64,000 bases of DNA from Macrostomum lignano (GCA_002269645.1 NIVC01001522.1:210247-274246), one strand, 5' to 3'. Counted from the first letter of the stretch, positions 1 through 64,000 are shown. Made by a program: numbers and translations. Notes: a model not told the origin generated them from the sequence alone.

Positions 1-851
1 CACAGAGACTTGTTGGGACATATTAAAAACAGCTTATTTTAGAATGGGTACACTTTACTAAAGTAGAATGCTCCTACAGAAAGCTGCAAGCAAACTAGCA
101 TCTTCTGGAGCTGACATGCAGAGAAGAATGATTTTGTCGTCCTTGAAATCACTAAATCGATATGCGAAATCGATCTTTTGCTAATCCCACCACAGGTTCC
201 AGTGAAAAGAAGAAACGAAACCCATTGACTAAATTGGCAGTCGACTCAATCGATGCCGACTGCAACGGACCTGTCAGCTTCGAACTCAGGAGAGCAGCTA
301 ATAGACTACGAGCGTAATGCTGGATGCCAGAGTGCTCTAAATAACGAGACTCCTGTTTTCTCACTCGACCGGAATTTTTTGTTTAATCTGCTTAACTAAT
401 ATCTGCGTTTCAGTTTTTCAGTTTCACTGTCAATTTTAGGTTTTTTCTAAGCGCAAGTGTAATTGAATTTTTTATTCATATTAGTCAGGCATATTGCGTA
501 CAGCATTATAGCGTATTAGTTAAGGTAAAGGTAAATAGACTGCTTGTAACTAGTTTTTCTTTCATGTGGATTGGCTTTAACGAAGCCTTTTGTATTTCAA
601 GTAATGCTGAATTCGCTGGACTGAGGACAATATAGTTACACGATGATATGCTATTCCTTCACTTTCAATAGATCATACTATTAGTATGGGACGTGCTTTT
701 TTATTTCAATGTATGCTTTTTTTCATCATTTAAATGCTAAAAATACTTAATAGGTCATTGCACTGTGTGTATGTGTGTGTTTTCGTGTGTCAAAAAAATT
801 GCAAAATAAGTGCCCACCATTGTATACCGTACCAACAAGTGCCCGGTGCGT

Positions 852-854
<3 letters not shown>

Positions 855-886
<32 letters not shown>
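855..886. repeat. (GT)n microsatellite
   Basis: Direct run of gtgtgt...; a second (GT)n run lies at ~1884-1906. Confidence 0.95.
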
Positions 887-889
<3 letters not shown>

Positions 890-1044
890 ATAATTGAATA
901 GTCTCTTACCACTGTGTGCACTGCGAGCCGCCGACCTGCACCGTCGCAGCCGCAGCCGCAACCGCAACCGCAGCCGTAGTCGCAGCCACGGCAGTAGCGG
1001 TGGTTCCGTTCAGACGGATAACTACTTCGATTGTTAATGGAAAG

Positions 1045-1138
1045 AGAGAGACGGAGAGAGACACGGACAGAGAGAGACGGAGAGAGACACGGACAGAGAG
1101 AGACGGATAGAGAGAGAGAGTGAAAGAGAGAGAGAGAG

Positions 1139-1176
<38 letters not shown>

Positions 1177-1605
1177 GGAGAGAGAGAGAATGAGAGAGAA
1201 TGGGAGAATGAGAATTGAAAAATACACAAATGAGAGAATTGGAAAAATATTTTATTTCGTTCTTATTTCTTCACGCATTTTCAGCTGCGTGCTGAAATTC
1301 TAAGAGAGAAGACGCACAGAAGGACAACCGAGACAAGAAGTCGTGGAGAAAAGAGGGAGAGAAGATAATAGAGGCACTGAGAGTTGTTTTTTCCTGTTAC
1401 ACCTGCAATTACGGGCAACTGACGCGATGGCCAATGAAAATTGCATTGATAAGGGAGAGACGGGATGGCTGAGAGGGGGGATAAGAGGGAGAGGGATGAA
1501 TGAAACGGTGGGATAAAGAGGGAGATGGGATGGGTGAGAGTGGGAGGAGGATGGATGGATGGATGGGAGAGGGGATGGATGAGTAGGAGAGGGGATGGAT
1601 GAATC
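1045..1605. repeat. (GA)n microsatellite and purine-rich low-complexity tract
   Basis: GAGA runs with ACGG interruptions at 1045-1240; GGAT/GGGA-rich tract at 1440-1605. The overlapping ORFs are artefacts. Confidence 0.9.
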
Positions 1606-1798
1606 CCCTGCATTGTAACCAATAGGAAAATTGGGTACAATAACGATAGAGATAATAAATCTTTCTAGAAAGTTGAACAACGTAGGTCTTGATTTAATTG
1701 ACATCAGCAAAATGAATTTTTTTTGCTGATTTCAACGTCCATGGCAAGGAGTTGCAATGTGTGTGAATTTGGCCTGATGGAATTTAGATGGATGGGAA

Positions 1799-1824
1799 CA
1801 CCCGAAGGGTGGGGGTACCGCTAG
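1799..1824 (+). mobile_element. Helitron 3' terminus (hairpin + CTAG) of an upstream element
   Basis: CACCC-GAA-GGGTG hairpin at 1799-1811, then CTAG|T at 1821-1825; same hairpin type as 11074-11100. Confidence 0.7.
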
Positions 1825-2400
1825 TATCATCTAATATACTAAAAATGAAATGCTTTCTTCTAATATACTAAAAATGGTCTGTTTGTGTGTGTGTGTGTGT
1901 GTGTGTGATCGATTTTAGCAAAAACGGCTCAACCGATTTTCTTCGAATTTGCACCATTCGATTAGAATTTTTTCCGTGACGATACATGCATCGTGGCTAA
2001 GAAATTGCTCGATGCTAAAGGGATTAAATATTCGAAAAACATGCTTTTTTGCAAAGGTCAAGCAGCTCTTTCGACTTGAAATGCATTGTAAGAATGCTAG
2101 CAGAAAAACTGACTGGTTGAATTCTGATTCTGAAATAGATTGCATCACAATACACTTTATTTATCGTCTGTGTACTGGCTGAATTTGACACACAATTGAA
2201 TTGCGTCACAGCTTTGAGTGTGAAAGCATAGCGCAGTACTGAATTTATATTACGTAACCATATTGTTAACTTTCATAGACACTGGTACTGACTTGCCTAA
2301 GAAATTGATTATGTCATAACTGCTTCGTGTGACTTTTTACTCTACCTGACTTGGTGTGAGTGTTGAATTATATAAGTGGTACAAATTCACTGATAACTGC

Positions 2401-2463
2401 GATGAGAGCTAGCCTAGAGCTGAACAGACCAGACTGCTAATGCAGCGACCTGGGTTCGAATCT
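2401..2463 (+). pseudogene. tRNA-Ser(GCT)-derived remnant / SINE-like head inside the Helitron
   Basis: A-box-like TAGCCTAGAGC, anticodon-loop-like GACT-GCT-AAT and B box GGTTCGAATC. No complete cloverleaf. Second copy at 43677-43737. Confidence 0.55.
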
Positions 2464-2537
2464 AAGTAGTTTAAAAGTAGTAGTGTAAATTTTTTTATTA
2501 AAAGCTTTTATTAAAGGACTAAATAAAAACACTTAGA

Positions 2538-3635
2538 TTACTGCACTCAATAAGCCAAGGATTATTGCTATTAATAAAGCAAGGATTAATGCACTTGATT
2601 AATCAAGGATTATTGCTATTAATAAACCAAGGATTACTGCACTCAATAAGCCAAGGATTATTGCTATTAATAAACCAAGGATTACTGCACTTGATTAATC
2701 AAGGATTATTGCTATTAATAAACCAAGGATTATTGCAGTTGATAAGCCAAGGATTACAGCGCTTGATAAGCCATGGATTATTGCAGTTGATAAGCCAAGG
2801 ATTACAGCGCTTGATAAGCCATGGATTATTGCACTTGATAGTAAAGAATGTTGCACTTGATAAGCCAAGGATTACTGCACTCGATAAGCCAAGGATTATT
2901 GCTATTAATAAACCAAGGATTACTGCACTCAATAAACCAAGGACTATTGCTCTTGGCAAACCAAGGATTACTGCACTCGATAAGCCATGGATTATTGCTA
3001 TTAATAAACCAAGGATTATGCACTTGGCAAACCAAGGATTACTGCACTCGATAAGCCAAGGATTATTGCTATTAATAAACCAAGGATTACTGCACTCGAT
3101 AAGCCAAGGATTATTATAAGCCAAGGATTATTGCTATTAATAAACCAAGGATTATGCACTTGGCAAACCAAGGATTACTGCACTCGATAAGCCAAGGATT
3201 ATTGCTATTAATAAACCAAGGATTACTGCACTCAATAAACCAAGGACTATTGCTCTTGGCAAACCAAGGATTACTGCACTCGATAAGCCATGGATTATTG
3301 CTATTAATAAACCAAGGATTACTGCACTCGATAAGCCAAGGATTATTGCTATTAATAAACCAAGGATTACTGCACTCGATAAGCCAAGGATTATTGTAAA
3401 CCAAGGATTACTGCACTCGATAAACCAAGGATTATTGCTCTTAATAAACTAAGGATTACTGCACTCGATAAGCCAAGGATTATTGCTATTAATAAACCAA
3501 GGATTACTGCACTCGATAAGCCAAGGATTATTGATATTAATAAACCAAGGATTACTGCACTCGATAAGCCAAGGATTATTGCTATTAATAAACCAAGGAT
3601 TACTGCACTCGATAGCCAAGGATTACTGCGCTTGA
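2538..3635. repeat. 24-bp minisatellite (~45 copies, alternating variants)
   Basis: Units gctattaataaaccaaggattatt and gcactcgataagccaaggattact; ORFs repeat with an 8-aa period. Confidence 0.95.
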
Positions 3636-3662
3636 TAAGCTTGGCTACATGTATAGGATTAT

Positions 3663-4065
3663 TTCTATCCAGGGATGCTTGTTATTTAGGGATTCTTGCT
3701 ATGTGCAGGATGCTTGCTATCTGGAAGGATGCTTCTACATTATTTGGGGGATGCTTGCTATCTGGAAGGATGCTTCTACATTATTTGGGGTATGCTTGCT
3801 ATCTGCAAGATGCTTGCTATCTGCAAGATGCTTGCTATCTGCAAGATGCTTGCTATCTGCAAGATGCTTGCTATCTGCAAGATGCTTGCTATCTGCAAGA
3901 TGCTTGCTATCTGCAAGATGCTTGCTATCTGCAAGATGCTTGCTATCTGCAGATGCTTGCTATCTGGGTGGATGCTTGCTAGGAGTATTAGGGGATGCTT
4001 GCTATCTGGGTGGATGCTTGCTAGGAGTATTAGGGGATGCTTGCTACTGGGGGGATGCTTGCTGT
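3663..4065. repeat. 18-bp minisatellite gatgcttgctatctgcaa
   Basis: About 10 perfect copies plus variants; a related 19-bp unit forms the core of the foldback element at 48015-48370. Confidence 0.95.
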
Positions 4066-4585
4066 CTTGGGAATATTTTCTATTTAGGGGTAATGACTGT
4101 GATCTTTGTGAAAGCTATATTTTCTTGTCTGTTTATTAATTTTACCAATCTTGTTGGCGAAGCCTTCTGCAAAAACATCTTAGTTCTTATCCTTTTGACT
4201 ATAGCTTTGAACTGTTCTGTCATTATTCGATAATTCGTTGGAAATTAATAAAGACGATATTGTTCAGTTTATATAATAGACTAATTTAGTTTAATTTAAA
4301 ACAAATTTATTGTGTCATAACTGCTTCGTGTTAGTAGTAGTAGTAGCAGCGATTGTTTTAATTAACTCGAATGATTGCATTAGGTCCAATTTCATTTCAG
4401 TCAGAACTTAGTATGCATGATTCTCTCAGATTCCATTTTGCTAATACGTGTATTAGATTTTTCGTTGCAAATTAATAAAGACGATATTAAACAAGAAAGG
4501 GTAACACATTTTCTTTTCAAGATATTTTATTCTCAAATAAGATTTATTTAAGAAATCTTAAATAAGCATAAGCAGGCTGCTGCTG

Positions 4586-4995
4586 TCACTTGTGCTTGTC
4601 CGAGTTGTCCGGCCGTTGCTTGTGCTGCTGCTGTTGCTGCTTCTCCTGTTGCTCCTGCTGCTGTTGCTGCTTCTCCTGCTGCTTCTCCTGGCGGACGTAA
4701 TTATGTAGTGAATTGCATTTCGCCACTTTGTGGTTGCCTCCGCAGAAGTAACAGGCCACAGCTATGAAAGGAAGTAAGGATGGTTAAATTGTTAATTTTA
4801 GAATAAAAACAGTATGTTTAATTGGTTGGCGATTGATTGGTTTGTTTGCTGCTCAGAGTCAAGAGGAAGAAAGAAAGCAAGTTCTAGGAGGTTGGTGATT
4901 AAATGATAAAGTAGTAACCCACAATACGTGCAATACTTACGTTTTCGGGGATGGCGCGGGCGGCGCTGTTGACTCTCTACGATAGTTACTTTCAT
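4586..4995 (-). CDS. Two-exon minigene: 76-aa CCHC zinc knuckle + polyQ/E peptide
   Basis: complement(join(4586..4761,4941..4995)); GT-AG intron 4762-4940, phase-compatible. Product MKVTIVESQQRRPRHPRKPVACYFCGGNHKVAKCNSLHNYVRQEKQQ...HK*. AATAAA signals lie downstream. Confidence 0.6.
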
Positions 4996-6003
4996 TGAGT
5001 ATGTTAAATATGTAATCCAAATATACTGAATAAATTTATTACTTTTGCTTTTTGGATATCTTAAGTTGGCGTAGAGTAAGAATCTACAATATATATATAT
5101 ATAGCAAAACTTTCTGGGGTGGGTTGGTGCTGGCCCAACCCGATTGGCCGTTTCGTGTGGGGATTAGCCACTCAGGGCTGAGGTGGACAAATGAAGCTAA
5201 GCAAGAGTGACGGCAGTGGCTGGACGGGTTGGGGCTGAGCTATGCACGGCTTAGGAGTGAAGCTCACACAGGTCAGAGAGAAGGGTGAGAGCGCAGTTTT
5301 GGTTGGGTGACTTAAGCCAAGCTGGGCCTGGGGAGATTGAATCAAAACCAGTTTGAAGCGGTAAACAACACAGAATACCCTGCACTTTTTAATTGTTGCT
5401 ACTTTCTTAGCCATTGCAATGACTCAGGAGTAAACTCCGGGGTTATGGTTGATTGCAAGTAAGAATTAGGAGGGGTGGTGGAGATAGGCGCGAGATTATA
5501 GAGCTAATGAGACGGCGGGTATAAACAGAGAAAAGAATAAGAAGACTGAATTAGATGAAAAAGGGTGAGAAAATGGAGTAAGCACAGACAAGTTCAGATG
5601 AACTGGATAAATGACTAAGAAAGTTAATGCTGCTTTTCATGAGTGTGAAAAACGATAAGTCGCAGACAACGAGGGGTTGGTCGTGGGAGTTCAATTAGCA
5701 TCGTGTGATCACGCCACAAGGTCCAGAGTCCACCCACCCCAGCCGATTTAGTCTGGAAACGAAGAGATTGCACAGGGAGGGAGTGTTATCTGTGTTCTGA
5801 TTGGCTGTTTAGTTGTGTGGGGTTGACTGCTGGTGATTGGGGTGTGGGCTTGACTATTTAAATTGAAATGGATTGCAAACTGTGAGTTTAACCTGCTATT
5901 TCTACTGAAGTATTTTGCACTGCAACATTTCTAGAAGCTCTTTCTATTTTCTAAGTTTTGTTTCTACTTTGTTAAAACTGTTAAACTGAACAACTAAGCT
6001 ACA

Positions 6004-7575
6004 ATGGCGTCTACAATCACCAAGAAGATTAAGGCAAATATCTCTGGCCTGAAACTGGGCTACATGAATGCGGCGGTTACTGGCCTTGTAACCGATTTGA
6101 AGGAGATCAGGTCCTACATGAAGAACGACGTCCGAAGCGAAGTTTTTTCATTCGTCTTGGTAGACGACTCGGCTGAGATGAGAGTCAGCGTTTTCGGCAA
6201 GGACCTGCGGTCTATTTGGGAAGTTTGCAATACTTCCGATGCTGTTCGGATAGCCGGCGGAATGGTAAAGACTTCGGATCCGAGATACAACAGCACGAAT
6301 AATCCTATGGAGGTGTCTCTTTCTGTTGACTCCAAGGGATCAATATTTCGAAGCAATGAAGTTCCGACTGTTAGTGAACGGGCGTGTAACTATACGCGAA
6401 TAAGCGACCTTCAAAACGTACGCCTGCAAGAGTGAGTTGCATTGTATCTATACTTGTATTTATTGTATAGACACAGTATACAATATTATTATATGTAAAA
6501 TAGACATAATAGTATAGCATATTGGAAAATAGAGAATTGTATAGGCAATTGTGTAGCACTGTAGTGTATGTTCGGCTTTTATAAATTATTTTGACTAGAT
6601 TAGCAATCTATTGTATGCCTTCATTCCTTGATGTTGGCTAGACTAGCAGTCCATTATATTCATTCGTCTATTGATGTAGGTAGGAATAGGATTCAAATGA
6701 ACTTCAAAAGGCGTTTTTGAGGTTTTAAAAGACTTTTAAAACTGTCCCCTCTGTATTGCCTTTTATTAGAAATGTCGATGTCCTTGGAGCAATCGACGCA
6801 CTGCAGCCGCCCGAGGAAGTCATGACGAAGGCTGGGAAGCGGATAAACGTAGCCAAAGTGACTCTTGTTGACCAGTCCTGTCGTTCTGTCTCCTGCACAT
6901 TTTGGGGGTCGTCCTCCGATCAAGCTGTCAACTGGAGTGTCGGCGACATTTTGTCGATACGACGAGCAAAAGTACAAGAGTACGCTGGCGCTGTTGTACT
7001 TGGATGTACTGGCTCTGAAGTTCGGCTCAACTCGGACGACACCGAGGTTACGAATTTGACTGACTGGTACACGAATGCTAAGCAGAGCGATACTGAGTTT
7101 CAACCTCTGGGTGCTCCGTGTCCATCAGGCGCGGTTGGCGGCTCTTCTGACCAAAGGGGAAGCAACAGGTGAGTTATTATGCAACTACCGGTATCGCACG
7201 AATCCTTCCGGGATGTAGACGAAATTGTCTTGGACTTTGGAGAAGGAATAAAGGTGCGCGTGTTCATTGTACATGTAACTTATTTAATGTTTAGTATCTT
7301 TCTGTAGTACAGATCTATTCACTCTAAGTTGCTACAGTATTGTATATTACTCGGTCAAGAATGTATAAAATTCAGTTTTAAGCAAACTTGTAAATTTTTG
7401 TTTATTAATTTTACCTTTCTACAGAAACTATACAGACTGGTGCCGTCTTGTGAGAGCCAACTCGAGTCAACACGAATCGACTGGAGTACGCAGGCTGATG
7501 AAACAAGCAGAATGTCATGCGAAGATTTCTCTGGCAGTTCAAGAAATCAGTGAGTTATTGAAGCACATGTGTTGA
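6004..7575 (+). CDS. RPA70-like ssDNA-binding protein with two OB folds (3 exons, ~325 aa)
   Basis: join(6004..6431,6770..7168,7425..7575); both introns are GT-AG and phase 2. Motifs FSFVLVDDSAEMRVSVFG (DBD-A-like) and VDVLG...VTLVDQS..SVSCTFWG (DBD-B-like). Exon 3 is less certain. Confidence 0.75.
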
Positions 7576-7842
7576 AAAGCCATCACAAGTAAATTTTAGC
7601 ATGGAAAAAGAATTGCTACCTTGGCCTACATGCTAAAATTCCTGCTGCATTGGCATTGAATGAATATGAAGTACCTTTAGATTGGGTGCGTAAGTCAAAT
7701 TTGGAGACTGAAATTTAGGATATGGGGTATTTAAGATATAGTTGGACTGATGATACCTTAATTGCAGTTTTGGTAATCCAATAGCAAGTATCTAATTTTC
7801 CCTTCTCTTCCCTTCACTTCTATGAGTGTCTTCGACTTGTAC

Positions 7843-8610
7843 TGTGCATTCTAAGAATCCCTTCCACAGTGCATTCTAAGAATCCCTTCCACAGTGCATT
7901 CTAAGAATCCCTTCTACAGTGCATTCTAAGAATCCCTTCCACAGCATCTGACAATGCCAGCTAATAGGATATCTGAGAATGTCAGCCAATGGGATTTCTG
8001 AGAATTTCAGCTAATGGGATTTCTGAGAATTTCAGCTAATGGTATATCTGAGAATGTCAGCTAATGGGATTTCTGACAATGTCAGCTAATGGGATTTCTG
8101 ACAATGTCAGCTAATGTGATTTCTGAGAATTTCAGCTAATGGGATTTCTGACAATGTCAGCTAATGGGATTTCTGAGAATGTCAGCTAATGGGATTTTGA
8201 GAATGTCAGCTAATGGGATATTTGACAATGTCAGCTAGCTATTGGGATATCTGAGAATGTCAGCTAATGGGATATCTGACAATGTCAGCTAATGGTATTT
8301 CGAAGAATTTCAGCTAGCTATTGGGATATCTGAGAATGTCAGCTAATGGGATATCTGACAATGTCAGCTAATGGTATTTCGAAGAATTTCAGCTAGCTAT
8401 TGGGATATCTGAGAATGTCAGCTAATGGGATATCTGACAATGTCAGCTACTGGTATTTCGGAGAATTTCAGCTAGCTACTGGGATTTCTGAGAATGTCAG
8501 CTAATGGGATATCTGACAATGTCAGCTACTGGTATTTCGGAGAATTTCAGCTAGCTACTGGGATTTCTGAGAATGTCAGCTAATGGGATTTCTGAGAATT
8601 TTAGCTATCT
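7843..8610. repeat. Two adjacent 25-bp minisatellites
   Basis: gtgcattctaagaatcccttccaca x4 at 7843-7944, then cagctaatgggatttctgagaatgt x~25 with 29-bp variants at 7950-8610. Confidence 0.95.
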
Positions 8611-11506
8611 TCTTTAGAACATTAAGGGTGAGGTGTTACATTATCGCAGGGTGTATTTTTGCCACTGCCAATGTTGATAGCAGGCTGGCTGCAGACGTGC
8701 TGGGCCTGACAGAGAGTTGGTTGAAATGGACATTTCGCTGCTTTGTATGTCCCTGGTAGATTTCTTCCACTCTATTACGTGGGCCAATCCAGAAGTTCAT
8801 GGTAATTACCGGTGCATTTGTGCAGATTAAGGAAGGGATTTTGTTATGTCTGCTCGTTAGAATAGAATTTGAATTCTACTAATTTGTGAAATTATTGGAC
8901 TCGTTTTCCAGGCGATATGGAAATTCAATCAAATAATGTTCTGATTGTGGGTTGAGCCGGAGAAAGTCGTAATAGTTGGATGATAAAAGCTCAATAAGAG
9001 TCCTGTCCCAAAGCGATAGGAAAATTCTGATTGATTTTCTGATTGAGGGGTTGAGCCAGAGACAGTCTTGATAGTTCAGTAAGAATCCTGTCCATATTCT
9101 GCTGAGGGGTTCGGCCAGAGAGTCTGGTAGTGCGGTGAGAGAAGCTCAAATTGGCAGCTTTTTGTGGTGGGAGAAATTTTCTGATTGCATGAACTTTTGG
9201 AATGGCCCTCGTACATGCAAATGCAGCCAGAGGGGGTTGAAGCAGCCTTTGCAAACCCCAGATAGTCTGTTGTGATGGCTTTAACTCTGCCGAAGCCAGT
9301 CCCAAGCCTGGTTGCAAAAAGAGGAGGGTTGCAAACTGTTCTTACATGCTCATTAGTAATGCCTGAAATTTACATGCCCCAAGTGAATGCCTCTGTCCAG
9401 CTGTGCAGACTAAAGCAAGCCAACAAGTGGTAAGATTGACACCAATGAAAAATTCTTAACAGAATTTGTGCAATGGTACCATCTTGTTGGCGAAGCCTTC
9501 TGCAAAAACATCTTAGTTCTTATCCTTTTATGACTTTGCAATTGTAAATATACGGAGTAAATAAAATGACTACTTGCATTTGATTGCGTTTTTAAATTTG
9601 CTATTAACATTACAGTGCAGAGTTTTTCTTGTTTTCGTCTGAATACGCAGAGGAAAGGATTATTGAGTACTAATTAATGGGAGACTGCTCCCTAATTTGT
9701 GACTGTAAAGAAGAATGAAAATTTTATATACTAAAATATTTATTGTCAGCCATTCTGACTTTTTGTTAGTTAGATTGCTTCAAATGTACAGGTCTGGGTG
9801 TGTGATCAATATGGTAGCTGCAGGTTGCAGTGTTTTACATGTACTTTAAGTATATGTAGTTATGAGCGTAGTATATACTTTGTTGTACTTGTTTCCGCTA
9901 ATGACTGACTGCGCCCCTCTCCACCGGCTGGGGCGCAAATGAAGAAGTTATTCCGACACTGTACGTTGCTAAGTACACTGGCGTGTCCCCCCTGGGGGAA
10001 TGGGTAGGCGTATATGATAGTACAGTCTTGTCAGGCAGCTAGAAAAGTTTGGTTGAGAATTTTTTAACAAGCCTCTTTACTGGGGCGCCAACGATGTCGA
10101 ATTTTTTCCAAAGCGCAGTACATGCTAAGTACACTGGCTTATGCCCCCTATTCCCTATTATCTGGGGTAATGAGAGTGAAAGCGGCCCAAGCACAGGTTC
10201 GTTTTTATTACGTTAAAAATCTATACATTAATCACACACTTGTTTCGCAGTTAAGGAATTAATCAAGTGGAGTTGAATATGTCGATGAAAAATTTAGTGT
10301 AGGAGTCGCACAGATATATTGCATCAGTTAACCAGAGCTGTGAATCCATGTATTTCAAAGTTGTATGCATGATTTGCAAAATGGGTCAAACCAAAGTCGT
10401 AAATAACTTACTAGAGTTGAGTGGCGAGTGACTTAAAATAAAATTGCGTTTTAATTACCGTATGAGAGAATAAAGATGAAAAGGGTTAGGACCACATGCA
10501 AACTGCAAAAAAGAACTGTAGCTAAAAGGAAATTAGGCTGTGGGAAAATATTGGTATTTGAGTCGCAATTTTAAAAGTACAAAAGTACAAAATCTAAATT
10601 ACGGAAACAATACTTTTAACAAGTCAAACCAATTAATTATACGTCATTGTACTAGGCAATATCCACTATCAAATAACCACACTGGCTCCAAATACAATAA
10701 CATTGTCGACACAATGTTTTTGTCTGTAACCGTTAAAACAGTTAACAGCAGACATCATTAAAATTGGTGCAACGCCAGTGACTCCCTGCATGATAGGCAA
10801 CTGTTGCCTTTGGCCTTTGGGAAACAAATTTTTTTTAGCTGTAGTTGCTTTTCCAGCCGTTGCAGAGCGTACTGCTTGCACCGCAACAGAAGTAGTACGC
10901 TATTGCTCTGAAAGAAGGCAAGTAGGTTGAATTGTCAGTTTTTTAAATTCTACACAAGCATGTTTTATTGGTACATAAGCCCCAGGGCCAGAATTAAAAT
11001 GAGAATTCGATTCCTAGCCCCCTCCCTAAGAATTCTTTTTATTTTAAAGGATTCGTCCCTTGCTTATTTGCCACCCCGAAGGGGGGCGCTAGATTGCTAG
11101 TATGAATCTACACGTGAATAAGTGGGACTAAAATCTCATGAATATAAATTGTTGCAAATAATTACCGCACAAGCCTCAGGCTGGGGATTCTTCAGTGTCA
11201 GTGAAGAACACTGAATCATCGACATCAAATCGTTGTCTCTTCTGTTGCAGCTGCTTCGATCTGGTGGCTGAATTTTGTCGTTTCGACCATCGGCGCATCT
11301 GCCTCTCAGATGCTTTACTTTTGTGCTGCTGGGCTGGGCTGCTGGGACGATCGCTAGCGTCTTTTAGAGCCCTCCTGGCAGCTCCCTCCATCTGCAGATG
11401 GCTGATAGGATTCCTCTTATAGGTTCGAGTCAGTGCCTCTGAATAAAAACGAGCGGAAAAAGTATGTGCTTAGCAAAAAAAACATACTAGAAAGAGTAGA
11501 GTTACT

Positions 11507-12977
11507 TCTGTTTTTGATCTTAGCTACTATATCGGGGTAGCTGTTCTCTCGGGTCCCTGTTAGGGACTACCTCCTCTATTGTTTCTTGTATTTTTTCCGT
11601 GAGTTTATCAACCACTTTGTCAAGTTCATCGGGAGTGGAGATACGGGATCGAGTCATACTGCAGTTTTCTAGTTTGTCTTGGAGAACGTATCTGAAGGCC
11701 TCCCAATCCGTGTGCCAGTAGCTTTTGGGTGGTTTTGGTTTAGCCTTGGAGTTGGGATCAATAAAAACTTTAACAATAATGGGTAGGTGGTCACTGTCGA
11801 GATCATCGCCAACAATGACATCACTGACAGAGTTAATCAGGTCAGGGGAGCAGATGCCTAGATCAAGGACATTACCAATAATGTTGCCCCCTCTATTATT
11901 AATCCTGGTGCAGTCACCAAAGGAGTTTAGGATGAAGGGGGAATCCGGATGGTTATCAAACCATTCATACAGTTGTTTCCCTGGGAAGTTTTCTACACTG
12001 CCACCGCCCAGCATAGAGTGGCGACAGTTGAGATCTCCTTTAAGTAAGGATCTAGGTTGTGAGAGCAGCTGCTCAGGCAGTGCAGTGCTGATTTGGTCAG
12101 GATTGGGAGCTCTGTAAATAAGGGAAATTGTTCCTGGGGTTATTGTTCGGAGTGACATTGAGGCTAATAAACTCATGGTTAGAGTTGTCATAAAATTTTT
12201 TAACGTTCGAAACATTTAAGGTATTTTTATAAGCAATTGCCAGACCTCTCCTGAAGTCAGGAGTGTCGTATCTGATAACAGCGTAGCCTTGTACATAGCC
12301 TTGTAGTTTCGGAGAAAAGACCAATGTATATATTGTCATTGTGCAACCACATAATAATCTCGTGCATTTTGTTGCTAAGTTTATTGCAGTTTAGGTGACC
12401 AAATTTCAGTGCGCTATTGGAATTTTTACTATTGAAAGCCATAATTAATTATCAGATTTCTCAGTGCTTAGGATCCGCCTCCGCTCACCAAAGTGGCTTT
12501 GGCTTCACCCGCCCTGGCAGCAGGCACCCTTCCGGGATTCAAGAAGGTCGCCAGGACCTCTGTCACTACCCGAATAGCAAGCTGGCTTGCTTCCCAGGCA
12601 GTGAGCAGACGCCCCGGTTCGATCTCCATGATCCGGTTGAGTGCCTCAAGTACCACCCCGAGCACATCATTCCGCGTGAAGCCCCTCTCACCGGTTACAA
12701 CGTTGGGGGCAGCATTGTCCGTTATTGGTTCAGCTTGGGCTGGCTCAGCGCTGCTGGTCGGTGGTGCAGACTGCTTGCTCATTACCGGCACGGCGTTGTC
12801 AGCAGGAAGCGCGGTCTGATTGGTCACCATGTTCGGTTGGGCAGCAGCAGTGGCAGCGGCACGATTGGAGTAGACAATGGGGCCGAGAGTAGGCCTTGGT
12901 CTTGGTCTTGTCATGTCGACGTAGGACAGTGGCCCCGGCACACCAAAGGTCTCGGCCAAGAACTGACTATCTATCCT
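11507..12977 (-). mobile_element. Internal LINE fragment (ORF1 C-terminus + ORF2 APE endonuclease), pseudogenised
   Basis: Near-identical to 38914-40391; APE motifs GDLNCRH and SDHLPI; frameshifted; truncated at both ends. Confidence 0.9.
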
Positions 12978-15159
12978 ATCACTAGTACCTAATTGCTCAG
13001 CAAAAAATATAAACTTTCACTGTTTTTATAATTCAAAAATGCATTAAAAATCTACATCTTAAAGTGACGAATGGTATCTGGAAAAAACAGCAAACAATAA
13101 CAGTAACATGAATTTGTTTTTTAAAAATGAAAAGTAGTACAAACAGAAGTACAGCATATTTTTACACACAATAATTTCATGAAAATGATAACATAGGAAA
13201 AAAAGGAAAAAGAGCAAAATTGCTTATGAAACTAAATGGAATAGTTATTCCATTCCATAAATGCTATGTAGATCTCATAAACTCTTTTACACATATAATT
13301 AATATTCTAATCGAACATTATGTATATTTTCAAATAGTATAGTGTGACGACGTCGTTAGCATCTTAAATTTTTAGTTTCTATGTGAGTTTTTATTACTTA
13401 AAATTATTGTAGTTGATTAATTTGCAGGTTCCCCAGCTATTAATTTAATGTAACTTATTTAGAAAAAATGTACTTGAAGTTTTATTTATTCAAGTCCAAG
13501 TTATTACTACTTTTTTGATAGACATCTTAGGTTTAAATGAATCGGTTTTCCCCGCCAATTTAAATTGTTGCTCGCGCTCGTTTTTGTTCTCTCCGCTACT
13601 CGGCATTTTGTCTCGTACCATGCGTGTCAACACTACTAATAATTGAACTAGCTAACCAATAAATAAATAACTAATAAATAATTAACGAATAATTAATTAA
13701 TCGCTGACTACATCTCGAACTCGCTACGTCACAATAGTTTTGCATCAGTAACTTTCTTTTTAGTATATCTCTATTTAAAACCATACAAATTATGTACGTA
13801 TAAAGTTTACTTTTTTCACATTTTTTATAACTTTTAGTAATCGATCTATTTTTAAAAGCACTAATACACACTATTTTGTTTTAATGTATCCAGCACCATC
13901 GACCCCGCTTTTCTTGCTATAAATATAATCAAAAAATATAATGGAAACTAACTTTGCTTGCCTTACTAACTTTTGGCTCGTGCCTCATTTGAGTGTCGAC
14001 TTTTTGTTCTGAAAATAGCAGTTTAGTCATTGCTCTTTATTTCATGGTCGTTTTGTCTTTCTTCCCCAGAAAAACATTTTGTTCAATATAGTGGGCGTGT
14101 TGCCACCTTTTTCTCCCCCCATGGTGTACAATACAGACCCACAGGCGTCCTGCCTAATCCCCCAGACTTCTGACAGGCGTTCCGCCTATTCCCCAGATGT
14201 ACTGTCTACCAGGCGTCTTGTCTATCTCCAAGATCTCCTGTCTATTAGGCGTACTGCCCTCCTCTCTAAAGGACGTTCGATCCAGCAATAGCACCCTGTC
14301 ATTCCCCACCGGTATTCCCTATTAGGCAATAGAGTCCCCTAAAGTAGTGCGTCCCGTTTTTTCAAGGCAACTTTAGTCCGCCGCCTTGTTCCTATCCTAA
14401 TAGCTAATTCCAATCTAAATAGGATGTTTTACTATTTAGATATAAATAGTGTCTTACTGCTCGGGCATTGAAACGCTACCCTAGCTGCCAGGTATATTGC
14501 CACAATGTTGTCACAACGTTGATATCTAATGTTGCTGAATTGTTGATGTCAATGTTGCGGCAACATATTTTTTGTCGTTGCAAATGTTGTCATATGTTGC
14601 CATATAATGTTGCCATAACATTAAAGCAATGTTGACATAACAACATTTTGAAATCTCTTTTCTTCCTACTGATAGTAATGCAGCGAGATTATTTAATTTG
14701 TAGTAGATTGTTTTAATATTCTGAAAAAAAAACAAAACGAGACGCAAGACCACCCTGCAGCTTTAATCCAATTCAATGGGAAGAATGAAACAAAATGGCG
14801 CACTCGAAGTACAACAAAAAGTTGTTGGTTTTATATTTTTCTAGATGGAATTTTACTTCAAAACAGAATAAATTGCAAATGGTTTTTACTGCGCAAAGAG
14901 ATGTCAATAGGGTTTGTTGTAAATTTCTAAGTCAATGGTATGCAAATATAACTTAGATAAGGGGGAAATAATATGGCATACAAAGTCATACAAAGCGGCT
15001 TTAAGAAGGAAAATCACTTTGCAGCATCATTTTTTTATATTCACCCACAACTAGAGGCTTCAATACAAAAATGTCCTTTGCTATCAAACAATCAAAGAAA
15101 TTCGGACAGCTGGATGTTGACAAAATAACTTGGTACATTGCGATTGATTTTACACGCCA

Positions 15160-17729
15160 TTAATAATTGTCTTCTTCGTCAGCGTCGTCAGCACCGAAAC
15201 CTTCAGCATCGCCTTCGCCGTCCAATCTAGGACCAACACCAGAATCGGCAGCATTTTGCCCACTAGAGGCGCGTTCAGCTTTGCGACGTTCTCGAACGGC
15301 GGCAAAGCGCAGATGCTCGCCCACGGCTTCCTCGATCGCGAGTCCTGTCGCCGTCTTATGGGCCGTCCATACGACATCTGAGAACGAGAGAATTCCTGAA
15401 TTATAAATTAAATCGAACACAAATGGACTATTTCAACGTCTGAATTAGAAACTAATGGGCATTACATTCTGCTTTTCTTACTTTTGATAAGGGGGAGAAG
15501 TCCAAGGTTTTCAAACGGCAGTTTGGACACACCCCTACGAACGGCACCACGAAGGCTGTACTGCTTAGCCAATCCGTCGGTCATCAGTTGGTACATAAGG
15601 GTGCTTACTTGCGTTGAAACAGACTTTCCACCCAACCGACGGAGAAAGGCGAACTGAAATGTTGATGTTGGTTGATCACAAAATTGAATTCGAAAGAAGT
15701 CTTGTTAGATAGCTTCTTATAAGAATCTATCAAAGCTTGCAAATCGTTTTGCTATCATTGTACGATATTTTAAAGAATCAGAAATCTCTAGCAAAAAAAG
15801 AAATCAGTGACTTTAATTACAGTGCACATTGCATTCTAGCTGTATCATTTTATTTAACGAATATTTACCACAGTCTCTGTTGACTTTCGATCCTCCTTGA
15901 CTTGACGGCTCCATGCTAGAAGCCCCTCCGGGGAGTTGAACGGCAAGCCACCCAAAATGGCTTTGTCAGTAGGAATTTGGTGTTGTCGACTATCAGCAGC
16001 AGAATGAGCAGCGGGCAATGGGTTTGAGGAGATATGCTGCTCAATCGATTGAAGTCGCCGATCGATGCTGCACACTTTAAGATACGTCGCCCGCTGCGAC
16101 GCTGAAATATTAGAAAAATAAAATCGTTGTTTGCTTATTATACGCATATTATATGTTTTTGCTATATATGTATCTGAGAAATATACTTCTATACGAGACA
16201 AACCATTTTTCTCATAAAAAATCAAAGCGTAGTTGTTGTGAAAATATAAAATGAGTATAAGCTATAGTCATGTCAGTCAATGAACAGATTCATTTTAATA
16301 TTTAGTGTGGATTCATGAATTTGGATCTAATGAGTAAATAGTGAGTCTATCTGTAAGCAGCATTTACTGGTAGGGTACAAAAAATATCATAACTGTTACC
16401 TTCTATTTTGGAAATCATAGAAGCAACTTCTGCCAAAGTTACAGTTGACGATTGTCCTGGACTAGCAACATCAGGTTGTTCTCCGTACAAATCGCCGAGA
16501 GTCACCAGAAGTGACTGTGTATTTGCAGCTGCGAAAGGCGACAGTTCGACCGATGGTGAATTTCGTAAGCCCGGCGACGACACTGCAGACGGCAGAGCAG
16601 ACCGGTTACGATTCGCTGGTGATGATATTGCCGCAGCGCCAGCTGATGATGGCATTGCCGCAGCGCCAGCTGATGATGACACTGCCGCAGCGCCAGCTGA
16701 TGATGGCATTGCCGCAGCGCCAGCAGATGATGACACTGCCGCAGCGCCAGCTGATGATGGCATTGCCGCAGCACGAGCTGATAAAATCCCACATGGTGCG
16801 GTAATAACTGATGTAGCTGAATTGTTGCTGTTGGGCCCAGGGCGGATGTTCGAAGCATGTGATTGTTGCAGTACAGTCTGCAGCCTTGGTGCCTTGGGTA
16901 CCACAGTCGGTTCACCAGCTGGTAATCTCGATCTTGATTTGCGATTCCTTGAATATTCGATCTCCTCGTCCAGACAATTACTGTGTCTATCGATGAAGAC
17001 ATCAGCAGGTGGACGATGCCTCGACACTTCGCAGTCCGTAGATACGACGTCACCTTTGTTTTCATAACGACTTCTTAATTTTAAAGCCGAGCGCCATGAA
17101 TCTGAGAGGTTATATAACGAGAAGCGCAATGTAATGCAAATATTTTTCCCTGGCAGGTCATAATTGAGCACTTTAATTCATATCAGTATTATGCGATACA
17201 TTTTTTAGTTGTTTATTGTACGATGTAATTTGTAATAATGTCAGTTATAAATAAACAAGTAATAAACAAAAATACAAACCAAGTGCAAAAAACCTATATT
17301 TTATACATACATAGGCATACATATATGGGCTTTGAAACTTCACAAGTCACTATTAACCATGCTTTACAGTAAAATGACAAACATATTTACTCTTGAAACT
17401 CTTTAAAAGTATATGCTAAACGGGAAACAAACCCTGAACTGAGAAAAACCAGCTTACGTACCATGCTGTGCCAATACGATCACCTCGTGTAGAGTCCAAT
17501 TTTCGTCTGGAGCGATCCGTCCATCGATTGCCTTCTCATACGCTCGTCTTGGGGGCCACAGCACAGTCGTCGGGGACTTGAACCATGTTTTGAGTACCAA
17601 ATCGAAAGAACGGTCGGCAGCGAATAAAACGAGAGCATAGGTCAGAGCAGGCATCGATGGCTCTTCTTGATCAGAGTCAGAAGATGACATCATGAAACTG
17701 AATTTAAATCGGAACGCTTGAACAGGCAA
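15160..17729 (-). CDS. Spliced CACTA accessory gene (N-terminal WPP motif, C-terminal DUF4806-like domain)
   Basis: Exon 17454-17729 (WFKSPTTVLWPP); S/A-rich exon 16377-17171; exon ~15483-15655 (LRRLGGKSVSTQVSTLMYQLMTDGLAKQYSLRG...FENL); last exon 15160-15420. Exact splice junctions are uncertain. Confidence 0.7.
16590..16775. repeat. 30-bp coding tandem repeat (SSAGAAAMP/VS)
   Basis: gctgatgatggcattgccgcagcgccagct-like unit, x~6. Confidence 0.9.
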
Positions 17730-17732
17730 ATT

Positions 17733-19603
17733 TCAAAAGGTGTGCAAAATAGGAAGTGCTACTAAGCCGCCTTCGCGCTGCTTCAAAAGCATCCCTTTGC
17801 ACAATAAATCGGCAGATGGGATGAAGCTCAAATCACGAGAGAGATCGCTAACAACTACTATATTTATATCTAACGAATTGACAGCGCTGTCATAAAATGG
17901 TTCCATACGGCGATACTGTAGACCAACTAGAATGAAACTATTATCAACGCATGATAAAATATGCTTCACGCAAACAACAGCACCTTGCTTAGTAAAAACA
18001 TAGCAATCCGGATGTAAATTGGAAATGAATGTGTGTCGATCAGGCAGAATTACTTTTGAAAAGGCTCCGGAGATAGATAAATGATGGACAGTAATGTTAG
18101 GAATCGGTCTAATTCCAGAAAAAGACACATTCTGAGTTCCAGAAAACTTATCAAAATAGCCTAGGGTAACATCTCTTTCTAGAACTCGCTTGACAACTTG
18201 TTGCAGGGTGAATGATGGGCCTCTACAAAACTTAGTAAAAAAGCGTATAAAGTTTTCACCCCAAAAGCAGCTAAAATTTTCGAGACAACCGAACAGTCGC
18301 ACGTCATTCGGCACATGGATTAGGGCGTGAATCGAAAATACAATGAACTCTGGGCCCCATGCTTTTGTGCACTCAGAAACAAACCACTTGATGAGGTCCT
18401 CTGAGAAATCGCAATAATGCGAACATAAAACGGGATGCGACATAAGAAATGTGAATGTGTGCAATGAGAGAATTAACTGGTACATAACAGAACTAACAAT
18501 TCCCTTCAGAGCAACAGGTGCAAGATATAAGATAAACATGCGCAATTCTGTTGCCTTCCAGAGTTTTAAAACATTAAGGGATCGCGGCCGACGAGGAAAA
18601 TCGTGCGTTATACATGATCTCAGAGACGTTAATGTTGTGCTGATTTGCCGTATAGAAAGCGAAGGGACGCGGTAGTCAACATGTGCGGCAGATAAGGACT
18701 TTAAAATTCTGAAAACAGCGCCCTCATAAATCAGGTGCATGGGATCTAATGGAAAGCACTTGATCATGTCTATTGCTAAGGACAAAAACGGACTTTGTTG
18801 GCGATTGCGAATGTGGTCTATATAGGCTTCAGGCGTGCGGAACATATCATCAGTGCGAAGAGGTGCAGAAACATCGACAAAACAGACCCTACGTGCAACA
18901 TACTCGCCTTCGACTACGCATTTGTCACATGAAAAGTAGCCTGTGCAATGTTTGGTACTTTTAACATAGGATCGAGCAGGTGTGTCGCACATTACCATCT
19001 CCAAAATAAAGGGAACACATTTTCCATTTGGCATTATGAATCCAGCTGAGATTAAACTGTGCAGCTCAGCTATGCAATCAGCCAGAAAGTCATTAACAAA
19101 GGCAGGCTTCGAATCGCCACAATAGATGCCGATGATAAAAGAACAGTCACGAAGGTCCCTTAGGCGTCCAAAAATTGGCCAAAGGGTACATGTTGTGCTC
19201 CGATAGACCTGCGCACCATCAATAAAAAGATGAAAAAAACGGTACTCATCAGCAACAAAGATGGACGATTAGCCAGTACAAAATTTAAAGCAGCTTTGAC
19301 ACCAAAATGGTAATAGTGGCCAGGTTCAACAGTTTTTACAGATACTTTGCGTTCAGTTTTCATCAGAGTACGATAGTCACGTGGCAGGCCAGGCTCAATG
19401 GCTTCCAAGCGATGAAGTAAATCATTAACCATTGCAGTGTCTGGATCTTTTGCTTTGACCCAATCACAGAGAGCAGTTTGTAGTTGCTCCCTACGGTCAA
19501 TCAAGTTAAGCTCAGACTCCATAGCCGAAAATTCAGAGCCTCGATCAGATAGATTAGCACTACTTTGAAAGCTTGCATTACTTGAACCTGAAAAGTGTGA
19601 CAA
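17733..19603 (-). CDS. EnSpm/CACTA-like transposase, one frameshift near 19250
   Basis: After the frameshift: FIDGAQVYRS..LWPI, GIYCGDSKP, CDTPARSY, CDKC, LDPMHL, HALIH..DV..FG.LENFSCF.GENF. Confidence 0.88.
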
Positions 19604-22202
19604 TTTTTAGGGAGTCAAAATATATTTCATCTATAGTAGAGCAAAAAATGGCTAAACAGTTAACCACAAATTAACTTACCAAAATGGTTTAGAGCCTGTA
19701 CCACTTCAAACTCTTTAGATCCTATATCTGCTTCCATTTCAACTTCTTGTTGGTTGCTAGACAGAGATACACAGGAATCTTGAGCTTCTAGTACTTGGTC
19801 AACTGATAGTCCTATATTAGGATATTCAGAAGCAGATGCAGAACTTCTCTGGTCTTGGACCATATAGTACTCAGATAATGCTTGCCTCTGAATAGTACGT
19901 TTGCTCATTTGCTTCTCCATGATTTTGTAAAGATCTGAAAAGTTTTTGATTTATTGAATATTAATGTGAAAACTGAAGAATATAGCCCATATGACAATGA
20001 CTATATCACAAAGGATATATACATTGCTTATACATAAGTAGTTATATCTAAACTTTACTTAATGGTATGATACATTTGTAAATAAGATGCATTCTTAGTA
20101 GATGCATTTCTTAGTCTTTTCCTCACTTTTTTCTCTAACCTTTATATACATAACACTGGCCTGTTCACACGCGCTTCTTTGAATAAACTTTTTCTTGACC
20201 ATATTATGGAGCTGAGATCTGCAGCTTTCATTTGAATCAAGTTACAATTGAAACAGACTGAAATTATATCTGCTAGAAGACATTGTAGCAAGGGTTTCAG
20301 AACTTTTGATGGACAATATACATGTATATTAGCTTTTTTCCATTGACCTTATCCCTTAGCCCTAGGGCAGCACAGTCCAGATTGGCCCAGATTGTTCTTT
20401 GCTAATAGAACTGATACTCAGGGCCATAGCAACCCACAACTATTAAATTAAAGTACATGAACTAACTGATTGAGTACACATGCAGCCAGCTAACATGACC
20501 ACCCAATAGGCCCCCCCCTAGTTATGAAAATAATTTTTTTCCAAAACAGTAAATAGGCCTAATTAGTATATAATAAATTAAGCAATTATATAAATATTAG
20601 GTTTAAGCTAAAATAGCCAATATAGAAAAAAATCAAAGGGCATTCAAGAAAATATTTTGAAATCAACATAATTAAAATACCTAAATACTCGTAAATAGGG
20701 ATATAATAAAATTATATTTGAAAAACTATATACTATTTAAATATTTTAATTATTCTTGATAACTTATAAGCCCCATGGCTATGTCTATAGTCAGTAGGTG
20801 TAGCTAGGAATTTCCTACAGGGGATATACCAAGGAGAATTTTTTATGGAAGGTATACCAAGGTAAAAGTATTATGATAGAGTTACATGGTAGCATATATA
20901 GCAACAAAAGGCAACAAAAAAATTAGTTAGGCTCTTTAGGGAAGGATATATCCCCCTATCCTCCCTCCCTATACCTTTGCCTATAGTAAAATATAGATGA
21001 AAAAACTAAAAATAATGGCTCAATACTACAATAAGTTGAGTCCAGTTGGAATTATTCATTTAAACCTAGGCTTCAAGTGTAGGCCTAATTTTTTTAATTA
21101 TATATAAACTTAGATTTAGCACATGCTAGCATACAAAGTTTTATAGTTCAAGCTAGGTTAGGCCTACCATCTAGGCTACTAAGTTCTAATTGTAGGCCTA
21201 GCCTATCCAATTTTTAATACCAATTTAAATAAAAATAAAAATGGCCTACCTACATTACATACTATAATTTTTTATAAATTAAATGCCTAAAATACTTAAA
21301 TAAAGCTTAGAACACATCCAAAACTATCTACTAGGGCAGCAAGGTCTGAAAATAAATGACGCCTAGCTATGCCTTTGTCTGGTTGTCTAGCTAAGTTAAG
21401 ATTAAGAAAGACTGGGACTATAGAACTGTTTAAAAAACAATGAGGTAACTAGTGACTTGAATATTGAAAAATGTCATAAGTAGTGTTAGACTCTACAATA
21501 ACCAAATATTAGCCTGTTCTAACAAGAACTATCTAACAAGGGCTACAAGCAAGCTCAAGAATTTTATCCATGCAAATTTTATCCATGTATTGTTTACATC
21601 TTTTAAGTTTTATAAACGATAAATTGTATTGAGCAATACACTTCTTCTAACATTAACAAAAGAAAATACTTATTAAGGCCTAAAAAACGACAAAAAAAAT
21701 TTGTACTTAAATATAAATTTTCTGTGCCTTGGCTACTTTCAAAGAAACAGCCTTTTACCAGCTAAATGGTTTTATTATTTTCTAATTTTTGAGCAAGGTC
21801 ATGTGCCCTTATGTTCTACTATAAGCAGCCTCAATAGTAAAATACCACTACAAAATAAAATGTTGTCACGGCAACATTGTTACAATGTAGCTGAAACATA
21901 AAATGTCACGGCAATATCTATGCAACACTGTCAATATTGGTACAACATAAACTGGCAGTAAGGGTACCAGTGTCCTTAAAGTACACTCTTATTAGAAATA
22001 GAAATTCTCCCCACAATTTTTGGAAAACCCCAGTCGCCTAAGGAATTTGGTAACAATAAGTGGGATTAATCCTCTAAACAGAAGAACCCCCTTCTTTTGT
22101 GATGGTTTGTGATGTGATATTTGTATGTTTTTGTGAAATAACATAAGGGCCATGTGGGGGTAACACTTACAGCCCTATATTATAATGTTTTCAGAATAAT
22201 AT

Positions 22203-23116
22203 TGTGCTAGGTCTTTCTCCTCTACCTCTCAAGATGCTACCCTCTGTGTTAGGCCTTAGGGTTTCTACTGAAATTATCTCACCAATTTACTGCTGTCCTT
22301 TAGTTCTAATTTCTTTATTCTATAAATTGTCACTAATACATCTACTTTGAGTAGCGTTGGCAGCCCTAAATTATTACTTTTTCCTAGAAACTTCTAATTT
22401 CACACGATTTCCTAGAAACCTTGTGATAGCGTGTAGTGCCCGAGCGGTAAGACACTGTCTAATCCTTAATTCAGTCCAAAAGTATAGCGTCTTCCGGGGA
22501 CCAAGGGTGTCCAGCGGTAGCTAATCTACTTCCCTAATACCTAATCTCTTAATGCGTAATGCTTATTATTAGCCTGTATGGCTTTCTTTGGATCTATACG
22601 ATCTCGATCTCCCTGTCCAGATTTCTGTTATTGAGTCTCCACGACCTCTGGTTTCTCTATCTAGAGTCCTGGTTTTGGGTCTCCACGACCTCTGGTTTCC
22701 CTATCTAGAACCCTGATTTTGGGTCTCCACGACCTCTGGTTTCCCTATCTAGAATCTTGGTTTTGGGTCTCCACGACCTCTGGTTTCCCTATCTAGTGAA
22801 AGAAATAACGAGATAAGTCTTAGCCAAATTTAGATTTGTTTCGCTAAAAGATTCTCGCAAGTGGCCGAAGGCAAAAATTGAGAACGATCGCCGAGGAAGA
22901 AGTTATATTTTTTTAGCGTCAACCTAATTCCTTATATACAGAAAATTTGGGGAAGGTGGGACGCATTTTAACAATCACTAAAATTACAACAAAAGAATTC
23001 GATTTGTTTGGGGAATTTAAACAAATGGGGAAGAAAATTTCTGATTGGCTATGATTAAAACTCGGGTTTAGCTACTGTTATAAGTAATATACATAGTTTA
23101 TAAAGATTCTGCCTCA
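22203..23116 (-). mobile_element. Solo LTR, family A copy 1
   Basis: TG...CA ends, ATAT on both sides; CCAAT, TATA and AATAAA on the minus strand; internal ~38-bp subrepeats; homologous to 25653-26590 and 60986-61655. Confidence 0.75.
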
Positions 23117-23345
23117 ATATAAAATATACTCTGAGAATTCTGAGGCAGACATGTACTACACATGGTTCTCACTCTTTGCTAGTATTGTACACGCCATTTT
23201 AAATGCGCCTACCGCCTTGCTGAATTCTTAATTACACCAAAAGCAAATTTTACTCACATGTAAGTCGTGTTCCCTGTGAGATCTGTTCCAAGGAAGGGCA
23301 GCTTTGACATTAGCTGGCAAATTGTCCACATGCAAGTAAAAACAA

Positions 23346-25566
23346 CTATGGCTCTACGGCGCATGAAACCGAGCAAAAGTATGCTCCGGACAAAATTTTA
23401 GTTTTTGGGGGAAAGCCAGCTCTTTCACAGTGCGACTTGCGCCCGCAGCCATCGCACTGGATCCACTGTAGCACTGCATCATTTGGTTTTAGGCAGACAT
23501 CCGCCTGACATACCTCAACTTCTAGAGCTGCATGGCTATTCACCCCTTCATGTCTACGGCCCTGTCCACGGACACGACCACGTCCACTGCTTCGACCTCG
23601 ACGCGCATCACTGCCAGCAGCAGCATCAGCATCAGCACTAGCAACTGCTGGACTAACAAGCCTCAGTCGCCGGGTCGATTTTGCTGTTTTGAGCGGCTCC
23701 CAAACCTTTGGCTCGTCACACGTGCATGATACTAATGCTCGACAGACGCACGAAAGGTCCCTGTATTCAATACCTCGCTCAGACTTCCAGACGTGGTGTA
23801 TCTTTGAAGCCCCGGGCATTTTATTCAGGTTCAGCATGAGCAACACATTCGTGAACTCGATGTCGCGAGCTTCTACGTGCCACGTCAGCACTCCCAGTGC
23901 ATTGTCAGTCTTAAAAGCATCCAAGACATCTTCTGGTGTCACAACGTTGCTGCTTGTTGCCACCACAAGGTCACAGCGGCGCTTCACAGCAGCACCGACT
24001 CCGTCAGCCGCACCTTTGCCGTGCCCTGCTTCTGTGTATATCCACTACCAGTTAAAATTTTCTAAGCGGAGTAGCAGCCGATGGAATATATAAAGCATGT
24101 TCTGTACTGGCTCGATGGTGAATCCGAGATTACAGAGATGCGTGTAAGTGGCGTTCCCATGTCACTGAACTTCTGCTTGAAAAAGCGGATAACTGGTTGC
24201 AGGTGAGCGGCAATAGCATCAGCAGTCTGGCGTTCACCAGATACGGACACAAAGGAGCGCGGTGACTGGCCCGCTATGCACGCAACGCCCTGGTGAATTA
24301 CAATCTGCTCCTGGTCCCCAAAGTGGGTCGCCTGCACCTCCTTGTTATACTTGGTGCCGTAATTTTCCGAAAAATCGACGTGAAGCACCAGATGTCCGGG
24401 CTCCAGCGTCGACTTTAGACGACGAATCGCAAAACACTGGTTCCTGAGACGCATCAGGTGACCAGCAAATCTTTCCAGGTGTTGTTGGAACATTTTGACA
24501 GCGTCCTCACTCTTCATAGTATCCCGGATGACTTCAACGCCACTACGGCCGCCAGTCAATGGTCGCCACGCGTGGAATGTCACCTCCGACTTACTTGCTG
24601 CCGTAGAAGTGATGGGCGACTTTCTTACACACTTGTTGCACTGTCGCAAAAGGCAGGCATTTGACTTGTCAGAGCAGACAATCAAAATTAGAAGATCACG
24701 CAAGTTGGTGGTGATGGTCAGCCCTGCCGAGTGCATGCCTTTTGCCAGCAGCTCCAAGTTTGTGCACTGCATACACATGCAGAGGTTGCGATCGCACAAG
24801 CGGGGCTGTACCAGATGCCATGGCTTCCATCGGTAAAAGGTTGCCAAACTGATCTTGGCGTTTGGATTTTCAATCATGAATTTGTTGTACAGCGCCCGGA
24901 CTGTTGTCGTCAGATAACGCTTCTGTCGCTTCTTCTCTCACATTAGTGCATGGATCTCTCCGGGTGATGGTCTCATGCTTGGAGGCACTAGATCGAGAGT
25001 TTTCCTCATCAAGGAAAGTTTGTCACGGCCATTCGTAGGATACTTACACGCTTCGCAGATTTTTCCTTTAAAACTTTTTGAGCGAACCCGAATAGTTTTA
25101 CAACGTCTCTTTGACTGGATTCCTCAACTTCTCGACAAACCATACGAAACAACCGTCGACAGTATTTTTGGCGCCTAACGGCTGCTAGCGTCTGCATGAT
25201 TTTGGCATTTGAGCTCAGCGCTTCATCTCTGTGCATTTTTTGCAGCAGCTATTGCTTGGTTGGCCTTTTTTAACTTGTGACGCAAGACCTTGCGACGATT
25301 CTCAGAAGCGGCAAACTTCGTAGCAATTTCTTCTATCTTTAACTTCAGCTTGCTTCGCTCTCTTTTTCTTGCAGCCTCAGACCGAGAAACAGCTGAGTTA
25401 TTTTGGTAATTATTTTCCTGTGTTAGTGTGTTTTGGCATGAAAGACTTCTCTATTCGTTGCTGCTTCCGATGAGCCCTAAAACCGCTATAGTCGCCAAAT
25501 TTCTTTTCGATGTACCTTCGATCATACTCTCGCTTCTTTTCTCGCCTGGTTGATTTGAAAGGCATG
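23346..25566 (-). pseudogene. Degraded DDD/E-type transposase with C-terminal PHD finger (superfamily uncertain, Sola-like)
   Basis: CMCMQC, HVDFSENY, VISDSPSSQY, EAGHGKGAADGVGAAVKR (across a stop/frameshift at ~24000-24060), and C-terminal CQADVC..WIQCDGC...H...YFCSVSC. Confidence 0.7.
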
Positions 25567-25652
25567 GCTGCAAGGAATTTAAAATGACATGGTTACTTGG
25601 AATTCTAGACTGTTATTTGTATTTTATATTTGTACTTATATTTTGTATATAT

Positions 25653-26590
25653 TGTGCTAGGCTTTCTTCCTCTACCTCTCAAAATGCCACCAAGTTGTGC
25701 TAGACCTTATGTTTCCTACTGAAAAAAACTATCTCACCAATTTGCTGCAGTCCTTTAGTTCTAATTTCTTTATCCTATAAATTGTCACTAGTATATCTAC
25801 TTTGAGTAGCGTTGGCAGCCCGAAACTATTACTCTTCCTAGAAACTTCTAATTTCACACGATTTCCTAGAAATCTTGTGATAGCGTGTAGTGCCCGAGCG
25901 GTAAGACACTGTCTAATTTCCTAATTTAGTCCGAAAGTCTAGCGTTTTCCGAGGATCAAGGGTGTCCAGCAGTAGCTAATTCACTCCTCTAATGCCTAAT
26001 CTCCTAGCGTCTAATACCTATTATTAGCCAGTACGGCTTTCTTAGAGTCTGTACGACCTTAATTTTCTCCTTATTTTTAGACCTCTATCTTGGATCTCCA
26101 CGACCTCTAGTTTCTCCCTATTCAGATCCCTAGTTCTGGGTCTCCACGACCTCTGGTTTCTCCCTATTCTGATCCCTAGTTCTGGGTCTCCACGACCTCT
26201 GGTTTCTCCCTATTCTGATCCCTAGTCCTGTATTCGTACAAAGAACTAAGACTCGCAGGTTTCAACTTACGTTTGGTTTGAATGTTAAACGCTGCTTCTC
26301 CGATTGAGAGCGAGCTCGCGAAGATTCGCGGAAGAGCAAGTTACTTTTATTTTTGGTAAATTGTTTCGCTTATATAGGGGATAAAACTCGATTTGATTGG
26401 TTGACATTAATTATAACAAAAATAGTTTACGAAATTTTAACAAAGTATTAAACTCCATTGGCTGAGATTATTTAAAACAAAACAATTTAGGGATTTAAAC
26501 AAGGAAATTCACTGATTGGCTGAGTAAAAATAGCTCATTAAACCCGCTTAAAACTACTATTAGTAAGAATAAAAGATCGACCCTATTACA
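25653..26590 (-). mobile_element. Solo LTR, family A copy 2
   Basis: TGTGCTAGG...TATTACA, flanked by an ATAT duplication. Confidence 0.8.
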
Positions 26591-28357
26591 ATATTTTTTG
26601 TACTTTTTGTACTTATATATTTGTATTTATACTGCTGCATGTCCAGCTTTCACTAGGAGTTTTGCTTCCAATAACGAGACAGATTACAGCTGGTACGCCG
26701 ATTTTTGCTCCTGAATCGGTCAAATGTTATTCTGTTTAGCCTAGCTACATGTAAATGAAACTCATCCCACATTTAGAATTTTAGACTAAAGCAATGAACT
26801 TGAGATCTGAAATCTTGAATGTTTCGTCGTTATTAAAGCATTATTTCAAACGCTGCTAATATGAACAGCAAGTATCCTACCGATGTTTCCCTTTTCCATC
26901 GTTCCTTATTTCCTTTAAATGTATATAATTCGTCACTTCTTTTTGAAAAATCAGACGCAAAATGCACTACTTTGAGAAGTAGACAGACAGAAAGTAATTG
27001 AATTAATCTAATTTTAGCCGGAATCTATTGAATGTAAGATTATCCTAATAATATAATAGATATTTTGCTATTTAAGTCTTCATATAAACGATTCTTAGAG
27101 GACGAGCGTACATGCATATTCAAATGGTATGCTAGACTGAAAAATGGCATGCAGATGCATCTAAATTATTATAGCTTCAAAATTCGAAAATTATTTGTAA
27201 ACTATATACACTACTTTTTCTGATACTCAAAATAGACAGGACTTAAAATGCAGTATAGAAATTTTAATATTGATAGAGCTGGTTGTCCTGTTTTAATTTT
27301 TATAAGTGTAACTGTACTAGCATACTTTGAACAAATAATTAGTTTAATGACAGTGATAAGTAATTCTGCGAACTTCAGCTATCAAAATTAATTTTTTGCA
27401 TTGAAGCAAAAGAAACAGAAAAAACTAGATGATAACAACATTAAAATATGTTGTAAATTTATAGTATTACCTTACATGTATAGCTACACAAGTGATGAAT
27501 CACACATTATGTACATTTATACCAAAAGTATCGACTTTTAACAGAAATGACTAAAAATGCTTCTAACCCCATATGTACTTTATTATTGTGGTAAGTTTCA
27601 GATCTGCAGTTTGCTCCAGGTCACCGTGCTGAATTTCGGGTTACAAAAATATGAGCATTTGTGCACATTTTCTGTATTTTTTTGCAATTTGTATTTTATA
27701 CAAGTAAGCAATCCAAAAATAAAAAATGCCTAATTGTGCCATTGTTAGGAGTAGTTATTATTAATTTCGTGCATTTTAATCCTCTAGTTTCGTCAGAATG
27801 AATTTCGAATTGCACCAATTTTGTGGTAGGGAAAATTGACCTGTGTAAAGAACTTATTGATTTTCATAAAAACCTCTGCCGATTCTGTCCAGATACAATC
27901 ATTAACGTGAGCATCTAATGCTAAAGTTCTCTAAAAAACAAAATTTTCCATTGCTTTTTTCAACGAAAAAAGTAGGACATGCATAAGTGGTCCGTAAAAG
28001 CTTTTAATTCAGAGTTGTAAATTTCAGTGCCAATATTTCTATGTCAAAAATACAGCAGCAAACAATATCTTTACTTTCTGTACTCTGAAACGCATAAATT
28101 AGATAGTTATCTGCAAAAAACATACGACCAAGTTGAGACAACAAATAAACATACTCTCAAAAGACTAAATAATGTGTAAAAATATAGTCAGTCAATCCGT
28201 GGAAAGTAATTTCTCGATAAAGATAAACTGCCGTTATAGGCTTATTTTCGCAACTTTTTGTAAAGCTTTATGTATAAATCAAGTATTTCTTCCTAACGTA
28301 CACATTAGATTAATTTGCCTTCTGATTTTTCTTGACATTCTCAATATCTCAGAAGTT

Positions 28358-31140
28358 TTATAAAGCTTTTGTTTGTTTTAACGTACTAACCATTTTTTTA
28401 GAATGACCCGGCAGATCGGCCTTGAAATGCCCTATTCGACCTGTCGCTAGGATGAACCGCTTGAGGGCGCGGCGACAATTGCGAAACTTCATCTCCTGCG
28501 TGCCGGGACTGTTCTGCGGTTCGTCATCTTTTTGCTCAGGGGCTTGCTCCTCGCCTAGGTCCACTCTGAGTAGAGCCGCAAAGTCGATTCCTTCGGGCTG
28601 TTGGCTTGTCGTTACTTCATCCGATTCCTCGATCGTGTTGAGGCCCTCTTTATGTTGTCTGATCTCTTCCATTAATCTCGCCATCTCATCTATAAACTCT
28701 ACTTCCTCTATTTTGGTCTCCCTCTCCAACTCTTCCAAATCTATCAATGACTAAATTCCCTTCTGGCTCGCTACCTTCTTCTTTTAGCTCCTGTTTCCGC
28801 TTCTTGCAGTCGTCTTCGCTGCTTGCTACATGCACGGCCCTAATTCGCAGGGGTTCGTTCTCTTCTTGTTCCTCCTCGTGCCTTCTCTTTTGGCCATAGA
28901 TCTTCTTAGGGTAGCTACGGAGTGGGGCGTCGGCCATCGTTTATTCAACTCTTGAGCCGTAAGAGGTTGAATGGGTTGAAGAATCCTCTGTACATAACTT
29001 TTTCTGACTTGGCCTAACAGTTCATCTATCTGGAGCATGACGCTCTCTCGCTGGTCTGGCTTTTAAATTATTCCCTATATTATTATTATTAATATTAATA
29101 TTATTATTATTATTGTTATCATTCAATTGTCCTGGCATAACTCCTTGTACACCTAATAGATTATTTTGATTGTTATTTAGATGCTGCACTTGCTGATTTG
29201 GTACTGGCACTAACTGCACATGCACATTATTTTGATTTTGCTCTGGCATTAACTGCGCATTTTTTTGACTTTGCACTGGCGTGAACTGCACTGCATCTCC
29301 ATACTCATCCTCGCTTTCTGATTCGTTGTACACATTCGGCTGATTAGTTAATTGTTCCCTACTGCACTGCTTTCTCTGTTTTTTTGGCTTAGCACTAACT
29401 TCTTCCTGATACTCTACTTGTGGTGCTCTCATTTGATTATCCCTATGCATAATAAGTTCCTGTTTTCTAGCTTTTTTATTTTTTTAACTGGCCTCATCTT
29501 AAAAACTACTTCGGATAGTTGTTCTACAATTTCGTAAACTGGTCTGTTGTTTTCTGTAAAATTTTTTAGCCTCTGTGTTGGCAATTACTGGATTATTGAT
29601 AAATGCTAAACTTCCTACAGGCAATGTTTTCGGCTTAGGCTTATTAGAGTATTCCTGCCCACGGTTTTGTTTCACTAACTTTAATCTCTTTCTCGCTAGT
29701 TCTTGGCCTTCCTGCAGATTCATCTAATGTTCATTCATCTAATAAGATGGCCAACTTGGAACTGCTTTGGCTCGTTCAGCTCATTTTCGCAGGGCATTTT
29801 GGCCTCTCCTAAGACTAAAGAGTGCAGACTAAATCCTGTGGCAGTGTGCGTGCTGGTTCTCAGAGCTGTTATGCAACCTGGCAACAGAACGTCCCAGTTG
29901 GAATGCTTCTTCTCCAGTAAACAGTCGAGAATTGATTTAATCTGCTCTGCGGATAGTAACTAGTTGTTCAGGTGCGTCTAATGCCATGAAGGTCTAAAAA
30001 TTTCTTAAAGGCCCTACCAGTGAACTGTGTTCCCTTGTCTGTGTGAATGCATTGTGGAATCTCAAAATCAGCGAAAACGTGTTCTTGCAAAATCTTGATA
30101 ACTGTTTTAGCCTTCTGATTCTTAATTGCGTATGCGAATGGAAACTTGCTAGTGCTGTCTATTACTGAAAGTACATATTTGTTCTCTGAATTTCTAGTTT
30201 TGCCAATAGGTGCTATCAGATTTATGTGTAATCTACAAAACGGTTTGACTACAGGATAGTTCTGAATTGGTGCCTTAATTATTTGTCTAGTCTTACTTTC
30301 TAAGCATGATTTACATTTGGCTACGTAGCGTTCGACTGTTGTTGCTAATCCTAGCCTCCAAAATCGAGTTTTAATTCTCTGATAAGTTTTATCTCGACCT
30401 AGGTGTCCCGCTAACGGGGAATCACGCAATTGGTGAAAGACTTCACTATCCAGAGACTTAAGTAACACTACCTTTGGATCAGTCTGCCCCATAGATAAGT
30501 CTACTTTGAGTAGACCGTCCTCAATTCGGAGCAACTCATAATAACCTAGAATGTTCCTACAGTCGTGGGTTAATTCTAGCCGTTCTTGAAATGTCTGTTT
30601 AGGCGAGTCATTCTCAATTGGATTTCTAACAAAGCCTACCGCTGGATCGGCTGGCTGTGCTGCGATCAATTGGTCATGGCAAACTGGGCTACAGAGATAG
30701 TCACTGAGCAGGGCATTGCGTGCAGGCGGATTTCTGGTTTTAGGCTCCTGTCCCTGTCTATTGTCTAGCCTACTGCTACTTAAGATCGAAGTATTGTGTC
30801 GGTTTGTGACAGTGTCTTGTGACGAACAGCATGACAGAACTCCACTGCTCGAGCTACGGGTTTCGGCAAACGCGGAATTGCCTGAGCTGACAGTAGAAGC
30901 TAAAGCTGGGTCTATATTTACAGTTTCCCTACCTGGCATGTGGGGACATCTCATGGGTCGTTATGAGGTCGTTGCAGGGTGCAAATACAGTCTGTAGGCC
31001 CTGTGAGCTTTTGTCCACTGGAGCGCAAAGCCTCACTGACTCTCGCATTTTCCCCTGCCATTAACGCTCCTTTGAGGAGGAAACCGTTGTGCAACTTGCC
31101 GGAATCAGATGTGCCGTCCCTCACCTTTACCATCGTGCCC
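28358..31140 (-). mobile_element. Degraded Ty3/Gypsy internal region (integrase and 3' ORF remnants)
   Basis: ORF 29968-30954 has the integrase Zn-binding region (GHLGRDKTY...CKSC) and rve core (LSVIDSTSKF, IHTDKGTQF); stops and frameshifts; low-complexity 3' ORFs at 28358-29450. Confidence 0.8.
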
Positions 31141-32479
31141 TTTAGAAGTCACCACTGAAAAAATCGATGACGGTTCTATAACAAAATTTCGTTATCGAAT
31201 CGTGAGCGAAAATGGCACACAGGATCTGTACGAATCCAATGATAGATAGTTGACAGAAGTTTCGATACGATATTTTAGTCATAGTCTACTTGAAGTAGCA
31301 GTACGGAAATTTAAATCAACGAGGCTTTGAATTTTATGTTGTTGCATGAAGATCAGTTCTTCAGTGGAGCTGTGGATTTTTTCTTTTATTTAATGAAGTC
31401 ACATTTACATGCACCATAAGCAAGACTGCAAGTCACAAACTTTACAAAAATAGTACGCGTATTTTTAAGCAAAAGGATAATAAAACGAGACATGCATGCA
31501 CATCAGTCCGGCCCTTGTACATTTACTTGAAAGTAGCCCATTTTTCATTTTGATTATTATAGAGTTGAATTTGACCACAGCACACATAGAAACTTTGAAA
31601 CTAGAAGTATATGCTAGTATTTCGGCAAAGCACAAGCGCTAAATTTTTTTTTGAGAAAAATAAAAAGGTAATCTGCTGTTAAGTGATTAAATGTCAGACT
31701 CCCGGATAGCAAATAATGCAAATTAGTGTACAGCGTATTCTGCTAATTAACATTGAAAAGTTTTGTGCAACTGGCATTACAGTGTTTAAAATGTTTTGGT
31801 TACATAAGAATAAAATTGCAGTTGAAAACCCATTAAAATGAAGTAGAGAGTAAGTGTTAGCCATAGCATACAATAAATACAGACTGCATTACATAAATTT
31901 CTATAAGAGCTACTTGAACCCACTTACAGTAGTATAGTGGGAAGGTGTGCATGTAAAGCTATGAATAGCAAGTAAATCCATGCGAGAATTATTCATGCTT
32001 GACCGAAACTACATGTACACCTTGTGCAATTGTCTTAAATTTTTTACTAGCAAACCCATATCCTAAAAATAATATTTAATACTAATGCACAGCACTAATT
32101 TTGTTAATCAGTCCTTCTTAAGAAACAGTAAGGAAACCCATGTGATGCAGGTGAGCCGCTAAATTGTAAAATCCCAACCAATCGACTGGCTGAGTCTTAA
32201 CGCATTCAGGTTTAAAACCATATACCATCCCATTTCTACCTCGTATACTGTTCATTTATAACTTTATCGTAGAAGCGAATGTACTGTAAGAGGCTGTAGT
32301 TTTGACTGTTTTCTTCGCACTCGATGCAAAGCGTACCGATTTTTTTACATACTTATATGATGCAGTACCCGCCCGGTAATAATAAATTTACAAAAAAGGA
32401 ACTACGAGTAAAAAGTACTTTCAAGTCATGGCACAAATGACGAGTGTAGAATCACGTTCAGAATCAAAGCCGAAATGGA

Positions 32480-33290
32480 CCTGATTGGCTAGCAGCTGCT
32501 TCATAGGTCTGACGCTGGCTCCAGCTCTGCTTCATTCCGCCTTTCTGCGCAGGAGCGTCGGCCAAAAAGTGGGCCAACTTCTCTATGATTTATTTTTCCG
32601 TAATTTTTCCTCCAGGCTGAATTATGGCCTCTACGGATTTAGTGGATTTTTTACTGCGTATTATTTGCTGCTATCAAAACTTATTTAATCTTGTTATAAA
32701 ATGGTATGAAGAGAAGTTTGACTGATAAGTGTAGCATTTTTTCAGCTCGTATTGCTGTCGGCTAGAATTCCTATCTTTTAAACTTGCCGCTGTAATTCTT
32801 TTTTAGATAAGTGGTGCTCAAGCTTAAATGTATCAATTAACTGACTCACTGGACTGGATTATCCAAATTCAAATGAGGAACTAGTATAGATTCCATTTCT
32901 ATTTTTTGTAATTTTTTTGTGAATAGGCTTATAACTCCTATTGAAGAAATAGTAAAGTGACAAATTATCTATAGTCGCCCTGGTTATTTGAAGATAAAGC
33001 TAGGATGCTGTGAGAGTGGCACACTTTTCAATGCGTTACAAGCTTACCTTTTATCTGTTGCTCCACCTGTACGAAGCTTCGCTTAGGAGGCGAGGCTTTC
33101 CAGTTTGGTTGTACTGGCACTGTACGTCAGTGCTCATTAGGCGATTAGTCATTCGGCTGACCATGTCACGTAGATTTTCTTCACCTGAAAGCCGAAGCTC
33201 GTCGATCTGCAAAATGAACAGTATGGATAATTTCAATAGTTGTTTCTGTTTACCAGTGCGACTTTTAGCTGTCAGTGCCAACAGTTTTCG
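32480..33290 (-). pseudogene. Remnant of a second DUF4806-type accessory gene
   Basis: ELRLSGEENLRDMVSRMTNRLMSTDVQCQYNQTGK at 33051-33281, plus a likely last exon IIEKLAHFLADAPAQKGG at ~32480-32610. Confidence 0.5.
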
Positions 33291-33335
33291 TCATGGGAAT
33301 TGTGATTGATAAAATCAGAATTCAAAAACTTAATA

Positions 33336-34800
33336 CAAGGGGTGTCCCATAAGTCGGTGCAATTTCTTCACTACAGCCTTTTCTGACCGATCAGAAATAT
33401 TTATTTTGTAGCAGTTAACAAGAGAATTATCTGCCCGTTAAAATGACTTTTTGTTTATTTCTGTATCTGCTGGCATTCTTGAGATATGAGAACTTTTCTG
33501 CCCCACCCCCTGTGCTACTACAAATTGCCATAGATCAAAGCTTTGTACCTGATGCACGAAACAACGAAACATTCAACGAATCAACAAAACATCCGCAACA
33601 TGAAAGCTGAGGAAATAACATTGTCAATGAACATTGTCCTGAGGCTTCTCCACATAGTCACCACTGCGCTGCACACACTTCTGCCATCGGCTGTGCATGT
33701 CGTCAATGGCATCAGCAAAATCTGAGCGCGGCATCTCATGCAGGAGAACTTGGCGAGTCAATGCTTCCAGGCTCCCACAAAAAGCAACGATTCGTCCATG
33801 CAGCAGCTTCTTCATCCTTGAGCCCTTGACGGCGATCACATTTGCCCACTTCTTCGGGAGCTCGTTGATTGCCTGCCAAAAGACGGCGCGGAATTCCTGC
33901 GAGCGAAGCACGCGCATCGCCTCGGCCTCCACTTGCGCGCGGTCGCTGCTAAGCACTCGACCCCGCATGAGCTGCTTGAATGCTCCAAATACTCTGTTGT
34001 CACGTCGATTCGCAATAACAGCCACCTTGAGGCGCTCAAGCTGTTCCTGGTAGTGCACTGAGTTGACAGTCTTGCCATCCGGCAGAAAGTCGACCAGCAG
34101 GGGACTTTGACCATCGAAGAAGTGAGAGATAATGATCTTCTTTGTCCACGTCGCCCGAGGCTTCGTAGGCGAGTTTTAGCCTCGCACGCACCACTCAGCG
34201 TCTTTCTGCTTGCCAGCCGACTCAAAAAAGGGCAGCCACGTCTCGTCGCACGTTATGATCTTGTCAAGGAAAGGCTGACCCTCGAGAGTGTAGGCAGCCT
34301 GCAGCGCGTGTGCAACCTCGACACGTCGACTCTTCTGCTCTGGCGTGAGGATGCGACGAATCCATCGACAGGAGAGGCGGGACAGCCCAAGATCGGTCTT
34401 GAGAATCTCGTGCACATATGGATTTGAAAGGCCAACAGTAGCAGAAAGCCTGCGAAGTGAGCTCTTAGGCGCAGCTTTTACAGCAGCTTCAACAGCAAGA
34501 ACGCTTTGCAGACGGGCGCGCACCTGCGCCGGTGTGGAGCCAGATGGGCCAGGCGCGATGTCAAGCGTGGTGCGGCCCTCTTTGAACTCGCGAACCCACC
34601 GTCGGACAGTCGGTTCGCTTGGCACGGCCTCTCCATATGTCGCAACAAGCTCTGCGTGCATTTCAGCCGCATTTGTGCGTCCGCTGTCGATCCAGAAGCG
34701 AATGACGCCACGCATTGTTGGTTTGATGTCTTTTATTGAAGCTGATGTCATCTTGTGTTTTTTAGCAACATTTAGCCTACTGAACGGTTAACTTGTGCCA
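33336..34800 (-). mobile_element. Mariner transposon with a defective transposase (33624-34751)
   Basis: HTH region (TVRRWVREFKEG), IITCDETW and C-terminal RWQKCVQRSGDY. Frameshift at ~34180; the YSPDLAP region is deleted. One TIR, TA|CAAGGGGTGTCCCATAAG, at 33336; the other was not found. Confidence 0.85.
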
Positions 34801-35119
34801 ATTGTTGAACTTATTTGCTTAAAGACTGATTAAGCAGAGGGATTGCAGGGTAGGCTGAGATTTGATGCTGCAATTTGCGGCTTTAGACTGCGATCTGTCA
34901 CCCGCAGCTAGTGAAATCGCAATTTATAGCCATATAAATCACCACGTGATGGGCCATAACTCAGCTAATAAAAGTGCTAGATAAAAAAAATCAACACTCA
35001 TCTAGACCATTGATCGTTTTTCCTTAAGCTAACTGCTGTTTTAGGCAATTTAGATGCTGTTATTATAGAAATTAGTGCCCAAACGATCACTATCCCAGCT
35101 AGCAACCTTTGTATATGTC

Positions 35120-35380
35120 AATTGGCTCCATGTAAAATAGCCGTCTTCTCGTCGTTTAAACGAATGCGTTGTCCGATTTTGTTCGAACTTTGCACCATTC
35201 GATCAGAAATTTTTCCGTGACGGTACATGTATCTTGGCTAAGAAATTGCTAAATGCTAAAGGGATTAAATATTCGAAAAGCATGCTTTTTTTCAAAGGTC
35301 AAGCAAACTTTTCGACTTGAAATTCATTGTAAGAATGCTAGAAAAAAATTGACTTGTTGAATTCTTATTCTGAAATATAT
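35120..35380 (+). mobile_element. Partial copy of the Helitron 5' region, continuing at 43460-43790
   Basis: Homologous to ~1911-2140; homology resumes at 43460 (tgcatc...) and matches 2140-2530, including the tRNA-like segment. Confidence 0.75.
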
Positions 35381-37017
35381 TGTGGACAAGCGTGGTACCT
35401 GCGGTTTAGGCTACTGGTTTGTTGGTTTATTTTTAATTTGATTAATCTGAGCTCGAGAGACTCCGGGCTTAGATTAAGCTGGAAGATTTCCTAGCTACCT
35501 TAATTTGAATGAATAGTTGTTACGATCTAGGTCACCTTGCTCTACTAATCTGCTATTACGTACTTTTATTTGGTAGGTCGCTGCCACCAGACTAATGCCC
35601 CTTATAATTAATGTTAAATTAAAATAAGTGAGACAAGAGTCAATTTCATATAAGATTATTTTAGATCAAACAAACAAAAGAAATATTATTTAACCAAATA
35701 TGCAAAGAAAGTACACAATTAATCCCTATGTTAACAATTCGGTAGACTCCGATTCTTAATTATATTAATGGTAGACTTCCTTAGTCTTTCCCTATTTTAT
35801 CTAACTGACTATACTAATATTCCTATTCTCGGTAGACTCCGTTTGACTAAGTGGTAGACTCCTTCTTAGCCTCCCTATTTTACCCTTTTTAGAGTTTTAT
35901 CCTTAACTTACCCTTAATTTCCTTAAGTTTCTATATTAAATCTTTGAAAGGAAACTCCCTTATTTTCTATTTTTGAATTGAGATATTTTGTCTCTATAAA
36001 TACTGTCCTGATGGACGGTCCTGAACGGATCCTTGACTGATTGTCCCGAACGGATGCTTCTTCCGAGGCTTTTTCACTTTCACTTCACTTGATAGGTACG
36101 AGCGCGTCAGCCCCTATCCGGGGCTCTTACGCTACTAGTATATATTTGGTTTTCCGAATTATTGGTGTAAAATTAGTTCGAGGTTTGAGAAATAAATCTA
36201 TAATACAGTATAAAAACAAATTGTTTGTGGATAAATATAAAATATTTGGTGTAATAGATAAAAATAAAACATTTGATACAATTCTAATAAAACAGCATTT
36301 ATAACAAATATTTGGTGCAATAAATCAAATATAAAACATTTGGTGCAATAAAACAAATAAAACAGCATATATAACAAATATTTAGTGCAATGTATGAGTT
36401 GGAAATTTAAAAGAAAAATATTTTTAGTTAATGTGATTTAAATAGCAGTTTTAATAGGTGTAATGATAATAAAACAAATAAATACCAATAAATCAAATAT
36501 ATATCACAAAGGTATTTAGGTCTGTTTGGACTTGTCTTTAATACTAAATTTGTAAATTATCTGCCGATAATTCAAAGAGGGACAGCCATGTTCTAAAGAT
36601 ACTACCACAATGAAAAGTGCTGACCCTACGAAAACGAAGTTTTCGCAACGGGAGAACCAGATTTTGAAAACTATAAATACCGTTCCTGTACCTGCAGGAG
36701 CAAGCACAGCTTACTCAGTCTAAGTTAAGGGCCTCACGGTCCATCTGGTTTGGGGTTCCAGATTTAAAACGTCCCCCGGCCTGAGTGAGCTGCAGTGCAG
36801 ACTAAATGAATAAAACTGAGTGCGGACTAAGCAGCCACGTGTCCCTACGGGGAATAAGCTCGGGCCGCCGTTCCGTCATACGGCAAAATTTTTTCGCTTT
36901 AACTTATTTTGCCTTATTTAGTAAATAGACTGTACAAACAGACTCGAATATTTTTTGAAAAACAGCAAGAGGTTCTCACGCAGAGACTGCTCGAGGTAAG
37001 TAAAAGATTATTTTAAG

Positions 37018-39876
37018 TTATCTTATGGCTTTCCTGAATTTTGTTGTGACGGGTTCTCTAAACCCTGGTCTGCACCATTCTTTGTGATCAGAGTGAAAGT
37101 CATGGACTTCCGATAGCAGAACTTTTTTGTACCACCTAAGGCCTAGGTTCCAAACCCTCTCCTTAAACCTAGGCATCTTGGTGATATCATGCAGGTAGCT
37201 AATTTTGGTGTATTTGGGGGCTCCAAGCACCAATCTGAGTGCTTGATTTTGAAGAAGCTGCAGTCTTTGGATGAGTGCATCGGAGGCGTTGACAAGAATC
37301 GGCGCACCGTATGTCATGCCGCTCTCAATGTAAGCCCTGTAAAGGAGTCGAAGCGCGAGCTGAGAAATTCTTGTGTTGCGGGCAATTCTCCTCAATGCTT
37401 CAAGCTTGGCCATGGCGATGCCGGCAGTCCTCGAGATGTGCTGCCTATAGTTTAAGTCTCTGTCAAGCGTGACACCAAGAAACGTGACAGAGTCATGGTA
37501 CGGAATAAAGTCCTTTCCAAGTTTGAGTGGAGGATTGGCGGGGCCGGTGGAATAGGGACTCTTGTATTTGAAGAAAGCCACCGCCTTGCTTTTGGTGGGG
37601 TTGATGGATATGCCCACATCATCTAGCCATTTCTTGAGTATGACCAGGTAGCCGTTCAGTCTCTTGGCCGTCATCTTGGAAGTTTTCGCGCTCGCCCAGA
37701 CTGCCAGATCGTCAGCAAATTGACTTTTCTTGACTTTAATGTCGCGCGGGACAGGAATCGAGCTGACATAAATGATAAACAATAGTGGGGAAAGAACCCC
37801 TCCTTGCGGGACACCTGCAGCCGGACTGAAGCCTTCGCTGACCGCCCCCCCCCCCAACCTGAATAGTAATTTCCCTGTCGTCGAGGTAGCTGGAGATGAT
37901 CCTGATCATGTTGTGCGGCAGGTCGCTGTCAAACATTCGGTACCTAAGGTAGCTATGCCAGACACCGTCGAAGGCACCTTTGACATCAAAGAAGACTCCA
38001 AGAGTCACATGTCTCCATTGGTTCATTTTATGTATATCGTCTGTGAGTCGCACAATGTTATCAAGCGTACAGTGATCTTGTCTGTACGCACATTGGTCTT
38101 CGTTAATAATACCTTTGTTTTCTAAAATCATTCTAAGATATCTGGCAATTACTTTTTCGTACAGTTTTCCTAAGCAGGAGGTTAGACTGATGGGCCTGTA
38201 GTTATTAATTTCATGTCTTGATTTTTTTGGCTTCGGTATCATTTTAATAGTTGCCCGCTTCCAGGTCTTGGGAAAGTAGCCCAGAAGAAAGCTTGTATTG
38301 AAGATTTTGGCAATAGTCTTTACAGAGTCTGGGCTAAGCCCTTTCTTTAGGACAATATTAGGGATCAGATCGGGGCCTGGAGCACCCCCAGACCTAAGAT
38401 TTTTGGTTTCCATAAGGACATCTATATCCAGGATGTTGAGGATGTCAGACTCCATGTCCTCTTTTCCAGGGTCACTAGGGTCAGCCCTGTCACGGTGGTA
38501 GGTCAGAGCTCTGACCATACTGTCGTGGGGACGGAAGTTCTCATGATCTTCTTTAGAGATGACTTTATCATACTCGTAAAGCTTGGACTTAGTATCGGGA
38601 TGAGGCAACATTTGGTCTCTAAGGAAGTCTTGAAATAAGTTAGCAGTCTCTTTCTCTGTTTCAGCCGTAACCCCGTTGTAGCTAAGGGCGGGAAAAGAGA
38701 ATGGTTGGATGGCTTGCCCAGTCATTTTTTTTATGTCAACCCAGAATTGACGCGGTTCTTTTCTGTAACTGGTTTTTGCAATTTTGTTACACAAATTTTC
38801 AAATTTCCTATATCTATGCATTTTTATAGCATTTCTGACCTCTTTAGCAGCTTGGTTGGCTTGAACTCTAAACGCATCAATTCTGGTTTGTTTGAAAAGT
38901 TTTCTAAGCTTTCTTCTGTTTTTGATCTTAGCTACAATGTCAGGTGGGAGTTGTTCTCTCGGGTCCCTGTTAGGGACTACCTCTTCTATTGTTTCTTGAA
39001 TTTTAACCGTGAGTTTATCAACCACTTTGTCAAGTTCAGCAGGGGTGGAGATACGGGATCGAGTCATACTGCAATTTTCAATTTTGTCTTGGAGAACGTA
39101 TCTGAAGGTCTCCCAATCCGTGTGCCAGTAACTTTTGGGTGGTTTTGGTTTAGCTTTAGAGTTGGGGTCAATAAAAACTGTAACGATAATGGGAAGGTGG
39201 TCACTGTCGAGATCGTCGCCAACAATGACATCACTAACAGAGTTAATCAGGTCAGGGGAGCAGATGCCTAGATCAAGGACATTGCCTTTAATATTTCCTC
39301 CTCTATTGTTAATCCTGGTGCAGTCACCAAAGGAGTTAAGAATGAAGGGGGGGTCCGGGTGGTTATCGAACCATTCATAGAGTTGTTTTCCCGGGAAGTT
39401 TTCTGCACTGTCACCGCCCAGCATGGCGTGGCGACAGTTCAGATCTCCTATTAGTAAGGATCTGGGTTGGGAGAGCAACTGCTCAAGCAGTGCAGTGCTG
39501 ATTTGGTCAGGATTTGGAGCTCTGTAAATAAGGGTAATCCTGAGAGTGTTGCTGGGGTTATTGTTTGGAGTGACATTAAGGCTAATAAACTCATGGTTAG
39601 AGTTGTCATAAAATTTGTTGACTTTCGATACATTTAAGGTATTCTTATAAGCAATTGCCAGACCTCTTCTGCATCAGGAGTGTCGTATCTGATAACCGCA
39701 TAGCCTTGAACATAGAACTTGTCCTTATTTTTAAGATCAGTTTCGGAGAATAGACCAATGTCCACGTTGTCATTGTGCAACCACATAATAATTTCGTGCA
39801 TTTTGTTGCTAAGTTTATTGCAGTTTAGGTGGCCAATTTTCAGTGTGCTATTTGAATTTTTACTATTGAAAGCCAT
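37018..39876 (-). CDS. LINE ORF2: APE endonuclease + reverse transcriptase (frameshifted)
   Basis: HLNCN, SET, GDLNCRH, SDHLPI; NYRPISLTSCLGKLYE, FFDVKGAFD, GVPQGGVLSPLLF, FADD. Frameshifts near 39650, 39500 and 37860. No RNase H seen. Confidence 0.92.
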
Positions 39877-39903
39877 AATTACATTTTTCAGGTTTCTCAG
39901 TGC

Positions 39904-41399
39904 TTAGGATCCGCCTCCGCTCACCGAAGTGGCTTTGGCTTCACCTGCCCTGGCAGCAGGCACTCTTCCGGGATTCAAGAAGGACGCCAGGACCTCCGTC
40001 ACTACCCGAATAGCAAGCTGGCTTGCTTCCCAGGCAGTGAGCAGACGTCCCGGTTCGATCTCCATGATCCGGTTGAGTGCCCCGAGCACATCGTTCTGCG
40101 TGAAGCCCCTCTCACCGGTTGCAGCGTAGGGGGCAGCATTGTTCGTTGTTGGTACAGCTTGGTCTGTCTCGGCGCTGCTGGTCGGTGGTGCAGGCTGCTT
40201 GTACATTGCCGGCACGGCGTTGTCAGCAGAGAGCGCGGTCACCATGTTCGGTTGAGCAGCAGCCGCGGCGGCGGCGGCAGCAGCACGATTTGAGTAGGCA
40301 ATAGGACCGAGAGTAGGCCCTGGTCTTGCTATGTCGGCGTAGGACAATGGCCCTGGCACACCGAAGGTCTCGGCCAAGTTCTGACTATCATCTAGCCTAT
40401 CATTATTTCCTAATTGATTAGTTGGTTTTGTTTGATCGAATTTAATTTTGAGTGCTTTAATGCGGCCATGTTCTTTTTCTGTGGCAAGCGCGCTAGCAGT
40501 GCGCACCCTCTCGCACCTGAAGGAGTAGGCTGGATGGTTTCCACCACAGTTGGCACACTTGAACGCCGTGTCCTCTGGGCAGTCACCTGAAAAGTGCGCG
40601 CCAGCACACTTGCTGCAAACAAAGTCAGCACTGCAGCGATTTTCTGTGTGCCCCAGCCCTTGGCAACGCTGGCACTGTACTTCTTTGACTGGAGGCAGGT
40701 TGTGAGACTCTTCACAACGGAATCTGAGCGCTCCAAGTCGAATACCGTTCTCAGGCAGAACTCGATGGTACCTGTGCTGTTTGAGAAGAGTCTAATTAGT
40801 GGCGTAGGACGCCCCGTTGCCTTGGAGATTATTCTTAGAGCTCCGTTAAACTGTAGATGCGCATAATTTTCCTCAAGGTACGTCAAGAGTTCCTCCACTT
40901 CCACAGCGAGAGGGACCCCCTTGACTATAATAGATTGCACCTTGGGTGATTTTAGTGGCTTGCGCAGTCTGTCGTCAGCCTGTTGACGCGGCCTGTTTGA
41001 AGGCAGGCGTCTGGATACTGTATGTCCATTTATTTCAGATTGTTTTAGTGGTGCTGTTAATAATCTGTTCATTTCTTGTTGTGTACTGGCAAATACATAG
41101 TACCCCGGGCTGTGGTACAGCTCTTTGACGGAAATTATGCGTGTTCCTGAAAAATTAGTTTTTAAATATTGCTCGAATTTAATTGGATTTTTTGCCTCAA
41201 TAGGCATTTCGAAGACAACAGGCGTGATTTTCGTTAGTTTAGTGTTGTTAGACTGCTGATTGCGTGCGCTTGATTGCTGAGCCTGGGCAGATTGCTGGCT
41301 AGCCTGATCTGGTTGCTGTGTGTGGGTGCCTGATTGCTGTGAGTGAGTGCTTGATTGCTGTGATTGAGTGTTTGCTTGCTGGTTAGTAGCTTGCGGCAA
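39904..41399 (-). CDS. LINE ORF1 gag-like region with three CCHC zinc knuckles
   Basis: After a 1-bp deletion near 40755 the frame reads CQRCQGLGHTENRC, CSKCAGAHFSGDC, CANCGGNHPAYSFRC; it is preceded by an RRM-like segment (SIIVKGVP). Confidence 0.88.
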
Positions 41400-41597
41400 A
41401 CTGTAGCAATTAGGCTTTTGTGTGTGAGTGTCAGACGATTGATGCTTTGGCTTAGTGCTTGGCTGCTGAGTGGCTTAGTGTGCTTGCTGAGTGTTTGAGT
41501 GTTGCTGAGTGTCGTTAGTTTGCTTGTTGCTAGACAGAGTGGCTGGTTGCAGAGGCTTGGCTGAGTCAGATTGCTGAGTGCTCTGCTTGTTGTTTAC

Positions 41598-42657
41598 TTA
41601 AGCATCAAGTTTAGTAATTTGAGTAGCTTGTTGGTTGGTTGTTGGCTGTGAGCGCCGATTGGCTTCGTTTGACTTAGTTTCTGGTTTTAGTCTAGTTTGG
41701 CTGTTAGATCTGGCCCTAATTTTGTTAATATTCTCTGCATCCTGCCTGGCTCTGCGACGAACAGATTCTTCGTCGTCCAGGTCGCAGCTAATCGCGCAGT
41801 CAGACGGCAGAACGCAAGGATTAGAGCCTAAAGCAGGAGCAAGATCGAGCCTACTATCGTATGTGAGGCGGAAAGTTAAGTTGACCCGGAGATCTTTGAC
41901 TTTGGCGTCTCTGAGGATGCCATGTTGAAGGTGCTTCTGAGTAGCTCCACTCATTACGAGAAGAGAGCCACTGGCCAGTTTCTGCGAAAAGACCACATTG
42001 GAAGACGTGGACTTAGTTCGAAGCTGAAAGTCCCGTTCAGCTCCGAAGGAGAGAGAAGCGATAGTCGGATTGGGACCTAGTTCTGGTTCATCATCACTAT
42101 GCCAAGGAATATTCACAGTCCCGTCCTTGTAGAAATTGACAAGACATGAGTTGAATAATGGCATGTGAAACTCTGCGCTAAGCCAGGTGACCAGCCTGTT
42201 GATCAGCGGATGCCAGTCATCATTGGCTTCAATCTTAGTGTTACCATAGCTGTACTCTGGGCCAAACCACACTATTTTCCTAGATTCTGGCCGGCCGTTA
42301 GTTAGATGGTGGAAAGCTTTTGGTTCTATTTCTTTTGTTAGTATTCGGAGAATTTCTCCTTCAGAGTTCTTGAGAGCATTTGGAAAATAGCTAACATTAC
42401 AGTTGTTCGGTAATTTTGCAATTATATTGTTGCCTTTGTCAGTTTGCAGTGAAAATGTTACGGTTTGGTTGTCGCTAGTGGAACTAGTGTCTAATTTGCC
42501 CCTAACAGGTGGTCGGCTACTCTCACCGTTGGAGCTTGCAACTGCTTGAGGGGGTGTCTCAGGAAGAGGTGCACTAGACGGCGACGCCGACTGCTGAACT
42601 GGTTGGCGACCTGTCTGTCTCACGTGTGGATCTTTTAATACTACTTTCAACCTCCAT
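41598..42657 (-). CDS. ALKBH2/3-like 2OG-Fe(II) dioxygenase domain at the N-terminus of LINE ORF1
   Basis: YSYG, NSCLVNFYKDG, WHSDDE (HxD), ASLSFGAERDF, LASGSLLVMSG.TQ..LQH, RVNLTFR. Likely ATG at 42657 (MEVESSIKRS), followed by an early frameshift. Confidence 0.92.
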
Positions 42658-43217
42658 TAGCCTAGCAACTATAATATAAGTCTAGATTAAATTAAAGAAA
42701 AGCCTTAAAACGGTAGGCTAGTAAAACTATTATTTTTAAAACAATTAAAACTGAATTACTAATAAAAATCAAATAGGCCTACTAAGAGTAGTTGATAACT
42801 ACCAAAATACAAAAAGGGCCCTAATTAGCCACTAAACACTAAATTCTATTTAGACGAGGAGCCTGGCGCCGAATTGCAGACGTCGCGCGCGGTTGCAGGT
42901 GCCTGGCGCCGCTGCTGCCGCACACCGCTGTAGTCGCTAGACCGCGCCGCTGCCGCCGCACCGCCGATGCCGTCAACCAGCCGAGACCGAGGCCGCCGAG
43001 GTCGCAGTCGCCGAGCCGCAGATGAAGCCGGAGTCGTCGAAGCAGCCGGAGTCGTCGAAGTAGCCGGAGTCGTCGAAGCAGCCGAAATCGTCGCAGAGAG
43101 CCAATGCAATCGCCAGGTGAGTCGTCACCACAGATGCTAATGCCCTCTATAGCCAGAACCACCCGTAGGCCTACACTGTAGATACCTGTAGTGGTTCAAA
43201 GACTATAGAGTTTATTA

Positions 43218-43231
43218 GTTACCATGGCAAC
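43218..43231. promoter_or_regulatory. RFX X-box at the 5' end of the LINE
   Basis: GTTACCATGGCAAC matches the RFX consensus GTTRCCATGGYAAC and lies 3 nt inside the TSD-defined 5' end. Confidence 0.6.
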
Positions 43232-43791
43232 GATGGATGCTTCTTCCGAGGCTAAACAGCCTTCTACTAATAGAGGAACCCGCTAATACTCGAATTCCCA
43301 CAACTTCAGATATTTCCCCGAGGGTGAACTACTAACAGTAGCGTAAAAGCAAAACTGCTTATTCTCGATTTCGGAAAACTAAAAATAATTATCTCGACGA
43401 ATCGGAAACCTTGGCAAACGCCCTTAGCAAAACTGCTTGAACTAAACCCCCCTACTACAATTGCATCATAACTGAATTGTGACTCTAACTTGAATTGCCT
43501 CACAGTATTGAAAATGCAGTGTGGAAGCGTAGCATCAGACATAATTTAGATTGCGTAACTATATTGTCAACTTTAATTGAGACTAATACTGACTTGCCTG
43601 GGAAATTAATTATGTCATAACTGCTTCGTGAGTGAGTGTTGAATTATATAAGTGCTACAATTTCATTTATAAATTCGATGAGATCTAGCCTAGATGTGAA
43701 CAGACTGGACTGCTAATGCAGCGACCTGGGTTCGAATTTTAGTAGTGAAAATTTTTTATTAAAAGCTTTATTAAATAAATAATAAAGGACT

Positions 43792-44123
43792 AGAGGCGTC
43801 ATGTAAAAAATCATAGAAGCGTCATGTAAAAAAATCATAGAAGCGTCATGTAAACAATCATAGAAGCGTCATGTAAACAATCATAGAAGCGTCATGTAAA
43901 AATCATAAAAGCGTCATGTAAAAAATCATAGAAACGTCATGTAAACAATCATAGAAGCGTCATGTAAACAATCATAGAAGCGTCATGTAAACAATCATAG
44001 AAGCGTCATGTAAACAATCATAGAAGCGTCATGTAAAAAATCGTAGAAGCGTCATGTAAACAATCATAGAAGCGTCATGTAAACAATCATAGAAGCGTCA
44101 TGTAAACAATCATAGAAGCGTCA
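43792..44123. repeat. 23-bp minisatellite agaagcgtcatgtaaacaatcat (~14 copies)
   Basis: Direct tandem repeat. Confidence 0.95.
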
Positions 44124-44260
44124 CTAGCAATCTAGCGCCCCCCTCGGGGTGGCCAATAAGCAAGGGACGAATCCTGTAAAATGAAAAGAATTCTTAGGGA
44201 GTGGGACTAGGAATCGAATTCTCATTTTAATTCTGGGCTTATTTACTAATAAAACAATAG
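44124..44260 (-). mobile_element. Helitron 3' terminus (inverted copy of ~10960-11100)
   Basis: Reverse-complement match, including the hairpin and CTAG|T. Confidence 0.8.
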
Positions 44261-44269
44261 GACAAAATT

Positions 44270-46465
44270 CTGGGTTTGTCCTTGTTGAGTCTAATGTCCG
44301 AGCGGTAGCCGTTCAGACGGTCTCTCAGGGTATTGGTAGTACAGCCCACGTAGAGGTTGGAGGAGGGAAGACAGCGGAGGCAGGAAATGCCGTAGATGAG
44401 GTGGGAAGAGGCGCAGGAGAGAGATTGGGAGATGAGAAAAGCAGAGGCAGGGGAGGGGCCCTGAAAAGAGATCCTGGGATGGCGTGGGGGCAGGTTCTGC
44501 AGCGGGCAGAGTTGCAGGATTGGAATCCTTTTGGGATGAGGATGGGACGTGGGATGGTTTGAGGCCAGCCAAGTTGGGCCAGGACGGAGGCCTTGGTGTT
44601 GCTGAAGAAGGAGAAGGAGTATCCGACAGAGTGGAGGGAGCGGCAGAGGGTGCGGCAGAAAGAGGAAAAATCAGAGTAGGAATCGCAGAGGCATGCAGCC
44701 CGTAGATCTGGGATTTGAGAACCCCCTTGAAGGTGTGTTTGGGGTGAGCCGAAGCCATGTGAAGCAGGAGAAGTGAGCTAGTGGGTTTTGAGTAGATAGA
44801 AGTGTGGAGCGAGGAGTCCGAGATCTTGACTGAGAGATCCAGGAAGTCAACGGAGGAAGAAGAGACGGTGAGAGAAAGTTGGATGTTGGGGTCCTGGGCA
44901 TTTAGGATGTCCAGGAATTTCTGAGCCGTGGAGGAGGGCCCATCCAGGGTGACGAAGATGTCGTCGATGTAGCGGAGGAAGGTGCCCGGGGAGATGGAGT
45001 GGGACAGGGCGGTGTTGAGCGCCGCTTGTTCCCAGTGGCTCATGAAAAGGCAGGTATAGTTGGGGGCGAAGATTTTGCCCATGGCAGTGCCCTTTGATTG
45101 GAGGAACCAGAGACCCCGAAAGCAGAAATCGTTGCGGTCGAGGCAGATTTGGAGGAGGCGGAGGATGTCAGAGTCTGGTCTGAGAGGGTCAGGGTTGGTT
45201 TGAAAGAAGTGTTTGATGGCGCGGAGGCCATCAGAGGTGTCAATCATGGTGTACAGGGAGGCCACGTCCATGGTAGCCAGGAGAGTGGAAGGGGAGACTG
45301 GGAGATTTTCAAGGAGCGCCTTGAAGTGAATGGAGTCCCTAATGAAGGAAGGTTGGGCCTGGGCCAAAGGTTTGAGGAAGTGATCGATGAGCTAAAATTA
45401 AGCTTCTCAGCCCCAATGGATTCGGAGGAGCAGCCACTGACGATGGGGCGCCCCTTGGGTAGCCGAGAAGGGAGGAGCCAAGAAGCGGGATCCTTGTGGA
45501 TCTTCGGGAGGGTGTAGAAGTGTCTGGGGCGGGGGTTATCCGGAGGGGAGAGGAAGGAATGCTGTCTAGCTGACAGATACCCCTGGAGTTTGAGATGTAC
45601 AGAATGGCCTGGATGCGATCCTTGGTCTCAGGAAAGATGGGGCCCGCGATGGGGGAATAGAAATTCCTATCCCCAAGCTGAGAAAGGATTTCAAAGGTGT
45701 AATCCCTGGTGTGGGAGATTACGATGGCGCCGCCTTTGTCGGCGTTCCTGATAATGATGGAGGGGTCATCCCTGAGAGCCTTGAGGGCGGATCGTTCCGC
45801 GGCCTCCTCAAGGAGTTCCTCGCAGAAGTCCAGGGTAGCTTGGGAAATGGCTGGGCGGGGGGGGGGATCTGGCAGAGGGACCACAGAGGGGTGAGAGGGC
45901 GCCCGAGCTCGGGCGATGAGATTTTTTCAGCCCATTGAAGACGGCGGGTGAACTCGATGGTGTCTTGGTGAAGTCTAGGGAGAAAGATTTTGTTGTTTGT
46001 GGGGACGAAATTTAGCCCCTTCTGAAGGAGAGAGAGAGGGTCGGGGGTCAGGTGAAAAGGTGGGATGGAGAACGAGCAAATTCTGGTTGAGCCCTATGGG
46101 GCCCTCCTGGCAGCGAGGTTTGTCCAGTGAGTCCTAATGAGAGGAACAAGAGCGGGGGGATATTAGGGACAGAGGGAACGGCCGCACTTACCCAGCGCCG
46201 GTAGACAGGTAGGGAGACTTTAGACTTGGTCTCCGCCAGCTGGTCCTCAGTCGTCCCGACGAGCAGCAGGATGAGTCCTCGGTCGGGGGCAGCATCGCAT
46301 TGGCCCGGCACAGGTGGTCGTCCAGGCTGCTCTCGTCTGACCAGGTAGAGGCGCCGAGGGCCAGGACAGTCACCCGAACCTTGGCCGCGCGTTCCCATGT
46401 GGCCGTCTCCGGGTCACATAGGTCGGGCAGCGGCGAGGACCGGACTTCGGCCGGCAGGATTTCTT
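44270..46465 (-). mobile_element. Penelope-like element (RT + truncated GIY-YIG), frameshifted
   Basis: LQKGLNFVP, ADKGGAIV, MDVASLYT, GTAMGKIFAP, RYIDDIF. Corrected frame gives CNSARCRTC and LIYGISCLRC...LYVGCT...LRDRL, cut off at the Helitron end. Confidence 0.88.
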
Positions 46466-46466
46466 G

Positions 46467-46484
46467 CCCTAACCCTAACCCTAA
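46467..46484 (-). repeat. (TTAGGG)3 telomere-type hexamers at the 5' side of the Penelope element
   Basis: ccctaa x3 on the plus strand. Confidence 0.7.
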
Positions 46485-46570
46485 TCCTCCATTTCGATAG
46501 GTTTCCTGCTAATGATTCGAAATCGAATAAAAGTAAGTTTCATTTTTTCTAAATTTTCAGTATTAATAAG

Positions 46571-46800
46571 CTAATCAGAAAAGTGCCATAGGATAAATTT
46601 TAAATTCGGAAATCGAAACTGCTCTGCGACTTTGATCCTCTTCTTTGATTGAGTCACGGCAATGTGCGTAATCGAGCCATAGACGCTTAGGAAGTTGCCG
46701 CCAAATCCCACTGAGTCCTCGGGGGTGTAGACTGCATGGATCCACCCTGCTGGCTTAAGCAATGTGTCTCTTGGCTGCAGCACAACACGGTAGACTGGGC
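46571..46800 (-). pseudogene. C-terminal fragment of a KDM2/KDM7(PHF8)-type JmjC histone demethylase
   Basis: GPVYRVVLQPRDTLLKPAGWIHAVYTPEDSVGFGGNFL...FRFPNL..ILW; only the distal Fe-ligand His is present. Confidence 0.8.
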
Positions 46801-46827
46801 CTGTTGCTGTTTCGGCCGGTTGTAGCG

Positions 46828-46859
<32 letters not shown>

Positions 46860-47235
46860 GTCTTGGCTTGGTGCCACGATCAAGATGCGGTGGCAGTGGT
46901 CGGCCATTAATAATCTTTGTGCGGGCCACAGCTAGATAGGCTCGTGCGTACTCACGTGCCTGCACTTGATGATCCTCGCCCTTTATGGGCTTTCCCTTAT
47001 GCTCATTGAGCTCCGGGTGGTGGCTTCTGTAGTGCGAGCGGAGCTGCACGCACGCCTCTCTACACACACAGCACATGTGGTGACCAGAATTAACTGATCG
47101 CTCGAAGGTCGCAAACCATAAGATATCTTCGACGCGATGATCTGGTTGTTGACTTCTAGCATGGCGTGCCAGGTTGTCTTTACGCATTTCCGCATCGCAG
47201 ATGACGCAGTTTACATTGATTGATGGCATTATCAC
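46687..47235 (-). CDS. ORF with two C2H2-like zinc fingers and a poly-Ser tract, upstream of the JmjC fragment
   Basis: CVICDAEMRKDNLARHARSQ and CCVCREACVQLRSHYRSHH; (AGC)n run near 46830-46858. Confidence 0.45.
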
Positions 47236-47408
47236 GCTGTTTGTTGAGGGTTAAAGCTTTTGCACAAAATATTTCGCAGTCATTCTACGACACCCAAAAA
47301 CGTAGGAAGGGCCATAGACATTTCAATGCAAGGGACATACTATCAGCTCTCTTTAAAACAGCTCTCTTTATACTCTCTTTATCAGGGGCCGATTTCATGA
47401 AGCAAGTA

Positions 47409-49040
47409 CACCATTTTACCCTCGATTTTGAACAAGGAGAACTTCGAAACTGACAAACTCCTCTTCAATATTGACACTCTATGGTCGGGCACTCAAAATC
47501 TACAATCAATATTGACAGATCAAGCTTCATTTTTGACAAACTCTGGTTCAATTTTGACAATGCACGTTTAGTCAACTTCTCCTGGGAGAATTCGGTAACA
47601 AAGTAATCCAATGAAAGCCTGAACGGGGCTGAAGTGAGCTGTGCAAAATCAGCTTATTCTGACTTTGCTTTTTGGATCTACAAGTATTGATAAAATTTAT
47701 TTTTCTCTATCCTTTACACATATAGACTAAAATAGCCTGACTGGTTGGGCTGCAAAGTCCGATTCTATTTTGACAGAGTTGCTTCAAAACTGACACTCTA
47801 TGGTTTGTGTACCTAAAAAGTCCGCTTCATTTTTGACAACTCCGAATCAATATTGAACAGTTAACAATCGATTTTGACTAAGACATTTTAAAAAATAGAT
47901 TTTGACAATTTTTACTAAGATTTCTCTCTTGAGGGGGGGGGGTACTTGCTATTTGAGAGAGGGGGTACTGGCTGCATGGATCTACGAGTACATGTATGGG
48001 AATCTTTATATCCAGGGATGCTTGCTATCTGGGTGGATGTTTGCTACCTGGATGATGCTTGCTATCTGCAAGATGCTTGCTATATCTGGGGGATGCTTGG
48101 TATCTGGGTGCACGCTTGCTATCTGGGTGGATGCTTGCATCTGGGTGAATGCTTGCTATCTGGGTGGATGCTTGCTATCTGGGTGGATGCTTGCATCTGG
48201 GTGAATGCTTGCTATCTGGGTGGATGCTTGCTATCTGGGTGGATGCTTGCTATCTGGGTGAATGCTTGCTATCTGGGTGGATGCTTGCTATCTGGGTGTA
48301 TGCTTGCTATCTGGGTGTATGCTTGCTATCTGGGTGGATGCTTGCTGTCTGGGTGGATGCTTGCTGTCTTTGGATGTTAAATGACCGGCCTTTTGCTAGA
48401 GTCCCTTGAGAGAGCAGGGACTCTAGCAAGCATCCCTGGATAGAAAGATTCCCATACATGTACTCGTAGATCCATGCAGCCAGTACCCCCTCTCTCAAAT
48501 AGCAAGTACCCCCCCCTCAAGAGAGAAATCTTAGTAAAAATTGTCAAAATCTATTTTTTAAAATGTCTTAGTCAAAATCGATTGTTAACTGTTCAATATT
48601 AATTCGGAGTTGTCAAAAATGAAGCGGACTTTTTAGGTACACAAACCATAGAGTGTCAGTTTTGAAGCAACTCTGTCAAAATAGAATCAGACTTTGCAGC
48701 CCAACCAGTCAGGCTATTTTAGTCTATATGTGTAAAGGATAGAGAAAAATAAATTTTATCAATACTTGTAGATCCAAAAAGCAAAGTCAGAATAAGCTGA
48801 TTTTGCACAGCTCACTTCAGCCCCGTTCAGGCTTTCATTGGATTACTTTGTTACCGAATTCTCCCAGGAGAAGTTGACTAAACGTGCATTGTCAAAATTG
48901 AACCAGAGTTTGTCAAAAATGAAGCTTGATCTGTCAATATTGATTGTAGATTTTGAGTGCCCGACCATAGAGTGTCAATATTGAAGAGGAGTTTGTCAGT
49001 TTCGAAGTTCTCCTTGTTCAAAATCGAGGGTAAAATGGTG
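47409..49040. mobile_element. 1632-bp foldback/MITE-like element with ~620-bp inverted arms and a minisatellite core
   Basis: CACCATTTTACCCTCG...CGAGGGTAAAATGGTG with TA on both sides. Arms ~47409-48028 and ~48424-49040 are near-perfect. Core is gatgcttgctatctgggtg repeats. Confidence 0.9.
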
Positions 49041-49318
49041 TACAAGTGACAAGTTGACAATTTACAAGGGACAAGTGTAAAATTTCACAATTATAGCGTT
49101 TCATGAGGAGGGATGACAATTTAACAAGTGATAAGTGATAAGTGACAATTTGTCAAGCCGTTTTTGCCGTTATTTTGGCCATAGACAACACAGATTTAGC
49201 TTGAGCACTATCGAAGGGTCCCACTTGTCAATGACAAGTCTACAAGTGGCCTAAGCTTATGTCAACAGTCTACTTGGATGAACTAGAACTTATATAGTAT
49301 AGAATACTTGGATAAAGC

Positions 49319-50340
49319 ATGTTTAGCGACAGTAAAGAAGAAGATGCTCTTCTCAATGAAGCTTATGCAGTGCGGATCTTCAAAGAACGAATCAACTTTC
49401 AGCCCCATTGCATAGATTTCGTGAAGAAATTCCGGCTTTCATCTGATCAAGTTGAAGATTTGTTGGAAATTATTGGACCTCCCTTGACCCACGCAACTGT
49501 CCGACAAGGATCGTTGACTGTACGAGAGCAATTACTGAGTTCGCTCCGATTCCTCGCATGCGGAAGTTTCTATCATGCTGTTGGAGACGCGCATGGCGTC
49601 TCAAAGGCCACCCTATGTCGTACTGTCCGGCGCGTCGTTACTGCATTGAATAACAGACTATTCGACGAGCTGGTCCGTTGGCCGGAATGCAATCAGAAGC
49701 GAGCACAGATAGCACAAGATTTCTACAGAGTCGGTGGCATGCCATGCGTTGCTGGCTGTGTCGATGGTACGCTGATCAAGACCCGAGCTCCCGTTACTGA
49801 TGAAGATCAGTTCGTTGACAGACACGGTAACCACTCTATAAATTGCATGGTAGTGGCTGGCCCTCAGCTTCAGGCATTTTGTGTCTGCGCGTTGGCCTGG
49901 GAGACTCAATGACAAACGTGTATTGAACAACAGCACGATGAGCGACGCCTTTGAAGGAGGCTGGAGACCATTTCCCAATGCATTAATATTGGGAGATAGC
50001 GGATACAGTCTAAAGCAGTGGCTTATCACCCCAATCGTAGAATCAGTTTAACATTGTTCATGCAAAAACGAGACGACTAGTCGAGTGCTACTTAGGCGTT
50101 CTAAAGCAGCGCTTTGCCTGCCTATCTACACAGTTGCGAGTTGACCCTGTCTACGCATGTGAGATCATTAAGTGCTGTACACTACTGCAGAATTACATTG
50201 TGGCCTCTAACAATCGGCATGAAGAATTGCAACCCACGGAAGAATTTATGTACGAACCAATCGCCAATGAGGGCGATCCATTGCAAGGCAACGATCCACG
50301 CAGTCGACTCCTGAACTTTATTTCTGCAGCTAATGCCTAA
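49319..50340 (+). pseudogene. PIF/Harbinger (HARBI1-like) DDE transposase, frameshifted
   Basis: LRFLACGSFY...GVSKATLCR, VAGCVDGTLI, GNHSINCMVV, LGDSGY, CTLLQN. Confidence 0.88.
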
Positions 50341-50611
50341 GGATTTGAATAAGAACAATCAAACAACAACAAACAGATAAACCGTTTAAGTTAGTAAAAT
50401 ATGTCAATTTAGGTTTTTGATGCTTCTTTCACGAACGTGTCACATAATTTCAAAATATCTCGTTCACGCACATTTGTTTGGTTCCCGTTTCAGCAGTTTT
50501 ATTTCAAGTTCCAATTTCTTTTTCTTCAGCTCCCCAATCCACATCCTGTTGCAAACGATGCTTTCGTAGGTCACACACACTCGTACAGCGTCCTTAGTAG
50601 TTCCCGCTTTG

Positions 50612-52140
50612 CTAGTTGCTTCGGTCGAGACTTTCTTTCGATAGTAGCTGCTGCACTACGACTGGATTCCGACTCCCGATTATCAGGCAGAGCCTTTCGG
50701 ATGGTGCTATTTTCCTGTGATTCTTCTGTTGAGTTGATTCAGTGTGTTGATTGCTTGGCTGATTTGAGGTGTCCTGGTCGGCTGTACTTGCCGCCGGTCT
50801 ATTGTTTTCAGAGTTAGTATCCTGGTTGGCTATACTGACCGCCGGTTTACTGGTTTTTACTTCTGCCTGGTCGGCTGTACTGGCCGCCGGGTTACTGGTA
50901 TTTTCTTTTTTTAGCCTGGCTGGCCGCACTGGCCGCCGGCCCACATTGCTGATTTTGACTTTGTTGCTGGTTGCTCATGTTGCCTGTTGGCTGCAGATCT
51001 AGTTGGTGCCTCGTGTCCTGATTGCTTGGCTGTTGCTTGATGTCCTGTTTGCCTGGTTGCTTTGCTGTTTGATCTTGACTGCGTGACTTCCTATCCACTT
51101 GGTCCTGGTTGCTTTTGCTTGCAGAGTTTTGCCTGACTCTCTCCAGATTGACTGCCTCCTCTTCTGCCCTGCGTTTGACAGTCCTCATCGTCTAGGTCAC
51201 AAGTGATGGATATCGCGTTTTGGGTGAACCTGACGCACGGGTTGGGCGGCAGAGCGTCGTCAGCGGCAGAAATTCTATTGTCCTTGGTAAGGCGGAACGT
51301 AAGATTTATCCTCATCTCTTTGCAATTTGGATCCCTTGGCACTGAGTGCTGCAGAAGGCGCTGGGTGGCACCACTCATTACCAGGAGGCTGCCATTGCCA
51401 AGCTTTTGTGAGTACATGATGTTCGCCGGTGATGATTTGGAGCGAACCTGGAAGTCACGAGCGGCTCCTAGAGATAGAGAGGCAATTACCGGGTCTTCGC
51501 CGAGCTCTGTTTCATCGTCAGAATGCCAAGGTATTCCAATAGTGCCGTCCTTGTAAAAGTTTATTAAACATGAGTTGAAAAGTGGCAGCCTGAATTCTAA
51601 ATGCAGCCAAGTCACAAGACGAGCTATGATAGGGTGCCAGTTGTCATTAGCTTCGATTCTAGTACCTCCGTAGCAGTAACTGGGCCCGAACCATGCGATT
51701 TGACAGGCCTCAGGTTTTCCGTTAGTGCAGTGGTGGAATGCGCTAGGTGCAATTTCTTTCATTATTGCCTTGTAGAGAGCTGTCTCGGAGCCGTTTAGAG
51801 CATTGGGTGCATAGGTAATGTTGCAATTTTGCAGTAAGTTAACTGTTTTCTCGTTGCTTCTGTTTGGCCTAGGAATGCTAAGGAGTGCCATATCAGTCGC
51901 ATCATATTTCAGGTCAGGATACGCTGTTTGAGGCTGCTTGCCAGCAGAGCGGCCATCTGCAGACCTTGGAGAGGATTCAGGCAAGAATGTTCTTCTTGCC
52001 GGTGTAGCTCTGCTGTCTTCAGGTCCTGCTGAGGCTCGAGTATTGGGCTTTTTGGTTGAAGCGACCACCGGCGACGAAGTGTCTCGAGCTGGCCTCTTTC
52101 CGTTGTCAGTGACTTCCATTTCTTCTTTAATTGTGCTCAT
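50612..52140 (-). CDS. Second, diverged AlkB-ORF1 (5' part of a related LINE), truncated after the linker
   Basis: WHSDDE, ASLSLGAARDF, LLQH, RINLTFR. Flanks are homologous to 41598-42657 (NCNI/VxY.PNAL, NPCV...CDLDDE). Frameshift at ~51190, then a Q/S/K-rich linker; no gag or RT follows. Confidence 0.88.
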
Positions 52141-53317
52141 GACAATGCTGAGTAAGTTTACTAATTAATATAATGCTATTAGAGGTAGAGAGTCAAAGTA
52201 AAACTATGAGTCAGTTCAGCAATGTAAAACGGAATGCAGAACTTGTAAAACTAGGGCAGTTCAATATAAAAATGTAAAACAGTTAATAAATGGAGCAGTT
52301 CAAATGAATTGGTAGATAGTGGCAGTTCAAAGCAGTTGTCAGAGCAGTTAAATACGTCCACAAGCCTCACACGCACTGTCTCGATTGAAAGAAAAGAAAG
52401 TGAAAGAAACCCGGGAAATTGTAAATAAATTAATATAAATCAGTTAAATTTTTAGATATAAAGAGTGAAGAATAGCGAAAAACCTGTAACTAAGTATTTA
52501 ACGAAAAGTAGGCAGAATGAGAATTAATCTTAAATTAAAGAAATCAGATCGAAAATGAATTAATTAAATTTTAAAGTTGTTTAAAAAATACTGCAAAAGC
52601 GAACAGCAAGAGAAACTTGCAAAAACGATCTAAAATAAACTAATTAAGAAAAATTTGGGCAGGGGTTTCCCCAAGCCAAAGCCAAAAATTTTCACAAAAA
52701 GAGCTAAATAACTGAAAAATAACTAGCTAGCTAACAGGACAGCGCGTCCTAGACCCAACCCTTAAAGAGGAACCCTAAGTGCTAAAGAGCCCGAAAATAA
52801 ACAAAAAAGAGAGCAAAAAGAAGGGGAGAGGGAGTCTCAGGGCAGGCGAGACTGGGACAGCAAACTAGCTAAAGAATTTAGTCCCTAAGACATTCTATGG
52901 GCCAAGGAAATGAGAAGAAAATTAAAATTTAAACGAAATAGAAAATAAAGATGAAATTTACAGTCGACTTACTTTCAGTAGATTTGAAGCGTTTTCGTAC
53001 AGAACTCAGACCGACCGGGACGATGGCAGTGCGCGCAAGGCTTGGGGGAGGGAGCTAGAGCTTTTTGAAGCAAGAAAATGTTTATTTATTTATAGTTTTG
53101 CTACTGGCGCTACACGTTATAAAAAGTTTATTTCAAGGCATTAATCGCGCCCAATGATTCACCTGGAGCGTCAGGGCAGCGGAGCCAGGTAAAGCGTAAT
53201 TATTCCCTCAACACTTGGGATTATGGGCTTGGCTGAGAACTTTAGTGACCGCAAGGCTTAATTTTATTTGATTAGGGATTAGTAAAAGTCTTGAAATATT
53301 TTCTGCATTTTTCGCTC

Positions 53318-53482
53318 TTGCAATAAAAAATCGGGTCCGTTGCATATCCACGGCATGCTACTAATGTCAGTAGGTGAAATTGCGTGTTTTGCCCTAAATT
53401 ATAATTAATTTACGAAAAGTAATATTTTAAATCGAAAAAAGGGGTATTTGATAAATTATAATACAGAATACGTATCTTCAGA
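53318..53482 (+). repeat. Dispersed ~160-bp repeat, second copy at 55845-56001
   Basis: aaaaatcgggtcc...gcatgctact...ggggtatttgat...tcttcagat occurs at both sites. Confidence 0.75.
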
Positions 53483-56319
53483 TTAGAATACATTTTTAAA
53501 AAATAATTAGGGATTAAATTTGATTATTTGGAATAACTATTAACTGAGTCTATATAACTGTGTCTCTATATAACTAAGTCTCTATATAACTTATTCTATG
53601 TAATTGAATCTCTATACAACTGAATCTGTATCTACTTACAAATGAAATTACAGAATCCTTAGTGAAGCTCTCCTATTGATTGCCGCCCCCGCTCCTGGCT
53701 TGTTGAATTGTAAGGATCACTGGCCAATTATAAGTGTTTTCACGGCCTCAAAAACCGTTTTTGGAGCCTAAAAAACCGTTCCTATAAGCCTCACGGGTAG
53801 TCGAGTCTTCATCAGCCTTGTATTTTACAAATATATAATGTTCTTATGATGTCTAGTGAGTTAATTAACATTTAGAGAGGATCTAATTACGATTTCAGTG
53901 CATTTCTTTTACATATCGAAAACAAGCCGAAAGTTAACAAGCCGCAACATAATGTTTTACGCCTTCACACCTGCATGCAGCTGAAATGTATCAATAGTAG
54001 AGCTAACAAAAAAGGGGGAAGAATTCGAACCCCCCACTGGGCATGCAGATCAGCTAGGCACTCATTGTTGGCCGGTTTGTGCTATTTTTAGAATCAGTCG
54101 AGTTGAGACTCCACAGGTGCGCCTGCGGCTGTTGCTGAGGCCAGCTCCGGGATTTTCGATCCGATTCGAAAGCTCGACTTCAAAGGTTGAGACCGGTGAG
54201 GCCGGAATATACGCGTTGTTCACTGGGGCCTTTGAGTTTGTGCTCTCACTTTCTTAAGATAGATGTCTAGCGGTCTAAGGTTCGTACAGCTCTAATTTCT
54301 CCGATCAGGCCGTAAGAGAAAACCGTATAAACTGACGGGATCTGCTAGTATCTAAGCTGAGTTTGAGTCTCTCTCGGATTTGATCTGCGCGACAATTAAG
54401 ACAAATAATTATATTGAAGACTTGGATTTGTGCCAACTGGATAATCCAGAGACTGATTCAATGGAGCAATTCGAGATCAAAAACTGCGCAGAAAAAAACG
54501 AAGCGCCGCTCCAGTTTGAGATGAGCGTCTATTTATACCAATTAGCATTTTTGGCCTCCCCGCCGCCGGTGGGGTGTCTTCGCGTTGTTAGCAACGGCGG
54601 GGGGGTTGAGCAATAACAATCTGGGACACAGTCCCCTAGTTGTACATGAATTTAGTTAGTTCTAGTAGGTTGCAGGTTGCTAAGTGTGAGGGTTAGAGAT
54701 TATTCGGGCTTTCGCAAATCTATGTGTTGAGTTGGATAAAATTTAGGATAGAAAGATTATAGAAAAGTACTTAGTTTTCCGTCTCTTGACTCTGTCCATT
54801 GATGATTAAACAGTCCTTTGTTTCTCTCGGTTGTCAGGCAGCTTGGGGTTGATCTCGCCCTCTTGGGCCACTTCAGATTGGATAGGAGTCTGTAGGTGGG
54901 CCTCACTTTTCTCCCTCAGGGTGCGCCAGAAGATGCCGCGTGCCGCGTTGTTCTCTAAGCTGGGCCACTTCTCTCAGCCAGTTTAATCGGCATGGTTCCT
55001 GCGGCGGGGTGTCGTGGCTGACTGGAATGGGAAGGGGCTTAATTGGATTCGAGATTCAATTTGATTGACAGCTGTGTAATTATCTTAGAGCTGTTTCTAT
55101 TTGCTGTTCTCTTACTAACTAAAGGTTCCATTGTGCTTTTCTGCCTCGCCCTTCACTGCGTCTGGACTTTTCATAAATTTCTATCTATCTTCTTTCTGAG
55201 AGCAAAACTTCAGATTTCTAACTCTTATACGGAGAGGCCGATGGCTGCAGCCGGAGACAGCTGCTGTCCGTTGCCAAGTGGTTTCCTAGCGAGCGGTTTT
55301 CGAGCGGGAATTCGCGGTCGCCTCTCGGCCAGCCTAGGTGGCTCCGGTTGATGGAGCGACAGGGATTCGGGTTGCATGCCGGAGTTTGGCAGGTTTCTGT
55401 TGCTGCGCGACCTGTCTCCGTTCTCCAGCTATCTATCTATCTGGGGGGGAGGGGTTTCTGCTTTGCAAATAGAAACAAAAATGGTCGGTACGTTTGTTTG
55501 TCTGTTATAAAGTAAATCTAAACCTAATCTATTTTCTAATTGTATTTACAAGGGTGAAAATTTTACTGTTTGTAGAAAGCATGACAGCATTACATTGCCT
55601 GTCAAGGCTTGTCATTTTGACGGGGGTACCACTGACAGAATTGATTTCGGGATGCCACTTAATTTTGATGGATCTCAATGCGATTTGATTTCCCGTACTC
55701 TGAAATAGACGCAGAAGCGATCCCCATTAAAATCCAGGTCAATATGTAAGCCTGTGGCGTCCAGAATGTCGCTAACTTGTAGTGTAACTCTCCTATGTTG
55801 CTGCTCAAATCTATGGGCATCTATGATTTTTTGTTCTTGCATAAAAAATCGGGTCCTTGGCATACCCTTAGCATGCTACTGTGGTCAGTAGGTGAGTTTG
55901 CGTGTTTGCCCCTAAATTATAATTAATATAGAAAAAATTCATATTTTAAAGCCAAAAAGGGGTATTTGATTAATTATAATACAGACTACAGATCTTCAGA
56001 TAATCAAGGCGGCACTTCGGTCACATGAGGAGGCAATATTCAAAAGTTTATTTTGAGGCATTTGTCGCGAAATTCTGTTTTATCCTCAATCATTATTTGT
56101 GGGGATTCCTGATCAACAACGAGGCCCCTCACAAAAGTGTGCAAAAACCCTCTTAAAAGCGTGCGATTCTCCTCTTATAAGCGTGCGATTCCCCTCCTAT
56201 AAAGGTGTGAAGCCCATTTACAAGCGTGCGAGGCACCTCTCAAAGATGTGCAAAGCCCCATAAAAGCCCCATCTTCAAACCGGCCCTCATCCTTAATCAG
56301 AATTTTCTGGTGGTTTCTG

Positions 56320-56321
56320 CC

Positions 56322-56360
<39 letters not shown>

Positions 56361-56755
56361 CATATATCCATATATCTATCTAGAGGCCACGAGAACGGTA
56401 TTTGAGGCCCTGAGTACTGTTTTTGAGGCCGTTAGAGCGGCTGAAACTAAAAACAGAAAAGTGAGCTCTATAACCCTGAGAACGGATTTTGAGGCCCTGA
56501 GAACGGTACTTAAGGCCGTTAGAGCGGCTGAAACTAAAAACAGAAAAGTGAGCTCCATAACCCTGGGAACGGTTTTTGAAGCCTTGAGAACGGTATTTAA
56601 GGCCCTGAGTACGGTTTTTGAGGCCGTTAGAGCGGCTGAAACTAAAAACAGAAAAGTGAGCTTCATAACCCTGAGAACGGTATTTGAGGCCCTGAGAACG
56701 GTATTTGAGGCCGTTAGAGCGGCTCAAACTAAATACAGAAAATTGAGCTCCATAA
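56320..56755. repeat. (TATC)n microsatellite followed by a higher-order minisatellite
   Basis: (TATC)n at 56320-56380; then ~21-bp subunits (gagaacggtatttgaggccct) within larger units containing gcggctgaaactaaaaacagaaaagtgagc. Confidence 0.9.
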
Positions 56756-57380
56756 CAATAAATTTCCAATTCTCTTTGAAACAACAAGTCAAGTAAAAGA
56801 CTGATCAATGTCATCACCAGGATTTGGTCGAATATTGATTGTATCCGTGGCCAACCTGTTCCGACTTATTGAATTGAATAAGATTTATTGTTGCCACGTG
56901 TTGTTGCCTTTACCTTCCTTTATCTCACACATGAAACTTATCTATCTGTTTTACATGATAGGAAGCAATTATTTACATTACATTATTTACATTACATTAC
57001 ATTTTACATTACATTATTTACATAAGAAGCAAAATTTCAAAACAAAAAAATACAAAAACTGGAGAATTGTCGAGCCTGAAGGCATAAAACATGCAACATG
57101 AAAATCAAGTTTAAAACATGAATTATAAAACAAGAATGTAGAAAACCGTCCGCATAAGTAGTGAATAAAAAGTCTACTAAAAATACAGTCTAACCTAAGC
57201 ATTAAGTCTATGTACATCTGCAAACCTACTATTTAAAAATATACAGGCGCAAGAGCCAATCTTTAAAACGGCTGACGCGCGGCCAGGGAGTGTTGGCTTG
57301 ACACTCCCTCGGCATACTTATTAAGGAACGAAGTGAATAAAAAGTCTAGTTGAAGAAATTATAAATGTAGTTCACCACAT

Positions 57381-57845
57381 TCAACGTAAAAAAATCTGCG
57401 GCTGCTGGGCTCTGCATGCGTCCTCTTCTTTCCTTGCTAAAATTCTTCTTATTACCAACATAAATATCTTGATAATAGCCCAGAAAGCTACTTCGGCAAT
57501 CAGAACATAAATGTTGGCATCAAGCTCGAAATGCATTTGGCCGTTACGTTTAGTCGTTAAGTTCACACGAAATAGAGGGTCGTGACCTGTCATATTCGTA
57601 AAGTTAAACACGAATAAGAACGCAGAACATGTCACATAATTTTTTAAAAATAGAAATGCTTCCTCTTCTAGGCTAGGTTAATTATAAAAAGAAGGAATAA
57701 GATCCAATACAGTCTCTTCTGATAATATACAATTTTGTACTAATGCCTCTTTTTAACAAAAATTAAAGAAGTATATAATAAATACTTACCTATACTCGGT
57801 GAAGACGCTAGAGATGAAAATGTACAGCAGAAAATAGCCGCGCAT
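57381..57845 (-). CDS. Two-exon 115-aa orphan type I membrane glycoprotein
   Basis: complement(join(57381..57672,57790..57845)); GT-AG phase-2 intron. Signal-peptide-like N-terminus; NFT/NMT/NLT sequons; TM helix followed by RRILARK; (TA)n TATA-like tract ~90 bp upstream. Confidence 0.6.
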
Positions 57846-58094
57846 GCTTTGTTTTTTAGTCTGGGAATGTCTGGGAATAAAGAATGTTCCGAGTGACTAT
57901 GCTGAGTGCAGAGGTCTTGAGTTTTCTGCGAGTATATATATATATATATACCGGTCTGCAGCAGCCGCGCCCACCAGTGAGCAGGCCGCGCCGCTTGGCA
58001 ACGGAGCTGAAGCAAGAGTTTCGGCCCCGGCGACTCTTAACACCTGTGTACATATGATGACTAGCTTGATCTCAACCCGCTCAAAAATCAACAG

Positions 58095-58890
58095 AGTCTC
58101 TATATAACAGTCTCTATATAACTGAGTCTCTATATAACTGAGTCTCTATATAACTGAGTCTCTATATAACTGAGTCTCTATATAACTGAGTCTCTATATA
58201 ACTGAGTCTCTATATAACTGAGTCTCTATATAACTGAGTCTCTATATAACTGAGTCTCTATTTAATTGAGTCTCTATAGACTTAGGAATAAACTTTGTAG
58301 AATTCTTTGGAAAGCTCTCCTATTAGTTGCCGTCCCCTGCTTCTGGTTTGTTGTATATTAAAAAAACGCTGAATAATATCTACTCATCATTTCGGCAAAA
58401 GTGGGGTTTACTTAAGCCGCACAAAAGAGCTGTAAGCATTGCGCAATGTGGTTGTATTTTGTAGTTATTTCTGGTGGCTCTGTGGGGAGCAGATGAGCAA
58501 TTGCACTCAACTCAACAAGTGGGAATTATGGATGTGGTGGCCACGTAGAATGCAGAATGGGGATGGTACTCAGCACGTGGGAATTAGAGATGTTCATTTT
58601 CATAATCCTAAATCAAAGCATATTTATTGTACAAGCCTCAAAGGTGCAAAAATAAACCCTAACCTCGGCGTCTGTATTTGAGTGTTTACTTTCGCCTTTT
58701 AGTCTTTACTTTAACCTATTTTACTTTTTTGATCATTTATACCCCACTCAAGCTTTAATCCTCAATGTTGTCATTGGCTCCATACCTAAGTCTATAGGGA
58801 CTCAGTTATATAGAGACTCAGTTATATAGAGACTCAGTTATATAGAGATTCAGTTACATAGAAGAAGTTATATAGAAGAGAGACTCGGTT
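58095..58890. repeat. 16-bp minisatellite arrays in inverted orientation flanking ~500 bp
   Basis: agtctctatataactg x~11 at 58095-58279; reverse-complement array at ~58797-58890 with shared ctatagacttagg/cctaagtctatag junctions; related degenerate array at 53548-53630. Confidence 0.85.
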
Positions 58891-59242
58891 CAAACTGATT
58901 CAATTAGTTTCTCATAGCAGTCAACTAAACATGTTCAAATAAAACAAAGCCGCCTTTAACACTTAATTATTTTCAGTACAATTTCCATGAGTTGCGCAGC
59001 TCAACTCACGAGGTAGCCAGCTCGCTCACACTTAGTGTTACATGTGGTCTAGATCTATACCCAAGGCTACTTTCCCTATTCTGTTTCTACTCCAAGAAAT
59101 CCGAATTATGTAAATATCCTCAATCATAACTTGTGGGGATTTCTGATGAACAAACGCCAGCCAATATCAACAGTGCGTACTAGCCCTTGGAGTGTTGTCA
59201 GTTAAGCTCCAAGCCAAACATTGGCTACACAAAACTTTCAAA

Positions 59243-60985
59243 ATGAAAATGGAGTAAACACAGACAAGTTCAGATTACTGGATAAATGACTAAGAAAGTT
59301 TGTGCTGCTTTTCATGAGTGTGAAAACGATAAGTCGCAGATAACGTTGAGAGGGTTGGCCGTGGGAGTTCAATTAGCGTCGCGAGATCACGCCACAAGGT
59401 CCAGAGCCCACTCACCCAGCCGATTTAGTCTGGAAGCGAAGAGATTGCAGACAGGGGAGGGAGGGGTATCTGCATTCTGATTGGCTGTTTAGTGCGTGGG
59501 TTGACTGCTGTGATTGGGTGTCGGCTTGACTTTTTAAGTCAAAATTTATTGCAAATTGTGATTTTTAACCTGCTATTTCTACTGAAGTATTTTGCACTGC
59601 AAAACTTTTAGAAGCTCTTTCTATTTTCTAAGTTTTGTTTATACTTTGTTAAAACTGAACAACTTAGCAACAATGGCGTCTACAATCACCAAGAAGATTA
59701 GGATTAAAATCTCCGGCCTGAACTGGGCTACATGAATACAGCGGTTACTGGCCTTGTGACCGAGTTGAAGGAGACCAGGTCCTACATGAAGAACGATGTT
59801 CGTGGCGAAGTTTTTTCATTCGTCTTGGTGGACGACTCGGCTGAGATGAGAGTCAGTCAGATGAGAGAAAGTTTGTAATACTTCCGATGCTGTTCGCGTA
59901 GCCGGCGGTATGGTAAAGACTTCGGATCCGAGATACTGGTACAACTGAACGAACAATCCTATGGAGGTATCTCTTTCAGTTGACTCCAAGGGATCAATAT
60001 ATCGAAGCAATGAAGTTCCGACTGTTATTGAACGGGCGTGTAACTATACTGAAATAAGCGACCTTCAAAACGTACGCCTGCAAGGGTGAGTTGCATTGTA
60101 TCTGTCTACTTGTATGTATTGTATAGACAGACAGTATACAATATTATTATATGTACAATAGACATAATAGTATAGACAATGTGAATTGTATATGCAATCG
60201 TGTAGCACTGTAGTGTATGTTCGGCTTTTATAAATTATTTTGACTAGATTAGCAATCCAATCTATGCCTTCATCCCTTTATGTTGGCTAGTCTAGCAGTC
60301 CATTATATTCATTCGACCATTGATGTAGGTAGGATTCAAATGAACTTCAAAAAGCGTTTTAAGGTTTTAAAATACTTTTCAAATTGTCCCCTCTTCATTG
60401 CCTTTTATTAGAAATGTTGATGTCCTTGGAGCAATCGACACACTGCAGCAGTCCGAGAAAGTCATGACGAAGGCTGGGAAGCGAATAAACGTAGCTAAAG
60501 TGACTCTTGTTGACCAGTCCTGTCGTTCTGTCTCCTGCACGTTTTGGGGGTCGTCCTCCGATCAAGCTGTCAATTGGAGTGTCGGCGACATTTTGTCGAT
60601 ACGACGAGCAAAAGTACAGGAGTACGCCGGCGCTGTTGTACTTGGATGTACTTGCTCTGAAGTTCGGCTCAACTCGGACGACACCGAGGTTACGACTTTG
60701 ACTGACTGGTACACGAATGCTAAGCAGAGCGATACTGAGTTTCAACCTCTGGGTGCTCCGTGTCCATCAGGCGCGGTTGGCGGCTCTTCTGACCAAAGGG
60801 GAAACAACAGGCGAGTTTTTATGCAACTACCGGTTTCGCACGAATCCTTCCGGGATGTATACGAAATTGTCTTGGACTTTGGAGAAGGAATAAAGGTGCG
60901 CGTGTTCATTGTATATGTAACTTATTTAATGTTTAGTATCTTTCTTCTGTAGTACAGATCTATGCACTCTAACTTACTACAGTAT
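59243..60985 (+). pseudogene. Pseudogenised duplicate of the RPA70-like gene and its promoter (Helitron fragment)
   Basis: Homologous to ~5568-7340; ATG at 59673; exon 1 has frameshifts and deletions; the exon-2 donor is GC instead of GT; cut by LTR copy 3. Confidence 0.9.
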
Positions 60986-61655
60986 TGTGCTAGCCCTTAT
61001 GGTTCCTACTGAAATTATCTCACCAAGTTGCTGCAGTTCTTTAGTTCTAACTTCTCTATCCTATAAATTGTCACTAATATATCTACTTTGAGTAGCGTTG
61101 GCAGCCCTACTCTATGACTCTTTCCTAGAGATTTCTAATTTCACACGGTTTCCTAGAACCCTTGTAATAGCGTGTAGTGCCCGAGCGGTAAGACACTGTC
61201 TAATTCCCTAATTCAGTTCGAAAGTCTAGCGTTTTCCGAGGATCAAGGGTGTCCAGCAGTAGCCAATCTATTCCCCTAATGCCTAATCCCTCAACACCTA
61301 ATGTCTATTATAAGCCTGTACGGTTTTCTTAGGATCTGTACGATCTCGATCTCCCTACTCCGGTTTCTATTCTTGGGTCTCCACGACCTCAAGTTTCCTA
61401 TTCAGATCCTTAATCTTGGGTCTCCACGACCTCAAGTTTCCTAACCAGATCCCTAGTTCTGGTCTCCACAACCTCAAGTTTCCTAACCTGATCCCTAGTT
61501 CTGGTCTCCACGACCTCAAGTTTCCCTATTAGGATCCCTAGTTCTTGGTCTCCACGACCTCAAGTTTCCTTATACAGTAAATAAATTTTAAGGTTGAACT
61601 TCAATTACTAAAAGTTTCTCACAAAAGCGATTGCCAAACAAGCAGAGAAGGTTGT
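60986..61655 (-). mobile_element. Solo LTR family A copy 3, interrupted by a LINE
   Basis: Starts TGTGCTAG after GTAT, has 5 subrepeats, and its homology ends at the LINE tail. Confidence 0.75.
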
Positions 61656-64000
61656 TTTATTTTCATTTCATTTTTTTCATTTGGTAAGTTGGGGCTATCA
61701 AGGGCCCTGCGCATCAGCCCTGGGGAGGGCTCTTACGCAACTAATTTGTTTTAGTTTCCAGTTTGAGCGATACATTTAGTATTTTGTTGGAGAAATAAAA
61801 CAAATATTTTCTAATAAATAATACAATAATGCCATTTAAAAACTTAAAACAAATAATAGAGTACAATTAATCAATATAGAGTCAATTTAAAGCAAATGGT
61901 TGAAGTATTGAGTAAAACAAATAAATATAAATAAATATGATTGATAAAACTAAAACAAATATTGGGGTGTAAATATGTACAATGAATCACAAAGCAGTAA
62001 TGTTTTGAGTGTTTTGGTTTAAAAATGGAGGCCAGCTTCTTCACTACTATTGAGAGTAGCTAGACACGGCTATGATATAGGAACCTGCCTATGTTAGTTA
62101 ACCTTACGAAAACGAAGGATTCCCTGGGAGGACTTGGAGAATACCGTAAGTAGAGAGGTCCCTACCCACAGGTGAGGGTTTTGCAAATTTTGTTAATCGG
62201 CAAACCGGACGCAACAGCATCCCAACAAAGCAAGCCCAACTGGTAAGTTCAGCATTCAGATATCCTTTCTTAGTGATAATTATAAGTAGTGGACCTGGCC
62301 CCACAATAAACAGCATTTTGGGTGAATAATGTAAAACATGTTAGAGAAGTATAAAAGATAATACTGTGAGAGGGTGTAAACGTTAAAACAGAGTGTGATT
62401 GGTACTGTACTTTGAATGTCAAGTAATTAGCACAGCATTACATAGAATCGTAAGTATTCCCGACCCCGGACAGAGGCGCTCGAGTTATAAATTGAATCAC
62501 ATTTGCGTAATCTGTCTGAGTTTAGTAGTAAAGGGGACCCTGAACCCAGGTCTGGCCTATTCTTTGGTGTCATTTTTGAACCCATGGATTTCACTCTCCA
62601 GGGCTTTTTTGTACCATTTTTTAGCAAGATTGAGGAGTCGATCCTTAACCATAGGCATCTTGGTGACCTGGTGTAAGTATGTGATTTTAGTATAAGGCGG
62701 AGCATCTATAGAGAGGCGAAGAGCCTTATTTTGCAGAATTTGTAACTTGTTGACAAGGGATGCCAGTAGATTGATGAGCACTGGAGCGCCGTAAGTCATT
62801 GTGCTCTCAATGTAAGATCTATAGATGAGGCGAAGAGCCAGTTGCGAAATCCTGGAGTTCTTAGCCATCCTAGCTAGCGCAGCCATTTTGGCAGTCGAAG
62901 ACCAAGCTACCTTGTCGATATGGGCCCTAAAGTTAAGCTGTTTGTCAAGAACCATCCCTAGGAAGGTGACGGAATCATAGTACTTGATTTTGTCTTGTCC
63001 AAGTTTAATTGGAGGATCGTCTGGACCTGTTTTGTTCCCATTAGCTTTGAAAAAGGAAATGGCTTTACTTTTGGAGGGATTGATGACTATGCCCAAATTG
63101 TCAAGCCACTTTTTGAGGACAATGAAGTATGAGTTAAGCCTTTTAGCGGACATAGTGGATTTTCTGGCAGAGGCCCATACTGCTAAGTCGTCAGCGAACT
63201 GACTAAAGCGGACCTTGCTGTCAGTGGGCTTGGGTATAGAGCTAGCGAAGATGATAAAGAGCAGGGCGAGAGCACCCCACCCTGCGGGACACCCGCCGTT
63301 GGCTGAAAGACCTCGCCCCGGGCTCCTCCAACTATAATTCGTGTCATGTTGTGCGGGATTTTACTTTTCCAGATTTTATATTTAAGGTAGTCCAGCCAGA
63401 CTCCATCGAAGGCTCCTTTGACATCAAAGAAGACCCCAACGTGTACTGCCTCAACTGAAGCATTTTCAGCACATCGTCGGTGAGTCTTACTATATTGTCA
63501 TATGTGCAGTGATCGAATCTGTAGGCACATTGTTCCTCATTAATAATTCCTAGGTTTTCTAAGATAATTCTAAGGTTTTTAGCTAGAATCTTCTCGTAAA
63601 GTTTACCAACACAGGAGGTTAGGCTGATGGGTCTATAGCTTTCCACGAGATTTTTGGATTTGTTTGGTTTAGGGATCATCTTGATGATGGCCTTTTTCCA
63701 TTGTTTAGGGAAGTATCCTATGAGAAAACTAGAGTTGTAAATTTTTGCGAGCACTCTGATGGAGTCCGGGCTGAGACCATATTTCAAAACCATGTTAGGA
63801 ATTCTATCCGGACCGGGAGCTCCTCCTGACCTAAGTTTTCTGCTCTCCCAGAGCACGTCCTGGTCAGTAATGTTTAGGATATCGCTTTCGATATCTTCTT
63901 TATCTGGATCAATCGGGTTCGCGTGCTCTTTATGGTATGAAGTGCCGCGATTATATTTTTATGGGGTTTGAAGATCTCATGATCTTTGTACTTGCTGACT
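61656..64000 (-). mobile_element. 3' part of a related but diverged LINE (RT + 3' UTR), running off the window
   Basis: GGAPGPDRIPN, YRPISLTSCVGKLYE, FADDLAVW; (ATGAA)n tail; 3'-terminal motif gcgtaagagccc...gggctga.gcgc shared with the first LINE. Confidence 0.9.

What the first reader, a model, noticed from the sequence alone, without database searches (positions are those of the whole stretch)
36071..43234. TSD-bounded full-length LINE with an AlkB demethylase fused to ORF1
Seen: an exact 19-bp duplication (36052-36070 and 43235-43253) brackets the whole unit, so the AlkB ORF lies inside the element rather than being a neighbouring host gene. The AlkB region is intronless and in the same frame as the gag-like ORF1 (42650 and 41399 are both 2 mod 3). 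They are separated only by two TAA stops (41598-41600 and 41475-41477) in a Q/S/T-rich linker, where CAA codons are expected. Reconstructed ORF1 is AlkB-linker-RRM-like-3xCCHC, about 900 aa. The HxD..H..R..R catalytic set is intact. Known: ALKBH2/3 enzymes remove m1A/m3C, which block reverse transcription, and some plant RNA viruses carry AlkB domains. The ORF1 modules I know in Jockey/I/CR1 elements are RRM, CCHC, PHD and esterase. Inference: ORF1p brings a demethylase into the RNP to repair or de-mark its RNA template or cDNA, possibly countering host methylation. I cannot confirm that this is undescribed.
Basis: partly seen in the sequence, partly recalled or inferred. Interest (0 to 1): 0.93.

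Follow-up and report, generated by a model that had tools for sequence, protein, structure and literature searches.

The report
LINE retrotransposon carrying an AlkB demethylase
This is a dead copy of a flatworm-type LINE whose RNA-binding ORF1 protein has an ALKBH3-like demethylase domain at its front, and intact relatives show the fusion marks a whole LINE clade, which I could not find described.

Summary
An exact 19-bp direct repeat (0 expected by chance) brackets a 7,164-bp minus-strand LINE (43234→36071). The layout is: 5'UTR, AlkB domain (Pfam 2OG-FeII_Oxy_2, E=4e-31), Q/S/T linker, two RRM folds, three CCHC knuckles, a 27-nt spacer, APE+RT ORF2, and a 3'UTR ending in a hairpin and an (AAGTG)n tail.

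AlkB and the gag-like part share one frame, broken by two TAA stops. The copy is dead: its only nearby ATG is out of frame, ORF1 has one frameshift and ORF2 has two.

The fusion is not a one-off capture. Uninterrupted ORF1s of 757-962 aa with the same layout occur in at least four other diverged families. Three of these families (two with intact ORF1s, one with a partial ORF1) are followed by APE or APE/RT ORF2s, and more families occur in Macrostomum lignano. A second diverged AlkB-LINE fragment lies in this window. The AlkB core is as conserved as the CCHC region (46%), and all catalytic residues are kept.

The fold matches human ALKBH3 bound to ssDNA. A LINE with a more distant ORF2 (29% identity) has no AlkB. 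A Penelope-like element elsewhere also carries AlkB in its ORF1.

The function is inferred, not shown: removal of m1A/m3C from the element's own RNA or cDNA. The closest described analogues are the orchid Gypsy AlkB and the AlkB domains of RNA viruses.

The parts
36052..36070 (.). Target-site duplication, copy next to the element's 3' end
   Evidence: Exact 19-mer GGATGCTTCTTCCGAGGCT. It has only two matches in the window even with 3 mismatches allowed, and 0 are expected by chance.
43235..43253 (.). Target-site duplication, copy next to the element's 5' end
42658..43234 (-). 5'UTR, containing an 18-bp tandem repeat at 43026-43093
   Evidence: Read directly, the N-terminus of the M. lignano gene model P0002 resembles the translation of this repeat region. 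This suggests the region upstream of AlkB is also part of the element in related copies.
42655..42657 (-). Probable original ORF1 start codon (ATG), now out of frame with AlkB
   Evidence: The frame that opens MEVESS... stops after 27 codons. That a frameshift occurred here is inference.
41598..42650 (-). Open stretch holding the N-terminal low-complexity region and the AlkB dioxygenase domain. The core runs about 42404-41862. It ends at the first TAA (41600-41598).
   Evidence: PF13532 at E=4e-31. The HxD...H...RxxxxxR motif is intact. The AF2 model has pLDDT 86.7, and its best PDB matches are human ALKBH3-ssDNA complexes with TM 0.74-0.89.
41226..41597 (-). Q/S/T-rich disordered linker in the same frame as AlkB. 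It holds the second TAA (41477-41475).
   Evidence: Intact relatives have an open, Q-rich linker in the same place.
40749..41225 (-). Two tandem RRM folds of ORF1
   Evidence: AF2 model with pLDDT 85.8 and beta-alpha-beta-beta-alpha-beta topology (the second RRM's last strand lies beyond the frameshift). The best Foldseek hits are the tandem RRMs of HuR and hnRNP A1 UP1, at E about 5e-5. Pfam itself finds no domain here.
39904..40749 (-). Rest of ORF1, read in a shifted frame: three CCHC knuckles (40674-40513), a low-complexity stretch, a conserved C-terminal helix, and the stop at 39906-39904
   Evidence: The frameshift at about 40749-40752 is located by the tblastn alignment of P0121.
37018..39876 (-). 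ORF2 with APE endonuclease and reverse transcriptase domains, broken by two frameshifts (about 39690 and 37853). No RNase H domain was found.
   Evidence: Pfam Exo_endo_phos_2 and RVT_1. The region is 40% identical to the intact 948-aa ORF2 of L002, aligned in three frame segments.
36071..37017 (-). 3'UTR: a 70-bp tandem repeat (36240-36391), a conserved hairpin (36106-36126) and a terminal (AAGTG)n-A tail that abuts the TSD
   Evidence: folding z-score -2.06. The hairpin core GAGCCCC-N4-AGGGGCTGAC is identical in L002, and the outer stem differs there but still pairs.
50700..52140 (-). Second, diverged AlkB-LINE fragment. An ATG-initiated 349-aa AlkB ORF (52140-51091) is followed by a linker, and the fragment breaks off before the RRM region.
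   Evidence: It is 45-50% identical in protein to the first AlkB and matches PF13532 at E=8e-28. Its C-terminus and linker resemble P0121 (73% over 45 aa), an open AlkB-linker-RRM-CCHC protein.
11502..12995 (-). Partial second copy of the same LINE family, covering only the ORF1 tail and the APE domain
   Evidence: 87% nucleotide identity to element positions 2840-4346. It says nothing about AlkB.

Best explanation
**What it is (about 0.95 confidence).** This is a structurally full-length but inactivated copy of an APE-type non-LTR retrotransposon. It was inserted by target-primed reverse transcription and has a 19-bp TSD. Its ORF1 protein is a single polypeptide of roughly 900 aa. In order, it has an N-terminal low-complexity region, an ALKBH2/3-type (closest to ALKBH3) Fe(II)/2-oxoglutarate dioxygenase domain, a disordered Q/S/T linker of about 200 aa, two RRMs, three CCHC knuckles and a C-terminal helix. 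The fusion is an inherited, conserved feature of a LINE subclade. That subclade is found in Macrostomum flatworms and in several unidentified sequencing samples.

**How it most likely works (inferred, about 0.5 confidence).** ORF1p binds the element's own RNA in cis through its RRMs and knuckles. The flexible linker lets the tethered dioxygenase scan that RNA, and possibly the single-stranded first-strand cDNA. There it would oxidatively remove N1-methyladenine and N3-methylcytosine. These lesions or marks disrupt Watson-Crick pairing and stall reverse transcriptases, so removing them would raise the yield and fidelity of full-length cDNA.
For: **Shown by the tools**
- The TSD and the element anatomy.
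- AlkB identity and an intact active site.
- Sequence matches: ALKBH3 is best (98 bits), then ALKBH2 (70 bits). E. coli AlkB is not detected even at E<=10.
- Fold matches: ALKBH3-ssDNA complexes are best, at E=1e-17 and TM up to 0.89.
- One-piece ORF1s of 757-962 aa with the same domain order in four further families.
- An ORF2 follows the AlkB ORF1 in L002 (intact 948-aa APE+RT), L005 (APE, cut by the contig end) and L010 (946-aa APE+RT). M. lignano genomic locus L004 shows the same order, though frameshifted between AlkB and the RRM region.
- Across five ORF1s that are more than 50% diverged, the AlkB core shows 46% mean identity. That equals the CCHC region (46%) and exceeds the RRM region (37%) and the linkers (about 20%).
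- L011, a LINE whose ORF2 is only 29% identical to the window's, has a 411-aa ORF1 without AlkB. AlkB is therefore a derived trait of this subclade.
- A Penelope-like element carries an AlkB domain inside a 1,012-aa ORF1, seen in two samples.

**From established knowledge**
- ALKBH3 prefers single-stranded DNA and RNA carrying m1A or m3C.
- AlkB domains of plant RNA viruses repair RNA. An orchid Gypsy AlkB demethylates RNA in vitro (PMC9289625).
Against: - No activity or substrate was tested, and m1A/m3C on LINE RNA in this host is unknown.
- This copy cannot make the protein.
- For this exact family I have no second copy that covers the linker. That its master element had an open frame therefore rests on relatives.
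- ALKBH3-type enzymes have other reported substrates, so the target could be a regulatory mark or DNA rather than RNA damage.
- The origin of the domain is unresolved. The retroelement AlkBs group together in an NJ tree, but with only 28% bootstrap support.
Confidence: 0.6

Rival explanations
1. The domain erases a host-installed regulatory RNA mark (m6A, or m1A used as a signal) on the element's transcript. It would thereby counter epitranscriptomic restriction, as proposed for the orchid Gypsy AlkB, rather than repair chemical damage.
For: The orchid Ty3/Gypsy AlkB demethylates m6A in vitro, and its authors propose that it acts in epitranscriptomic control of TEs (PMC9289625). Recurrent capture by LINEs, a Penelope-like element and RNA viruses fits an arms-race role.
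Against: The window domain is ALKBH3/ALKBH2-type. ALKBH5 ranks only 50th among fold matches, at TM 0.56 against 0.74-0.89 for ALKBH3. FTO does not appear among the matches listed.
Confidence: 0.2
2. The domain works on DNA. It would repair 3mC or 1mA in the single-stranded cDNA or at the integration site. One possible source is 3mC made as an off-target product of host DNMTs, which this flatworm lineage is reported to retain.
For: The best structural matches are ALKBH3 and ALKBH2 bound to DNA. A review states that M. lignano retains DNMT1, DNMT3 and ALKB2, and that DNMTs make 3mC as a by-product (PMC9246332).
Against: ORF1 proteins act mainly as RNA-binding partners of the element's transcript. 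Nothing here shows DNA methylation of these elements. This rival is not exclusive of the main explanation.
Confidence: 0.12
3. AlkB is a passenger picked up by this one copy from a host mRNA, through template switching or 5' transduction, and has no role in the element.
For: The AlkB stretch is intronless, lies at the 5' side inside the TSD, and is closed off by stops in this copy.
Against: The same architecture is found in at least eight diverged families or loci. These include intact ORF1s followed by APE or APE/RT ORF2s. The AlkB core is as conserved as the zinc knuckles, and all catalytic residues are kept.
Confidence: 0.02
4. The domain is kept as a non-catalytic nucleic-acid-binding or protein-recruiting module.
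For: No activity data exist. The methyltransferase domain of DIRS1 elements is thought to be inactive (PMC4738411), so there is a precedent.
Against: The Fe(II) ligands (HxD, H) and the 2-oxoglutarate arginines are invariant across 45 aligned sequences, including all the retroelement copies.
Confidence: 0.05

Closest known systems
Type I LINE ORF1 proteins (RRM plus CCHC knuckles, as in I, Jockey and CR1-like elements; Khazina and Weichenrieder classification, cited from my own knowledge)
   Same: It has two RRM folds followed by three knuckles with the spacings CX2CX4HX4C, CX2CX3HX4C and CX2CX3HX6C. A separate APE+RT ORF2 follows, there is no RNase H domain, and the element has a TSD and a 3' hairpin with a short tandem-repeat tail. 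L011, whose ORF2 is 29% identical to the window's, has a plain ORF1 of this type.
   Different: An enzymatic AlkB dioxygenase domain plus a disordered linker of about 200 aa precedes the RRMs, roughly doubling the length of ORF1. The exact LINE clade could not be assigned because no Repbase or Dfam reference set is available here.
Phalaenopsis orchid Ty3/Gypsy elements with an AlkB ORF (PMC9289625)
   Same: A retrotransposon that has fixed a 2OG/Fe(II) AlkB-family domain, with a proposed action on the element's own RNA.
   Different: Those are 25-kb plant LTR elements that carry AlkB in a separate extra ORF. That AlkB is of the plant m6A-demethylase type (homologous to plant RNA demethylases such as ALKBH9B). 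Here the host is an animal, the element is a non-LTR LINE, the domain is fused in frame to ORF1, and it is ALKBH3-like.
AlkB domains in RNA-virus replicase polyproteins (Alpha- and Betaflexiviridae, Closteroviridae and others)
   Same: An AlkB domain is embedded in a protein of an RNA-templated replicator. The fold is similar: BFVD hits include replicases of Vitivirus, Ampelovirus, Picornavirales and other Riboviria, at E from 1e-9 to 1e-12. The proposed role is repair of the replicating RNA (as cited in PMC9289625).
   Different: Those are viruses with RNA-dependent RNA polymerases. Here the domain sits in the RNA-chaperone protein of a reverse-transcribing genomic element.
Human ALKBH3 (and ALKBH2)
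   Same: ALKBH3 is the best sequence match (98 bits) and the best fold match (TM up to 0.89 normalised to the target). The metal and 2OG ligands are the same.
   Different: Identity is only about 31-34%, and the domain is fused to a LINE gag-like protein. In a weakly supported NJ tree the retroelement AlkBs do not fall inside the animal ALKBH3 group.
Penelope-like elements
   Same: Related loci L001 and L006 carry an AlkB domain inside a 1,012-aa ORF1 upstream of an RT/GIY-YIG ORF. That RT is 61% identical to the Penelope-like RT in this window at 44272-45884.
   Different: This is a different retroelement class, with a GIY-YIG nuclease and no APE. Its ORF1 has no RRM/CCHC module. The window's own Penelope-like copy shows no AlkB.

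Membership tests
APE-type non-LTR retrotransposon (LINE) | Reverse transcriptase domain of the non-LTR type | tested here: met
   RVT_1 at E=2.7e-18 and 6.1e-15 on the two ORF2 pieces. The region is 40% identical to an intact 948-aa APE-RT ORF2.
APE-type non-LTR retrotransposon (LINE) | N-terminal apurinic/apyrimidinic-like endonuclease in ORF2 | tested here: met
   Exo_endo_phos_2 at E=1.4e-8. The N-terminal part aligns with the APE domain of L002.
APE-type non-LTR retrotransposon (LINE) | Target-site duplication flanking the unit, no terminal repeats, and a 3' tail | tested here: met
   Exact 19-bp TSD. Self-BLAST finds no LTR or TIR. An (AAGTG)n-A tail abuts the TSD.
APE-type non-LTR retrotransposon (LINE) | An empty site carrying a single copy of the 19-mer | not testable with these tools
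   No searchable eukaryotic genome collection is available. The only paralogous stretch (1933-2529) lacks homology near the junction.
Type I LINE ORF1 (RRM + CCHC) | RRM fold or folds | tested here: met
   AF2 model with pLDDT 85.8. All top Foldseek hits are tandem RRMs, at E about 5e-5. Pfam gives no hit.
Type I LINE ORF1 (RRM + CCHC) | CCHC zinc knuckles at the C-terminal side | tested here: met
   Three knuckles read directly at 40674-40513. zf-CCHC is detected in relatives P0126 and L010.
A named LINE clade (Jockey / CR1 / I) | Placement in an RT phylogeny with reference elements | not tested
   No reference TE library is available. The ORF2 search gives only 25-30% identity to unnamed arthropod LINEs, one of which is labelled 'transposon X-element'. 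The lack of RNase H argues against the I clade.
AlkB family, ALKBH2/3 subgroup | 2OG-FeII_Oxy_2 domain with the HxD...H iron ligands and the RxxxxxR 2OG-binding motif | tested here: met
AlkB family, ALKBH2/3 subgroup | Closer to ALKBH3/2 than to other AlkB clades | tested here: met
   Sequence scores: ALKBH3 98 bits, ALKBH2 70 bits, E. coli AlkB not detected. Fold scores: TM 0.74-0.89 against 0.5-0.66 for E. coli AlkB, ALKBH5 and ALKBH6.
AlkB family, ALKBH2/3 subgroup | 2OG-dependent demethylase activity on m1A/m3C | not testable with these tools
   This needs biochemistry.
Chimeric retrocopy or 5' transduction of a host gene | The extra sequence is confined to one copy or one recent lineage | tested here: not met
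   The same fusion occurs in at least eight diverged families or loci.
Orchid-type AlkB LTR retrotransposons | LTRs and integrase, with an m6A-demethylase-type AlkB in a separate ORF | tested here: not met
   There are no LTRs, ORF2 is APE/RT, and the AlkB is ALKBH3-like and in frame with ORF1.

The most novel reading that the evidence does not exclude
A whole subclade of flatworm LINEs, and separately a Penelope-like element, need a self-encoded ALKBH3-like demethylase to retrotranspose. That would mean methylated bases (m1A/m3C) on template RNA or cDNA are a general barrier to RNA-templated replicators, whether as damage or as a host defence. LINEs, Penelope-like elements, LTR elements and RNA viruses would each have overcome this barrier by capturing AlkB.
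Probability: 0.35. Interest if true: 0.85.

Novelty: new variant of a known kind. Interest (0 to 1): 0.78.

Why it matters
The accessory domains known to me in LINE ORF1 proteins are binding or structural modules (RRM, CCHC, PHD, coiled coil), plus an esterase of unknown role. A conserved nucleic-acid demethylase fused to the RNA-coating protein would be a clear case of a LINE carrying its own template-repair or mark-erasing enzyme.

Other RNA-templated replicators also carry AlkB: a Penelope-like element, an orchid LTR element and many RNA viruses. Together these point to base methylation as a shared obstacle. They also supply natural, intact test material, such as the ORF1 and ORF2 of L002, for direct experiments.

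There is also a practical warning. M. lignano database entries named 'Fe2OG dioxygenase domain-containing protein' are, at least in part, LINE ORF1 fragments. This could distort presence/absence surveys of ALKB2/3 in flatworms.

Tried and rejected
- **Empty site.** I joined the two flanks and searched the window. Only one distant paralogous stretch (1933-2529) matches parts of both flanks, and it has no homology within about 200-700 bp of the junction. The test is not informative.
- **Second AlkB ORF.** I suspected that the ORF at 51091-52140 belonged to the Penelope-like RT 5 kb downstream. I rejected this because its C-terminus and linker resemble P0121, an AlkB-linker-RRM-CCHC LINE ORF1.
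- **Possible programmed frameshift.** I checked whether the ORF2 frameshift near the APE N-terminus was conserved. It is not, because L002 has one intact ORF2.
- **Pfam on ORF1.** No RRM or CCHC hit was returned, even at E<=1. A fold search was needed instead.
- **Rfam on the element.** Nothing meaningful was found.
- **AlkB origin.** In an NJ tree the retroelement AlkBs group together and sit outside the animal ALKBH3 group. Bootstrap support is only 28%, so I draw no conclusion about the donor.
- **dN/dS.** The available DNA pairs are either nearly identical (P0128 vs P0269 differ at 1 of 962 residues) or saturated (45-55% aa identity). I used domain-wise conservation instead.
- **Species of the window.** No nucleotide similarity to the fetched M. 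lignano locus. A macrostomid flatworm is likely from the protein hits but is not proven.
- **Literature.** Eight full-text searches found no description of AlkB in LINEs or Penelope-like elements. Repbase reports and subscription journals are not covered.

Full report
**1. The observation**

The 19-mer GGATGCTTCTTCCGAGGCT lies at 36052-36070 and 43235-43253 and nowhere else in the window, even with three mismatches allowed. None of 100 dinucleotide-preserving shuffles produced a match. The bases just outside the two copies differ, so the repeat is exactly 19 bp.

The 7,164 bp between the copies code on the minus strand. On that strand the 3' end reads ...CAAGTGAAGTGAAAGTGAAAA and runs straight into the repeat. 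That is what target-primed reverse transcription leaves behind. Self-BLAST of the unit finds no terminal repeats, only a 70-bp internal tandem repeat in the 3'UTR.

**2. Anatomy of the window copy, 5' to 3' on the minus strand**

- **5'UTR, 43234-42658.** It contains an 18-bp tandem repeat.
- **AlkB stretch, 42650-41598.** This open stretch matches Pfam 2OG-FeII_Oxy_2 at E=4.2e-31.
- **Linker.** A Q/S/T-rich stretch continues in the same frame. TAA stops lie at 41600-41598 and 41477-41475.
- **RRM region, 41225-40749.** Pfam finds nothing here. An AlphaFold2 model (pLDDT 85.8) folds it as two beta-alpha-beta-beta-alpha-beta units. Every top Foldseek hit is a tandem-RRM protein such as HuR or hnRNP A1 UP1, at E about 5e-5.
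- **Frameshift at about 40749-40752.** It is followed by three knuckles: CX2CX4HX4C, CX2CX3HX4C and CX2CX3HX6C (40674-40513).
- **ORF1 tail.** A low-complexity stretch and a conserved C-terminal helix follow. The ORF1 stop is at 39906-39904.
- **ORF2.** After a 27-nt spacer, ORF2 starts at ATG 39876 and ends at 37018. It has APE and RT domains and is split by frameshifts near 39690 and 37853. No RNase H domain was found.
- **3'UTR, 37017-36071.** It ends with a hairpin (z=-2.06) and the (AAGTG)n tail.

The AlkB frame contains no ATG. The only nearby ATG, at 42657, is in another frame and that frame closes after 27 codons. An early indel is the likely cause, but that is inference.

The copy is structurally complete and dead. 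It has two nonsense codons, at least three frameshifts, and probably a fourth.

**3. Is AlkB really part of the element?**

This was the key question, because a one-off capture was a serious alternative. LINE reverse transcriptase can switch templates onto a host mRNA, which would also place an intronless gene at the 5' end inside the TSD. The evidence is against that.

(a) The window holds a second, diverged AlkB ORF at 52140-51091. It starts with ATG, is 349 aa long and is 45-50% identical to the first. A similar linker follows it.

(b) A search with the window's AlkB gave Macrostomum lignano proteins as the only close hits, at 66-68% identity. One of them, P0001, joins AlkB directly to the ORF1 C-terminal helix. 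Another, P0002, starts with a stretch that resembles the translated 5'UTR repeat (read by eye).

(c) A search with the window's RRM/CCHC part returned two proteins:
- P0122 (M. lignano, 696 aa) runs open from AlkB through the linker into the RRMs and knuckles, but starts inside AlkB and has an internal deletion.
- P0121 (541 aa) runs open from the AlkB C-terminus through the linker into the RRMs and all three knuckles.

P0121 aligns to the window across both TAA codons in one tblastn segment (41891-40752). The alignment then continues in the next frame.

(d) An exhaustive profile search found four complete ORF1s, each ATG to stop, of 757, 892, 843 and 962 aa (P0125-P0128). All have the order low-complexity, AlkB, linker, RRMs, three CCHC, C-terminal helix.

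(e) The contigs that carry these relatives give the context:

| Locus | ORF1 | What follows |
|---|---|---|
| L002 | intact, 843 aa | intact 948-aa APE+RT ORF2, 40% identical to the window's |
| L005 | intact, 962 aa | APE ORF starting directly after ORF1 (cut by the contig end) |
| L010 | AlkB-RRM-CCHC (N-terminus cut by the contig end) | 946-aa ORF2, 39% identical to the window's |
| L004 (M. lignano genomic) | AlkB, then RRM/CCHC | APE, then RT; frameshifted between AlkB and the RRM region |

(f) L011 is a LINE whose ORF2 is only 29% identical to the window's. It has an ordinary 411-aa ORF1 with RRM-like and CCHC parts and no AlkB.

The fusion is therefore a derived, inherited character of a LINE subclade. 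It is seen here in at least eight diverged families or loci.

**4. Is the domain under constraint?**

In an alignment of the window's conceptual ORF1 with the four intact ORF1s, mean pairwise identity by region is:

| Region | Mean pairwise identity |
|---|---|
| AlkB core | 46% |
| CCHC region | 46% |
| RRM region | 37% |
| Linkers and tails | 17-28% |

The iron ligands (H184, D186, H243 in window numbering) and the 2-oxoglutarate arginines (R255, R261) are invariant in a 45-sequence alignment. That alignment includes all the retroelement copies and bacterial AlkBs. dN/dS could not be estimated usefully, because the DNA pairs at hand are either nearly identical or saturated.

**5. What kind of AlkB?**

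- **By sequence.** Among solved structures the best match is human ALKBH3 (98 bits, E=4e-27), then ALKBH2 (70 bits). E. coli AlkB is not detected even at E<=10.
- **By fold.** An AlphaFold2 model of residues 70-300 (pLDDT 86.7, pTM 0.81) matches ALKBH3-ssDNA complexes best, at E=1.4e-17 with TM 0.74-0.77 on the query and up to 0.89 on the target. ALKBH2 is close behind. ALKBH6, E. coli AlkB and ALKBH5 are clearly weaker, at TM 0.5-0.66.
- **Outside retroelements.** The nearest sequences are about 200-aa bacterial AlkBs at 40-43% identity.
- **By tree.** In an NJ tree the retroelement AlkBs, LINE and Penelope-like together, group apart from the animal ALKBH3 set. Bootstrap support is only 28%. 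The donor, and whether there was one capture or several, remain open.

**6. Mechanism**

Shown by the tools: an ALKBH3-like catalytic domain with a complete active site, joined by a long low-complexity (presumably disordered) linker to the RNA-binding module of a LINE ORF1 protein, and conserved across families.

From established knowledge: ALKBH3 demethylates m1A and m3C in single-stranded DNA and RNA. These bases block base pairing and stall polymerases. LINE ORF1 proteins coat the element's own RNA.

Inferred: the tethered enzyme cleans the template RNA, and perhaps the first-strand cDNA, so that ORF2p can complete a full-length copy.

The alternatives are:
- erasure of a regulatory mark such as m6A, as proposed for the orchid Gypsy AlkB (PMC9289625);
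- repair of DNA lesions such as 3mC. A review notes that DNMTs generate 3mC and that M. lignano retains DNMT1/3 and ALKB2 (PMC9246332);
- a non-catalytic role, which the invariant active site makes unlikely.

**7. Comparison with what is known**

The backbone is an ordinary type I LINE: RRM+CCHC ORF1, APE+RT ORF2, a TSD and a 3' hairpin with a short-repeat tail. The clade (Jockey, CR1 or similar) could not be named without a reference TE library. The ORF2 search gives only 25-30% identity to unnamed invertebrate LINEs.

Precedents for AlkB in a mobile RNA-templated replicator:
- a lineage of orchid Ty3/Gypsy elements, with a separate ORF, an m6A-demethylase-type domain and activity shown in vitro (PMC9289625);
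- many RNA viruses. My fold search of BFVD also finds AlkB folds in replicases of Vitivirus, Ampelovirus and Picornavirales-like viruses, in giant viruses and in phages.

Eight full-text searches found no report of AlkB in a LINE or a Penelope-like element. The library does not cover Repbase reports or most subscription journals, so I cannot exclude an earlier description.

**8. A related observation outside the finding**

The AlkB search also hit P0003. On Logan contigs from two runs (L001, L006), P0003 is part of a 1,012-aa ORF1 made of a helical/Pro-rich N-terminus, AlkB and a C-terminal domain. That ORF1 sits just upstream of a Penelope-like RT/GIY-YIG ORF. The RT is 61% identical to a Penelope-like RT in this window at 44272-45884. 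The window copy shows no AlkB upstream. AlkB is thus associated with two unrelated retroelement classes in what may be related hosts.

**9. Verdict**

The structural interpretation is supported and extends from one copy to a clade. The functional interpretation is reasonable but untested. I rate the finding as a new variant of a known kind, a LINE with an accessory ORF1 domain and a retroelement with AlkB. Interest is high, because the result is surprising for LINE biology and can be tested directly with naturally intact copies.

**Limits**
- The host species of the window and of the Logan runs is not established.
- The empty site could not be examined.
- No second copy of this exact family covers the AlkB-linker junction.

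Noticed in passing
window 50700-52140 (-): Second, diverged AlkB-LINE fragment. It has an ATG-initiated 349-aa AlkB ORF plus a linker and breaks off before the RRM region. This is a 3'-truncated piece, which is unusual for a LINE, so a later deletion or rearrangement is likely.
   Followed up: partly
window 44272-45884 (-); L001 1805-7083; L006 2120-7398: The window holds a Penelope-like RT. Its 61%-identical relatives on two Logan contigs carry an AlkB domain inside a 1,012-aa ORF1 upstream of the RT/GIY-YIG ORF. The window copy has no AlkB upstream.
   Followed up: partly
window 36106-36126 (-); L002 8992-9012: The 3'UTR hairpin core GAGCCCC-N4-AGGGGCTGAC is identical in two LINE families whose ORF2s are only about 40% identical. 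The outer stem differs in sequence but still pairs. It is a likely RT recognition element, and Rfam has no family for it.
   Followed up: partly
window 11502-12995 (-) and 62503-63987 (-): The first is a partial copy of the same LINE family (87% nt, ORF1 tail plus APE). The second is a related LINE RT (60-70% aa) that runs off the window end.
   Followed up: partly
window 1933-2529 versus 35173-35382 and 43472-43785: Both flanks of the LINE match one paralogous stretch, where the two matching parts lie only 36 bp apart. The LINE therefore sits inside a repeated sequence, but the paralogue lacks about 900 bp around the junction and cannot serve as an empty site.
   Followed up: partly
window 29968-30954 (-), 34176-34751 (-), 49319-49912 (+), 60398-60952 (+): Other transposon remains are present: an LTR-element integrase, a mariner-type HTH, a weak sub-threshold Harbinger-type DDE match (E=0.003), and an RPA-like OB-fold ORF (possibly Helitron-borne). 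The window is a transposon-rich region.
   Followed up: no
window 43791-44123 and 48016-48369: Two satellite-like tandem arrays: 23 bp x 14.5 copies just outside the LINE's 5' TSD, and 19 bp x 18.8 copies.
   Followed up: no
M. lignano proteins P0001, P0002, P0122, P0129, P0270, P0272: Database entries named 'Fe2OG dioxygenase domain-containing protein' or 'hypothetical protein' are fragments or chimeric gene models of LINE ORF1s. They could inflate counts of ALKB2/3 genes in comparative surveys of flatworms.
   Followed up: partly
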